64,000 nt of DNA, taken from the NCBI GenBank assembly GCA_951406725.2, contig OX597832.1, positions 5,146,001 to 5,210,000 of the forward strand, written 5' to 3'. Made by a program: the position numbers and the translations under genes. Positions 1 to 64,000 of the stretch are shown piece after piece. Positions within the stretch are counted from its first letter, which is position 1. Each line of letters begins with the position of its first letter. The DNA is from Octopus vulgaris. Lineage: Eukaryota. Below the pieces are notes generated by a model. That model saw nothing but the letters and a program-made list of their open reading frames with translations. It did not search any database and had not been told where the DNA came from.

Positions 1-977
1 TACATCTTTGTAACTTAGTGGTTCTGCAAAAAGAGACCAATACTAGGCTTAAACAAAAAAATGTCCTGGAGTCAATCTGTTCCGCTAAAATCCTTCAGGA
101 CGGTACCCCAGCATGGCCACAGTGAAATGACAGAAACAAGTAAAAAAGAAAAGATAAAAGATATATGTAGGGAATGGACAATATAATGGAAACACCTTAA
201 AATGGAAACTGAAAGCCCATTATATATATGTGTGTGTGTATTTGTGTCTCCTTGTCTTGACACCATGTTAGTTGTAAATGAGTGTCACTGACATACAAGC
301 AGTGTCATTCATTTCCAATATGCTGCAACAGCATGTCTGATCATGGGGAAATGGGTGAGGGTTGGCAACAAGAAGAGTATCTGGCTGTGAAAAATCTGTT
401 TCAATAAAACTCCATGGGCCAGATGAAATTTAATAGAGATTTAAGAGTGGATCTCAGATATTATTTGATTTGTTAAAGCTTATAATAAAAGTTGTCAAAC
501 TAGTGTATGTGCACCATTAGAGGTGCACACAAGAAGCAGTGGGGCTGTGTGAGATTTTGCAAACATATTGGTTTCAAGTTTTGGTTTAAATTTTGGCACA
601 AGGCCGGTAATTCAAACTCAGTGCTTGGTTGGTACTTATTTAAAAAAGCAAAATTGGAATTTTGAAATGATCACTACCAGTTACTTATAAATGGTGCACC
701 TTTAGGTGTAGTGAATAGTATTAATAAAAATCATCAAATGTTTTGTTGGCTTGCTTTTGGGGACCAAAGGAACTACTCAACTGGACCCAGACTAAAGGAA
801 GCAAAAGTTTCTGGGAAAATTAATAGAACTACATCTTGACAGTGGGTATAAAGAAAAATAGGGATAAGAATAACAATAACAGCAACATCAGTGAAAACAA
901 AAATCAGAAATAGTGCCAAAAAATTGTGCTGCTGCTGATGATAATATATCTATCTATCTATCTGTCTGCCTACCTGC

Positions 978-1561
978 CAGCAGCAGAATTGTTAGCATAC
1001 TGGATGAAATGCTTAGTGGTATTTCGTCTGCCGTTACGTTCTGAGTTCAAATTCCGCCGAGGTCGACTTTGCCTTTCATCCTTTCGGGGTTGATAAATTA
1101 AGTACCAGTTACGCACTGGGGTCGATGTAATCGACTTAATCCCTTTGTCTGTCCTTGTTTGTCCCCTCTGTGTTTAGCCCCTTGTGGGTAGTAAAGAAAT
1201 GTGTATTTCACCTGTCTTAATGTTCTGAGTTCAAGTTTTGGGATCAATAAATTAAGTACCAGTCAAGTATTGGGCTCAATGTGATTGACTTACCCCTTCC
1301 CCACAAATTTCAGGCTTGTGCCTATAATAGAAAGGATTATTATCATTATTATTGTAAGGTGGTTAGCTGGCAGAATTGTTTGAGCTTCAGAAAAAAATAC
1401 CTTGCAGCATTTGCTTTGATTCTTTACTTTCCGAGTTCAATTACTGCTGAAGTCATCTTTGCATTTCATCCTTTCTGGGTCAATAAAATCAAGTACTGGG
1501 GTGAATAGTATAAAGTAATCACCTCCCCTCAGAACCGTTGGACTTCTGCCTAAATTAGGAA

Positions 1562-1616
<55 letters not shown>

Positions 1617-2050
1617 CATTTGCCTGTCACTACGTTCTGAGTTAAAATTCCACCGAGGTCGACATTGCCTTTCATCCTTTCGAGGTCGATAAATTAAGTA
1701 CCAGTGAAACACTGGGGTTGATGTAATCAACTAGTCCCCTCCCAACAAATGTGAGGTCTTGTGCCTCCAGTAGAAAGGATTATTATTATTATTATTATTA
1801 TTAAAGTGGCAAGCTGGCAGAATCATTAGTACACCAGGCAAAATGCTTAGTGGTATTTTGTCAGCTGTTACATTCTGAGTTCAAATTCTGCCGAGGTTGA
1901 TTTTGTCTTTCATCCTTTCAGGGTCAATAAAATTAGTACCAGTTATGCACTGGGGTCAATGTAATTGACTTAATCCCTTCTCCCAAATTTCAGGCCTTGT
2001 GCCTATAATAGAAAGGATTATTGTTGTTGTTGGTGTTGTTATTATTATTA
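978..2050 (+). mobile_element. Head-to-tail cluster of about 5 full or partial tRNA-derived SINEs (Nin-domain-like) with (ATT)n tails
   Basis: Repeated unit ggcagaat..ttagca..gaaatgcttag..gttctgagttcaaattc (B-box)..gcctttcatcctttcggggtcgataaattaagtaccag..gtgcctata..gaaagg(att)n starting near 978, 1200, 1357, 1620 and 1805. Confidence 0.85.
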
Positions 2051-2086
2051 TATTTTAAAGGACTGATGTAACTCTTCACAAAGATA

Positions 2087-2351
2087 AATAGACAATACGA
2101 AGAGCACGATGCGATTGCAAAAGATATTTTATTGGTTGAACAATATTTCGACAACTTGCCTATCTTTGTGAAGTTCAATATGAAAAGTGATATTCAGAAA
2201 TTCAAAATTATAGAAATTCAAATTTCTATATTTTGAATTTCTATGTATCACTTTTCATTCTGAACTCAACAAAGACAGGCAAACTGTCAAAATGTCGTTC
2301 AACCAATGAAATATCTATTGCAATCACATCATGCTCTTTGTATTGTCTATT
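2087..2351. repeat. About 265-bp imperfect palindrome with almost no loop; arms carry a degenerate Penelope-type hammerhead-like motif
   Basis: aatagacaatacgaagagcacgatg...tagaaatt-ca-aatttcta...catcatgctctttgtattgtctatt; arms are reverse complements, centre at 2219-2220. Confidence 0.85.
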
Positions 2352-2379
2352 ATTATTATTATTATTATTATTATTTTAT

Positions 2380-2612
2380 ATGGTGATGAGCTGGTAGAAT
2401 CATTAGCATGCCAGGTGAAATGCTTAGTGGTATTTCACTTGTTGCTATGTTCTGAGTTCAAATTCTGCTGAAGTTGACTTTGCCTTTCATCCTTTCAGAG
2501 TCAATAAATTAAGTATCAGAGAAACACTGGGGTTGATGTAATTGACTTGTCCCCTCCCCTAAAACATTTCAGGCCTTGTGCCTATAGTAGAAAGGATTAT
2601 TGTTATTATTAT
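2380..2612 (+). mobile_element. Nin-domain-like tRNA SINE, full length
   Basis: Same unit as 978-2050. Confidence 0.85.
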
Positions 2613-2799
2613 CATTTTACTTGTCAGAGTTCTCAGTCTTACTTGCTCTGGTTGGTTCTGTGAGAGTGGACAGCAACCTGTTGTCAAAGGTCTCACAAGG
2701 TTTCTTTCCACAAATTATAAGCTTTGGTACCTGGATGTTAACTTATCGTGGAAGACACTCAACACCCATGCTCCAATCTTTGATTATTAATATTACTAC

Positions 2800-3185
2800 T
2801 AGTGGAAGATCAATGGCCCAGTAGTTAGGGCAGCGAACTCGTGGTCATAAGATCATGGTTTTGATTTCCAAACTAAGCGTTGTGAGTGTTTATTGAGTGA
2901 AAACACCTAAATCTCCATGAGGTGCTGGCAGGGGATGGTGGCGAACTCTACTGTATTCATTCACTACAACTTTCTCTCACTCTTTCTTCCTGTTTCTGTT
3001 GTACTTGTATTTCAAAGGGCCAGCCTGGTCACACTCTGTGTCATGCTGATTCTCCTTAAGAACTATGTTAAGGGTACATGTGTGAGTGGAGTGCTCAGCC
3101 ACTTGCACGTTAATTTCACAAGCAGGCTGTTGCATTGATCGGATCAACTGGAACCCTCGTCGTCATAACCAATGGAATGCCACAG
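2800..3185 (+). mobile_element. tRNA-derived SINE, different family
   Basis: A/B-box-like head tggcccagtagttaggg..ggttttgatttcc; 3' part gatcggatcaactggaaccct recurs inverted near 39460-39485; similar head near 44000-44070. Confidence 0.7.
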
Positions 3186-3208
3186 CTATTACTACTGTTG
3201 TTGTTAAG

Positions 3209-3600
3209 ATGGCAAGCTGGCAGAATAGTTAGCATTCCAAGCAAAATGCTTAGGGCATTTTATCTGCCTGTACATTATGAGTTCAAATTCTGCCAAGGTC
3301 AACTTTGCTTTTCATCTTTTCGGGGTCAATAAATTAAGTACCAGTGAAACACTGGGATCGATGTAATCAACTAGTCCCTTCCTCAATAAATTTCAGGGCT
3401 TGTGCCTTTAGTAGAAACAATTACGATTACTATTATTATTATTATTATTATTATTATTAAGGCGGTGAGCTGCTAGAATAATTAGCATACTAGACAAAAT
3501 ACTTAACAGCATTTTGTCTAAGGTCAATGAAATAAGTACCAGTTGAGCATTGGGGTTAGTATAATCAACTGACCCCTGCCTCCAAAATTGTGCCTAGAGA
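3209..3600 (+). mobile_element. Two tandem Nin-domain-like SINEs
   Basis: Same unit as 978-2050, separated by (ATT)n. Confidence 0.8.
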
Positions 3601-4317
3601 AGAAAAAATTTGCTGTTGTTGCTAGTTATTATTGTTAGTGGTGGTGGTTGTAATATTTAAAAAAAAATCATCATAAGTATTTAGGTTTCATTTTATTTCT
3701 TTTCTTTTCTTTTTTTCGTATGTTGGTTCTCACTATTCTCCATTATTTGTACCTGTATTGTTTCTCTTATGCTATATATGGCTATAACTACAAACACTCC
3801 AGTGCAGCAGTTCACCAGAGACAATGCACCTTCTGGTTTGGAAACGAGATTCAAAACCTTGCTATTGTATGTCCTAACCACAAAGTTATTTGACTTCACA
3901 CTCATGTATGGTATTAAATGAGTGATATAGTTCTGACATGCACCCTCCCCAACCTCAGTAAGCAACGCATATTTGAATAGACAAAGTAACAATGCAACAT
4001 AATTATGAATTTTCGTGGTGACATTTCCCATTATCATATTTATCCATTTTGTGTGGTTTAAAAAAAATTTTAATATAGATATCTTCAATGAAATGAGAAA
4101 AAGGACATTTGTCAATGTTTTCATTTGGAAGTTGTAACACTTTCAAAGCTTGTGAAAATCACAAGACCAAGAAGATTTCTTTCATAACTCATTCATACAC
4201 TGTTGAATCTGCAATGTTGTACCAAACATTAACTGGTTGAGCAGCTGATGTCACAATCTGCATAACTTAATTCTTTTACCAAACTGGATTAGATGTAGTG
4301 CCAACTATTTTTAAAAC

Positions 4318-4536
4318 CAGTGGTTTTCAACCAGGGTTCCGTGGAACCTTAGGGTTCCGCCAGTGCAGTCCAGGGGTTCCGCAAGAAGTTACAAAACTGC
4401 TAAAATCGGCAGTAATTTTTAATTCTCCTGTGCAGATATGTGTGCATAAAACTATTAAATTATTGCACAGGGGTTCCTCGAGCCAGTGGAATGTTTCCTT
4501 GGGGTTCCGCTCCAGCAAAAAGTTTGAAAAGCACTG
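4318..4536. mobile_element. hAT (Charlie-like) MITE
   Basis: TIRs cagtggttttcaacc / gtttgaaaagcactg; flanking 8-mers tttaaaac / atttaaac (6 of 8 identical, decayed TSD); internal ggggttcc repeats. Confidence 0.75.
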
Positions 4537-4672
4537 ATTTAAACTATCAATATTTGATCCAGAAGAAGACACTTCTGTACTTTGTAGTCCATTGGTAGAC
4601 CTTAACATTTTTAGTTCATTCCAATCTTACTTCCTGTTATGCTGTTGGCATTCCAGAGTGCTGTCAATTGCT

Positions 4673-4890
4673 TTAACCCTTTAGTATTCGGCTTACTCTG
4701 TGAAATGCAATGTTTATTCACTTTGTTTTGAATTAATCATGCATTATCTTGTAGCTTTGAGATTTCAATGATGTGATTGTTTGTTTTTTGAATGACATTG
4801 TAGCGTAGGTTTGAGAGGCTGGATCTAGTTGATTTGAACATAAAACAGGTAGCATATTTGAGGTTATATATGGCTACTTTAAATACTAAA
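4673..4890 (+). mobile_element. piggyBac-like MITE (TTAA-CCCTTT family)
   Basis: Starts ttaaccctttag; same ~220-bp unit near 10560-10780 (-), 20842-21052, 36036-36262 (-) and 41965-42168; the last two end in aaagggttaa. Confidence 0.75.
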
Positions 4891-5805
4891 TGTCTAAAGT
4901 TGAAGGATTTACTAAATGACACAATGGTTTGTCAAAAAAGCAAAGGTTTTAGCCAGCATGAGAATTGTATCACACATAAAATGCTGTGAAAATCTGGAGT
5001 GAAAGGTATAAATGCAGGAAAACTAACTAATCAGGTCTATCTACAATGGAGAATGAAAATCTGCTGGAAAAATTGATAACTACTCACAATCTATTATAGA
5101 AGGGATTCAGTTTTTGTATATTAATAAACCTTGAGGTAATTAACAACATATAATCTGTCTTAATAATGATTACGGCAATGCAGTTTCTGAACATTTTCTT
5201 CTTGAATACAGTCTTACTAAAGACTTGAAAGAAATGATTCCAGCAATCTGTTATATAGTGCAGAATGTAATTATACAGCTTACAAAAATTGTTGTTTTGC
5301 ATCAAATGGTTGATAATATTTGGATTTTTGTTTTTCATTATTAAAGATGATGAAACCCTCAGTTCTCCCAACTCTGAAAATATTTCATTCATTGTAAAAT
5401 CGGGGTTAATTGTTAGGAAGAGCCACACTCATCCATCTTATTAAAAGCAAGTAACATTGAATTAAAGTGATTATTTCTTACATGGGAAGGAAGTCAGAAA
5501 GTTTAGGAGAGGAGACAATCAACCATATCAACCCTAGTACTTGATTGGTACTTTATTCTATCAACTTAACGAATGAAGGGAAAATTTTAGTAAAGTGAGA
5601 TTTAAATTAATTCATATTAATAAAAAATTATACATGTCTGTGTTTTACGGTACTTAACTGTTTTATACTGTATCTTTCACAAAGATTACATCTACTCTGT
5701 CAGACATAATGATTTAGTATGCTGAAAGGAAAGTTGTGAGAAGCCCTGTCTTATGGTATATTACCATTTGGTCGACTTCTCAAGTCTAGAGGCAGAGGCC
5801 TACCT

Positions 5806-6133
5806 TTATTTACATTATTTACAATTGACGGATATTTGTCCTCATCTTGTTTGTTGTTAACACAATGTTTCGGCTGATATACCCTCCAGCCTTCATCAGG
5901 TGTTTTGGGGAAATTTCGAACCTCGGTTCTTATTCCTAAGGCATTTTTCGATGTTATTATTATTATTCAGGTCACTGCCTGGAATCGAACTCAGAATCTT
6001 GGGGTTAGTAGCCTGCACTCTTAACCATGCTATATGCCTGTGATGAAGACTGGAGGGTATATCAGCCAAAACGTTGTGTTAACAACAAACAAGATGAGGA
6101 CAAATATCCATCAAATGTAAATAATGTAAATAA
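5806..6133 (-). mobile_element. tRNA-headed element with hammerhead-containing Penelope-like 3' end, flanked by ~95-bp inverted repeats
   Basis: Arms 5806-5899 and 6041-6133 are reverse complements. The minus strand reads tRNA-like head (6038-5968; TGGTTAAG..CT-ACT-AA loop..GTTCGATTCC), (AAT)n, then AACAC-CTGATGA-A-GGCTG..CAGCC-GAAA-CA-TT-GTGTT. Confidence 0.7.
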
Positions 6134-6849
6134 TGTACATAATTCCTCATCTCTTAAATATAGAACCTTACCTTTATTGTTAAGCATTTTCATTTTACTG
6201 TTTCTTAATGAAGACTAAATTTAGTTCAGCTTTAAGGATGTGCATTTTGCCATTGTTTAAACTGCCTTAATCACTATTATTAAACTCAATAATTCTGCCT
6301 GTTAAGTCTAACAATGATTTGAGGCTAAGCACTGAAACCAATGTAAATTGTTCTGTTTCTGTTGAAAATTGGAAATTTTTTTGTTTTATAGTGAAAAAAA
6401 ATGTCTAAATGGAAACTTGCTTATTCTGATAGTATGTTTTATAAGCTTTCCAGTCATGGTAAATTATGGGGTTTGGACCAAATGGGTTGATGCTACACGT
6501 TTTTGTTAATTTTTTTTTTTAATAAATTGTACATTATTGGTATAATAACAAATAACTTGATATGCAAATAATAAGTGAACTGAAACCAAGTGATTCATGC
6601 ATAGAATTGAATTCTCCTTCATTAAACATTATGGCCTGAAGCATATATCATCTTTTTCACAATATGATTTCCCTTAAAACAGTTCTTAGCAATTTTTTCA
6701 TCCTTTTGGTTTAATCATATTGGAAAAGTGTTTGACAATAGATCAAAATTAAATGACAACATTGAAAGATGTGGAAGCATGGAGAACTTCTCAGTAAATT
6801 TCCAGACTTGCTAATTTTGGGTTCAAATACCAGACAGTAATAGAGCCAC

Positions 6850-8420
6850 AGAGAGAGAAGATAACAAATGCATTTAAATCCAATTAATTTAAAGGCAACA
6901 TAAAAAAAGGCAGACTGAGTTCTCAGTTGATTTGTTGGATCAACAGAGACAACTTGAGCTTCCTTTTCCATGTTTGAGCAGCCTAAGTTTGTTCATAAGA
7001 AAAATGACCTGGAATTTGAGTATCAACATGACTTTAGTTTGTGAACAGACACAAATATTTTAGAAGAGGTGTACGTGACTTTTGCTGTAAACAAAGTCTC
7101 TTGGAATGTCAGCACCATAATGATGATATTCCTTTATATGAAAGACAATACTCTGATAAGAAAAGAGAATTGTTTTTCAGTCATTTAAAACATATCTATC
7201 TGGTGAGAATATTAAAAAGGAATAGCTTTTGTATTCTTCCTTAAAAAGAAATGTATAGTTTTGCTTGTGTCCATGAATCAAAAGCCCGATTTTCCTTCAG
7301 CTGATTTTCAGACTGCAAACATCCTCTACAGGGACTACAGAACATGAAAACAGTTCTGGACAGTGGACCTGTATGGTAACATGGCCTTCTATATGATGAC
7401 ATGGATTAGTAGAGGAAATGCACTTGGGGGGGATTGTTTAAACACTGGAGTATCCAATTGATAAATGAAAATGAATACTAGGGAGAAGTTTCAGCTGTAA
7501 AGTTTCTCTCATTTCATGGATTAGCCTTCCATGGTGTTAAAAAAGTACAAAATGGCAACTACTACATTGGGATATTTGAATTACTGACTGAATATGATTC
7601 TTCTTCTTTGTCTTCAGTTAACAAATACATTAATCAAGGATGAAGACAAGCATCGTATCTAATTTTTAAAATATCTGAGGAATTCATAGGTATTATGAAA
7701 AACAAAGTATTGCAAAACCTTTGTAGAAGAAATCAGGGAAGACAAAAACTTTTCTCTAAGTGTTGATTCAACATCAGCCATGTCTCACATTGATCAGCTA
7801 ACTATAATTATTCACTGTTAGAAAATAAGATCATAGGGTCATTGAATGTTTTATTACATTTATTTTCATAGCAAATTCTGAGAAACTTTTTGTCAAATTT
7901 GTCTTGAAATTCTTTGAACAAACTGGAATTGATGTGACTAATTTTAAGAAGACAGCCTTATCATAATACATCTAATTATGTTAAAATGCTATAAAGTGCT
8001 TCAAGTGTACATTTTCAGTATTGGTCATCTTGTCCATTACATTCCATTTGCCACATACTTCCTTAATTTGGTAGGTGTATGTACTGTGGAAAGATGCACT
8101 GGAGCAATTTCCATCTTTGGTCTTATACAGAAACTTTTACAGTTTCTTTTCTGGTTTAATTCAATGTTGGTCAGTAATGCTTTTGTGCTTTTTAAAGCTG
8201 AAAGTGGAAGTGAATCTATATTGGCAGTTAATAAGTGTGCCAGATGCTCGATAATAGATGATGTACATGAAGATTTTGTAGCTCTGAGTTACAAGTACTA
8301 TTAGGCTGCCACTGATATTTTCAAATTGGTAAGAAAGAGTTAAAGAAATATCAAATTTATTTTTACAGGGCAAACCACTATTAAAATTCAAAGACTAGAA
8401 ACAAGGAAGTTAATCTACTG
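6850..8420 (+). pseudogene. Decayed hAT transposase (ZMYM1/DUF4371-like)
   Basis: Frameshifted fragments GLAFHG, NGNY..GIFELLTEYD, FSLSVDSTSAMSHIDQLTI and YIPFATYFLNLVG (cf. hAT YxxCxAHxLNL); ends approximate. Confidence 0.7.
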
Positions 8421-8465
8421 TTTACCACAACTGAAACAAACATAACATATAAAACATAAGTAGAG

Positions 8466-8868
8466 GACTAGGAGTACCATATGAGCGTGATCGTTGCCAG
8501 AGCAACAAGCTGGCCTCCATGCCGATGGCACGTTGAGCGTGATCGTTACCTGTGTCACCTTACTGGCATTTGTGCTAGTGGCACGTGCAAAAACATTTGA
8601 GCGAGGTTGTTGCCAGTGCCGCTGGACTGGCTCGTGTACAGGTGGCACATAAAAAGTACCATTTGAATGTGTCCGTTGCCAACACTGCCCCCACTACACT
8701 CTCAGAGTGGTTGGTGTTAGGAAGGGCATCCAGCAGTAGTAACTCTGCCAGATCAGATTGGAGTCTGGTGCAGCCATCTGGTTCGCCAGACCGCAGTCAA
8801 ATCGTCCAACCCATGCTAGCATGGAAAGCAGACGTTAAACAATGATGATGATGATAATGATGATGATA
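8466..8868 (+). mobile_element. SINE with Meta/MESC-like domain and (GAT)n tail
   Basis: ggttggtgttaggaagggcatccagc..catgctagcatggaaagcagacgttaaac(gat)n; other copies near 13630 (-), 21475 (-), 33515 (-), 34250 (+), 61160 (-) and 62790 (-). Confidence 0.7.
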
Positions 8869-9199
8869 TATATATATATATGATGACTGACTCTCAACAA
8901 AGACTAAATATGAGCATTCAGCTTTTGCCGAACGACCTGCACAAATGATTAGTTTATAGTGATGAAATGCTCATGCTGCACATCAGCTCACTCTCTCCAT
9001 CTAGTTGACATCTGAACAGGTGCACTATGAGTCAGGTGTTGAAGTGATTGTAGAGCAACATGAAATGAAATATGTTGCTCGAGAACACAATGCACTATCT
9101 GGTCTAGAAATTGAAATCACAATCTAGTGATCATGAGTCCAAAACCCCTAACAACTAAACCATGCACCCTCATATATACATGTATATGTATACACATAC

Positions 9200-9950
9200 A
9201 CACGCACACAGAGTATCCTTAATTGGACTTCCTCTCCAGTTTATAGCTCCTTGTTAATTCCATCAAAAGAGATAATTTATTTATGTTTTCTTCAGCCATT
9301 TATACTGTACTATGCTGCTACTGTCTCTGCTTATACTTTCAACATTTAACTTTTCTTGAGATGCTTTATACTTCAATAACTTTTCAATTTGCTGAAAGTA
9401 TTGTAAACTCTACACATTTTGGTGCATGCTTACAGTAATTTTTTTTAAAACTCTCATCCACAAGTGTTGGCATATTTATCATCCAATGGAAATAGCTTCC
9501 TTAACTGTCTGTTTAACAATCCTGTGATTATATTGTCAGCACCTGGTAGTTTATTACCTTTTGATATTCACTGTACATTCTGTTTCACTTGCTTTGCTAT
9601 TACGCTATTACTGGATAGACATTAATCACATTCAGTGATTATGTAAATTAATGTTTCTCTTTCCAACATATGCAGAGACAAATAAATTTTCTTTGAGTTG
9701 GTTTTAATAGATTATCAATCATTGAGCATCTTTCACTTTATGCATTGTTTTCTTCTCATTTTCTCTTGTGCTGTAGTCTTTCTATCTTCAGTGTGCCTAG
9801 CTTTTATTTTGTATGTTATTGTTTGAAGGAGAATATTTTTCTGTATTGTTCATAATCAACCTACTTATAACTTCTAGCAAGTATTGTGCAAGCCTATAGT
9901 AGTTATTCTTTGTATAAGGATGGCTTTCTAGTTCACTACTTTAAAGACTA
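9200..9950 (-). mobile_element. Very decayed LINE reverse-transcriptase fragment
   Basis: Minus-strand KLPGADNIITGLLN-like motif near 9510-9552 (cf. KAPGxDxI). Confidence 0.4.
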
Positions 9951-10789
9951 CAGTGATAGAATGTAATCCATGCATGGTAAAATTCATTCAATGAGTGTTA
10001 GTTTGTTTAATGAGTAAATACATTTACCAGTAGATATAATGAGTAAATATATCTAACATTCAAGATGTTAATGTTCTGGTTTTTCCTCTGTTTTTAAATG
10101 AAGCCAAATTTTCATTACATTTAGGTAGTTGAGAAAAGTCAAAAGTTAATTTCATGCAAGCATGTGAACTACACTTAACCCAGACTTCGCACCCTGACAG
10201 AGTCATATGTACTTATGACTGACATTTTTGAATGAATAGAAAAGTCATGTTTCTTTGCATTTCAACTCAGAACTATTAGAGAGTATATTATAATTTTTTT
10301 TTTTTGTTTTTACTTAGTTTCTCTCATTGTTAGAGTAAGGAACATTGCAAATAGCTTTGAGACCAAAGCATACCTTTACTTAACCCTGTTTGTGATGGGA
10401 AAGAGTATGAAAGATTACTGTTGCAGTTCACCTTTACAGAGCCACCAAATTACTTTGAGGAGGGTAGTAAGACATTTATACTCCCATTCAGCTTTCATAG
10501 AGCCACATTTTTGGAAACATACTCTCCAATATCAGTCACTAGATGGTGCCCATCCTTAATCTTTTAGCATATAGAACTGGCCATATCCAACCAAAATATT
10601 CCACCTGCTATATGTTCAAGCCAACCAGATCTGACCTCTTATACCTTGCCCTGTAATATTATTTTTAAACTAAACAGTCACATCATCAAAATCTGAAAGC
10701 TATGCGATATTGTATAATTAATTCAAAACAATGGGAATAAATAAACATTACATTTGACTGAATAATCTGAATACTAAAGGCTTTTGGTG

Positions 10790-12110
10790 AAAGGAATTTG
10801 GTGAAAAGAGTGTTTCACACTCACCATAGCAAGACTTTTGACTGTCTGACATAACGAAACTCTTGATAAAATTGCTTGCTTATAGGTGCCAGCTGTCATC
10901 TCTCATACCAGTGGCTTCCTGTTAAGTTGCACTATTGTTGAATATACTGATGGATCTCCCTCTTATCCATAGTTTATTAACTCTGTTGTTCCTCAAGTCT
11001 TGATTTTGACCATTTGTTGTTATATTCAACAATGTTTACTCATACACACTTGATATTGCCCTTTCTATTCTTTACTAAATATTTTTCACACTCAAGCATT
11101 ATCCAGATGAATCCTGAACACCCCATGCCAAATCCACATTGAAACTATAAACAGAAGCTTTGAAAACTTCATGCAATCTTATCTTCTTCAACAATACAGT
11201 GACACAATTCACACACACGCATGCACAGAGTTTTACCATCATGAAACCAGGATTTTCTACATCTGAAGGTAGCCCAGAACTCAGGTTGGGTGCTGCTTTG
11301 GAAACGCCCTACATTTATACCCTATCAGGACCTTATGGAAACCATGCAGTCCTTATAAGGACATTTGGATTTACCAAGTGAGGATTAACCGACTATAGTA
11401 AATTTTAACTAACTTGAGCTTCATCAACATTCACTGTGGCTAGCCAGCATTGACAACTGATAAGCGCAAACTTGGAACCCACTAGGATTATATACCCCAC
11501 CAAAACCATTTTGGAAAAACATGCACACACACACATTGTTACACCTCATTTCACTAAACATGAACAACATGCAACAAGAATTCTTATGACTGCTATAAAT
11601 GCTAGGGTTCATTATCACTGAGGATCTTACTTGGTGAATGCACATCCTCACCATAGCCAAAACTGCTTCATAAAAACCGGCCTTTTGTTCAGAATCAGAA
11701 AATATTCCAGCTCTCAATAGCTACTAACTCTACAAAGTGCAAGTACTCCACAATGGAGTACTACTCCAACATTTAGAATGGTGCTGTTGCCACACTTATA
11801 GACACCTTGACAACATTCAAAGGAAAGTTACTTGAATGATTACTTTATCCCCCTTCTCTACAGCAGTGGTTTCTGGTTTCTACTGTTTGGAACTGGCTGA
11901 ACTTATGCTGTCTCATCCAAGTATTTCCTACTCACTTTTCCCTTCTTGTTGTCACCAGTATTGTCTTAACAGACCCATGTTAATCACTGTATGTAGCCCT
12001 TCCTCTCTAGAATTCCATTTCTTCATATTTTTTCTGTGTTAGTTGACTTGACCACATCAATTTCATGATTCATGGATAGCACAACTGCTCTCTCCAGACT
12101 ATAACAATGA
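10790..12110 (+). mobile_element. Decayed CR1/Jockey-group LINE RT fragments
   Basis: Remnants TFDCL.H..LLIKLLAY, INSVVPQ.LIL and YKVQV..TMEYYSNI. Confidence 0.5.
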
Positions 12111-12147
12111 AAGTAAAGACCTATAAAAATAAATGAAAAAAATAACT

Positions 12148-12292
12148 CAGGCTGTGTGTAAGAAGCTTGTGTAAGAACCACATTGTTCTGGGTTCAGTCC
12201 CTCTGCATGGGCAAGTGTCTACTACTATAGCCTCAGGCTAACCGAAGCCTTGTGAATGGATTTCATAGATAGAAACTGAAGGAAGACTATTG
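12148..12292 (+). mobile_element. CORE-like tRNA SINE, 5' part
   Basis: ggctgtgtg.taagaagcttg..gggttcagtcc..gggcaagtgtct..gaaactgaaggaag. Confidence 0.75.
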
Positions 12293-12295
12293 TCG

Positions 12296-12474
12296 TCGCC
12301 ATGATAGATCGCTAGCCACTACATGTTCTTTATTTTCTCTCCTTGTTTCTTTCTGTGGAAGAGTGTAGGCTTGAAACGTTAAAGGCTTTTTCACTTCCCT
12401 AGCTTTATACTAATACATCTGTTTGTTGTTTACACCACCTGTCTTTGTCTTTTTTTTTTTTGTGAATTCTCCCC

Positions 12475-12475
<1 letters not shown>
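12296..12475 (+). mobile_element. Short Penelope-terminus-like element with variant hammerhead, next to (TA)n
   Basis: TCTTT-CTGTGGA-A-GAGT gtag GCTT-GAAA-CG-TT-AAAGG at 12348-12385; same element inverted at 44210-44402 and 59552-59738. Confidence 0.65.
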
Positions 12476-12505
<30 letters not shown>

Positions 12506-14444
12506 AAGGGTCTTCTTTAATTGAACAGACATACCCAATGTATGTGCATTGCTTGTTCACCAGTTGTTTCTGATTTGATGCAGTGGAGATGACTCTCTTG
12601 AAGCACCTGGTGTTAGAGCACCTGTAAGTCATAGTCTTAGACAGATGAGACAACTCACCTTTAGTCCCATTCAGGAGCAATGGATTTCAATGTTTCACTG
12701 TTTTTGTGACTTATCAATGCCATGTACTTGAACCAACCTGAAAGCAAATTGAATAGCCTCACCATGATTATATGTAAAAATGGGTAAAAATCATCTGTTG
12801 CTATTCTCAAACAATGCCTACATAGGAATAGAGGCAAATATGAATTAGAAGCAGTGTGAGTGTTGTAAACATTATTGAACACACATACAAAATGTATGTG
12901 CTTTGTTTGTTTGCCAGTTGGCTGTGATTTGATGTGGTGGAGATGAATCTCTGAAAGCGTCAGCTGTTAAAACACCCCAAAGTCATAGTCATAGACAGGT
13001 AATATATTTATGTGTGTGTATGTGCTTGTCTTGGTGTCTATGTTTGTCCCTCCTCCCCCAACACCACCAGACAACTAGTGTTGGTATGTTTACATCCTGT
13101 AACTTGGCAGTTCAGCAAAAGTGACTGACAGAACAAGTACCAGACTTAAAAAACAAGTACTGGGGTTGATTCATTCGAGTAAAATTTCTTCAAGGTGGTG
13201 ACCCAGCATGGCTGTAGTCTAATGATTGAAACCAGTGAGAGATAAAAGATAGCCTGGAGAGAATTAATATTTGATGTTGTCAAGAAATTAACATAAATGA
13301 AATATCTTGTCCTTAGTTACAGAGCACTGCTAATAAGTATTAAGAGCATTTGTTTGAAAATGTCAAGACTGTATCATAACTTATCATCTATTCATGTGAC
13401 CTATTTTTGTACAAAGTCATGTATATATAGCTTTTGTTTAAAGATGTTATTATACTGTTCTTGTGTAGCCCAGTCCTACGTTGTTCATGTGTAACATATT
13501 TGAAAACAACTTTGACTGCTTTTAATTAGCAATACATTAGTTAAACTTATTCTTGTGTATATCTGGGGCAAGAATATCACCAGCTTTTGACCTATTAACT
13601 CTAGCTTTGAAGATACAACATACCCTTTATCATCATCATCATCATCATTTAATGTCTGTTTTCCATACGAGCATGGGTTGGATGGTTTGACAGGAGCTGG
13701 CCATGTTCCAATTGTCTGTTTTGGCATAGTTTCTGCAGCTGGAAGCCCTTCTTATCACCAACCACTCTACAGAATGTGCTGGTTGCTTTTTACATGCTAC
13801 CGCTATGAGTGCTTTTATGTGGCACCAGCATGATTGTATTTCACATGGCACTGGCATGAGTGCATTTTATGTGGCACTGATACCTGCAAGGCAAAAACCT
13901 CTCGGCTGGGAGAAAGAGTGGGGGCACAGCCACAAAGGACATGCCTCTATGTATGGATGCCCACGATTTTACAGAGGCAATGACCGAGACCCTTGGCATT
14001 ATGTTGTGCTTAAGAAGAAGACCCTACAAGCCAAGTAAAATCATAGTTATGACAGATATCGGTGTCATGCAAACGGCAGTTGTGCTGGTGGCCTGTAAAA
14101 GCACCTTTTGAGTGTTGGACCTCATGGAAGCAAGGACCAAGACCATTTGGCATTATGCCAGACTTCGAGCATTGGGCTTCATGGAGGCATTATGTTGTGC
14201 TGGAGAAGAAGACCCATTAAGCCAAGTAAAACTGCAGCTTGCCAGCCCTGGTCAAACCATCTAACCTATGCCAGTTAAATGATGATGATGATGATGAAAC
14301 CAAATTTCTCTCTGACCAAGAAGCATGTAGTTTCCGTGCCAGATTAAAGTTAATTCACTTGACTAACGCTCTCAAAATAGGACAGACATCATCATTTCCT
14401 ACTCCACCTTATACTATAATGACGAAAACAACAGCAATAATAAG

Positions 14445-15900
14445 ATAATTTTTTCTTTATTAGCCACAAGGGCTCAAAGTGATACACAAATAAACAAAGG
14501 AATGTTAAACAGTATTTACAAAGATATGTGAGGTGGGATGGATAAGTTATACAATGATGAAGGATGGGGTGAAATATGTTACCATGGATAACATCTTTCA
14601 TCAGCGGATGAATTGAAAATTTATAAAGCATAAATATTTACATGGAATAAATAAAGATGCATAATAAAACACACAATAATTAAAATGATATAGTTAATAT
14701 TATTAAAAGGAAATAAAACAAAAAAATTATTTTGAGTTCTCATCCACACATGGAAGAGAAAACTAGTGGGTAGGTTGAGCTAGAGCCTCTATCTGCCTAC
14801 CATTATTTGTACTACTGTCTTTTTCATCTGAAGGCACTTATTAATGGCTTTTCTTCTTCTTTTTTGAGTTGGTTGGGATAGATAATAATCCAAGTCTTCA
14901 GGATAACACTGTTTCAGTTTGTTGAAATTTCTGTATTGTTTTAACCAACAATCTGTCCTTTGTGTGTCTCCTGTATATCCCAACCCAACTGCACCTCTAT
15001 CATTTTAACATCAATGGAATATCTATGGTACCATAAGTATGTGATTTTGTGTATTAGCTGTTGTTTTACTTATTGTCTTCCTCTTCATTGATTTCATTAT
15101 TGCTCTGAGGAGGGCCATCATTATTATTTTAAAGAGGTTACTGATGACTTTCTTTTATCATTTTCTGTTTCCCCATTATAGTTTGAATACTTTCCTTTGT
15201 AACCATTATCTCTTCTTCTTCATGCAATGGAGTGGGGCTACTGGATTGGGAGTCAGTTCATTTGTTTCTATGACTAGGCATAAGATGATCTCCTTTGCTA
15301 TTCTTGCAATTATGACTGACGGTACTCTTGAAACTAGAGATTGCTGCTTTCCTTTCTTGTTTTCAATCCTAATTTTCCCTGTTCTTCAACAACATAGGTA
15401 GCAACAAGGCCTTTTCTCTTGCACCATTTGTCTTATTGCCCTCAACTCGGCACAACACTGGTATGGCCCTGTGGCCTTTGGAGACCATTAGGTCTTACAA
15501 ATCCATTTTGACACCCAATGAACATGTTGCTTCTCAGATGAGTTCTAACCATCCATCCATCTGCAATACAAAAGTAACCACCAGCTATGGATCCACATCA
15601 TTTCTAATGTTCTTTCTCGTCACCCTTGTATTTCTTTCCCCCATGTACTGAGGTAAAGTACATGCACAGAGGTATTTCTAACTATTTCAGCTAGTGTTTT
15701 TGCTAAGTTTTCATTCTTGAAAGTAAAGCAGACAGTACTCTTTAACTTAAATGAGAGAATTTCTTCTGAAATTTCATGTTCTGTTTGTTCTAATTGATGC
15801 TTCAATGGCCATCTTCTTTTTTAAACATAGATATATTATTTTTTTTTCTTTGCTTTCTTTCGGATTAGATCCTATAGCAAAAAGGCACTATCTGGTTTTA
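14445..15900 (-). mobile_element. Possible decayed L1/Tx1-like LINE (ORF1 remnants plus 3' end)
   Basis: Minus-strand Lys-rich remnants with KRPCCYLC zinc-knuckle-like motif near 15395-15420; ends in AATAAA plus A-rich tail near 14450. Confidence 0.35.
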
Positions 15901-16387
15901 CAAAATTCTCTCAACTAACTTCATTTTCTAGGTAAAACTAGCTTTAACACAGCATCTATATGAATCATTTAACATGTTTGTTTCTGTGCAAGTGTTGCTT
16001 CAGTTATTACTCTTCAAAATTATTTGTTAAACTGTTTGAAGTATTTTTCTTTTTATCAATTAAAATGTTCATTATTTTCTTATTTTTATTCATTCTGTGG
16101 TGCAGTTTTTTGCTGTCTTTTTGTATATTGTTTGTTGTAATATTTTGCTTTGTATAGTGGGCATATCTGTCAAAAATTCTGATGCAAAATGTAACCAAAA
16201 TGTGTAAATGAATAAAGTGCATAAAAGCAATCCATCAGGGGAGTGGGGGTGGATCTACTCCTGGGTATTGGGGCAAATTGTTTTCAGATAAAATCTTTTA
16301 CACCAAGCACTCCCAGAAAAATTTTCACTTGATAGTGCTTAAATAAAGTTATGTCTCAGAGAGACATCTTTACACTATGAGAAGCAC

Positions 16388-16812
16388 TAATAATAATAAT
16401 AATAATAATGTTAATAACACCATAAGGAGGTCCTTTTTCCATTCACCAAAGTGAACAGAACTTTAGCCAGGAGGAAGAGATGGTATTCAATGGTCATTGG
16501 GTGTTTCAACCCTGAACCATAACACCCTCCCATTGGTGGGTTAGCAGAGGTGGTCAAGTCACTGCTCCTCCTGGCTTCCAGCTTAACTCTTCGCTCTTGC
16601 TCCAAAGCCAACAAGATGCTCTTTCAGCTACCTCTCCCATCCTGTGCACAGCCACCCATTGCTCCTTTCCTCTCATTCCAATGGCTATAAGCATCCTCCA
16701 TGCCGACTGAGCAGGGAATCCCCTAAAGCCAGCCTTGACTGGGAAAAGCCATACCTGCCATCCATTCTCCCTGCAATCCTGCAGAAGGCTCTCATATTTG
16801 GTACACTCCCAT
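16388..16812 (-). mobile_element. 3' end of a Hero/NeSL-type restriction-endonuclease LINE
   Basis: Open minus frame ECTKYESLLQDCRENGWQVWLFPVKAGFRGFPAQSAWRMLIAIGMRGKEQWVAVHRMGEVAERASCWLWSKSEELSWKPGGAVT* (cf. K..KY and VEVGCRGF motifs), followed by a (TTA)n tail. Confidence 0.75.
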
Positions 16813-16821
16813 TCTTTCTAC

Positions 16822-17166
16822 TATAGGTATAAGGCCTGAAATTTTTGGTGGGATGGGGCTAGGCAGTTACATCAACCCCAGTTGTCTTGCTTCCATGAGG
16901 TCCAACACTCAAAAGGTGCTTTTACAGGCCACCAGCACAACTGCCGTTTGCATGACACCGATATCTGTCATAACTATGATTTTACTTGGCTTGTAGGGTC
17001 TTCTTCTTAAGCACAACATAATGCCAAGGGTCTCGGTCATTGCCTCCTGGTACTTATCTTATCAACCCCGCTCCCAAAATAAAAGGTAAAGTTGACTTTG
17101 GTAGAATTTGAACTCAGAACATAAGGATGGATGAAATGCTGCTAAGCATTTTGTCCAGTGTATTAA
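16822..17166 (-). mobile_element. Nin-domain-like SINE interrupted by a 161-bp inverted copy of 13974-14134
   Basis: SINE sequence aaccccag...ctggtacttat is split by the insert at 16886-17046. Confidence 0.85.
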
Positions 17167-17293
17167 TGATGATGATGGTGATAATAATAATAAGAAGAAA
17201 AGAAGGCCCTTAATATCCCAAAATAACATTTCTGTGTAAAAGCAATTTTTCTACGTTTTAAACTCAGAATCTTATTGCTCTTTTATTATTTAG

Positions 17294-17377
17294 CTTTTTA
17301 CAGATGCAATTGAAGCTGCAGTTGGATATAAACTGAACACAACTGACTTTCTTGATAAAGTGATGAGAGAACTGGAG
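17294..17377 (+). CDS. RABL2: Rab-like protein 2 (RABL2), penultimate coding exon (84 nt, phase 0/0)
   Basis: ttttattatttag|CTT...GAG|gtaaga; encodes LFTDAIEAAVGYKLNTTDFLDKVMRELE, 16/28 identical to the remembered human RABL2 segment LFNDAIRLAVSYKQNSQDFMDEIFQELE. Confidence 0.85.
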
Positions 17378-17887
17378 GTAAGATAATTAGAATATTTCAA
17401 AATTAAAATGATTTATTTTGATTAGAAAAGAAGGCTGTTTATTTTTTTTGTAGGGGATAAATGTAGATGGTTCACATGAATTTGTTATGTTAGCAACACT
17501 TCTAGTAGAAGCATGATATGCAATAGAGCTAGATATTGCAAAGAATCTAGAGAATTTCTTGTTTTAAATAAATGATAAAGTATGTACAAAGTGAATCATA
17601 ACAATAATTATACAAAACTAAAATGGAACTAATAGTAAAAAGTTGTGCAGCTTGGTGCCTGGAAGAAAATCGGTTTATTATACACTCTGTTAGCTACTAC
17701 TCTCAATTTCACATTATTTTAATTTTGATTCCATATGTATTTCTTAAGTTATCTTTAGAGAAAGAAATGCAGTTTAGATTATTTCAAATTGCATGCACTC
17801 TAGCTCCCTCAAATTTATACAATAAATATTTCTGTGCTTTTGACTGAGTTGAGAGAAAAAATATTTGAGCAATAAGGTAAATAAGTC

Positions 17888-18100
17888 TTTCTACTATAAG
17901 CATTAAGCCTGAAATTTTAGGGGAGTGGTTAGTCAATTACATTGACCCTAATTCTCAGCTGTTACTTATTTCATCAACCCTGAAAGGATAAAAGGTAAGG
18001 TTGATCCTGGCAGAATTTGAATTCAGAATGTAAAGATGGATGAAATGTTGCTAAGTGTTTTGTCCAGTGAATCAATGATTCTGACAGCTTGCTGCTTTAC
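17888..18100 (-). mobile_element. Nin-domain-like SINE
   Basis: Reverse complement of the 978-2050 unit; further copies near 18690-18900 (-), 28960-29130 (+) and 36340-36556 (-). Confidence 0.75.
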
Positions 18101-19089
18101 CAAAATAAATAATAATATCTAGTTACATATTCTCTATGTTCTGAATTAAGGTCCCATAGGGGTCAACTTTGCAATTCCTAGAATAATGGATAAAGAGAAT
18201 ATATACCAGGGATGTATTAATTAAACTTTTATCAATAAAAAAATAGATCAGATCACTGGAAAAAAAAATTTGTTATTTAGTTACATTTACATTCCTAGCT
18301 TAAATAATTCAGAGGGAGGGGGGATATCATTGATAAATTAATTATCAGTCAAATATTGGCATTAATCAGTTACATACTCCCCAAAATGTGACACCTTAAG
18401 GTCCTAGATTCAATTCCAAAGCAATTTATTTCATGTGATTCAGTTTACTCAGCTGTAATATGGGCCAGCCAAATTCTTGTACAGCCCTCTCTTCTTCCAG
18501 TTGTCACATCCAGTATGTCCTCTGGATCAAGAGCAAGAGTATTTTTTTGTTTTTTAGTCAAGAGAGAAGGCATTGCCCATGACTCTTTATTGGGGATCTG
18601 AGACTGGTGAGAGGGAGACAAGAAGATATCATTAAACCAGAGAGCTGGCCTGAATGCTTCAAACAGATTGAACTCCACTTAAGGCACCAACAGTGCCAAA
18701 CAGGCCTTGGCAGGATTTGAATTTAGAACACAAAGAGTTGGAACAAAAACCAGAAGGCATCCTATCCAACATGTTTACAGTTCTGCTTGTCTGCTGCCCA
18801 GGATAGGTACTTTTTTTTACTGCTCCTGAAAGGATGTAAGGTAAAGATGGAATAAAGATGAAGCATTCTATACAATGCTCTAACAGCTCTGCCAATTTCA
18901 TCTTCTTACAACTCTATAAACACTTACAATAATTAGTGAAAGGCTGGTACATGTTACTAACAATGTATGGTGGTTGGCTGTACTTTGTTTTATTTGTGCA
19001 AATATCAGAAACCAGTATCTATTAAACTGCTAGAACTCATTAGATTATGTAGTCTTAGGTACATCATTGTTACCCCTTGTCTCTGCCTT

Positions 19090-21170
19090 ACATTACTACA
19101 TTAATAACACCAACTATGTTCTAAACCTCTTCAGTACTGTCTCATTTGTCCCTAAATTTTCAAAACTTTCTTTTTACCATAGACTTGAAACCTCTATTTA
19201 CATTTGTCCCCTGTAATGGCAACCTGTCAGTTTTAAAATACTTCCTGGACTGCCTTACCCTATTCCAACCCAGCACTACCCCAACCTCAGCTTAGTTGAA
19301 CTCATTCTCACACTCAGTTTCTCCTTTTCTACGAATTTTTACCCGCACAAAATCTGGGGTAATAGTGGGCACTTAGCTATGTAAATTTCTCTGTAGATCA
19401 TATCAAGGCCTAGGGTTTTGCTTAATGCATTGAGCCTGCCCCCAAGTTCCAAGATTGCTAAATTGATAACTGCACTGACACTATTAAAGGCGGTACTCCA
19501 GCATAGCCACAGTCAAATGACTGAAACAAGTGAAAGAGACACTCCCTCTTTTATAAGAGCTGAATTAAACTGTTTCATCTACATGAAAACATTTCACTCT
19601 GCAGTGGTATCAATTTCCAAGACATCTTTATAACTATTGGCATCATTTATCTGTATATACGTACAAGTACATTATTCCAATGGTTCTTGATGTAACCCTG
19701 CATATACCAAATCCATTATCTTCATCTCCCAATTCCTCCATCTTCACTGATGTGTAGCAAAGAGTCTTGACTTCCACTCTAAATTAGAGATGTAACATTT
19801 CTTCAGATGGCTACACTTCACTGAGCCAGAGCTGCCATCTATGCCAGTGATTCCCAAACTTTTACAGGCTGCTGCCCCGCTTGGCACACAGACCACATCC
19901 CCCCCCCAACCACTACCACAAATTCAAAACAATTGTATTTCACAAATAAAACTTAACCTAATCAATCCATTTTTTTTTTTACAAACATCGCCCCCTTTTG
20001 GCCACCCCATTATTCCACTTTTCTTCAGTGCCCCCTTGCACCTTTCCACTGCCCTCAAGGGAGCAGTACCACCCACTTTGCTACAAGATTCATATGAGAC
20101 ATGCCTACATCTAAAGATCAAATTTCCTTTCTTTTACCTTCTACCAATTAAAAATTCACATGTAATTTACAGTTTCTATTCTTCAACCATGTAACCTTAC
20201 CTATTTTTTTTTATTTCACTACTTCTTTAAAAGAGACAAAAATCTCAGGGACAACCCCACCCAGCCTGATACATTCAAACACCATGACCACAGCCAAAAT
20301 CCTAAAATGAGATCATTCAAAACTTTAGTTGCATTTCTGTCAACTTCATCTACTGAATAACAGCACAGTAATGTGCTATACATTAGGTAAAATAAGATCC
20401 TGTTTAGGTAATGGCTTCTGCAAATATTTTCATAGTATTTGCCACCACATTCAGGGCAAATCTGAAGCTCACTGTTCTAATTCACCTGGCCTCTCTGCAG
20501 TCTGTGGTATCCTGAATTTCTGAACACCAGTCTGCTACATTCTCATGAACAAAAAGAAGTAACTTATCATACCTGTCACTCCTATACCTATAAACCTTAA
20601 TAAACAATTCTCTCACCTCATTTCATTCCATTCATTAACCAACTAATGTGTATTTTCATCAGGACTATCACCACTACTCTGCTCTTTATTAAGCACTGTC
20701 TATTGATTTGTATCTGTACATGAGTACTATTTTATTCCTTTCATTGACACATCACAATCCCCACCCACTACACTTAATTTTGTCACCTCTGTCCAGTGAC
20801 CTGTCTACACACCTACATTACTGATTCACTAAATATATATCTAACCTTTTAGCATTCAGATTTTTCTGTCTAATGTAATACTTATTTATTCACATAATTT
20901 TGAATTAATCATGCATTATCTCATAGCTTTGGGATTTTGATGATATGATTGTTTATTTTTAGAATGACTATATGATAGGTGTGAGAGGCTGGTTTGAACA
21001 TAAAACAGAATATTTGGACCAGATATGGCCAGTTTAAATGCTAAAGGATTAATATACAATCTGTATCTACTTTACATGTTTACTCCAAACCTCACTTATC
21101 TAACCCCTTAGCTGCAAAATAATTTCACTTTCTCACAGAAAGGGTCAGTTCTAAAAACATCAAATTTCAC
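19090..21170 (+). mobile_element. Highly decayed Penelope-like element with nested SINE fragment, hAT MITE (19845-20080) and piggyBac MITE
   Basis: FTIDLKPLFTFVP (cf. PLE FTMDVxSLYTxIP) and LVELILT remnants; degenerate hammerhead-like end near 21130-21165. Confidence 0.5.
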
Positions 21171-22285
21171 TTTTCTCTATAGCATACAAACTCATCAAAA
21201 CTAAATAAATTTCACTGCATAATTTTATATACTATACATGGAAAAAATGGGATGATCATAGTCAGATTGTCTTTCACCATAAGTCTACTTATCAGGCATT
21301 GCCTAGAACTAAAAAGAAAACATTTAAATATTTTTTTAAGCTGTCAGGAGTTCGATATGTTTGTTATCTATTATGCATGGAATCACTCAGTCATTGAAAC
21401 ATATCCATTTATATATAGTTGTTCACAGAACCAAAAATGCAACTGCAATTCATCCCATGCATAAATAACACATATCATTTAGCATCTGTCTTCCATGCTG
21501 ACATGGGTTGGACTGTTTGACTGGAACTGGTAAGCTGTAGAGCTGCACCAGGCTCCAGTATGTTTTGGTTTGGTTTCTACAGCTGGATGCCCTTCCTAAT
21601 GCCAACCACTTTACAGTGTACCAGGTTCTTTTTACGTGTCACTGGTACACCCTCCAAATATAATGGTTTGTTATCTCTTAAGATTTCTCTTGACAAACAT
21701 AAAAGATCAGGGTTTCTTCTCAGAGCAGAAAGTTCATCAACTCTGAACATCAGCTGGTCCTGTACATTGATTCTTCTACACTGGAGTGTGTCAAAATATT
21801 ATCCATACTCATTTGTATTCTGGACAATTTTCCAATAAAATCAATCTTCTAGATAAAGAAGCCAATCGTTTTCCCCCTGTCATTTTAATTTAATACTTAT
21901 CTGACTTACCTAACCTACTTCTGTTTCCTGTTACCCCTACTATAAAACACTTTTTCTGTAGAACCCACTTCTGATCAACTGACCTTTAAAAGTTCAAACT
22001 GAATATTATTATTGAATTTCTAGAAAGACAAATAAACACTGCCTCTCTTCCTTTGATAAAATATATGCTGTTTATCCCCAGATTGGTTTTGATGGAGCAG
22101 ATGATCAATGTTGCCTGTAAGCTGTGTATTTCGTTTAAATGCCCATTTGCTGTGGGATAGTGTCCAGGGAGTTGTCTCATCTGGTGTAGGACACTTGGTG
22201 TTCTTTAACACTCAGTGTCATGTAAGGAGCTTTTGCTGGACACCGTCCTGCAGTAAGTGGGCATTTAAACAAATCACATAAACAT

Positions 22286-22548
22286 ATATCTTTTATTTGT
22301 TTCAGTCATTTGACTGCAACTATCCTGGGGCACTGCTTTGAAAGGTTTTAGTTGAACAGGACTTACTTTTTAAATTCTAGTACTTATTCTTATTGGTATC
22401 TCTTGCTGAACCACTAACTTACGGTGATGTAAACACACCAACACCAGTTGTCAAGCAGTGGTAGGAGGACAAAGACACACATATTTATATCCACACTGTA
22501 GAACTGAACCTGCAACCATGTGGTTGGGAAGCAAGCTTCTTACCACAT
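22286..22548 (-). mobile_element. CORE-like tRNA SINE, internally deleted
   Basis: Reverse complement of the family at 59380-59990. Confidence 0.75.
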
Positions 22549-23246
22549 GTTTTTGCGTAATAGACTGGAAAGTGTGGTATATTTTACTTACTCTGCAAAT
22601 ATGATTAACCAGAAATTTCAACTAGTATGTATGTATGCCTCATTTATAATAATCCATATACATACATTTCATTATTTGAATATACAGATGTACTTCACAA
22701 GGACAGTGTGGATTTTAACCCCTTTATATATATATATCATGCAGTGAACTGGCAGATGTTATTAATGTCAGAATGGTTTGCAGTTTTGTTTAATTCCCAC
22801 CAAAGTCAACTTTATCTACTGAGCTTGAAAGAAGGAAAGCCAAAATACCAGTACAAGGCTATGACTTAGTGAAACTGTCAGAGCATTAGACAGGATTCCT
22901 TGCAGTATCTGTTCTGACTGTACATTCTGAGCTCAAATCCTGACTCTCGTAACCAGAAGAAAAAATAAATTATTGAGATATCTGTCAGTTGTTCTGACCA
23001 ACAGAGAATATCAGCAATGGGAACCGTATCCTTAGTTTGATTTTAGAAGCTACATATACACATGTACAAGCAACACAATATATCTTGCATTGAGCAATAT
23101 TGTAGTTCTCATAATATAGCCAGTAGCTTATATTTTCTCAGTTAAACTATATAACACTGATACACTTTTTTATTTTTTTATAGGACTTTGTTTTCCAGTT
23201 CTGCCTGAAAAATTATTCAATATTAGCTTGGTTTTTGTTTTTTCAG

Positions 23247-23306
23247 AGTTTTGATGTTGAAGATGAAGGAAACCTTAGTTTGACAGATGAACAAAAGAAA
23301 ATTTAA
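23247..23306 (+). CDS. RABL2: RABL2 terminal coding exon
   Basis: gtttttgttttttcag|AGT TTT GAT...ATT TAA; SFDVEDEGNLSLTDEQKKI*; phase 0 fits the upstream exon; acidic tail like human NFSLEQEEE; no CAAX, as expected for RABL2. Confidence 0.78.
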   Translation, partial: SFDVEDEGNLSLTDEQKKI

Positions 23307-23463
23307 ATTTAAAAGTCAAAAGTCAATTATTTTCAATATTGTGTAATGTGTTATTTATTTTATGACTTACTTCCTAGGAGTATCAACTGAAGTGCTTTTA
23401 AGAAGTAGATTGTAAAATAAACAGCTCATCACTTAGGACAAATTTCAGCTATTTTCCAATGTC

Positions 23464-23469
23464 AATAAA
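23464..23469 (+). terminator. Candidate RABL2 polyadenylation signal AATAAA (others near 23664 and 23763)
   Basis: First AATAAA about 160 nt after the stop; AT-rich context gives low specificity. Confidence 0.3.
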
Positions 23470-24824
23470 ATAAGGAAAGTTTATACAACTTTACACTTTT
23501 AGTTTTGTTAAGAATACCAGAATAGTTGGTTTATGTCTTAGTGTTTTGAAGAATACAAAACTTTTCACAACTCTTCTTTATACAAAATATCTGTTATGTA
23601 CTTATATAGCTGTTATAATTAAAACAGAATTGTGAATAACTAAATTGATAAAACCTTCTAAAAAATAAAATGTATCAAAAAAATTTTGATTTATATTAAT
23701 TATTAATTGATACTAATCAAAATGAAAATTTAGGAAATTGTGTTTAATTTATTTATTTATGAAATAAAATTACATTTTATTTAATTAAATATCTTCTAAT
23801 GGAATCAAGAGAATTTGAGAGGATATAAAACAAAATCGTTCAACACCAGAAAAATTTCAAGTAAAATAATAACTATGGCAAGAGAAAGCATTGAAAACTT
23901 TAAAACTTTCTATATCAACAACAGTGACATAATGAAGGATTATGAAGAGATATTTCTCTAAATCATATGGAAAATCTTCCAAAATTGAACAAACAAGCAA
24001 TTACAGATGGAACATCTTTTTTAGAGGGCAAGATCATATTTATTTTGGAAGCGCTGTTAAAAGGGTATATGGAATATACTTCTAAAATGAAAGGTTGCAA
24101 TTTTCGTTAACAGTATCACTTGAATATTTATAGAGATTAAATAAAATATTTAAAATGTGAAGTAACTGATTATAAATATAATAGAACTAATAGTTTTATT
24201 ATATTTACTAATAAATAAAATATTTTTTAATATTCAATAATTTGTCAAAAAACAATATCCAGTGTGTGTGCTGGTTGTATAATGCATTATTATATACACT
24301 GTGGGGGTTATGGTTCCAATATTGGGAAGTTAGAAAAAACAAAAAAGTTCATTTAGAAGTTGATTTGCAATATAACTGTGAAATTTTACTTGAAATATAG
24401 GAATTTACTTATAAAGTAAATCAGTTAATTATAAGAAACCTGAAGATTATCATGGATTAATAACTGCTGTAGTAGAAAAAAAAGTTTTATATAAATTTTA
24501 ATACTATTTTAGAATATATTGTGTTTTCATAAATGATTCAAGCTGCAGTCTAACGTTATACGTATATGTGTGTGTATGTGTTAAGATAATTCAACATTTT
24601 ATAGAACTTCCCAATAGATATAACTTTATCTATTAGCTTTGGTTTCCTATTTCCAGCATTAGCTTCGGTTCAACGGTAGGTTAATAATAGTAGTTCTAGA
24701 ATAGCATATAACGAGTAAGAAACCAAGCAAGTCACCTGAATTTCTCTATCACAGTCAGAACTCAATTCCAGTACTATTCACAGACTTAATATACAGCAAC
24801 ATACATTTCAATAAGGTAAAGACA

Positions 24825-27800
24825 TCAGTGAGACATTGATGATGAAATTTTACTGGTCACTGGACTTTTCTGACAGCTTTTTGATGCCAGTAAAGCCTTT
24901 TTGATGGCCTTCTCCAAATTCAGTCGATGACTAACTTGTGTAATACCAAGCATTAAGTAATCATTTCTGTTAAGGTTAAGCAATTTTTTACCATCAATAC
25001 AATGATGAGAAAAATTAGTTTTATATTGTGTCAGTTTTAAGCTATCAAGCCACTCAAGAACATCCACGTACAACCACTCTTCAACTGATTTATTTTGATA
25101 AGAATGTTTTGTTATATTGTGTTTTTTCAATGGTTCATTAAATTCTTGTGGTGCTGCTATAAATGATTCTTCAAAACCTTGATCTGTTGATACAGGGCTA
25201 GAACCATCTTGAAAGCTAGTTGGTGGTGGATGGACAATGTCAATTGGATGTTCTGTGCTTGAGGTAGAGAGTGTTGACAGTGTTGAAAGAGAAGAGATAA
25301 GGCTCAGAGAATCATCTGGTGGATGTATATCTCCAATCTGATCAACCGAAATAGATAACTCAGATAGTGGAGCCGGTAAAGTTTGTAGAGTAGGGTATGA
25401 TGGAAGCTCATCAGTAGCCCTTTCATCTGTGTCAGAATCACAAAACCCAGGAGGTGGTGCAACGATTGTTACAAAACTGGTATGATATGGAGATTGACTA
25501 GGAGTTGAACAATCTGAAGAATTAGATGGGTCAGTATTAGAATGACCTGTAGTCACTCCCTTTACAGTTATTAACTTCACTCCATCCCTTGAATTATTTG
25601 TAGCAAGTCCATTGTTGTTTTGTAAATTAGCAATTCTTTCTTTTATGGACACACCACTAATTGGTTTTGATGAAACATTTAGAGCTGGTTTTATTTCAAT
25701 GTGCACCTTACTGGTCGTTCTCTTAATCAATGGATTGGTTTTGTTCTGTACTCCATGTCTGGTTTGGTCAGTGTTTATCTTATTTTTTTCCACAGTTTTG
25801 TGGCTGATTACACAAGGTTCAGGTTCTTTTTTAGAGTTGTATGTCTTATTCTCATTAACTCTAGCTATGTTGTATGACTTATCAGATTTGACATTATTTG
25901 TAGCTGTACTGTTTAGTTTGTCAGATTTTTCATTATTTATAGCTATTTTGTTTGGTTTATCTATTGTCTCAGTATGTGTTGCTGTACTGTTTGGTTTATC
26001 TGATGTTTTAGTATGTACATTTATGTTGTTTGGCTTATCAGATATTTCAGTTTGTGTAGCTGTTCTGTTGGCTTTATCAGCCGTTTCATTGTTCGTACCT
26101 AATGATTTCCGACTTAGGTACCTCTGCCGTGCTTTTTCAGCTTTAATTAGAAAATCTTCTTGACCTTTCTTGGAATCATCATTTACATGTGGTTCTACTT
26201 TACCGTTCTGAGATTTTATAGCTTGATTTTGTAGTGTTTTTACTGTAGTCTTATTACTATTACTTTCTGTTGGCAGCTTGTCAGTAGATCTTTCCAAAAG
26301 CTTAGGTTTCAAAACTACTTTAGATATAGGTTTGTCTTCTGAAGAAGCTGAGTTTATTTTTCCTTCATTTAATCCTTTCTGTTTAACATCTACTTTAGCA
26401 TCTTTAACAACTGGTTTGTTCTCTTTAACAACTGGTTTGCTTTCTTTAACTACTGGTTTGTTCTCTTTAACAACTGGTTTGTTTTCTTCAGTGTTCTGTT
26501 TATTCTCCTCAACCTCTAATGTGTTCTCCTCAGGTAATTCTTTCACTACTTTTTTCATTCTATTGCCAGTGAAATAATACTTAGAATATTGTAGTTTCTT
26601 AGCTTTGTGAATTTGGGCTTCAATTTGATTTACAACAATATTTTCATCAGAATTTTCCAGCATTGAACGTCGTTTTGCTACAGCTTGTAAAATTTCTGCT
26701 TGATTTTTATCTTGTGGAGTTAAGTTGACACTAGTGGGTTTGGGTGTGGTCTTCTCTGGAATTTCATCTTTACATCGATTCTGTCTTTCCTGTGCAGCAC
26801 GTTTAATTTCATTTAGTAATTCATTTCCTGGGTCTGCTGCTTGACTTTCCTGGGATTCAGGAAGAGAAGCAGAACTGAATTGAGGAGGGGGAGGAGGAAT
26901 GGCACATAATTGATTAGATGGAGGAGGAGGAGGGGCAGGAGGAGCATGAGAAAATTCAGGTGGAGGAGGTGGACAGAATTCAGGTGGAGGAGGAATTATT
27001 TGTGGGTCTACAGTATTTTGAAAAGAAGGAGTAGTTGATGCTGTCTTGAAACTCTCAGATGAGGAAGAAGATGAAGATAGAGGTACCGCCAAAGACATTC
27101 TATTTTTAGTGAGATTTGAACCAACTGAAATAATATTACCATTGCCATCATGTGCTAAGTTGTCCTCTCCATCAGATTCATAGTCGGGCTGAGGTTCATA
27201 GTATGTATCGTGTGTACCATTTGAATAGTGTTGAGTACCTTGTGACTGGTCAATGTGATGAACATCTGCAATTACTGTTTTAGTTACACTATTCAGATTA
27301 GAATTGAAGTTGCTTGCAGATTTATTTCTATTCAAACTATCTTGTGGTTTATGAGATTTTGCCTGATTGACTGAAGATTGGTTTGTAACTAATTTTTTAT
27401 TATTACCAAATACTGCCACAGTTCCAGGTCTGAAACTTGATTCATAAGAATTGTGTTTGGTCGATTCTCCCGTAGAATTAACTGACTGATCATTCTGTGT
27501 ATTTATTGTTATAACTTGTGGAGGAGGAGGAATATGCTCTTTAGGAGAAACATAATGGTTTGACACCACAGGTGGAGGAACTGGGTAAGCTTTACCTCTG
27601 CTTGGTAAAGAATTGATATGCACAGAAGAGCCAATAGCAACTGAATGTCTACAACCAGATAAATCCATTCCTGGTGGAGGTTGAGAAAGACTTCCCAGAT
27701 ATGGTGCAGGATACAACTGATTTATCTGACTGGCATTCATTTTGGCTTGTTGACTTCTCAAAAGTCCAGAGGAATTGCTGCTGTAAGAACTGTTTCCAGA

Positions 27801-28108
27801 AGAAATTTGTGCATAATCTAAGTCAGGAGCAAGATTTGGTGTACTTCGAGATTTTTCTAGACTGCTTGTCTTTTTGTGGTATTTTTTAATGCGCACTTCT
27901 GAGGGGCTTAAACGATCAGGTTTGTGTGGGGCCTCCATAGAGCAAATGTTATCAATTTCAATATTAGACAGCCGTTTTTTAGCATAAGCAGCCCTAATAG
28001 AAGCAGTTTTTATTTCAGATTTCATTGCATTCTGATAAGTACTGTAACTATTTTCTTTTGTTGGGCTTTCACACACTTCAAATTCTGCAAGAGTTTGATC
28101 CAGTTTTT
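24825..28108 (-). CDS. SHANK: Shank/ProSAP terminal coding exon: proline-rich region plus SAM domain
   Basis: Acceptor tttcag|AA AAA CTG (phase 1) gives EKLDQTLAEF and runs into the 1083-aa ORF. Contains PPxxF motifs, the Shank-type SLISSLSTLSTLSTSS, and SAM VEEWLYVDVLEWLDSLKLTQYKTNFSHHCIDGKKLLNLNRNDYLMLGITQVSHRLNLEKAIK; stop TGA 24827-24825. Confidence 0.95.
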
Positions 28109-28169
28109 CTGAAAGATCAAAATCAATTTTTGTTTTTTTTTAGAAAATCTACATAAAAATTACATTAAG

Positions 28170-28236
28170 AAATATAAAATAAAATATTTAAAAATATAAA
28201 ATAAAATATTTAAAAATATAAAATAAAATATTTAAA
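28170..28236. repeat. 22-bp AT-only tandem repeat, 3 copies
   Basis: (aaatataaaataaaatatttaa)x3 about 60 nt from the terminal Shank acceptor. Confidence 0.85.
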
Positions 28237-28446
28237 TCAAATAATTCTTATAACATTCATTACATGTTAAGAGGTTGTTTTAAGTTTACCAACACAACCT
28301 TTCTAATACAGGTGGCTTGAAAAGAAAAAAAGCCACTTGACCCACTTAATGTAAGTGATTGACAATTCAAAACTAGAAATTTCCTATGAAACTAGCCTAT
28401 GTTTGACAACAAAATTGCAGTATCACCAACATTGTCAGAATACTCA

Positions 28447-28665
28447 TACAAGGGCATGTTGAAAAGTTCCTGGCTTTGGATAAAAGAAAATACAGAAGCA
28501 TCAGTTAATTATGATTTTATTGAATATATTCCCCTCTCAGATTCACACCCTTATTGCAGCGGTTCTTCAGTTTTACTAAGCTCTGTAAAAGAACTCAGAA
28601 GGTCGGGCCTCCAACTAGGCCTTTTGTGGCACCCTTAAAGCCAGGAACTTTTCAGCACCCCCTGG
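28447..28665. mobile_element. Mariner-like MITE
   Basis: TIRs ta-caagggcatgttgaaaagttcctggcttt / aaagccaggaacttttcagcaccccc. Confidence 0.7.
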
Positions 28666-29469
28666 AAACATGGCTTTCTGCTTGGACTATTATCAAACTA
28701 ACAGCATTGTGTTTGTTTGTTTGTTAGTTTTTTTGTTGTTGCTGTTGTTGTTAGTGAAAGAAACAAGAGAAGTAGCATAGATAATAGTGTAGGCAGGTTG
28801 ATGAGCAATTAGTAGACAAGTAAAATATGGGGAAAAACTTCTTTTCTAAATAAATAATAATGCTTGGAACTAGAGAAGCAGGTTACTAAACAGAAGCTGA
28901 AATCACTAGGACCAATGATACACTAAATTACTGGAACCATATACTAAAACTATGATCAGTTGGAAGAATTGTTAGAATATTAGACAAAATGCTTAGCAGA
29001 ATTTCTTCTGACTAACTGTGCTCCGAGTTCAAAATCTACCAGGGACAAGTCAATAAAATAAGTTCCCAACTAGTACTTATGTAATCAACTTACTCCTTCC
29101 TCACAAAATTACTAACACTGAACCAAAATTTGAAATGATATTTAGTTTCTTACCTAACAACATAAAAAGCATTATGCAATTACACTCTGTGGTAGCCCAC
29201 CCACCCCACATGCACACGCATGTGTGCACACATACACACACACACACACATACTGGGCTTCTGCAAAGTTTCCATCTCAAGACTAGGTATTGGTCCACCT
29301 GGGGCTACAGTCAAAGGAACCAACACACCTCACAGTGGGATCAAATCTATGGAATCATGTGGTTGCAAAGCAAACTGCTAAACCACACAGCCATTCTTAT
29401 TTTCTACTTGTATGTCTCCAAAGAAATATAACAAAAGGGTTCAATTGTTCTGATACAAATTCTAAGAAT

Positions 29470-29812
29470 ATTTTTTACTTGTTTCAGTCACTATACTGTG
29501 CAGCTATGGTGGGGCATCACCCTGAAGAATTTTTAGTCGAATGCTTTTTTTTTTAAAAAACCTGATACTTATTCTATCAGTCTCTAAATTGAACCACTAA
29601 GTTATGGGAACGTAAATACACCAACATCAGTTGTCATGCAGTGGTGAGGGACAAACATACACAAGTACATATATATATATATAAAGCTATATATGCAATG
29701 GGCTTCTTTCAGTTTCCGTCTACCAAATCCACTGAGGCTATAGTAGAAGACACTTACCCAAAGTGCCACGTGGTTGAGAAGCAAGCTTCTTATTGCACAG
29801 CCACACCTGTGC
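29470..29812 (-). mobile_element. CORE-like tRNA SINE
   Basis: Reverse complement of the family at 59380-59990. Confidence 0.75.
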
Positions 29813-30165
29813 CTATACAAAATCTTAATTCTATCATTTAATTTGATGCAAGAGAATTTGTCCTCAAACAACAGATCACTAAACTACACCAATTATGAGT
29901 TAATTCAACATTCCACCTCCTCTCATCACTCCATAATCTATTCTGCTTCCATGTTTCTGGCTTTGAATATGTTCAGTGACCAGTTTAGAACATTGTACCC
30001 ATTACTAACACAGCACAAATGAGCTAAGAGTTTGGTACTGTATCCATTTGGTCATTGTAACTCTTATTTTCTCATAAATTTTTGTTAATCTTTGTAACAA
30101 TTTGTTAAAGAATTAAATTAATAATGTAAGAATGATTATGAGAGAGAGAAAGAGATTATACTTAC

Positions 30166-30255
30166 CAATTTCAGCCATTCCTTCTGCAAAAGATTTCGAT
30201 TTTGCTTTACTAAAAGATAAAGATGTAGAAGGATCTCTTCTTGGTGGCTCAGGTG
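30166..30255 (-). CDS. SHANK: Shank exon after PDZ (90 nt, phase 1/1)
   Basis: tttgtttag|CA CCT...ATT G|gtaagt; APEPPRRDPSTSLSFSKAKSKSFAEGMAEI resembles the Shank motif APPPPKRAPTTALTLRSKSMTAELEEL. Confidence 0.93.
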
Positions 30256-30429
30256 CTAAACAAATGAATCACCATAATTAGTAAGATGAATGATTAATAA
30301 TCATATTATAATATTAACATGTTCACTAATATATGTTTTCTCATGATCCCATTAGAGTAAACTTACTCAGGATCTTTTTTTTTTCAAAATCAACAGATGT
30401 ATTCAACTCAAACATTTACTATATAAATA

Positions 30430-31005
30430 CAGTGGATCTCAACCAGGGTCCATATGGCACCTGTGGCTCCCTATAAGACTTTTGGGAGTCCATGCAACAA
30501 AATTGTAAATTGGGAATCCACAATAGTATTTTAAGGGTTCCTGTAAAAATTTTGTTTCAGATGTATGTATTGGTTTGTATTGCAAGAAACAGCAAGGTTT
30601 CTTTCTCTAACATTTTACATAATTCAACCTACACAAGTCAATGTGCAATAAATAAAATAGAAATTTTGAAAGAACTTTCTATAAAACTAGCTTTTAACCC
30701 TTTCATTACTGTATTTATTTTGAGATGCTCTGTGTTTCTTTCAATTATTTTAAATATAACAAAGAATTTAGTAAAATAACTTAGTAATCATTAAGCTAGT
30801 TTTAGGAATGTAAATTGTGACTAAGGTTTGTTGGAAGATTTTAATTCAAAACTTATGAAAACAAGACATTTGTACTCAGAGCCAGAGCCGGTTTCAGTCA
30901 GGTTGGTAACGAAAGGGTTAAACATTGAAGGGGGGGCGGGGTCTGCACCAGAATAAAATAGTAATCAAAGGGGTCCACAGTTATAAAATGGTTGAGAACC
31001 CTTGA
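30430..31005. mobile_element. hAT MITE with nested piggyBac-like MITE (30698-30917)
   Basis: Outer TIRs cagtggatctcaacc / ggttgagaacccttg; inner TTAA-ccctttcattac...gtaacgaaaggg-TTAA with perfect TTAA duplication. Confidence 0.8.
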
Positions 31006-31437
31006 TATAAAAGGTCCATATTTAATGTTATAATCTAATGAAATACATCCTCACTTGGCTGCATGCTAAAAGTTTTTCATAAAAATGTTATATACTAAAA
31101 TAGATTCTAGATATTTTACTCCAATTATACAACAGGTGTAGGCATGGCTGTGCGGTAAGACATTTGCTTCCAAACCACATAGTTCTGGGTTCACTCCCAC
31201 TGCATGGCACCTTGGGCAAGTGTCTTCTATTGTTTCGGGCTGACCAAAGCCTTGTGAGTGCATTTGGGAGACAGAAACTGAACAAAGCCTGCAAAAGAGT
31301 GGACTCTGCTAAAGGTGTGTCTATTAAGCTGCTTAAAATAACTGAAGAAAATAACACAAGCAATTACTTTCTGTGCTACATTTTGAACCAATACAAACTA
31401 ATATTAATGAAAATATTGCAAGGTAAAGCATTCCTAC

Positions 31438-31609
31438 CTTGTCTTCGGCGACTTGGTAGAGTGAATGAACCATCTTCATGGACGAATGCATTTTTGTCCT
31501 GATCTGTTGGTTTTACAGTTAAAACTGTCATTCTCAGCATGTTGCCTGAATTCTTGATTAACTTCACAACGTGTTCATGGGAAGCTCTAGTTACATTTTC
31601 ATCATTGAT
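31438..31609 (-). CDS. SHANK: Shank PDZ exon 3 (172 nt, phase 0/1)
   Basis: cttttcaaaag|ATC...CAA G|gtagga; INDENVTRASHEHVVKLIKNSGNMLRMTVLTVKPTDQDKNAFVHEDGSFTLPSRRRQ. Confidence 0.93.
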
Positions 31610-32730
31610 CTTTTGAAAAGGAAGAAAAAGAAAATGAAATAATTTTTAATATTCTAGACTATCAGATTTTCTTTTATCATAGAATGTTGTCCACATACTC
31701 TATCTGATTTGTTTCTTTTATTTTATTACATATATAATACAAAACCACACTAAAATACAAATCCAGAACCGAAGAAAATTCAAGCATGTGTGAAGAAAGG
31801 TTAAAAAAAAAAAAAAAAAAAGGAAAAAGAGGAAGAAAGAAAGGAAAAGAAAGAAAAAAGAACATCAATTCAACACCAAGTGCCTCAATTGGCTGAAGCA
31901 AGCCCCCACACTTGTGGCATTATCACAGATGATGGTGAAGCTAAGAATTATAGAATTATATAGTTAGTATAAACAATCTAATTTTCAGAAAATAATTTTA
32001 ACAGTGGAAACAGCTACTGCATTGACAACAAATACTTTTGAAGAACTAATGGTGAAATTTGTACACCTTGAGGTCTTGTAATACCAATTTTGTGAGAAGT
32101 AGCAATAAATTAGTCCCTGAAGCACGTAAGAAAAATAAAAGTAACTAAAATTTCAGGACAAAGAATTCTTGTTAATGAGTTTTACTATAGAATATTGAGC
32201 GTATTGCTTTGAATATATGTCAACTACTTCAATAAGGAAAACAGATTTTATACTGTCAAAGTTAGCATGAGCTATTGAAAACAAATTCTTATCCATTTAC
32301 CTATATTACTTCATATTACAATGAATATTGTAATATGAAATAATATTGAATATTGTAATGCTAAGGTAGCTGAGTGGATAAATTGTTAAAACTTCAAACT
32401 TGCTGCTAGTGTCACATGGACTTTCTGGATAGAACATATGATTCTGTAATGTCTCACTAAATTTATGTTGCATGAGTAACCATTAGTTTGTCTGATAATG
32501 TTTAATCTCAGACTAAAGGTCATCACTATTTTGACCTGCATTACAAATAGATCTAAATTGTGGTTCTGATAACTGGCTGCATATAATAATTGCAACATAT
32601 TGTTGCACTTATTCTTTGTTAATCTTCATCATGCATAGTCATTTCCCACTAAATGGTTAGCTATAACAGGTTTCTACTGTATAATATAAAAGAGAACATA
32701 ACACATAAAAACTCAAGTTTTATTACTTAC

Positions 32731-32852
32731 TTCCAATATGAAATCCCCAGCTCTAAGACCTGCCTTCTCAGCAGCACTACCAGCATCCACAGTGTCCAGA
32801 TACTGCACGGCAGGTGAATTATTTGAAACATGATTAAGAAATTGATGATCAG
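32731..32852 (-). CDS. SHANK: Shank PDZ exon 2 (122 nt, phase 1/0)
   Basis: ttttgtag|CT GAT...GAA|gtaagt; SDHQFLNHVSNNSPAVQYLDTVDAGSAAEKAGLRAGDFILE (cf. Shank PALQYLESVD..GVAW.AGLRTGDFLIE). Confidence 0.95.
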
Positions 32853-32929
32853 CTACAAAAAGGAAAAAAAAGTTCCAGAGAAATTACTGCAAGTTAATTT
32901 AAATAATATAACGTTAAAAAAATTTATTA

Positions 32930-33285
32930 AGTGTAGGTGTATTTAACACCAGGAATGTATGGAAAATAGACTCCCTCAAATGTCAGGTGGGATCAGTAGA
33001 AGTAGTAGACAGTTTTTGTTACTTAGGTGACCAAATTAGCAGTGGTGGAAGCGGTCCAGAAAGCATAGCTGCTAGAATAAGAGTGAGCTGGGCAAAATTC
33101 AGAGAGCTACTACCTCTGTTAGTAACAAAGGGCCTCTCCCTCAGAAAGGCAATTTGTATGATGCCTGTGTATGAACAGCTATGCTCCATAGCAGTGAGCC
33201 AAGGGCTGTGACCACTTGAAACTTGCAAAGGGTTAAAAGAAATGAAGTCAGCATGCTCTGGATGAGTAGTGTCAGTGTGCACACA
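32930..33285 (+). mobile_element. RTE-clade LINE fragment
   Basis: VEVVDSFCYLGDQISSGGSGPESIAARIRVSWAKFRELLPLLVTKGLSLR. Confidence 0.85.
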
Positions 33286-33793
33286 AATATGTTGTAGATC
33301 ATTTACAAACATATGCACAAATCTTTCAGCAGTTGTGATATGTTCTGTATTGGATGTTATGCCACAAACATTATCATTGTTTTAATGTTGACTTTTCCAT
33401 GCTAGCATGTGTTGGACGAAGTTTATCGAGTTAAATTTTCTAGAGTTGAGTGCTATTTCTGTAGCCCCATCTTGACTAAAGACTGAAAGAAGCCCATTGT
33501 GTATGTGTGATCATAATCATCATTTAACGTTTGTTTTCCATGCTGGCATGGGTTAGACAGTTTGACTGGAGCTGGAAAGCTGCATCAGGCTCCAGTCTGT
33601 TTTGGCTTGGTTTCTATGGTTTCTAATGCCAACCATTCCATAGAGTGTTCTGGGTGTCTTTTATGTGTCACCGGCACAGGTGCCTTCTACCATGATTTCA
33701 CTTTGCTTGACATGTCTTCTCAAGCACAGCAAATCAGAATGGCCACAGTTTAATCATGAAACAAAATTAAAATGTTTGATAAAATATACTTAC

Positions 33794-33867
33794 ATCTAGC
33801 TCCTCGTAGTACAAAGCCATAACCATTGGGAGTTTTTCGAAGGGTAACTGCCCGAGGAGCATAATTA
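33794..33867 (-). CDS. SHANK: Shank PDZ exon 1 (74 nt, phase 2/1)
   Basis: ttctttcag|T AAT...AGA T|gtaagt; NYAPRAVTLRKTPNGYGFVLRGAR (Shank signature GFGFVLRGAK). Confidence 0.95.
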
Positions 33868-34479
33868 CTGAAAGAAGTCAAAAGGATAAAGTTAAATATA
33901 AAATCAAACTCTGAAAGCATTTTGTAATATTTAAATATAACTGTAAAAGAAGGGAACATATGGTGATGGATTAGAAGATAGAATCAGATAGAATTTGTTG
34001 GGTCAGGTTTTCTAAAGCCTGATGCCCTTCCTGTCACTAACTCTCATCTGTTTTCAACTAAGATAATATTTTCCCAAGATCAGGCATGTTTTCATGAAAA
34101 GTGGAATTGAATGATACTGCTCGGATGATAATGACACTCATTTACAACTGCAACATTATGTTAAGGAAAGGAGAAAGTGACAAATACACACATCCATACA
34201 CATTCAGTCATTGAGTCACACAGAGGCAATGCCAAGCAACCAAGACTTCTGGTCATTTGCTGTGCTTGAGAAGACATGTCAAGCAAAGTGAAATCATGGT
34301 AAAAAGCACATGTAAAAGGCACCTGTGCTGGTGACACATAAAAGACGCCCAGAACACTATGGAATGGTTGGCATTAGAAACCATAGAAACCAAGCCAAAA
34401 TAGACTGGAACCTGGTGAAGCTTTCCAGCTTCAATCAAACTGTCTAACCCATGCCAGCATGGAAAACAGATGTTAAATG

Positions 34480-34516
<37 letters not shown>

Positions 34517-34771
34517 GGGCTTTTTTCAAGCTTTGGTCAATCTGGGGGGTTTAGTAAAATGATATTTACCCAAAGTGACATGCAGTAGGACTGAACCTGA
34601 AACCATGTGGTTGGGAAACAAAGCTTTTACCACATATCCACACCCACAGCTATATGTATACCATTTCTGAACAGTAACATCTCAATTGTGAAGTGGGAAT
34701 TTAACATAGTAAACTATCTAGAATAAGCACACGCATGGTAAGTAGAAAGTACCTAGACAAAAACAAAATAG

Positions 34772-34772
34772 C

Positions 34773-34845
<73 letters not shown>

Positions 34846-34887
34846 AGATAGATAGATAGACAGACAGACAGATAGATAGATAGATAG
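34772..34887. repeat. Compound microsatellite (GT)n(AT)n(GATA/GACA)n
   Basis: Read directly; many other (TA)n, (CA)n and (ATT)n tracts occur across the window. Confidence 0.95.
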
Positions 34888-36801
34888 GTACAAGCATTTT
34901 CGAGTAGTTAAGGAGTTCTCTTTGCAAACTAGGAGTCATGAGTTGAATTTCACTGAGTGGTATCTTGGGCAAATGTCTTTATTTTGGTTCAAGCCAAGAC
35001 TCATGTGTGCAACTGATAAAAACATTTATGTAAATGAAAGGCCTAGTCTTGTTAAAATAGTGTCACATATAAACATTAAGGGTGAAAAAACTCAACCATG
35101 TTACACAATAATTTAATTCGTAGGTTATTCACCTGATTGAACAACTGTGTGTACATGTTAAAATTGACAGGAGAGTCCATCACACACACAAGCACAAGAA
35201 TGGCTGAATGAAACTTGCTTTATAACATGGTCTCAAGTTCAGTCACACTGTGAGGTATGTGACACAAGTGTCTTCTTCAATGGTCTCAAGACTGACCAAT
35301 GCCTAGTGAATAAATTTTATAGAAGGAAACTGTTGGAAACGTATTGTGTGCATGTGTGTGTGTGTGTGTGTGTGTGTGTGGAAATGCATGTAAATGTTGA
35401 TATCCTACAGCTTCACTTTAAGCAGAGCAAACACGCCTTGTTGACTGGTCATTTTGTGCTTTCAGAGATCTTTGGATTAAGCAGGCAAGTGTTGACGACT
35501 GGGAAAGCATCCTGCCGCAAATACGCCTGCTCCCACTCCCCACCCATTGCTAGTATAGGAAAATGAACATTAATGCAAGTAAACAAATATAAGTAATTGT
35601 GTGATCATGGCAAAGTTTCAACTCTTTACTATTGGATTAGCAGTCCGGTAGCTTAAACATTATAACCAACTGAAGGATAGAAATAACCCTACCAAAATAA
35701 ATCTGATTAGACAGAGATAATAATAAATATAGTAGATCAGTATTTGCCAATCTTTTTCCACTGACAGCTGGTAAGTCATGTCATAATCTGAGCTACACAA
35801 AGTTAATTTCTTATTTTTTCCTTTATGCAGTGAGAATTTTATTTTGCTTCACATCACTGTTCCAAACCCTTTTATCATGCACTAGTGTTGCAAATCTGAT
35901 TATCATGCACATATCCACTCCAATCCTGATGTCAGTCATTGAAACCTGGTTGAAACAGTGTGTTAAATACTTCATGAATATATATCATAGTTCACAACTT
36001 AAGAGAGAGTTCTGAGATAAGGAACTCAGTGAAGTTTAACCTTTCAGGAATCAAACTGGCTATATCCGGGCAAAATATTCTACCTGTTTTATATCCAAAC
36101 TGGCCAGATGCAACCTCTCATAGCTACCTGACAATGTCATTCAAAAACTAAACAAACACATCATCGAAATCTCAAAGCTATGAGATAAGGCATGAGTAAT
36201 TCAAAAAATGTGAATAAATAAGCATTACATTTGACAAAGTAATCTGTCTGCTAAAGGGTTAATGTGTTATGAACAAGTTTCATTTGACAGATAATGAAGA
36301 TTTATTTCCTGAACAGAGTTAAGGTTGATAAGGTAATATTGATTTCAAATTTTAGCACAAGGCTAACAATTTCGGGGGAGAGGTTAAGTCGATTACATCA
36401 ACTCCAGTGCTCAACTGGTGCTTATTTTATCAACTCTGAAAGGATGAATAGCAAAACCAGCCTTGGCAAAATTTGAACTTAGAACATAAAGACAGACAAA
36501 ATGCTGCTAAGCACTACTTTGCCTAGTGTGCTAACGATTCTGCCAGCTCACTGGCTTTTGATTGGGTAATATTAAATCTCAAATGAAGTTCTGTTAATAG
36601 CAGGCAGATTCATAGCCCTAAAATACCGAACTGAGCAACATCAAATAAAATACATTTTCTAATAAATACTTCTTGATTAGTAATGCAGACTGGAGCAGAT
36701 AAGGCTCAATTTTTAGTGATTTCATTTAATAAAATATTAAACTTTATTCAGATATCTACATATCATGTCTATATAATGTAACATATGTATTAGCATGCAT
36801 G

Positions 36802-36845
<44 letters not shown>

Positions 36846-37194
36846 GTCATTCTGACAAATTGCATTACTGGACAATTGCACAGTTTTGTTAATTACATAA
36901 TTCTTAAAACACCAATCTTGATTAATTGTTTATGATTCTTTTTTTATTCATTCTGATTTTTAAAAATTAGTAAAAAGTAGAATAAAACTAAACATTTGAT
37001 ATGAATAAAATTGTTCTGGAAGCTTCCATTTTAAGAGGAGTTAAAGCAACAGTAGTCACTGTTTTGTTGTTAAATAACTGATGTCAACAGAATCAAACAT
37101 GTTCAAATTATCTTTATCAATTCAGCCCATCAATGTTGAGATTCTGGTGCAATTTTATCTTGTTTTTCTGTGTAATGAAACTCTTCAATATATC

Positions 37195-37588
37195 GTTTCT
37201 TTTACTTGTTTCAGTTATTAGACTATGGCCATGCTGGGGCACTGCCTTGAGGAATTTTTAGTTGAACTAATTGACCCCAGTACTTATTTTCTTGTTGAGT
37301 CAGGTACTTATTCTATAGGTGTCTTTTGCTGAACCACCAAGTTACAGGGATGTAAACACACCAACACTGATTGTCAAACAGTAGTGGGGAACCAACACAG
37401 ACACGAAAACACATGCATACACACACATACAAAACTGGCTTCTTACAATTTCTATCTACCAAATCCACTCACAAGGCTTTGGTCAGCCCAAGGCTATAAT
37501 AGAAGACACTTACCCAAAGTGCCACACAGTGGAAGTGAACCTAGAATCATGTGGTTGGGAAGCAACCTTATTACCACACAGCTACACA
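37195..37588 (-). mobile_element. CORE-like tRNA SINE, full length
   Basis: Reverse complement of the family at 59380-59990. Confidence 0.85.
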
Positions 37589-39084
37589 TATATTTATATT
37601 CATGATAGATAAAATTTGTAAAAAAAAAATCAATTTTTATCCAAGTATTGACAATACTGTTTTTATATTTTTATCATATTATAATTAACTCTATACTGTT
37701 TGCATTAATAGCTACATTAGCCTTGTGAGTCACCCACTTAATTCTTTTCTGTACCAGCACGATCCTAGTTGTTATCTTTGAGTAATTCAAAGTATGTCAA
37801 GATGTAAGGATTTAAGAATGTCAAAGGAAAATGAAAAAAAAAAAAAAAAAACTTTCTTGGCAATAAGCTACATGACTGTCACACCAATACATGTACACTA
37901 AATGTACTGTAAGTAAAAACAAAATAAAATAAAAAAGGTTGTTTTTGTCTAATAATTCATTCAAGTGTAATTTAACCATTAATCTTTATGACCAACAATA
38001 TACTGAAATTGTATAATTTGTTGCTTAGAGTATTAATTTGGTAAATAGGATATTCCTGTTAAATGCAAGTGAATTTAAATATCTTACCATCATAAAGAAG
38101 ACACATTTTATAGTGTTGTCCAAAATAAATTATATTTGAAAACATGTTGAATGTTCATGGCTGAGAAGCCTTTGATGATAGGTCTGGTCAATTAGATCCA
38201 GCCCGAGCTTAAATAACCAACATACATAATAAACTGGACACTGAAGAGAATGCAACAGATTGTCCAGGCTGTCACACTGCATTCAGCAGGTGTGTGCAGT
38301 TTGAGTCTCATTTAATCTTTTAGTGTTTAAACCAGCCATACCTGGCCCAGATATTCTACATGTTTTATATTCACAAGTAAATGAGTAAAATTATGACCAC
38401 AAGTACGGATAAGCATGGAACCTAAAGTGAAGATACCAAGTTTTTTTTTTTTTTATCAACTTCTCTTTTAAGAATTGAATGCTGAAGCTGCAGTGTTAAC
38501 ATCTGTGATTCCAGCATCCAATTCAGCCTCCTAATTCTCATCACTCATGAATACAACCCTACGGTATTTAAACTGCTCTATTGTCAGTTGATGCTTACAC
38601 TGTGTAACAAATTAAAAAATTTTTTTTCTTTGGTCAGTAAGTGTTATTTCCTATTTGCTTCTATCTAGAAACCAAAAGAAGTGACTACTATTCCCTTCAA
38701 ACTTTGCTTTTGTGACCTGGACATCAATGTTTCAAAAAGACTCAATGCTGAGTTACTGAAGGTGAAATATTGTTATAGTAAACATTCTGCTCAATACCAC
38801 AGATTTGCTTGTCAGTTGCTTGACCTTAACCACTTGAGCATGTCGCTTAGTGGCTGACAATATGTGAATCTGATTATGAGCAGGAGTAGTGTGGGGCGGC
38901 ATCATAGCCATATGTTAAGAGGAAGACTTTGGGATTTGAGTAAATGTAAGAAAAGCGAAGTTTGAAGGTAATATTAGCCATTTTCATACTTTTTACAGTT
39001 GCTGCCTAAGGACAAAAATCACGATACACAGTGTTAGTGTGCTAATGTAGCCATTGTAATAATGATGATCATTTCTGCTATTTA

Positions 39085-39430
39085 AATGTGTTATTTGATT
39101 AAGCAACTGCTGCATTCCAGTCATGGTGAAAGGTGGAGAAAGCTCGATGGGGGCAGACTGGGTATAGGAGACAGATTGGGTACAGGGTCAGGACCCAGAG
39201 AGTGTATAGATATAAGTCCAATGCTTCTTGGATCTTAATTTTGCCATGGTAGACAGGTCTTATCAAGCACAGCAAAATGCCAATCCTCTTGTTCCTCTCC
39301 ACTGTGCAGCTAAACATTCTGAGACGTTTTCGCTACTTCATCCAACGTCTTCCTAGGTCTCCTACTTTCACAAGTTCCATCCACTTTAAGGAACAGGCAC
39401 TTTTGTTTTTATACAGCTGTTGTCATCCAT
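39085..39430 (-). mobile_element. RTE LINE 3' fragment
   Basis: Minus-strand RRPRKTLDEVA and W.FAVLDKT remnants. Confidence 0.55.
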
Positions 39431-39607
39431 AAAACTGGCTTTTTGTTGGTTATAATGACAAGGGTTCCAGTTGATCCGATCAATGGAACAACTTACTTGC
39501 AAAATTAATGTGCAAATGGCTGAGCATCCACAGATACACATAATCCTAAACATAGTTCTCAAGGAGATTCAATGTAATACAGATGTGACAAAGTTGTTTT
39601 TTTTAAA

Positions 39608-39797
39608 TACTGGAACCCACAGGGGAAAAGGAAGCGAGGATGCCCGAAGCAGATATGGAAGCATTTTGGAGGAGCTCAGAACCACTGGCCTGACATGGGA
39701 AGCAGTCAAGAAACACGCCGATGACCGCAAAAGATGGAAAACAACTGTTGAGGCTGTATGCTCCACAAGGGGCAAAAAGGATTAAGAAGAAGAAGAC
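39608..39797 (+). mobile_element. RTE LINE 3' end with (AAG)n tail
   Basis: ELRTTGLTWEAVKKHADDRKRWKTTVEAVCSTRGKKD*. Confidence 0.7.
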
Positions 39798-40704
39798 AAC
39801 TCATCTTTGCCAGCTGAATGTACTGGAGCAACATGAAATAACAGTATCTTGCTCAAATACTCAATACTTCACCAGTAGTGAACTTATGACCATAGGATTT
39901 TGAGCTGAATATCAACCACTTAGCCATGCACCCTCTATTGCTAGCCATGTGCAAAATATAACCATACCAGTGTAGCCTTCTCTCCTACACACTACATCTG
40001 ATTCCTCTTATGCCTAATTTTCCTCTCAACACATTTGCATTTTGTCGTATGTCCACACTAATATCCACTGGAGAATACTAGCTTCATTATTTTCCCAGTT
40101 GTTGCATGTACTCTGCATTCAGGGTCCACATCTCACGATCATTGTAGTGTTGCTGTTCATACACAGGCATCATACTATCTGTCACTGTTATTCAAGTGGT
40201 GTCCTTTGTTTACTACCTTCTGTATAAATATATTCAACCATAGGAAAATATTACGTTGTTTGGAAACAGATTAATGCTGGCAATAGTAAAAGCATAGCTG
40301 TATAAAAATCAACCGTAAATTCCAACTGACCTATAACAAGCATGCAAAAGTGGATTTAAAAAGATAATGAAATATATATAAGTATATATCATTTTAACAT
40401 CCACTTTTTCATAGATTAGAATTTGTTGCAGTCAATTTTCTATAGCTGGATACCCTTCCTGTCACCAACCCTCACCTGTTTCCAAGTAAGGTAATATTAC
40501 CCTACCCCTACGCTGGACATGTTTTTTCACAGAAGTTTAAAAACAAAGGACACCGCTTGTGTGATGGTGACATAATTAATGTATAGAGCCAAAACAAGAG
40601 AGCACTAACACACTCACATACATACATGCATACAATGGTCTTCTTTCAGTTTCTGTTGACTAAATTGACTCATAAAGCTTAGGTCTGCCCAAGGCTAGAG
40701 AGTA

Positions 40705-41620
40705 GAAGAGCAGGGCCATCTATCTGAGGGGATTTGTGATTTGTCTGCCTTCCTACTTACTATGACTTTGGTTTTTGCAAAGTTAACTCTGAGGCCCCCT
40801 TAAATTCTAGACATTGTTTCCATACCTGGAGCTTCTTCTCTAGCTCAGGTAGTAATTCAGCTATAAGAGCAAGGACATCAGCATAGAGGAGCTCCCAGGG
40901 GCAGCCTGTCTTGAATTCCTCTGTTATTGCCTGGAGGACTATAATGAATAAGATGGGGCTAAGGACTGATCCTTGGTGAATCCCTACTTCTACTTGGAAT
41001 TCTTCACTATACACGTTGCCAACCCTCACCTTACTGACAGCATCCCTGTACAGGGCTTGCACAGCTCTTACCAGCCACTCGTCTATCTCCAGTTTCCGCA
41101 CTGATCACCGGATAAGGGATTGGGGGACTGTGTCAAAGGCTTTCTCCATGTCAACAAAAGCCAAGTACAGAGGTTTATCTTTGGCTAGGTATTTCTCCTG
41201 CAGTTGCCTTACCAGAAATATAGCATCAGTGACACAAAACCAAACTGCATTTCATCTAGATTAACTCCCTCCCTGATTAGTTGAGCTATGACTCTCTTCT
41301 CAACTTTCATCACTTGATCCAACAATTTGATACCTCTGTAATTATTTCTATCTAAGGCATTACCTTTACCATTGTAGCAGTTTACTATGGTGCTGCTACA
41401 CCAGTCATTGGGTATGACTCCTTCATGAACCACCTTATTTACAATATGGGTGACTAGACCATAATCCACACTGCCAGATATTTTAAGCAACTCAGCAGTA
41501 ATTCCTAATGAGCCAAGGGCTTTCCCTGTCTTCATATTCTTAATTGCTTTATCTACCAGGGTACAGTCAATTTGGATAGCTGGTCCCTCAGTTGGGTCAA
41601 CATTTGGCAGACTCTCTCAG
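40705..41620 (-). mobile_element. RTE-clade LINE reverse transcriptase fragment (frameshifted)
   Basis: MKTGKALGSLGITAELLK..NYRGIKLLDQVMKV..QFGFV; VDMEKAFDTVP; GIHQGSVLSPILFIIVLQAITEEFKTGCPWELLYADV. Confidence 0.92.
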
Positions 41621-44209
41621 ATACAATTCTAAAATAGGTTTAGAAATTTTCTTATATAAGTAGTACTTGTGTCTATTTTCATAGACAACCCTTATAAGTT
41701 CAACCCTTATACCAAATAAAACACAATCTTTCTTATTTATATCCTAACAGAAACTAAATGTAGATAAGAATTCCAATATTCAATCTATGATACATAATCT
41801 CAGGAGGAAGAGGAGTTTGAATAATGAAGTAAACCTCTAAAACATTGAATACAGAAATAAAAGGATGGGAATAATTAATTCTAACTTGAGATGGGTTAAC
41901 TAGTAACTACAAAATTAGAGAAATCAAAGAAAGAATCATTACTTGTAAAAGCACCAAGAATAAATCTAGCTTTTGGATTATTCTGTCAAATGCAATGCTT
42001 ATTTATTTGCATTGCTTTGAATTACACATGCATTATCTTGTAGCTTTGAGATTTTGATGATGTGATTGTTTATTTTTAAAATGACATTGTAGGGTATGTG
42101 TGAGTCTGAATATATATAAGGTTGAATATTTGGGCTGGATATGGCTGGTTTAAATGCTAAAGGGTTAAGAAAGTCATCACACTACTGTTCCGTGTTGAGA
42201 GATTTCACACTTACAATAGCCAGTAAAATAACAGAACAAGTCATAAAAATGATAGTAAAAGAACTAACAATCTGTGTGTGTGTGTGAGTGTGTGTGTGTG
42301 TTAATGTCTCCTTGCCTTAACATCACATGATGGTTGTAAAGAAACGCTACTGTCATTGAAGTAGTGTTCTTTATGTTCAGCCTTCCATGAAAGCATGTCT
42401 AGCTACAGGGAGATATTATGTGTGTGTGTGTATGCATGAAAGAAGTACAAATTGCATCAAAAATCTAGACAAAGTGCTGCGTGTGTGTGAAGGAAATACA
42501 ATATAAATTGTGTATCAAAAAATCTAAAGATAAAGTAAGTCAATACAAGGAAAAAGTAATTCAATGCAACTGAAAAATATATATACACACATACAAAGAT
42601 ACATGTATAGATATTAACAATATCCACCAGCCCACCTCTGGCCACTACAAACCTCCAGAACCCTACTCCAATCTCCACCATTCTTCCTTTCACTCTGAGC
42701 ATACTAAATCTGCCTTTGGTCATGTCAACTGTGTAGCATTATTTCAAATTTCAAATCAGAATGTGAGAACATGAAATTTCTTAATGTATGGATAGTACAC
42801 TTGATCAATTGTAGACTCGACATTCCATTGAGCCAAGGCCATTTATTATGCCACCACTCTCCAACAAATCAGATTCCACCTGCTCTCACTTCCCACCCAC
42901 TGGAACACATCTGCAGCTTCAAAATCCTACTCTCTGACCTTACCCACATCACCTCTCCTCACCGTCAAGAAAAATAGGAGCTTAAGCAAATTCCTAGTTA
43001 AAAGCTCCACAGCACCAATTATACACAATGAGGAACTTTTAAATTATAGCAACCCTTTTCCCAACATTAGCAACACTACAACCATCACTAGGCATACGTC
43101 ACAGTACCACATCACCCAAAACTTAGGCTGCAAATCTTCCAACCTAAAACATTGCACCATCTTCAAACTTTGTGATGGTATTTACACTGGGCAAAAGAGA
43201 GAAACTTTGCCTTGCTGATCACTTTTGCAAATATACTTGAAGCATATTTCTACATATGCAGGGACAGCTGGCCAATACTAATTTCAACGAAATTGGCCAT
43301 TTCATTACATATTTATCAATGTGCAGCATCTCTGAACATAATGGATATGCATACTCAAAGAAACTGAAAGAAAAATATTTCATATTCAGTTTCAGAACCA
43401 TGACAGAAATGATTAAAAGTGAACATTTTTCCCCTTTAACACACTGACCTTTCTTATTTCAGTATTAGCATTTCAATCCTTCATCTGCTCCCTCTTACCT
43501 TATTTTATCCCTCCACCTTACTCTTACAAGCTTCTCTTCTTTTTTTCCATTTATCTTTCCTTCTCCCACTCTAAACTAATTTCACTCTTCCATTAAACCT
43601 GTGTGTGTTTCAAGTTGTTTTGCATTTCATAAAGTTTTAAATCACTAAATATATATGATATAAAACTCCATTGTCTTTCTTTGCCCCCTATCCATGAACT
43701 CTGAAAAAAATTACAATCTGAACACTTGAATACTCCCCACAGTAATTTCAAAATATTTCTTGAAATATTAAAAGACTATGAGTAGACCTCCACCAGTCTG
43801 CTTAGAGTATTTGCTATCAGATGACACACATAGCTGGTCAAGTATTTTTCACATTCTCAAAACTTCAAGTAACACAAGGAGATAAGACAACTTGTTAATA
43901 AATACAAATCCAACTATATGAGCTGAGTGCTACTTCAGTTCATTTGTTGCACTATATATATATATATATATATAATTACATATGCATACATGTATGTATG
44001 TGTGGAGGGACATGGCTTAGTGGTAAGGGTGTTGGACTCATGATCATAATTGTTGTTTCGATTCCTGGAACAGGCAATGCATTATGTTTTTGAGCAAAAC
44101 ATTTCATTTCACATTGCTCCTGTCCACTCAGCTAGTAAAAATGAGTAATCCTGCAATAGGCCAGAGTCCCATTCAGGGAGAAATATATATATGTGTGTGT
44201 GTATATATG

Positions 44210-44400
44210 TAGGAGAAGAATTCACAGAAAAAACAAAAGACGAAGACAGGTGGTGTAAACAACAAACAGATGTATTAGTATAAAGCTCGGGAAGTGAAAA
44301 AGTCTTTAACGTTTCGAGCCTACACTCTTCCACAGAAAGGAACACAAAGAAACAAGGAGAGAAAATAAAGAATGTGAAGTGGCTAGCAATCTATCATGGC

Positions 44401-44402
<2 letters not shown>
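44210..44402 (-). mobile_element. Short Penelope-terminus-like element with variant hammerhead, flanked by TA-rich microsatellite
   Basis: Minus strand CCTTT-CTGTGGA-A-GAGT gtag GCTC-GAAA-CG-TT-AAAGA at 44340-44303. Confidence 0.65.
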
Positions 44403-44443
<41 letters not shown>

Positions 44444-44446
44444 TTA

Positions 44447-44911
44447 ACAGAATGAGATAAAAATCCAAGACTGTAAAGATTTCTGAACATTTATAAATAG
44501 ATCTTGCAGCTGTTTCAGGGATATTTTATATATCTCTTCATTGGAGACAGCGTGAGAAAATGGTTAAGCAATAGTTATTCTAGATAAGATATGAAATAGA
44601 GAGTGAAGTGGAGGAATGAAAATAGACGTGAGATATGCAAGGATGTTGTATCTTCAGTTCCATTATTTAGGCAAAATGGTATACATATAAGATTCCTGTA
44701 CGTTGTGATTAAGTTCCAATAGTATTTAAAATTGTTCATTCCAAGCATAGAGTTTGCAAATGGTGTTATTGAATCGAGGGTTATTTTGAAGTCATTTTTT
44801 CACACGGTTTCTGATGAAGGGAGATATAAAATATCCCAGAAATAGCTGTAAGACCTTCTATTTATAAATGTTCTGAAATCTTTACAGCCTTGGATTTTTA
44901 TCTCATTCTGT
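44447..44911. mobile_element. Inverted pair of Penelope pseudo-LTR-like ends, each with a hammerhead motif
   Basis: About 120-bp arms 44447-44566 and 44793-44911; plus strand GGTTT-CTGATGA-..GATAT aaa ATATC..-GAAA-TAGCTG-TA-AGACC at 44806-44855; another copy at 47823-48020. Confidence 0.7.
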
Positions 44912-45219
44912 CAATTTTTTTATATATATATATACACATGCTGACATATGACCTACATTGGACTCCTCATTCGCTTAACTATAGTCTGTCCATAGCACTT
45001 ACTCAACATTACCTGACACCTTTGGGTCTTCTTGACACTATTACCTCTCATAACACATACATACATATATATATGCCAGAGAAACTGGGGAAACTTGCCC
45101 TATGCTCCTTATGGAGTGACATAAACACACACACACATACACACAGAGGAAAGCATGTGCATGTGCATGTATATATATATATATATATATATATATTTTT
45201 TCACTTTCCCATACAAAGA

Positions 45220-47000
45220 ACTACCACACCCTAAAATTAAGCTCAATACCAGTCGAAAGGCATAGGGAATTATATATGAACTCAAAAACAATAACAACAT
45301 TATAACTAAGGAAGCAGATAAGGGAACTGCTGTAAATATTATGGATGCTGAATGCTACAAAAGTGCTGTATTATCTCTGCTACATGATACAACCTATTAT
45401 GAAAAGGTAAACATTTACCAAAGATCAAAGACGATGACAAAACTCAACACTCATTCACCAACACCAAAATGCTTTAACAAACAAAGAATGTGACTACATA
45501 ACTCATTTTGAATGCAAAACTAGCTACTTCTACAGTCTCCCCAAAATTCATAAGAACCAAATCTGTAAAGAATCAATTTCTAATAGTATAAACATGCAAC
45601 ATCTCACTGAGCTTAAATTTAGATCAGTTGTACCAGGTCCTAAGTGTGAAACACACTGACTCAACAGTATTTTAGATATATTACTGAAACTTATCTTAAA
45701 ATACATACTGAATCTTGTAAAGGATGACATAGACTTCTTAAACCACCCCTCAAAATCTGTCTACAAAGATACCATTATTGTACTATTTGATGTAGTAAAC
45801 TTCTATACCATGATCCTGCACCAACATGGACTAAAGCCAATAAGTTTCTGGCTTGAAAACTCCCTCATGAAATCCCAGACAGAACTGGAAAATGTTTCAT
45901 CATTGAAAGACTAAAATTCATCCTTGGAAATAACTTCTTTGACTTTAACGGCAATATTTACAAGCAAATATCTTGGATTGTGATGGATACAAAAGTTGTT
46001 ACAACTTGGGCCAATGAAGTCATGGTATATATGGAGGTTCAGATATATGAACAATCTAAGTTTAAATATGGCTTCAACTTCCATAAGTCTTTACTAGAAA
46101 ACTAGAAATGTTACTTAGATGACTGAGTGATTTTGTGGACACACTTTTGACCAGCTTATTGATTTCAAAAGCCTAATTATCTGCATAAACAATAGTATTA
46201 ACTTCACAATGGAAGACAGTAAAACTCAACTACCATTCTTGGACATTCTAATAATCAAAACAGACATTCATTACAAACCAACATGCCAACGCAATAAATA
46301 TTGAAGAATTATGAAAAATAAAAAACACTTCAGATACACCCAATACTCTACTCTTATTACAACACACAACCCCCAAAACATTATCCACCAGAACATTTTG
46401 CTACTGAGACAAGACCCAAGAATGAAACAAACACTTGAAATATACAAAATAATCATAATCAAAAGACAACTCAAAATCCTTAAAAAAAACTACTCATCAG
46501 CACTAAATTACCTTCCACAAATCCCACACCAACAATCAAAAAGTGTAGACCCTCTTGTGGCAATCTCATTGAAGACAAAAGACATGAACTGAAATCATGA
46601 GAGATTTTTATCATTAAAAACAATCATTTAACTTGTTTGTCAAGAAATATAATATATGTTATTAAATGTAAAGGATGTTACACAGATCGAATAAAACCCA
46701 CTCTCAGAAATAAACTAACTATTCATCTCAACAAATACAATACCCCAGTACTAAACAGATCCCATTGAGAGGACACATAGACATATGTGCAAAAAATATT
46801 TCTCCCAAATTCCAAGTCTTCTCATTTTACCTTTGTTCAGTCAAGCACAACCACAGATCAAGTACAAATAAACAAATACATATATTCATACAAAAATACA
46901 ACCAAGACTGAACTAATTTCACTCTTCAATTAAACCTGTGTGCATGCATTTTCAAGTTGTTTTGCATTTCCTAATAGTTTTAAATCACCAACAACTATTT
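45220..47000 (+). mobile_element. Decayed Penelope-like retroelement (RT + GIY-YIG)
   Basis: KEADKGTAVNIMD, FYSLPKIHK, FDVVNFYT, LGNNFFDFNGNIYKQ, CYLDD, FTMEDSKTQLPFLDILI, NIIYVIKCKGC; 3'UTR piece 46910-46990 recurs at 43575-43645. Confidence 0.88.
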
Positions 47001-48015
47001 ACACACAAACTCATTCTACCATTTAACATGTTGAATTTATACAGCTAACAATCTATACTTTGGACACTAATGCACAAATATAGTGGAGAACAAAATTTAA
47101 TGCCTACATATATAAGATACAAAGCATAAATACTCAGCCACTAGGCTACATAGAAACAACTCTTGTCCACTCTATCACATGACAGATTAAATTTAGAGAT
47201 TTGATAGATAGGGACTGTCATTAGATATGTTCACCCAACAGGGTCAGCTTTAGTTTTCCGTGCAAAAATATTCTCACATGATATTGGTTTCAAATTTAGG
47301 CACAAGGCCAGCAAATTTGTCACATGATATTGATGCATGGACTGAGCTGGGAACCTACAAAACTTTCTAAGCCTAATCATGTGGACATCCTCTACTGCAC
47401 TTGACAGATTAAATTCAGGGAGCCTTGATTGTTTGAGACTATTACTAGACACATTCAATCAACTGTGATAGCTTTAACTTACAGCACCTAATATGTTGAC
47501 ACATGACATTTAAGAACGGATGTAGCGAGAGAGTTACAAAAATTTCTAAACCTAATAACAAGATCATCCTCGGCCAATGAAACTGTATCAAAACCAGATA
47601 CTAATTTGTGCCATGTTCTCTATAAAAACAAAAGAAATTTTGAACTCCAGTCAGAAGCAAGACACTTTTGACATAGCCTCATGTCTTTCTATCTCAACTT
47701 TTGAAAATCAGAGAATTATGTGAAACTGGTGAAGTCATTAAAATTTTTTAATAGAAAATCTATGAATCCCAGCGCATTTTCAACTTCTTATATATATATA
47801 TATATATATAAGAATTTTTTATATAATGAGATAAAAACCAAGGCTGTGTAGACATTAGAACATTTATAGATAGGTCTTACAGCTGTTTTCAGGATATATA
47901 TTAATTATATCTCTTCATCGGAGATGGTGTGAGAGGATGGTTAAGTAATAATCAATTTAGATGGGATACAAAATAGAGAGTGAGGTGGAGGAAAGAAAAC
48001 AGATGTGAGATATAC

Positions 48016-48046
<31 letters not shown>

Positions 48047-49823
48047 AATGCACAGTGAAGGAAAATAGGAATTGAAGAAATCCATGTGAATACTTGAGTC
48101 AATACTCCATACAATAAGCCTGGCTAGCAGAATGTCCAGTGAAGCATATAGTAATCCATATAGGTTAAACACACTGAGCAATATGTACAAACTGTAAATC
48201 CAAGGTTAATCACCAATCAATAGGTTGGTACATTAATCATAGAGAATAACAGCAGTCAGATAAACAATGAAAAATTATATTCTTATCTAACTTTATTCAC
48301 CTACAAACGTTTTAAATGGCTTCACAAACTATTTCCATGTTGTACAATGGCTTGTATGCATAATTAATCAATTAATGAATTACTTAATGGAATAGTTAAC
48401 CTCTAATAATCCTCTACAGAGAATAAGTTTTGAAGTTATAGTGGTAGATTTTCAGATTTTGCTACAAAAACTAGCAAAAGTGGGTTTGTAGGTAACACAT
48501 ACATCAAATTACCTTCTCTAATGTACTATATATTTGCCAAATTCACAGTACTGGGAGGTCAAGACATGACTAAGTATTAGAGTGTGTTAGTCTGTGAGAA
48601 TGTAGCTTAGGGAAAATTACAACTGTCTGACAACTTTATTTGCTGGTCAGTCTGTAGTAGAAGAATATTCAAAGAAACTAGTGGATGAGGAAAGGGAATG
48701 GTCAACTGATAACAAAGTAACTGAGTGTAGAATTTATAAGTAAATCATCCATCATTCATCTTCCATGCTGGCATAGGTTGGATGGTTTAACAGAATCCAA
48801 TGAATGAGAGGAATGTGTCATGCTGCAGTGTCTACTTTGGCATGGTTTCTATTGCTTGATATCAATCCTTAAGTCAACCCCTTTACAGAGTGTACTGTGT
48901 TTATATTCATGGCACCAGCACTAGTGAGGTTGCCATGTTGTTTGCAAGACTAAGAACCTTTGTCAGCTGAATGGGGTTACAATAGAGTGGGGGTGCTTTA
49001 TATTCAACGGTGAAAGGTTACAATATGAAGGAAGGGGCCAACTATACACACATATACACACCGATATACATAGACACATACATGCAAATATAAACATATA
49101 TATAATACATAAGAGTATAAAAAATTGGTATCAGGTTCAATTGTGGCATTTATATCTTTAGACATGATGACTGAGTAGCTACATGAGTATAAATCATAAG
49201 AAGGAAGGAAGTAATAAGATGTGCAGATGGACTTTTACAGCTGTTTCAAGAACAGATGCACATATAGCACACCTTATTCAAAACAAACAGTAACTATCCA
49301 TATAGTAGTGACCTATTCCATCATTGGAGGAGATATGAGGTAGAACTTTGGCAAAGAAAATAAATTGAATGTACCTACTATGTAAATTCACATACATACA
49401 CACACATATATACTTTAATAAACAAACGGTTTAAATGTGAGCAACTGTGAGTTTCATGCTCTGACAGTACAACAGTCACAGTAGTCAGATGAGTTTGTAT
49501 AGTGTGCCATGTACTATCCTGTAATCTTTCAGGCTCAAAATAAAATCATAGCTGCTCTATGAGAAAAAGTCAGAAACGCAGAGAGAATAAAAATTAAATG
49601 TAAAACAAAAAAGAGAAAAGGAGTGAGGGGAGGTAAGAGTTGTGTTCCTTTGGTCCTTTAGAATGGGAATTAACAAACTGTTAGAAAGGGTATCTAGCCA
49701 TAGAAACCATGCCAAAGCAGACATTAGAACTTAATGCAGTCCTGTAGTTTGCAAGCTCCTCTTGGACTGCCTAATCAAAACCAGTATGGACATTTAATGA
49801 TGTGTTTTATCTCTCTCTTTATT

Positions 49824-49858
<35 letters not shown>

Positions 49859-49954
49859 ATATACTCACACACACACAAACATGTATGAAAATACATATTG
49901 AAAGTAATTGAAATTGAAACCATATAATAATGAAAGTATTAATAGTGATGTTAT

Positions 49955-50170
49955 TGTTTCACTTTTGACATGTGATACGGAAACAGTATAAGAGATTGCC
50001 GCGGACTCACATTAGACAAGAAGTTGAAAATACTTTTGGCCCATGATACTACATGAAATCAAAGTAAGGCATGTATAAAATTTGAATGAAATCCATTGGG
50101 TAGTTCTCGAGTTTTAGTGATGCACACATACGGACAGACGGATACACATTCCCAGTTTTGTATATATAGA
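49955..50170 (-). mobile_element. Non-autonomous Helitron-like 5' fragment
   Basis: Minus strand begins TCTATATATA followed by a short (CCGT/CTGT)n tract, typical of small Helitron derivatives. Confidence 0.5.
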
Positions 50171-50231
50171 TACACATGTTATAAATACATAAATTATTTT
50201 TAGTTGTGGAGCTATAAAAAGATAAAGCTAT

Positions 50232-50636
50232 GGATCTTTTCGGTTTGAACGGCAGTTTTTTAAAATAATTTCCACGTAACTAAACACTTTTAAACTTCGT
50301 ATACTGGTAGAATGTGTTTATAAAACATCTTTTTCTCTTGGCTTTATTGAGAAAATTCTATAGTTTGTAAGATATTTGTTTTTTTTCTTCAATTTCTGCA
50401 ATTTCAACCAATCAATGACGTCTATTGAGGTGAAAACATTCTGTGCTGTATGAATATGTCCCTCGTTTAAGAAACATTGGGTTTATTTACATTTCTGAAG
50501 AAAAAAAGATACCCTTCCCCCCACCCCTAACCCTAAAACAGGTTGAAATGCAATAGATCGATACTAGGGTCATAATTATGGGTGACAATTTCATATGACA
50601 CTGCTAGAAAATCTGCCGTTCAAACCGAAAAGATTC
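50232..50636. mobile_element. MITE with GG-starting TIRs and perfect 8-bp TSD (Merlin-like)
   Basis: aaagctat|ggatcttttcggtttgaacggcag...ctgccgttcaaaccgaaaagattc|aaagctat. Confidence 0.85.
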
Positions 50637-51041
50637 AAAGCTATAAATAATGGGGCTACTAGCTTAGTGGAGGGGTGTGGTAGGGGCGGTACTTTTCATT
50701 CTGTTGTGGGCAATGTTTTTTGTGGGGTGGGAGGCGGAAAACGGAAGGACCACCCTGAGCGGCACACACTCTAGCTATGCTAGTGAATAGGGCATTGAAA
50801 ATTGAGTTACAAAAACCCTGTGGATGGAAAAATGCTGACAGCTAGCCACAGAACATGAACTCACAACTTCTGTAAACATGAGATATGCTGAAGAGCTCAT
50901 TCATGATGCAGAAAACTTGTAACACAAGGCACTCCTGCTACAACCATTTTAGGACATCTTTTAAATACACAATCAATTGTGCACTGAGAGCTACATTATG
51001 GAATGTGGTTATACTTTTTAGACTTTAAAGGTACATTAATA

Positions 51042-51095
<54 letters not shown>

Positions 51096-51219
51096 GTGCA
51101 TTCGCTGCTGATGAAACACGTGTAGGTCTGGAGAATATGCTGTAAATAACAGTTAAAATTTATGGATGTGAAAAAAATCTCCACTCTCATTATTAATGTT
51201 TTATATATATATATATATA

Positions 51220-51413
51220 GTTAATCCAAACAAGAAAGCACAAATAAACAACAACGCGAGGACGTGGAACAAATATAGTATTATTGGACGCTCAGGAAAG
51301 AAGGAGGGTTTAACGTTTCGAGCAGAGCTCTTCGTCAGGAACATAGGAGAGGGAAAGATCCAGAGAAGGGAAGACAGAGGAAAAAAATCGCCAACGGTAC
51401 ACACACGGTCACA
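51220..51413 (-). mobile_element. Short Penelope-terminus-like element in (TA)n
   Basis: Flanked by (TA)n on both sides; carries the hammerhead at 51342-51308. Confidence 0.65.
51308..51342 (-). ncRNA. Minimal type-I hammerhead ribozyme motif with intact core
   Basis: GTTC-CTGACGA-A-GAGC tct GCTC-GAAA-CG-TT-AAAC: CUGANGA and GAAA boxes, 4-bp helix II, palindromic helix III (AACGTT), one mismatch in helix I. Confidence 0.6.
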
Positions 51414-51420
51414 TTATATA

Positions 51421-51453
<33 letters not shown>

Positions 51454-51769
51454 ATACTTTAATATCTATATAAATACACACACACACACAGATTTCGGAT
51501 GTAGTGTTGACAAGAATCCATCTGCATTTTCTCAGTCCTTCCTTACCACACACACGGTTGTGTGTGTATAAATATGGGTGACTTTAAAGAAAGATTAAAT
51601 AGAAGTATTCACATGCAAAATTGCTATCTTGTGCCTCATAGTGTGCATAGCTTTGGTTTCATTAACTCTTTCTGCCATATAAATACACATACGCGCGCGC
51701 GTGTGAGAGAGAGAGAGAGAGTGTGTGTGTGTGTGCGTGCGTGTTTGTATACACATATGTATATCTCTC

Positions 51770-52147
51770 TCTATATAAACGGCAGTTTGTCTGTGCGTGT
51801 TTCTGTGTGTCTGTTTGCTTGTACCCTCACCCTGACCACGGCTTTCAACCGATTCTGATGAAACTTGACACACACATAGCCCAATGTCATAATTCAAAAC
51901 TAACGCAGCGACAATTTTGAAAAGTTCCCCCACTTCTGAAAAAAATCGATAAATTCGACATGGGGTCGACAATCAGAAACACTAACAGCAAACTGTCTAG
52001 GGGACGCAACTTCACCTTTTTTAACTAAATAAATAATTTACCATAATTTTTTTCCATTTTTTTTGCTATTTTTTGGCTATAACTCTCTAAAAATGCTTTA
52101 TAGTTATTTCCCTTACAAACCTGAGCAACGCCGGGCGATACTGCTAG
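51770..52147 (+). mobile_element. Non-autonomous Helitron
   Basis: 5' TC start, subterminal hairpin cctgagcaacgccggg, 3' CTAG followed by T. Confidence 0.8.
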
Positions 52148-52894
52148 TATTATATATGAGTATTTCAATAATCTTTATTTTCATACACACACACAGCTTA
52201 GCATATACACTTTTCACATTGCCCACTCAAAAAATTTAAAATACATCTGCACCAACATCCACCACCGCACCAACCAACACAACCACACTTGCACCCACAC
52301 ATACACATACCTACACCACGCACTGTTGTTCCCTTTGCTTGTTTCCATGTACAGAAACATTCTGATACATGTATCCATACAAAACCAAGCCCCTTATTAC
52401 CTTCTCATCCCAACCCATAAAATGGCAGTCAACCTCGTTTGTCGACCTTTACCTTCCTCTATCATCCTCCATTCCCTTTGAATTTTTTTAATGCAACTTT
52501 GTAAAAAAAAATCAATTTCCTCGATTTTTTTTCTCTCTTTGTATTTATTTATTATTTTTTTCTGGTAAGAGACTATCATCTCAAGTATTAAACTAATACC
52601 ATATTTGTCAAACTTTCTGCATTGTTCTTTTTAATATCTATCTATCTAACTTGTCCCTCTATTATTGTCTTTTGTGTGTGTGTGTGTGTGTGGGGGGGGG
52701 GGCAAATCAAAAATAAAAACAACAAAAGTCAAAACGATTTACAATGAATATGTTAGGTCGACGATCAGGTTAAGATGGAAAAAAAGGTGTGTGACGTTTA
52801 GAGTATGGCTCTTGGTCAGAAAGAATGGTCTGGAGAGAAGGAAAAGTATAGTCCAAGTAAGCTTTTCTTGGACTATACATGGCCGTGTATATAT

Positions 52895-53155
52895 ACTTAG
52901 TATTTCTTTTGCTGAACAACTACGTTCAAGGATGTAAACACACCAACACCAGTTGTCAAGTGTTAGTGGGGAACAAACAAGCGTATACATTTATATAAAT
53001 GTATATACGATGGGCTGCTTTCAGTTTCCGTCTAACAATAAGGCTTTGGTTGACCTGAAGCTATAGTAGAAGACATTTGCCCAAGGTGCCACGCAGTGGG
53101 ACTGAACACAGAACCAATGTGGTTGGGAAGTAAACTTCTTACCATACAGCCACAC
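52895..53155 (-). mobile_element. CORE-like tRNA SINE
   Basis: Reverse complement of the family at 59380-59990. Confidence 0.8.
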
Positions 53156-53456
53156 AGGTGTGTTTATATGTACGCGCGCGCGCGTTAGACCATCCAACTA
53201 TTACCCCAAAGTTTGTAAACGAATAGGTTTGAAGCACCACAATTCCTGATCAGAGCCTGGATGAGAAATCGATAAGCTTGTACCTAGAGGTTTTGAAACG
53301 TCTACAGTCTAGACTCTAGACAACAACTGGACGTTTTGTTTTTAAACAAATATTTTACTCTAAACCAAATATATTTGCGCTATTCTGTGTATCTCCTTAT
53401 TTAAGAGACTTCGAGATTAAGGTGGTCCCATCATCAAACTTGTGTGTGTATGTATG

Positions 53457-53515
<59 letters not shown>

Positions 53516-54537
53516 GAATGAGTGAACAAACGAAAGAATGTGACACTCAAAACATTCATAAGAAGCTGAGTCAAACTGTTATTATAGGTGTGTGTGTGTT
53601 ATTAAATATCTTTTGCTCTCATAATTTAAATTCTTTGCCTCATGGTAATCAGTTTTTTGTTGACAAAAAGCTGCTCCCATTCACCAATTTACGCCCAAAT
53701 ATCTATTCACTCATACATAATATTTACTCATTATGTATTTTTAAAATACATCGCCGCTCCTATTCACAAGACAAACTATGACAATCAGTCGACCTAACCT
53801 CACACCACACCTATACTGTCTCAGAATAACTAAGCATTTGACAAACTTGAAAATAGCTGGGATAGTCATGGTAAGAATGCCTTTGATCATACGTCAAGTC
53901 TAAATCATGACCAACTCAGGGCTTAAGCAATAACAACAACAACAACAAACAGGTGAGACAACGCAGGGGTGATTTCGACTACAGTTCTGCTCCATCAGAG
54001 CCGAAATAGAGCTAATTATTAACCATCTAGTTAATGTTGTTCTGGTACTAAAAAGAGAAAGATTTTAGAACCGAAACTAATTTAGGTCATATTATCATCA
54101 TTCTGAATTTCGAGCCATTTTTATGATGAGTGTTTTAACGCAAACTTTGCAATTCTAATAATTAAATGTTGTCCTACCAATCTTATACCGTTTAATTGTT
54201 AGTAAAGCAATACTTTGATAGTTTAGGGAAATTGTCTTTTACATTAACATTACACAATTAACAACTGGAAGTAATTATAGCAGTTAGAAAAGAAAAAGAA
54301 AAAACATTAGTAGGTGAACTAGGTTGGAACAGAACTTAGCAAGCCACCTGTATCTTCTTGTGTGAAAGATATACACGTGAGAATGTACAATAAGGGCGAA
54401 CACACACAAAGACACACATTCAGTATAAAAAAGATAGATAGATAGATAGATAAATAGAGAGAGAGAGACAAACAGACAGAGAGGTTTTAATAAAAACACT
54501 AAGGGACCAAAAGAATGGAGGGAAAAAAAATACTCAC

Positions 54538-55775
54538 CTGTTGTTGTTATCAACAGGTTGGGGTAACCATTCTGGCGACCCAATGTTATATATCTGCTGT
54601 AATCTTAATAAATCGGGGCTACTAGCATAATGGTCTAATTTAGGTTTGTCATAAATGATGGGGACAGCATACAAGGGCTCTTCTATGGAGATAGGGACAG
54701 GGGTTAATTTCAATCCAGGCCTTGGTTTCTCATAAACTGTAAGAGGTCTGTGAATTTTCGTCTTGTGAGGTAAACTATAACTTGGATATGAATCGTTGTT
54801 TTTCATATCTTTTTTCATCCTTTTTTCTTCTTTCTTTTTTTCTTTCTTCAATATCTTTTTTAATTTTTTCTCCTCCTTAGAATTATTTCCAAGTATCGCC
54901 AACGAAGGCATACTGGAATATTTGCCCCTGGAATCACTTAAAGGTGATGGAGCATATTGTAACGGTTCATGTCTGGATTCATAGGGTCCGACTAAAATAA
55001 ATTCCCCTGAAGGCTTCGAAATTTTACGTTGTGCTGATATTTTTAAAGGTTGGCTTGAAAGTGGCCAAGGAGACATGTGTGGTTGTTGTTGGTGAAAAAA
55101 GTTCCGATGTGAAGTTACAGGTGGGTCGTGTTCAGTTGACGGCCTGTTAGTGATTGAAAAGTAATTAATAGGTGTGTCGTTTTTTACCTGACGTGACGTC
55201 GCTGTTTCTCCGTGTGACGTCGTCTTATCTTGCCAATCTGTGTCAGAGACGGAATTTTCAGAAACTCCCCTCCCAGAATCTTCCTCCTCCACATTTTCGG
55301 GTAGAATATACCTGGTAACTCTATCATCTAAGGTACAAGGTTTCGAGTCAGGACATTTACAATCGTTAGCTGTTTGTTCTTTTAATGAATCGAAACTTTC
55401 AGAAGATCTGTTGTTGTTTACATTATTTTCAACATCGATTGGTGTGATCACGAAAATATCTTCTCCATTCAAATCAGGACTCGGTTTTTTCTTTAGTTGA
55501 AACAATGGACGACATGGATCTGCATGAATTTTCTCATTTGTATCAGTTTTAGAAATCACAGATTTCTTTTTCAATCGAGATTTTAAAAATGCAAACCCTG
55601 GATGAATGAGATCACTTCGGAATGATGGTGTATTCGAGTTTAAACCATTTGTTAGCTTCGGCGAATTCTCAAAATTATAATTGGAAATATCTACTGGTAA
55701 ATCGTCCTCCTGAGAATTTACAATTAATTTTCCCCCCACATTTTTTTTCTTCAAAGCCCTTTGAGTCATTTTCAT
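54538..55775 (-). CDS. SHANK: Candidate alternative first coding exon of Shank (412 codons + 2 nt, low-complexity N-terminus)
   Basis: 413-aa ORF with in-frame upstream stop (55814-55812); ends at a strong donor CAG|GTGAGT in phase 2, matching the phase-2 acceptor of PDZ exon 1 (AG+T = Ser); same strand as Shank. Confidence 0.7.
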
Positions 55776-57950
55776 TAAAAATATGTAAACATCGACTACA
55801 ATAACTATTCGTTAGTTATAGTTGCTTTTTTATCCCACACCATTTTCCTCTCTTATTAATTACTAGTCTCTTCATCTATTACAGAACTCAAAGACAAGTA
55901 CCAATACTACCAATAAATATTTTAACGAATGAAAGTCGAAAGTTCCTCTGGGAAGGAGCAAAAGAAAAAAAACTTTTGTAGTTAACTTTCATCTAAATAT
56001 CGACCAAATATGATTATTTTGAAAGTAAAAAGAAAAAAAAAAAGTAAAACGAGAATATTCTTGAAGCTTCACCTAAGTATCCTTCTTAGATGAATTTTCT
56101 TTTCCGACCTCGAAACGAAGTCCTGAGTGAAAGTAATCAATAAATGTCAATATACAGGTCCAGAGCTCTATGGAACAAGTTTGTTATTAACGATTAGTAA
56201 ATGGACAGGTAGTATTGTAAAGGAAAGAGAGAGAAGAGTGGGTGATTAATGGCATCAAATGTTAACAATGTAAGTTATTTCCGAGTTAAAATAATCAGCA
56301 AAAGGTAAGGGAGACCTGCAACAGAAAAGCAGCCGTGAAATAGATGTTTGACGAAACCATATCAATGAAAGAAAGGGTGAAGGTAGATAGATGGCGAAAC
56401 AGCTACTTGTTGCTAGGGTAATAAATAAATCAGTTACAAGTAGCAAGTCAGTATTTGTTTTTTTAAACTTCCAAATTATCATTATACTTTCTTTAGCGCT
56501 CCACTGCTTTAGCTTTGAGGACATATTAAATGTTCTTATACTTAGTATAAGCTACATATTTAAAAGGAGCTGGAAATTTTTCATAAAGCCTGTCCTAACC
56601 AATATGTTGCAGTTTCTCCAGTTTAGTGGATGGCAGCTTCAGCGGCCAGCAACTGCCATGGCTAGGTAAACTAATTAGCCACCTGTAACCAATTTGCAGC
56701 ATGACGTGTCAAATGTTTTATTTAATTTTATTTTTGTCAACTTTTACTAGCAGATATTGTTTCAAAGTATAAATTATCAATACTAAAAATAAAATTAGAC
56801 TAAATTATCAGAAAGCTAACAAACAACCCTTTCACAACCATCCACCTCTGTTGCCAAGCATTAAATCCTTTCTTAGATAACACGTTATCTGCAACTGATT
56901 TTTGTTATTAATTAGGATTAACGGGATACTATAAATGTTCTTCTTAGTTTAACGGTATCACACTCTCCAATAGCTTTATGCTGCTTATAAGCATATCGAT
57001 TTTAAAGTAACTTTGTTTTTAAAATGACGCTTGATTTTTAAAAGGCATAGGATCCAGTTACATCCCGAACACAATTTCATTCTCAACTACACCGAGACGT
57101 TTTATTTAAAATATTAAGTTTAAAACAAGATGCATTCGTTTAGACAATAAAAAAAGATTGTATACAGAACATTCATTGCTTTTTTAAACGCGAAAATAAC
57201 TAAAGCTTTATAATTATAATAATAATTAAATTTTGTATCTAATTATGAGTATCTAATAAAGATATATATAGGCATAGTTGAAGTAATGAAAGAAAACAAC
57301 GGTAAAGAGTAAAATAAATTTTTAAAGTTTTAAATTCTAAAATGTCGATTAACGACAACATCAATTTTACTAGTGAGAAGTCGAGACATTTGATAATTCA
57401 TATTGTTCAGGCTGGGAGGATATTTTTGTTGATGTATTTTACTTTTATTTTCAGAAACAGTAGATGTCTGCCTGTATAATAAAAAGGCTGATATCAATAA
57501 AATTTGGTACTGACAATAAACTTAAAAGACACTATTCAGCTCTAACGAAAGTTATTCTTTATCTCCTTTATATAACGTGTTAGGCTAGACAGGTGATAGA
57601 GCGAACATTTTGACTTACAATTTTGATTTCATTCTCAAACCAGTTATTAACTGTAAAAAAAAAAAAACGTTTGTTCTACAACTCGTAATTAACTGCAGCC
57701 ATCCATTTAATCAACTACTCATTTGATAAAATACCACATTTTATATTATATAAAACTTTTATCTTTCTTTTCTCCCTTCCTTTTTTTTTGCAACACAAGT
57801 GAATTATTGATATAAAACCTTCGAACATTTTCTAAATTTATTCATTACATTTTTCGCATATTTATACTAAAATTTCAAAATATTTCGAATTAAATTTCAA
57901 AATAATTCGAATTAAAATTCGGTTTTATTCATATTTAGTACCACTTGAAA
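55776..57950 (-). promoter_or_regulatory. Candidate 5'UTR and internal promoter region of the short Shank isoform
   Basis: No recognisable repeats; CpG looks more frequent than elsewhere (judged by eye); cluster of CACCTG, CCAAT and TGACGT at 56680-56707. Confidence 0.4.
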
Positions 57951-57977
57951 TTGGACAGAAAATCAGTTCAGCAACGT

Positions 57978-59260
57978 ATAGGGGTGGGGGCAAAATGAGG
58001 GGTTTTATTGCATGTTTACCGAGACAAAACGTATTTTTTACAAATGTTCACTACCTCCCGAAAACTATATCAGCTAAGCAAATGGCCTTCCCTAAATGTA
58101 TTAAAAGCATTATAACGTAATTTGATCACTATTTAAGAAAATTATCGTTCTCTTTGAGCATATAAAAGACAAATTTTGCTGGGGCAAAATGAGTAAGACA
58201 AGATAATGTAAATTTGCCTCTTCAATCCTCCAGAAAACAGTCTCAAACACATCAATATCCATCCTTAGACATCAGGAAGGTTAGGAAGGCAAAAAAAAAA
58301 AAAAATTTAGATTCAAATATAGAGGTCAAATGAAAGAGAATGAGGGAAAAATGGCACATAATATAACATTGATGAAACTTGACTAAATAAAAAATTCTCT
58401 ATAGCTTCTTCACAATCTGCTGGAGTGTCCTCTTCATGATCTATTTACACCAGGCACATGCCATCGGTAATTATTCAGGGTAGGCAGTTGGTGAGCTTTA
58501 TGTAATAAAACGACAAAAAAATAAGTGAAACACAGGTGCACGACTGAGTTGAAGGCAGATTTACTGCCTTTATAGCCTGTAAAGAAAATGTTGTAGGTGG
58601 CACATGTACTACAGCAGTACTGTGCATAGTTTGAATACTGAGATTGAAAGGCAGGAGCAAATTATGCCAACCTAATCTACAAAAAAAAATATTTTGCATC
58701 TTATGCAGAGCAATCAGACTAACCTTTATAATTTTATTGAATTAGGTGCATATTTTGCCATGAGAGGAAAATGTTGCTATCAATCTACTTTATTCAAGGT
58801 AGGCACTGCCTACCTAGGCAGCATGTCCCTGATTTATACACCATGCAGTAAAAGAAAGAAATTACCGAAATTAGTTATTACTCATTTTACTCCATTTTAG
58901 ACATCATTTTTTTTTTTGAAACTTGAAAATATCAAATTAGACAATGATGTAGGAAAAAAATGACTTGGAATCCAACAGGGAAAAGAATATTAATTGTTAA
59001 ACACCAAAAATTATCTAAATATCTTATTAGCAACCTCAGTTACAACTAGGTCAAAGTTGAAGAAGAATTTCTTGAAAAAAGAGGACCTGTCACCAGGCTG
59101 TTTCGGAACCCTCAACTTCAACAACTTTGCTGACCAAGTTTTACTTCTAAATATGATGTAGCAATACAAAATGATGATGAAATACTTGTGACGTAATGAT
59201 TTCAAACAGGTAGGGGGAAAATAAAATCAGAAGTTACTCATTTTGCTCCCACCTCCCCAC
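57978..59260. mobile_element. About 1.3-kb non-autonomous TIR DNA transposon (Tc1/mariner-pogo/Fot1-like)
   Basis: TIRs aggggtgggggcaaaatgag / ctcattttgctcccacctcccc; internal TIR-motif copies at 58180 and 58877. Confidence 0.6.
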
Positions 59261-59379
59261 CAAATATTTCGTTCTCACAAATAAAGTAATCAGAGTTAAA
59301 TAAATAAATAAATAAAAAGTATCTTATCTTTAGTCATACATTTTTTATTATCAAATATAGAGTGGTGATTTGTGTTTAG

Positions 59380-59990
59380 GCATGGCTATGCAGTAAGAAG
59401 TTTGCTTCCCAACCACATGGTTCTGGGTTCAGTCCCAGTGTGACACCTTGGGCAAATGCTTTTTACAGTAGCTTTGGGCCAACCAAAGCCTTGTGAGTGG
59501 ATTTGGTAGACAGAAATTGGAAGAAGCCTGTCGTATATATTTATATATATAGGGAGAGTTCACGAAAGAAACAAAAGACGAAGACAGGTGGTGTACAAAA
59601 CAAACAGATGTATTAGTATAACGCTCAGGAATAGAAAAAGTCTTTTACGTTTTGAGCCTACGCTCTTCTACAGAAACGGAGACAGAAAAAAACAAGGAGA
59701 GAAAAAAATTGCGTGTAGTGGCTACTGATCTATCATGATGATATATATATATATGTGCGTGTGTGTGTGTGTATCTCTTTGTGTCTGTTTGTCCCTCACC
59801 ACTGCTTGACAGCTGGTATTGGTGTGTTTATGTCTCTCTAACTTGGTAGTTTAGCAAAAGAGACTGATAAAATACTAGGCTTAAAAAAAAAAGTAATTCC
59901 TGGGGTTGACTTGTTTGACTAAAAGCCTTCAAGGCAGTGCCCCAGCATGGCCACAGTCAAATGACTGAAATATGTAAAAGACAAAGAATA
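59380..59990 (+). mobile_element. Full-length CORE-like tRNA SINE with a hammerhead-type element (59552-59738, minus) inserted in its internal (TA)n
   Basis: Head ggcatggctatgcagtaagaag..gggttcagtccc, accttgggcaa core, 3' cagcatggccacagtcaaatgactgaaa; insert matches 44210-44402. Confidence 0.85.
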
Positions 59991-60587
59991 CCCCTCTAAG
60001 TTCAATACCACTGTTTCACATTGGGCAAGTGTTTTTATTACATCCTAGGACTGAACATTATGATAGAAATTTGTGGAAGTAAAGTGAAAACTGTGCAGAA
60101 GCCCATGGTATGTGTGTTTGTGCAAGCTTGGCTGTATAGGCACAGACGCGGCTGTGTAGTTAAACAGCTTGCTTCCCAGCCATCTGGTGTAGGATATAGT
60201 CCCATTGCACAGCACTTTGGGCAAGTATCATCTCTATTATAGCCCTGGGCTGACCAATATCCTGTGAGTGGATTCGATTGACAGAAACAGGAACAAAGTC
60301 TGTTGTGTTTATGAGTGAGTGTGTTTTTGTGTTTGAGTGTACCCTTACCTTGGTGTGATGGTTGTAAATGTGTATCACTGACATACAAATGAGGTTTGTA
60401 TGCTTCTAGTCCTCCATGAAAAATGTTTAGTCATGTGGAAATTGTACCTTGCTTAGAAAAGGTGAGGACACAATCAAAAGTGTTGAGTGATACTTTTGTT
60501 TATTCACTCACTGTTTGTGTGTGTGTGTGCATATATATGTGTATGCACATATGCATGTGTGTGTGTGTTTACATATATATTCTTTTA

Positions 60588-60955
60588 TTCTTTTACTTGT
60601 TTGTCATTTGACTGTGGCCGTGTCGGGGCACTGCCTGTATTCGAGCAAATCAAACCCAGGACTTATTCTTTGTATGCCTAGCACTTACGCTATCAGTCTC
60701 TTTTGCTGAACTGCTAAGTTACAGGGACGTAAATGCACCAGCATCGGTTGTCAAGCGATGTTGGGGGACAAACACAGACATGCACACACATATATATGAT
60801 GGGCTTCTATCAGTTTCCGTCTACCAAATCCACTCACAAGGCTTTGGTTAGCCCGAGGCTATAGCAGAAGACACTTGACCAAGGTGCCATACAGTGGAAC
60901 TGAACCTGGAACCATGCGGCTGGTAAGCAAGCTACTTACCACACAGCCACTCCTA
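60588..60955 (-). mobile_element. CORE-like tRNA SINE, full length, relatively young
   Basis: Reverse complement of the 59380-59990 unit with many CpGs retained. Confidence 0.88.
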
Positions 60956-61073
60956 ATGACTCTAGAATACTGTTTACTTTGATATATCCTTTCTAGTCAC
61001 AATTATACAACTGCCTATTTTTTCTAACAGATTCTTAAAATTAAATGTGTGTGTATGTGTATATATACATACA

Positions 61074-61126
<53 letters not shown>

Positions 61127-62004
61127 ACATACATATATAAACATACATATTTATATATACCATCATCATCATTATTGAATGCCTGTTTTCCATGTTGTCA
61201 TGAGTAGGAATGTTTGACAGGGAACCAGCAAGCTGCAGGGACTGTGTTGGGTAAGCCCCAATGTCATCTTTGGCATGGTATCTACAGCTGGATGGCCTTC
61301 CTAACACCAACCACTTTGCAGAATGCAATGGGCGTGTTTTTAGTGCCATGGCCACTAGTGTGGTTGCTATGAAACTTGTATGAAAGAAAAGACAGAGTAA
61401 AAAGAAAACGGAAAAAGTTCTCACAACTTAAGGAAGTATTTGGGAGAGGAAGGCGGAGGTGGGTGGTTGTAAGCCAGGTGTTGAAAGGCTAAAGTATGAT
61501 AGAGGGACAAGAACAAATGTCTTGCTATAGAGGAAATATATGGCTGAAGGATATAAGATATTGGTCAGCCCAGGGCTATAATAGAGATGGTACTTGCCCA
61601 AAGTGCTGTGCAATGGGACTATATCCTACACCAGATGGCTGGGAAGCAAGCTGTTTAACTACACAGCCGTACCTGTGCCTATACAGCCAAGCTTGCACAT
61701 ACACACATACCATGGGCTTCTGCACAGTTTTCACTTTTCTACTACAAAGTAAGATAGTAATAGGGTGCTAGAACAAACTCTCAGGGAACAAAGTGAGCAT
61801 AAGAGAGGACAGGGCAGGTGGATCATGGGAGGGGATGAGAGAGTGGATGCTCTCATAAGAGTGTGAGGTGTAAGTAAAGGTTAATGTAGTGAGTGGGTAT
61901 GCATACGATGGGAAATATCAGTATCTAGAGGGGTAAAGAGGGAGATATATGATGTACATCTTGGTTTTAGAATAGGCATACCATGTCTGTATGTGTCATA
62001 AGAA

Positions 62005-62562
62005 GTACTTACTTGTACTTGTGACAGCGTTCACCCAAGGCAGGTTGAGCCGGCTTCTAAGGTCCTGACGGTATCATGATCCATGGCGGCCCACGCTCGA
62101 CAGTCCTGTGCGAGGTCACTGGAGATAGCAAGCCATCTGCGCAGACCAACCACTTGCGGACCTGAGACTTCAGAGAGTTCCTCCTTTATCGTCGTTGCCC
62201 AGGTTTTCAACTGCCCGCCTGTGCGTTTGCACCAGTTGGGAAGTGGAGGTGGAAGGAGGACATCGTGAATCAGCTCACCCTCTGGACGCCGGGCCGCATG
62301 ACCGAATCACCTTAAGTGCTGTTGTAGAAGCACTGAAGGGAGGGGCTGGAGATTCAGGTGACGATGAAGACCGGCTGTAGGAACCTGATCAATGCGGCGG
62401 AGACAGTCATTGTCGAACACCTCCAGCCTTCGCTGATCGACTACCCTCATAGGCCATGTTTCACAACCATAGAGGAGGATAGTACGAATGACGGCCTGGT
62501 AGATTTGCCCTTTGGTCACCGAGGAGATCTCTCCTGGAGGCGCACGAATGCAGATCTGGCAG
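62005..62562 (-). mobile_element. RTE-clade LINE 3' fragment, GC-rich
   Basis: TKGQIYQAVIRTILLYGCETWPMRVVDQRRLEVFDNDCLRRI..LQQHLR*FGHA; (AAGT/CAAGTA)n tail near 62005-62020. Confidence 0.88.
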
Positions 62563-63757
62563 CACCTATGTGATGCTCAACCTCGGCTGCATCCTGACCC
62601 ATTGGAACCAACATAAGAAGTGACTAAAAGGCATAAGGGATGGTGACTGGAAGGGCATGGAGCCATAATACGTTGCATCAGAAAACCTGTTAAGCATGGA
62701 AAAGCAGATTTATGATGATGAATATTTAGTGTATATAAGGGGTTATAATCCAAGCCATAAACAAACACATAAAGATGTATACATCATGGTCATCATCACC
62801 ATCATTTAACGTCTGCTCTCCATGCTGGCATGGGTTAGATGGTTTGATTGGAGCTGATGAGCTGCACCAAGTTCCAGTCTGATCTGGCACGGTTTCTACA
62901 GCTGGATGCTCTTCCTAATGCCAAATGCCTTTCTTGATGTTATTTTTAACGTGTTCTTGTACATTTGAACGTAAAAGGCATTTGAAGCAGGAGTTTGGCT
63001 GTAAAAGCACATCAGGCAGAACACCAAGTGATGCCACTGGACTACCAAATCATAGAACAAACATATTCTCATGTGTACTACGCACACACACACACACGTG
63101 TGTATGATGGGCTTTGTACAGTTTTCATCTCCCAAATTCATTCACAAGGCACTTGCCCAAGGTACCACACATCTGAACTGAAACCAGAGCCATGTGGTAG
63201 TGAAGCAAACTTCTTAACTACACTGCTATACCTACTCCTGTATGTATGTGTGTGTGATTCATCAATGTATATTGACAAAGGGTTATAAATACTGATGAGA
63301 GACCAAAAAAAAAAAAAAAATGGAAGTGGTGACACTCTCTTGACCCTCTTGCTTTTAGAAATGCACTGAACCAATAATTAACTTGCTGGAATTCTGTAAC
63401 TAATGATATTATTGTCCAGAAATTGTGGTGTAAAACATATAAATATATAATCACATTCTCGTCTTATCTGTACAGTCTGTCTGAATGAAATTCACATTGC
63501 TATCTGATATGTCATGTATCATCATCATCATCATCCACAATAACATTTCAATGTTCACATTTCCCTGTTTGCATGGGTCAAACAAAATTTATAGAGGTGG
63601 GTTTTCTATAGCTGGATGCCCTGCCAGTTACTAACCTTTACTTGTTTCCAAGCAAGGTAATATTTCCCTATAGCCAGACATATTTTCACACAATAATTGA
63701 AATGAATAATATTCATTTATAACAATGACACAATATCTAGACAAAGGGACACAAACA

Positions 63758-64000
63758 TACACAGGTGAACAGAAAAGTTCATAAGCTGACTAGGAAGGAG
63801 TGATGCTACATTAGTGAAATCTTGCATGCATTAATTTCAATTAATTTCAACTCTTCTTATTAATAATTGCATTGTTTCTTTCCATGTAAACTCACATCTG
63901 ACTGTTCAAAGAACACTTAAAAAGTAACTAGTTGTGACTTCACTTGAAAATGGACAAAATTTGGCATCAGTGGTTATTTAAGTAACTGCACAAAAATTGG
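63758..64000 (+). mobile_element. 5' end of a mariner element, running off the window
   Basis: ta-cacaggtgaacagaaaagttcataagctgac TIR-like start; decayed transposase start MDKIWH at 63950. Confidence 0.55.

Follow-up and report, generated by a model that had tools for sequence, protein, structure and literature searches.

RABL2 and Shank are tail-to-tail neighbours in Octopus vulgaris and probably form an ancient gene pair

Results

RABL2 and Shank converge in the octopus genome

The octopus genes for RABL2 (plus strand) and Shank (minus strand) are convergent, with stop codons 1,518 nt apart and no gene found in the 1,518 nt between them, which is the tail-to-tail arrangement that an initial sequence-only reading of the window (a 64,000-nt stretch of Octopus vulgaris DNA, whose numbering is used below unless a contig is named) had proposed. 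We consider it very probable that the adjacency is ancestral, probably as old as the bilaterians, and we lean towards the view that the pair is both ancient and kept mainly passively, through a tiny breakable gap and not through joint function.

The plus-strand gene is a complete RABL2 of eight exons that starts 93 kb upstream of the window. Coding exons 1–6 lie outside it (G000, C19:5052756-5133762), the frame is open over 221 codons, all seven introns have GT-AG ends, and with three long introns (64.5, 29.5 and 10.0 kb) the whole gene spans 117 kb. Exon mapping assigns positions 1..17293 (plus strand) to intron 6, which totals 29.5 kb. There follow coding exon 7 (17294..17377, plus strand; 84 nt with AG before and GT after), whose 28 codons specify the last helix of the G domain and match residues 172-202 of P0001, a named O. 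bimaculoides RABL2 protein; intron 7 (17378..23246, plus strand; 5,869 nt, GT-AG), with contig forks at both ends; and coding exon 8 (23247..23306, plus strand; AG before), comprising 19 codons and a TAA stop and matching P0001 residues 201-218. Both exons are phase 0, and the two small exons recognised earlier are indeed in frame with each other (28 + 19 = 47 codons).

The proposed identity of the 47-residue peptide as RABL2 was borne out. When a RABL2 profile built from 114 homologues, none named as cephalopod, was run on the 2,864 frames of the window, exon 7 scored an E-value of 3.1e-9 against 2.6 for the runner-up frame and is therefore above chance. Exon 8, an unconserved tail, was not scored by this profile; it was identified by its match to P0001 and by forks in contigs from three runs that we guess to be RNA (X1, X4 and X6). 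These contigs fork at 23245/23274 in all three runs and at 17348 in two of them, where a DNA-like run reads through; the 15 contig joints listed (there were 455 further joints) do not include the exon 7-8 splice. P0001 maps to all eight exons, with 4 of 221 residues differing from the gene model, and no other Rab appeared by name among the 120 matches listed of its 1,184. The remaining GTPase loci in the genome match P0001 at 23-49% only. Queries of PDB and Pfam with single short exons gave nothing useful.

RABL2 proteins are not known to carry a C-terminal prenylation motif, and since exon 8 encodes no cysteine the octopus protein likewise has no C-terminal prenylation cysteines. The G1, G3 and G4 motifs are intact, in exons 1, 4 and 5 respectively, and counting from the G3 glutamine the protein appears to carry the equivalents of human S35, D73 and Q80. 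The functional roles of these residues are treated in sections of Nishijima et al. (2017; PMC5469608), in which human and Chlamydomonas RABL2 is described as a small GTPase that binds CEP19 and IFT-B (IFT74-IFT81) and has a ciliary role. The octopus gene is, by sequence, an orthologue of the RABL2 described in those sections, with its G-boxes intact.

The minus-strand gene is Shank. A 1,761-residue protein named Shank (P0140) is 99% identical and maps in order, in 17 blocks, over C19:5270866-5170828. Its Pfam domain order is a FERM-F0-like N-terminus, ankyrin repeats, PDZ and a C-terminal SAM domain, with the exons in the same order along the minus strand, and the N-terminal region of octopus Shank is 53-68% identical to named Shanks from other animals. 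An open reading frame and a domain match define the last coding exon (24825..28108, minus strand), which encodes a proline-rich region and the SAM domain and ends at the stop codon 24825-24827. Also on the minus strand, with approximate ends, are the coding exon that follows the PDZ (30155..30256; tblastn, P0140 residues 651-684) and the exons for the C-terminal (31436..31612; domain match and tblastn), middle (32719..32853; tblastn) and first (33795..33869; tblastn) parts of the PDZ domain. A 425-codon open frame at 54534..55811 (minus strand), 34% identical to the N-terminal part of the Shank-like protein P0142, is likely to be an alternative first exon for a short form of Shank.

Pfam detected no SH3 domain in P0140, and a full SH3 between the ankyrin repeats and the PDZ was not found with a profile of 15 SH3 N-halves (best E 0.25 over 7,882 gene-span frames). 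By its predicted protein, the octopus gene is a Shank orthologue by descent and an SH3-less variant, not a canonical six-part Shank. Searching the genome for the FERM-F0 family brought up a different locus, on C28, but not the Shank gene, and so does not give a copy number.

The space between the two genes

The 3′ UTR of RABL2 probably occupies 23307..23695 (plus strand; about 350-390 nt), as contigs, which are strandless, end at 23695, 23654 and 23683 in X1, X4 and X6. Of six plus-strand AATAAA motifs between the stops, the one at 23664..23669 was picked as the likely poly(A) signal because contigs end 14-26 nt downstream of it in X6 and X1. The putative Shank 3′ UTR (23738..24824, minus strand; about 1.1 kb) is joined to the coding exon by single contigs (23742-28100 in X1, 23786-28100 in X6), and its likely poly(A) signal is the AATAAA at 23748..23753 (minus strand), one of five listed on that strand between the stops, with contigs ending at 23738 and 23742.

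Between these ends lies a presumed intergenic space (23696..23737, no strand assigned) that has no RNA-like contig cover, the gaps measuring 46, 83 and 102 nt in the three runs and the bin depth fitting an empty gap. It can be seen that this 46-102 nt gap is flanked by opposing AATAAA motifs, with RNA-like contigs of three studies ending on either side, and that the DNA-like run X15 is continuous over it (23200-26601). A-rich tracts lie where the contigs end, and contigs can fix neither transcript ends nor strand; in all three runs the gap falls where mature 3′ UTRs would overlap in a cis-antisense pair. This gives a weak hint that the RABL2 and Shank transcripts end about 50 nt apart, with abutting 3′ ends. 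Set against the 218 kb that the two genes occupy together, a gap of about 50 nt amounts to about 0.02%, in a genome of 2.8 Gb.

The pair in other animals

Adjacency in molluscs was judged from the order of protein accessions, which is a proxy only and carries no strand. Among 18 invertebrate species, the RABL2 and Shank accessions are at most 10 numbers apart in 7, namely an abalone, a mud snail, a scallop, a clam and three mussels (two gastropod and three bivalve lineages), with no number between them in Haliotis rufescens, Batillaria, Mytilus galloprovincialis (GenBank) and M. trossulus. The other 11 species have accession numbers that differ by 40 to about 35,000, or have the genes on separate contigs. 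The two genes are on one contig or consecutive in 23 of 27 invertebrate species, five such contigs being only 0.16-5.6 Mb, and on different contigs in the remaining four. A shared chromosome-sized contig was rejected as proof of adjacency, as old linkage groups produce such sharing anyway; a large gap in RefSeq numbers was likewise rejected as proof of separation, as the accessions are about 615 apart in Haliotis cracherodii and consecutive in a congener.

In two hemichordates both genes lie on one chromosome, with accessions that differ by 225 and by about 35,000, and Saccoglossus has the genes on different scaffolds. The genes also share a chromosome in the nemertean, annelid and chiton, with no adjacency seen by accession order. 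Block rows in the supplement of PMC8851819 place cnidarian and starfish RABL2 in a transglutaminase block that does not include Shank; when the octopus genome was searched for the transglutaminase family, there was no match by which to place this cnidarian neighbour.

For chordates we drew on Table S3A of PMC13762310, in which RABL2 and Shank share a scaffold in 23 of 28 species; in 21 of the 28, amphioxus included, no more than 76 kb separates them. The distance ranges from 4 kb to 33 Mb, being 4-74 kb in most vertebrates, 25-74 kb in tetrapods and 75 kb in amphioxus, where 21.6 kb of the gap is N and its gene content is not given; RABL2 itself is 8.5 kb long in amphioxus and spans 1.5-13.5 kb in 21 of the 22 jawed vertebrates in the table (PMC13762310). 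Of the intermediate lineages named in the initial reading, scallop has close accessions, amphioxus has the genes within 76 kb, and in the annelid only the chromosome is shared. The human arrangement that it had given as established, SHANK3 and RABL2B convergent with ACR between them, is supported indirectly by the tetrapod data, in which acrosin lies between SHANK and RABL2.

The same two gene families stand side by side in octopus and at the vertebrate SHANK3-(ACR)-RABL2 locus (human 22q13.33; PMC13762310, PMC3136441), and RABL2 has eight coding blocks in human, mouse, chicken, frog and octopus. The octopus locus differs in having no acrosin, an intergenic distance of about 50 nt compared with 4-74 kb, a RABL2 gene about ten times longer and a Shank without a full SH3.

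Discussion

Great age for the pair, as first suggested, is favoured by accession order in molluscs together with published coordinates in jawed vertebrates and amphioxus. RABL2-Shank is most likely one of a known type of ancient microsyntenic pair, of which nearly 600 are conserved (Irimia et al., 2012; PMC3514665). Like those pairs it joins unrelated genes, separated by few genes or none, in both protostomes and deuterostomes; however, most of them are head-to-head (54.8% in human) or include a developmental regulator, and the tail-to-tail RABL2-Shank pair has neither feature. Irimia et al. counted pairs with at most four genes between, in at least four independent lineages and with conserved orientation. 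Here linkage is direct in octopus, comes from accession order in gastropods and bivalves, which are related classes, and from coordinates in vertebrates and amphioxus; orientation is convergent in octopus and, indirectly, in tetrapods, the two cases in which strand could be read. The main text of PMC3514665, as distinct from its pair list, names neither RABL2 nor SHANK, and outside that list we found no paper naming the pair beyond chordates.

The survival of the pair through coleoid genome rearrangement, also claimed at the outset, is real but ordinary, as 275 old (metazoan) microsyntenies are retained in the bobtail squid Euprymna (Schmidbaur et al., 2022; PMC9023564). These are likewise cases of old local order surviving, although they are multi-gene blocks and ours is a two-gene link. 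Neither gene name occurs in seven supplementary files of PMC9023564, which may use gene identifiers only, or in the supplements of PMC13508932; the supplements of PMC2871058 and PMC8851819 hold gene names, and the pair is absent from the rows listed (30 of 68 block rows).

If the adjacency is ancestral, we think it probable that passive retention was the main cause of its persistence. Between two 3′ ends no room is required for promoters, so the gap could shrink; transposons would have inflated the introns (RABL2 is 117 kb, against 1.5-14 kb in most vertebrates) while the gap stayed near 50 nt. In jawed vertebrates growth of the gap, by acrosin and spacer DNA, may have loosened the link, and some lineages apparently broke it. 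As the distance can be anything between 4 kb and 33 Mb and acrosin may intervene, no fixed 3′ geometry is needed. 'Passive' is here our reading of the absence of signs of constraint. Counting against it, the vertebrate pair is more than 400 million years old with kilobase gaps, so that a tiny target is insufficient as the sole argument, and Irimia et al. (PMC3514665) show cis-regulatory constraint acting on many old pairs.

Such constraint, in which enhancers or an insulator of one gene serve the other as a genomic regulatory block, is the best of the alternatives, though we regard it as unlikely. Old pairs are known to be held in this way (PMC3514665, section 6), and such constraint would fit both the 64.5-, 29.5- and 10.0-kb introns of octopus RABL2 and the persistence of the vertebrate link. 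Regulatory blocks, however, combine a developmental regulator with a bystander that has long conserved introns, and here the compact RABL2 of 21/22 jawed vertebrates and of amphioxus means that long introns are not conserved, and the link is apparently broken in 4 of 27 invertebrates. To our knowledge neither RABL2 nor Shank is a developmental transcription factor.

We give less credence still to 3′-end coupling, whereby abundant Shank read-through antisense into RABL2, or a shared termination element, would tune RABL2 output or last-exon choice. In its favour, about 50 nt separates the ends, their AATAAA motifs oppose each other, contigs on the Shank side have greater depth than those on the RABL2 side in all three runs, X1 and X6 have cover over intron 7, and convergent yeast genes with short gaps are described in PMC6993858 as forming mRNA duplexes. 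Contig depth, however, cannot rank genes and carries no strand, the gap has no or almost no cover, so mature messages seem not to overlap, and ends split in tetrapods by acrosin and 25-74 kb preclude a pan-bilaterian cause. The initial suggestion that shared regulation or 3′-end coupling explains the pair is not supported, given acrosin, the 4-74 kb gaps of most vertebrates and the invertebrates with the genes on different contigs.

Independent joining in molluscs and chordates, from the same ancestral chromosome, also seems improbable. It would account for the adjacency not being seen in hemichordates, nemertean, annelid and chiton, and for the Shank-less transglutaminase block in the rows of PMC8851819; but with several hundred or more genes per chromosome we estimate the odds of two given genes becoming neighbours twice, in the same orientation, at well under 1%, and the amphioxus genes too lie 75 kb apart.

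More speculative is the idea that the termination zones have been interlocked for some 600 million years, with neuronal Shank read-through shifting RABL2 to a short form that retains intron 7 and so linking synapse-scaffold output to ciliary transport, acrosin being a later insertion in jawed vertebrates. We doubt this strongly; were it true, Phelan-McDermid (22q13 deletion) phenotypes would be modified by loss on the RABL2B side, which could be tested. No point was found in favour of an assembly artefact or of exons from another gene, which we dismiss as there is no N in the 384 kb examined, an independent-looking DNA run (which may be the source sample) spans the junction, and both genes are on one contig in two other octopods as well.

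RABL2-Shank is not a new kind of system, and the data show no joint function for it. An ancestral pair would extend the medically well-known SHANK3-ACR-RABL2B neighbourhood back to the mollusc-chordate ancestor and would imply that acrosin entered later. With its tail-to-tail layout and about 50 nt between the genes in 2.8 Gb of genome, the pair also offers a clean test of constraint against lack of breakable space. As to what surrounds the pair, Rfam gave no matches over window positions 1-28100, seven candidate frames for genes nested in the RABL2 introns had no Pfam match above the curated cut-off, and transposon remnants were the main content brought out by a composition screen.

The RABL2 and Shank genes of octopus

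RABL2 and Shank, two unrelated genes that end face to face in the octopus genome, are a real, old, tail-to-tail gene pair. The 64-kb window, part of a 2.8-Gb genome and matched at 98-99% by proteins of named Octopus species, holds RABL2 exon 7 (17294-17377, plus strand; AG acceptor, GT donor, phase 0) and exon 8 (23247-23306, plus strand; AG acceptor, TAA stop, phase 0), while exons 1-6, on the same strand and part of the same open frame, lie 12-93 kb upstream of it. Together the eight coding exons stay open for 221 codons, and all seven introns are GT-AG (in order 10.0, 2.1, 2.3, 1.7, 64.5, 29.5 and 5.9 kb). Exons 7 and 8 are the two plus-strand exons that the sequence-only reading had spliced in frame. 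Only 4 of the 221 residues are not the same in P0001, an Octopus bimaculoides protein named rab-like protein 2A; no other Rab name was found among the 120 matches listed of 1,184 for P0001, and its identity to other GTPase loci of the octopus genome is only 23-49%. The peptide's gene, one of two points on which the proposal had beforehand been said to stand or fall, is RABL2. A RABL2 profile built from 114 homologues, none named as cephalopod, was run on the 2,864 window frames and placed exon 7 on top (E 3.1e-9; runner-up E 2.6); exon 8, an unconserved tail, had no score against it.

Contigs from three RNA-like runs (X1, X4 and X6; RNA nature presumed) and one DNA-like run, from four studies, were mapped onto window 16500-28100. 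Contigs fork at 23245/23274 in all three RNA-like runs and at 17348 in two of them, and an X4 contig carries exon 7 as an inner piece. These observations are consistent with splicing of exon 7 to exon 8; the joint itself was absent among the 15 listed of 470 contig joints.

We also noted contig cover over intron 7 (17378-20927, plus strand) in X1 and X6, at a depth similar to or above that of exon 8. Reading past the exon 7 donor reaches a stop after two codons. A short isoform, unspliced RNA or carried-over DNA might account for the cover. At the other end of the gene, the first coding exon of TAF9 (locus L011:1213-1362, minus strand, about 5047.3 kb on contig OX597832.1; Pfam TFIID-31kDa, E 9e-13) is in head-to-head orientation to RABL2, whose start codon is 5.4 kb away, and a common promoter is possible.

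The SAM domain at the end of the last Shank exon (28108-24825, minus strand) has structural matches to Shank2 and Shank3, and also to liprin-beta. The octopod protein P0140 (1,761 aa, named protein shank; FERM-F0, ankyrin, PDZ and SAM domains) is 99% identical to the octopus gene and collinear with it over 17 blocks (contig positions 5270866-5170828). By its sequence the minus-strand gene is a Shank orthologue, which we call an SH3-less form because no SH3 match was seen in P0140 and a profile from 15 SH3 N-halves reached at best E 0.25 across the gene span (7,882 frames).

Between the ankyrin repeats and PDZ (contig positions 5226411-5238062), three named octopod Shank proteins lack the first half of SH3, which a close relative (P0292) carries. 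The first half seems to have been lost, and a worn second half appears to be the sole SH3 remnant in this region. Within a Shank intron, a frame of 425 codons (54534-55811, minus strand) matches the N-terminal part of the Shank-like protein P0142; it is probably where a short form with PDZ and SAM but no ankyrin repeats has its first exon. Four frames in introns of RABL2 and Shank (16554-16817, 40760-41616, 45266-46105 and 62031-62576) resemble reverse-transcriptase retroelement remnants, which from their motifs we take them to be; a Pfam scan of one gave no match.

The facing 3' ends

The stops of RABL2 (plus) and Shank (minus) are 1,518 nt apart with no gene found between them; RABL2 does converge on Shank as proposed. 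RABL2-side contigs end at 23695 (X1), 23654 (X4) and 23683 (X6), and Shank-side contigs start at 23742, 23738 and 23786, respectively; the DNA-like run covers 23200-26601 without break. Bin depths in the three RNA-like runs (70.2, 4.14 and 17.2) agree with those expected of an empty gap (69.1, 4.14 and 16.8). One of six plus-strand AATAAA words between the stops is at 23664, and one of five on the minus strand at 23753. Since the contigs are strandless and both ends sit at tracts A-rich on their own strand, these data suggest weakly that the two messages stop some 50 nt from each other and do not overlap.

Adjacency in other animals

As a proxy for adjacency, which does not give strand, we used a common contig, judged by its length, and the accession order of named proteins. 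Both genes were placed in 27 invertebrate species, with accession or tag order comparable in 18. They share a contig or have consecutive numbers in 23 of the 27, and are on different contigs in Bradybaena, Saccostrea echinata, S. cucullata and Saccoglossus. Numbers are no more than ten apart in 7 of the 18: Haliotis rufescens (XP_046359224 and 225-228), Batillaria (BaRGS_022828, a 69-aa fragment, and 022827), Mytilus galloprovincialis (VDI70073 and 074, 156-kb contig), M. trossulus (XP_063403679 and 680-686), M. coruscus (CAC5376245 and 247), the scallop Pecten (XP_033741685 and 680-681) and Ruditapes (XP_060600306 and 297-298, 956-kb contig). The other 11 are M. edulis (40 apart in RefSeq, far apart in GenBank), Glandiceps (225), Crassostrea virginica (265), Gigantopelta (495), H. 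cracherodii (about 615), Tubulanus (about 7,000), Liolophura (about 12,400), Magallana gigas (about 19,500), Ptychodera (about 35,000) and, on different contigs, Bradybaena and Saccoglossus. Outside this comparison, a contig is shared in Owenia, Ylistrum (1.9 Mb), M. californianus (2.9 Mb), Argonauta, O. sinensis, H. asinina and Ostrea. Adjacency is strongly indicated by consecutive numbers, but RefSeq numbers far apart count only weakly against it, because H. cracherodii is about 615 apart whereas H. rufescens is consecutive. Of the intermediate lineages to which the sequence-only reading had pointed, the scallop has the genes close by accession number, and the annelid Owenia has them on a common contig.

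In oysters direct adjacency has probably been lost. The oyster records (P0454, P0455, P0302 and P0300) comprise two Saccostrea species split over scaffolds and two other oysters with distant numbers.

In human, SHANK3 and ACR (acrosin) are presumably on the same strand and RABL2B on the opposite one. Indirect support comes from deletions reported to fuse the SHANK3 last exon with ACR first exons (PMC3136441) and from PMC2871058, whose convergent sheet contains a Ras-trypsin pair under the names RABL2A and acrosin. Table S3A of PMC13762310, in which shank3 and rabl2b serve solely as anchors for acrosin, gives coordinates for 28 chordates, with both genes on one scaffold in 23; the five splits (Ciona, lamprey, elephant shark, coelacanth and anole) mostly involve fragmentary scaffolds. 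By these coordinates 13 teleosts have gaps of 4.4-15.5 kb; the distance is 7.8 kb in sterlet and 28.9 kb in bichir, ranges over 25-74 kb among four tetrapods, and reaches 484 kb in catshark and 33 Mb in lungfish. Gar and amphioxus, also singled out by the earlier reading, have gaps of 10.9 kb and 75 kb (21.6 kb of it N), respectively.

Age and retention of the pair

The pair is very probably ancestral to molluscs and chordates, since the same neighbours are unlikely to have arisen twice independently; accession order in molluscs and chordate coordinates support the proposed bilaterian age. The evidence reaches no deeper, because cnidarian and starfish RABL2 lie in a transglutaminase block without Shank among the rows listed (PMC8851819). 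Persistence through coleoid rearrangement also holds, the convergent pair being intact in octopus alongside the 275 old microsyntenies that PMC9023564 describes as kept in bobtail squid. Nearly 600 comparable old pairs are described in PMC3514665, mostly head-to-head, whereas RABL2-Shank is tail-to-tail. We found no statement on the pair outside chordates in the literature and supplements searched, and the PMC3514665 list may contain it.

We favour, by a modest preference, passive retention. Between facing 3' ends no space for a promoter is required, and about 50 nt would be some 0.02% of the 218-kb two-gene block; it would follow that coleoid rearrangement breaks seldom land there. In yeasts, intergene distance is given as the strongest predictor of kept synteny (PMC2258174). 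Some cis-regulatory constraint could explain why the vertebrate link endured despite kilobase gaps, outside the reach of this small-target argument, but such constraint is unlikely as the cause, RABL2 being compact except in octopus and lungfish and neither gene a developmental regulator. Less probable still is functional 3' coupling, and the earlier suggestion of shared regulation or coupling fares poorly: in tetrapods acrosin and tens of kilobases separate the ends, the link has apparently been lost in several lineages, and PMC5469608 lists Drosophila and C. elegans as missing RABL2.

What the first reader, a model, noticed from the sequence alone, without database searches (positions are those of the whole stretch)
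54538..55775. Large novel first exon giving an ANK/SH3-less Shank isoform joined right at the PDZ
Seen: a 412-codon exon with an upstream in-frame stop and a phase-2 donor that fits PDZ exon 1 across a 20,670-nt intron. The six exons sum to 4980 nt (1659 aa). The nearby upstream AGs would be phase 1, so it is not a symmetric cassette exon. I recognised no ANK or SH3 exons in the window. Established (recalled): mammalian Shank2 CortBP1 also uses a short alternative first exon entering just before the PDZ. Inference: the same isoform logic, ancestral or convergent, but with a much longer, apparently lineage-specific N-terminus.
Basis: partly seen in the sequence, partly recalled or inferred. Interest (0 to 1): 0.7.

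Follow-up and report, generated by a model that had tools for sequence, protein, structure and literature searches.

The report
Mollusc-wide alternative start of Shank
An octopus synaptic scaffold gene (Shank) has a real second start exon, shared by octopuses, snails and clams and already in automatic annotations, that swaps the ankyrin head for a floppy arm whose conserved short motifs likely act as phosphorylation-controlled docking sites.

Summary
The exon is real: 1238 nt, phase-2 donor, joined to the PDZ exon; six exons give 1659 aa. RefSeq already predicts this protein in Octopus sinensis (X3) and O. bimaculoides (X2). Three public contigs stop matching exactly at the donor. The ankyrin exons lie 10-61 kb beyond the window, so this is an internal alternative start of one Shank gene. 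(1) It is not a narrow lineage novelty: cephalopods, gastropods and bivalves carry a homologous 410-690-aa first exon joined at the same site. It ends in a conserved, unnamed module: two SxPxL motifs, a Lys/Glu helix, YxxP and a VPI strand. A profile without cephalopods scores the octopus exon 42.6 bits against at most 7.9 for shuffles. No named non-mollusc hit appeared among 1.84 billion proteins. (2) 'SH3-less' does not distinguish the octopus isoforms, because the long form also lacks a whole SH3. Promoter and function are inferred. The scan noted similar alternative first exons in other PDZ scaffolds, none in Shank.

The parts
54538..55775 (-). Alternative first coding exon (412 codons + 2 nt), predicted mostly disordered
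   Evidence: contigs end at 54538; AlphaFold mean pLDDT 47
55767..55769 (-). Second ATG (Met3), likely the conserved start: M-T-Q-R aligns with the N-terminus of orthologues; A at -3, whereas the first ATG has T
   Evidence: use of this ATG is inferred
55759..55760 (-). Weak in-frame phase-2 AG used by the 2181-aa O. vulgaris gene model to fuse the ankyrin exons to this exon
   Evidence: 9 of 20 pyrimidines; contigs of X1, X4, X6 and X11 cross it unbroken
55948..55969 (-). Polypyrimidine tract + AG upstream of the ATG; candidate acceptor of a 5'-UTR intron (possible weak donor near 56072), use not shown
   Evidence: contigs of X1 and X4 cross it unspliced
54900..54917 (-). Conserved motif 1, SSMPSL (S-[MT]-P-[ST]-L), aa 287-292
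   Evidence: 18 of 18 N-termini; invariant columns
54792..54878 (-). Lys/Glu-rich helix, aa 300-328, the only confidently predicted structure
   Evidence: pLDDT 84-91 in blocks 301-320; 20-28 K/E/R in 30 residues in 17 of 18 sequences
54723..54737 (-). [VIM]-Y-x-x-P motif (VYEKP), aa 347-351
   Evidence: 13 of 18; Y348 invariant in 10 of 10 aligned
54678..54719 (-). P-x-L-x-L-x-x-VPI strand-like motif, aa 353-366
   Evidence: 16 of 18
54588..54629 (-). Conserved motif 2, Y-x-S-x-P-D-L-x-R-x-E/Q-Q-V/I-Y, aa 383-396, 16 residues before the splice junction
   Evidence: SxPD[LM] 18 of 18, EQVY-like 17 of 18; short helix 387-396 at low confidence
33868..54537 (-). Phase-2 GT-AG intron, 20,670 nt; its acceptor is shared with the 40-kb intron of the ankyrin isoform
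33794..33867 (-). Shared exon: start of PDZ
32731..32852 (-). Shared exon: PDZ middle
31438..31609 (-). Shared exon: PDZ end
30166..30255 (-). Shared 90-nt exon after the PDZ
24825..28108 (-). Large last coding exon: proline-rich region and SAM

Best explanation
This exon is the alternative first coding exon of an Octopus Shank gene, joined to the PDZ exon in place of the ankyrin exons and conserved across cephalopods, gastropods and bivalves; it is likely driven by its own internal promoter, and its conserved motifs likely serve as phosphorylation-controlled docking and membrane-contact sites. Shown: exon, phase, junction position, upstream ankyrin exons, homology across three mollusc classes, motif conservation. 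Predicted: disorder plus one charged helix. Inferred from recalled consensus patterns, none tested: the two S-x-P-x-L motifs about 100-140 residues apart bind a 14-3-3-type dimer once phosphorylated; [VIM]YxxP is an Abl/Src-type site read by SH2 adaptors; the net-basic helix contacts acidic membrane or acts as a rigid spacer. Choosing this start would give a PDZ-proline-rich-SAM scaffold without the FERM-like and ankyrin inputs. It would also replace the residues just before the PDZ, which in mammals tune SAPAP binding.
For: RefSeq O. sinensis X3/X4 and O. bimaculoides X2 carry this N-terminus; X1 forms carry ankyrin instead. Ankyrin-side exons map at extended coordinates 124,866-73,845 and end at a phase-2 donor AA|GTAAGT. 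In 11 of 12 species pairs the two isoforms diverge 14-15 residues before the PDZ GYGF/GFGF loop; the twelfth (Mya) failed the pattern but shows the same join by eye. Contigs from 3 of 4 runs stop matching exactly at 54538 and go on with other letters (30, 30 and 4308 nt; 3742 coding nt are expected downstream), with little or no cover in the intron beside them. Logan-derived 1805-, 1844- and 1698-aa proteins run from MTQ/MSQ through PDZ to SAM. Eight of 8 short Logan ORFs checked stop 1-6 residues past the join, as read-through of one large exon into its intron would. A profile of 14 non-cephalopod N-termini scores the octopus exon 42.6 bits, and 19.7 with the K/E helix masked; the best of 500 block shuffles scores 7.9. 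The 1.84-billion search gave 30 hits at E<=1e-10; all 9 of those that carry a name are molluscs.
Against: The letters beyond 54538 in the contigs were not displayed, so the junction partner in these runs is inferred from length and from protein records. Contigs cannot show a start site, so no promoter is shown, and a strong acceptor at 55948 hints at an upstream non-coding exon. No binding or phosphorylation evidence of any kind. The motif patterns were drawn from the same related sequences that they were counted in. The basic residue at -3 that is typical of 14-3-3/AMPK-type sites (recalled) is missing from motif 2 and variable in motif 1. YxxP is absent in 5 of 18. One O. vulgaris and one Haliotis rubra gene model place the exon internally.
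Confidence: 0.6

Rival explanations
1. The exon is an internal cassette, spliced from the ankyrin side through the phase-2 AG at 55759, giving a 2181-aa Shank with both heads.
For: O. vulgaris CAI9736528.1 has exactly this join. The 1221-nt exon would be symmetric. H. rubra XP_046581760.1 also has the exon internally.
Against: The acceptor is weak (9 of 20 pyrimidines). It would cut off the M-T-Q start, which is conserved in 16 of 18 orthologues. Contigs in 4 of 4 runs cross 55759 unbroken. The two fused models use different joins. None of the O. sinensis X1-X4 or O. bimaculoides X1-X2 records seen has it.
Confidence: 0.07
2. The isoform is real, but the module works mainly as a structural or targeting element (a charged helix as nuclear or membrane signal, or short motifs folding onto the PDZ), not as a phospho-switch.
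For: The helix is the only confident structure and the module is net basic, +8 to +22. Motif 2 keeps a near-fixed distance of 28-48 residues from the join. N-terminal extensions govern Shank PDZ binding in mammals (review passage).
Against: Invariant Ser and Tyr in linear-motif-like settings within disorder. Two similar SxPxL cores.
Confidence: 0.28
3. The exon is an octopus-specific, recently gained and largely neutral N-terminus.
For: A single-sequence word search found only the O. bimaculoides protein. No Pfam family. The first 250 residues are poorly conserved between classes.
Against: Homology to gastropod and bivalve exons in a non-circular test. Same junction. 225 of 250 and 151 of 161 residues identical between the two Octopus species, against 1021 of 1085 for the constitutive last exon.
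Confidence: 0.03

Closest known systems
RefSeq-predicted isoforms: O. sinensis XP_029648095.2 (X3), O. bimaculoides XP_014775815.1 (X2), Haliotis rufescens XP_046359234.2 (X4), Mytilus californianus XP_052102980.1 (X3)
   Same: Same protein architecture and same junction; the O. sinensis record differs from the window exon at 1 of 412 residues.
   Different: Automatic models only. I found no paper that notes the shared exon or its motif module.
Mammalian ProSAP1/CortBP1 isoform of SHANK2 (exon 1c)
   Same: An alternative start giving a Shank that begins at the PDZ; three promoters in human SHANK2 (passages of PMC3276563). Fish Shank proteins have S-D at the matching position before the PDZ.
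   Different: Its N-terminus is short (about 30 residues; recalled, not fetched). No vertebrate protein was named among the profile hits. The mollusc exon is 410-690 aa or longer, with a conserved module. A separate promoter is shown for the mammal, not here.
C. elegans SHN-1
   Same: A Shank without SH3 (passage of PMC8937234), like the Octopus long form.
   Different: Its isoforms were not described in the passages read, and no homology to the module was found.

Membership tests
Shank/ProSAP family gene | FERM-like N-terminus + ankyrin repeats encoded in the gene | tested here: met
   Exons beyond the window on the same contig and strand; FERM_f0 and Ank in the long isoform; best PDB hits are SHANK3
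Shank/ProSAP family gene | Shank-type PDZ | tested here: met
   Pfam PDZ aa 420-508; the ten best PDB hits of the O. bimaculoides stretch are Shank1/Shank3 PDZ
Shank/ProSAP family gene | C-terminal SAM after a proline-rich region | tested here: met
   SAM_1 aa 1576-1636
Shank/ProSAP family gene | SH3 domain | tested here: not met
   No Pfam SH3 in the O. sinensis long form. The first-half SH3 exon was not found in 134 kb: best 7 bits, against 78 for the Sepia record. Not disqualifying: SHN-1 lacks SH3 and it is poorly conserved in molluscs.
ProSAP1/CortBP1-type PDZ-starting isoform | Alternative N-terminus joined directly before the PDZ | tested here: met
ProSAP1/CortBP1-type PDZ-starting isoform | Own intragenic promoter / transcription start | not testable with these tools
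   Only contigs were available; their 5' ends fall at 55816-56485 and cannot show a start
ProSAP1/CortBP1-type PDZ-starting isoform | Sequence homology of the first exon to SHANK2 exon 1c | tested here: inconclusive
   No named vertebrate hit in the profile search, but a 30-residue exon would be hard to detect and exon 1c itself was not compared
ProSAP1/CortBP1-type PDZ-starting isoform | Cortactin binding and brain-restricted expression | not tested
   Run tissues are coded; no binding test
14-3-3 / SH2 phospho-docking motifs | Phosphorylation-dependent binding | not testable with these tools
   Only pattern conservation; consensus recalled

The most novel reading that the evidence does not exclude
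Molluscs invented, before cephalopods, gastropods and bivalves split, a second Shank head: an unnamed phospho-switched docking module that replaces the small-GTPase/ankyrin head through promoter choice. In octopods, which appear to have lost the SH3, this promoter switch is the main way to make two differently regulated synaptic scaffolds from one gene.
Probability: 0.3. Interest if true: 0.62.

Novelty: new variant of a known kind. Interest (0 to 1): 0.42.

Why it matters
The proteome diversity of mollusc synapses has been compared with vertebrates mainly by gene counts (one Shank against three; PMC9282427). A 500-million-year-old (age recalled) alternative head shows diversification inside the single gene. 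It gives four short, mutable motifs to test in Aplysia, Lymnaea or cephalopod neurons. It also corrects the 2181-aa O. vulgaris gene model. The isoform itself is already in databases and the logic is known from mammals, which limits the surprise.

Tried and rejected
No RNA holder listed on record for the exon (runs were only guessed to be RNA). Run X4 covers exon and intron evenly and behaves like DNA or pre-mRNA. A repeat swamped the joint and loose-end tables, so the spliced letters were not shown. Word-based searches were insensitive: 1 hit with the single exon, 2 hits with the alignment. Pfam: 0 families for the octopus exon, only weak compositional hits (E 0.006-0.03) in other members. 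PDB profile search: 3 chance hits at E>=0.039. ESM Atlas: best 0.76 (Dendrin, two arthropod clusters), below the chance level, and nothing for the abalone module. AlphaFold of module+PDZ gave pLDDT 49, pTM 0.22, with the PDZ itself poorly folded, so no verdict on packing; no fold search was run on these models. Homology of the octopus pre-PDZ exon to the Shank3 N-terminal extension was not detected: the phmmer match to 5izu starts at the PDZ. A short CortBP1-like first exon elsewhere in the 40-kb intron: 6 short ATG-to-donor candidates besides this exon, none convincing and none with an AG|GT donor. The short Lottia start is probably a split gene model, since the neighbouring locus tag carries the exon. 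Five of 19 non-cephalopod ankyrin-less PDZ records lacked the module (Lottia, Liolophura, Batillaria, Sinanodonta, Owenia); they look incomplete and say nothing about range. The two weakest profile hits (E 1e-4, 9e-4; one fungal) are treated as chance. No complex prediction was run: no mollusc partner sequence was at hand.

Full report
Observation. The minus-strand ORF 55775-54538 exists as described, with an upstream in-frame TAA and a CAG|GTGAGT phase-2 donor. It fits the acceptor at 33867 across 20,670 nt. With five downstream exons (33867-33794, 32852-32731, 31609-31438, 30255-30166, 28108-24825) it gives 4980 nt. The exon is single-copy in the 2.8-Gb genome; the six other DNA matches are short and fall on the lysine-rich stretch. 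The last exon is identical to an Octopus vulgaris record.

It is already annotated. The exon matches O. bimaculoides XP_014775815.1 at 92% over its whole length. O. sinensis isoform X3 is 1659 aa and maps to the same six exons. The X1 isoforms of both species begin with FERM-like and ankyrin domains. Those exons lie beyond the window, at extended coordinates 124,866 down to 73,845, and end at a phase-2 donor. The finding's exon therefore sits inside the 40-kb intron that precedes the PDZ in the long isoform, about 18 kb below its donor.

Transcript evidence. In 3 of 4 runs laid (X1, X6, X11) a contig matches the exon and stops matching exactly at 54538. It continues with 30, 30 and 4308 other letters, and cover in the neighbouring intron is near zero outside repeats. 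Thirty letters is what an assembly-graph branch leaves where two upstream exons merge on one acceptor; that reading is my inference. 4308 letters fit the 3742 coding nt downstream plus a 3' UTR. The letters were not displayed. The fourth run covers everything evenly. The 5' ends (55816; lower cover to 56198 and 56485) cannot define a start. A strong acceptor at 55948 could mean a non-coding exon upstream, but contigs of X1 and X4 cross it unspliced.

The cassette rival. I judge that model an artefact. The site has 9 of 20 pyrimidines, and contigs of all four runs cross it. It would remove the conserved M-T-Q start. The only other fused model seen (H. rubra) uses a different join. The conserved start is probably the second ATG at 55769 (410 codons), which has A at -3.

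It is mollusc-wide. Among 85 relatives of the last exon, I read 19 non-cephalopod ankyrin-less PDZ records; 14 have a 459-692-aa N-terminus ending in the same module, and 5 look incomplete. With four cephalopod records (18 in all: 4 cephalopod, 3 gastropod, 11 bivalve or bivalve-like, not independent) the counts are: M-[TS]-[QH] start 16, S[MT]P[ST]L 18, [VIM]YxxP 13, P-x-L-x-L..VP 16, SxPD[LM] 18, EQVY-like 17. A K/E/R-rich stretch follows motif 1 in 17 of 18. The patterns were drawn from these sequences, so I ran a non-circular test. A profile from the 14 non-cephalopod N-termini scores the octopus exon 42.6 bits, 19.7 with the helix masked and -3.4 reversed; the best of 500 block shuffles reaches 7.9. 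The two isoforms diverge 14-15 residues before the PDZ carboxylate loop in 11 of 12 pairs, and by eye in the twelfth. Eight of 8 short Logan ORFs in the cuttlefish-like, mussel and abalone clusters run from an N-terminal Met to 1-6 residues past the join, and many profile hits end the same way. This suggests one large exon in all three classes.

Range. The profile search of 1.84 billion proteins gave 32 hits at E<=0.001 and 30 at E<=1e-10. Nine of the 30 carry a name, (4) or (5; I looked up 10 of the 27 new ids), and all nine are molluscs. The rest are unnamed or were not looked up, so a chiton, annelid or other relative among them is not excluded. Nucella has two Shank proteins and both carry the module. 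I recall that Drosophila Shank also has an ankyrin-less isoform, but the two fly papers were not held and I could not check it.

Structure. No Pfam family, PDB match or Atlas cluster fits. AlphaFold predicts disorder with one confident helix at aa 300-328 and a weak one at 387-396. The module is net basic, +8 to +22.

SH3. The Octopus long isoform has no Pfam SH3, while a cuttlefish-cluster isoform does and its sister isoform skips the first half. The first-half exon was not found in 134 kb without gaps (best 7 bits against 78), and the retained second half has drifted. In Octopus the real contrast between the isoforms is the FERM-like/ankyrin head plus the residues just before the PDZ. The supplement of PMC9282427 notes poor SH3 conservation in molluscs; skipping or loss of that half-exon would explain it (inference).

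Mechanism. An internal promoter (inferred) yields a PDZ-proline-rich-SAM scaffold whose head is a long disordered arm with four short conserved motifs and a charged helix. By recalled consensus patterns, the paired SxPxL sites suit a 14-3-3-type dimer, [VIM]YxxP suits Abl/Src kinases and SH2 adaptors, and the basic helix suits acidic membrane. None of this was tested. The swap also replaces the segment whose mammalian counterpart governs SAPAP binding (review passage); homology of that segment was not detectable. I put the isoform structure at about 0.9 and the phospho-docking function at about 0.5-0.6.

Literature seen. PMC3276563: passages (three SHANK2 promoters; ProSAP1 starts with the PDZ). 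PMC9740047: passages. PMC9282427: passages of the main text and places 1-11 of 42 'Shank' mentions in supplement 1; its figures could not be seen. PMC8937234, PMC5432211, PMC12724498, PMC6709880, PMC11328446: passages. Zeng 2016, Harris 2016 and Wu 2017: not seen. The searches 'Shank + mollusc + alternative first exon' (0 papers), 'Shank + Aplysia + Octopus + postsynaptic' (9 listed) and 'Shank + isoform + lacks ankyrin + invertebrate' (12 of 862 listed) showed no description of this exon. Subscription journals and preprint supplements were not searchable.

Earlier scan notes. None near this place and none on Shank; five notes describe old alternative first exons in other scaffold or signalling genes, which suggests the theme is common.

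Verdict. A real, old, already auto-annotated alternative start of Shank, with a conserved motif module that I did not find described. New variant of a known kind; interest 0.42.

Noticed in passing
between extended coordinates 92,053 and 80,414 (G000:C19:5226414-5238053): The first-half SH3 exon, a cassette in cuttlefish-like, abalone and bivalve Shank, was not found; Octopus and Argonauta long isoforms keep only a drifted second half. Likely loss of the Shank SH3 in octopods.
   Followed up: partly
window 55948-56072 (-): Strong polypyrimidine acceptor and a weak possible donor 125 nt upstream: candidate 5'-UTR intron of the alternative transcript.
   Followed up: partly
window 25863-26088 and 26401-26488: Coding tandem repeats (39 nt and 21 nt) in the last exon whose copy number differs between Octopus species; O. 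sinensis X1 and X2 differ by 13 aa, one 39-nt unit, perhaps an allele annotated as splicing.
   Followed up: partly
window 54540-54551 (-): AAC triplet run at the exon end; O. sinensis X3/X4 and O. bimaculoides differ by one Asn here.
   Followed up: no
window 40760-41616 (-): Broken LINE-type reverse transcriptase fragments in the intron (Pfam RVT_1 on one of two pieces).
   Followed up: partly
window about 59275-60200: Very high-copy short repeats (SINE-like) with summed contig depth in the tens of thousands in all four runs.
   Followed up: no
P0025 and P0153 (Nucella lapillus): Two Shank proteins in one snail, both with the module; Biomphalaria P0152 has a much longer version (about 1160 aa before the PDZ).
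   Followed up: no
window 24828-28108 (-): Several PPxxF-like motifs (Homer-type, recalled) and a further SxPxL motif (RSTPNL) in the shared last exon.
   Followed up: no
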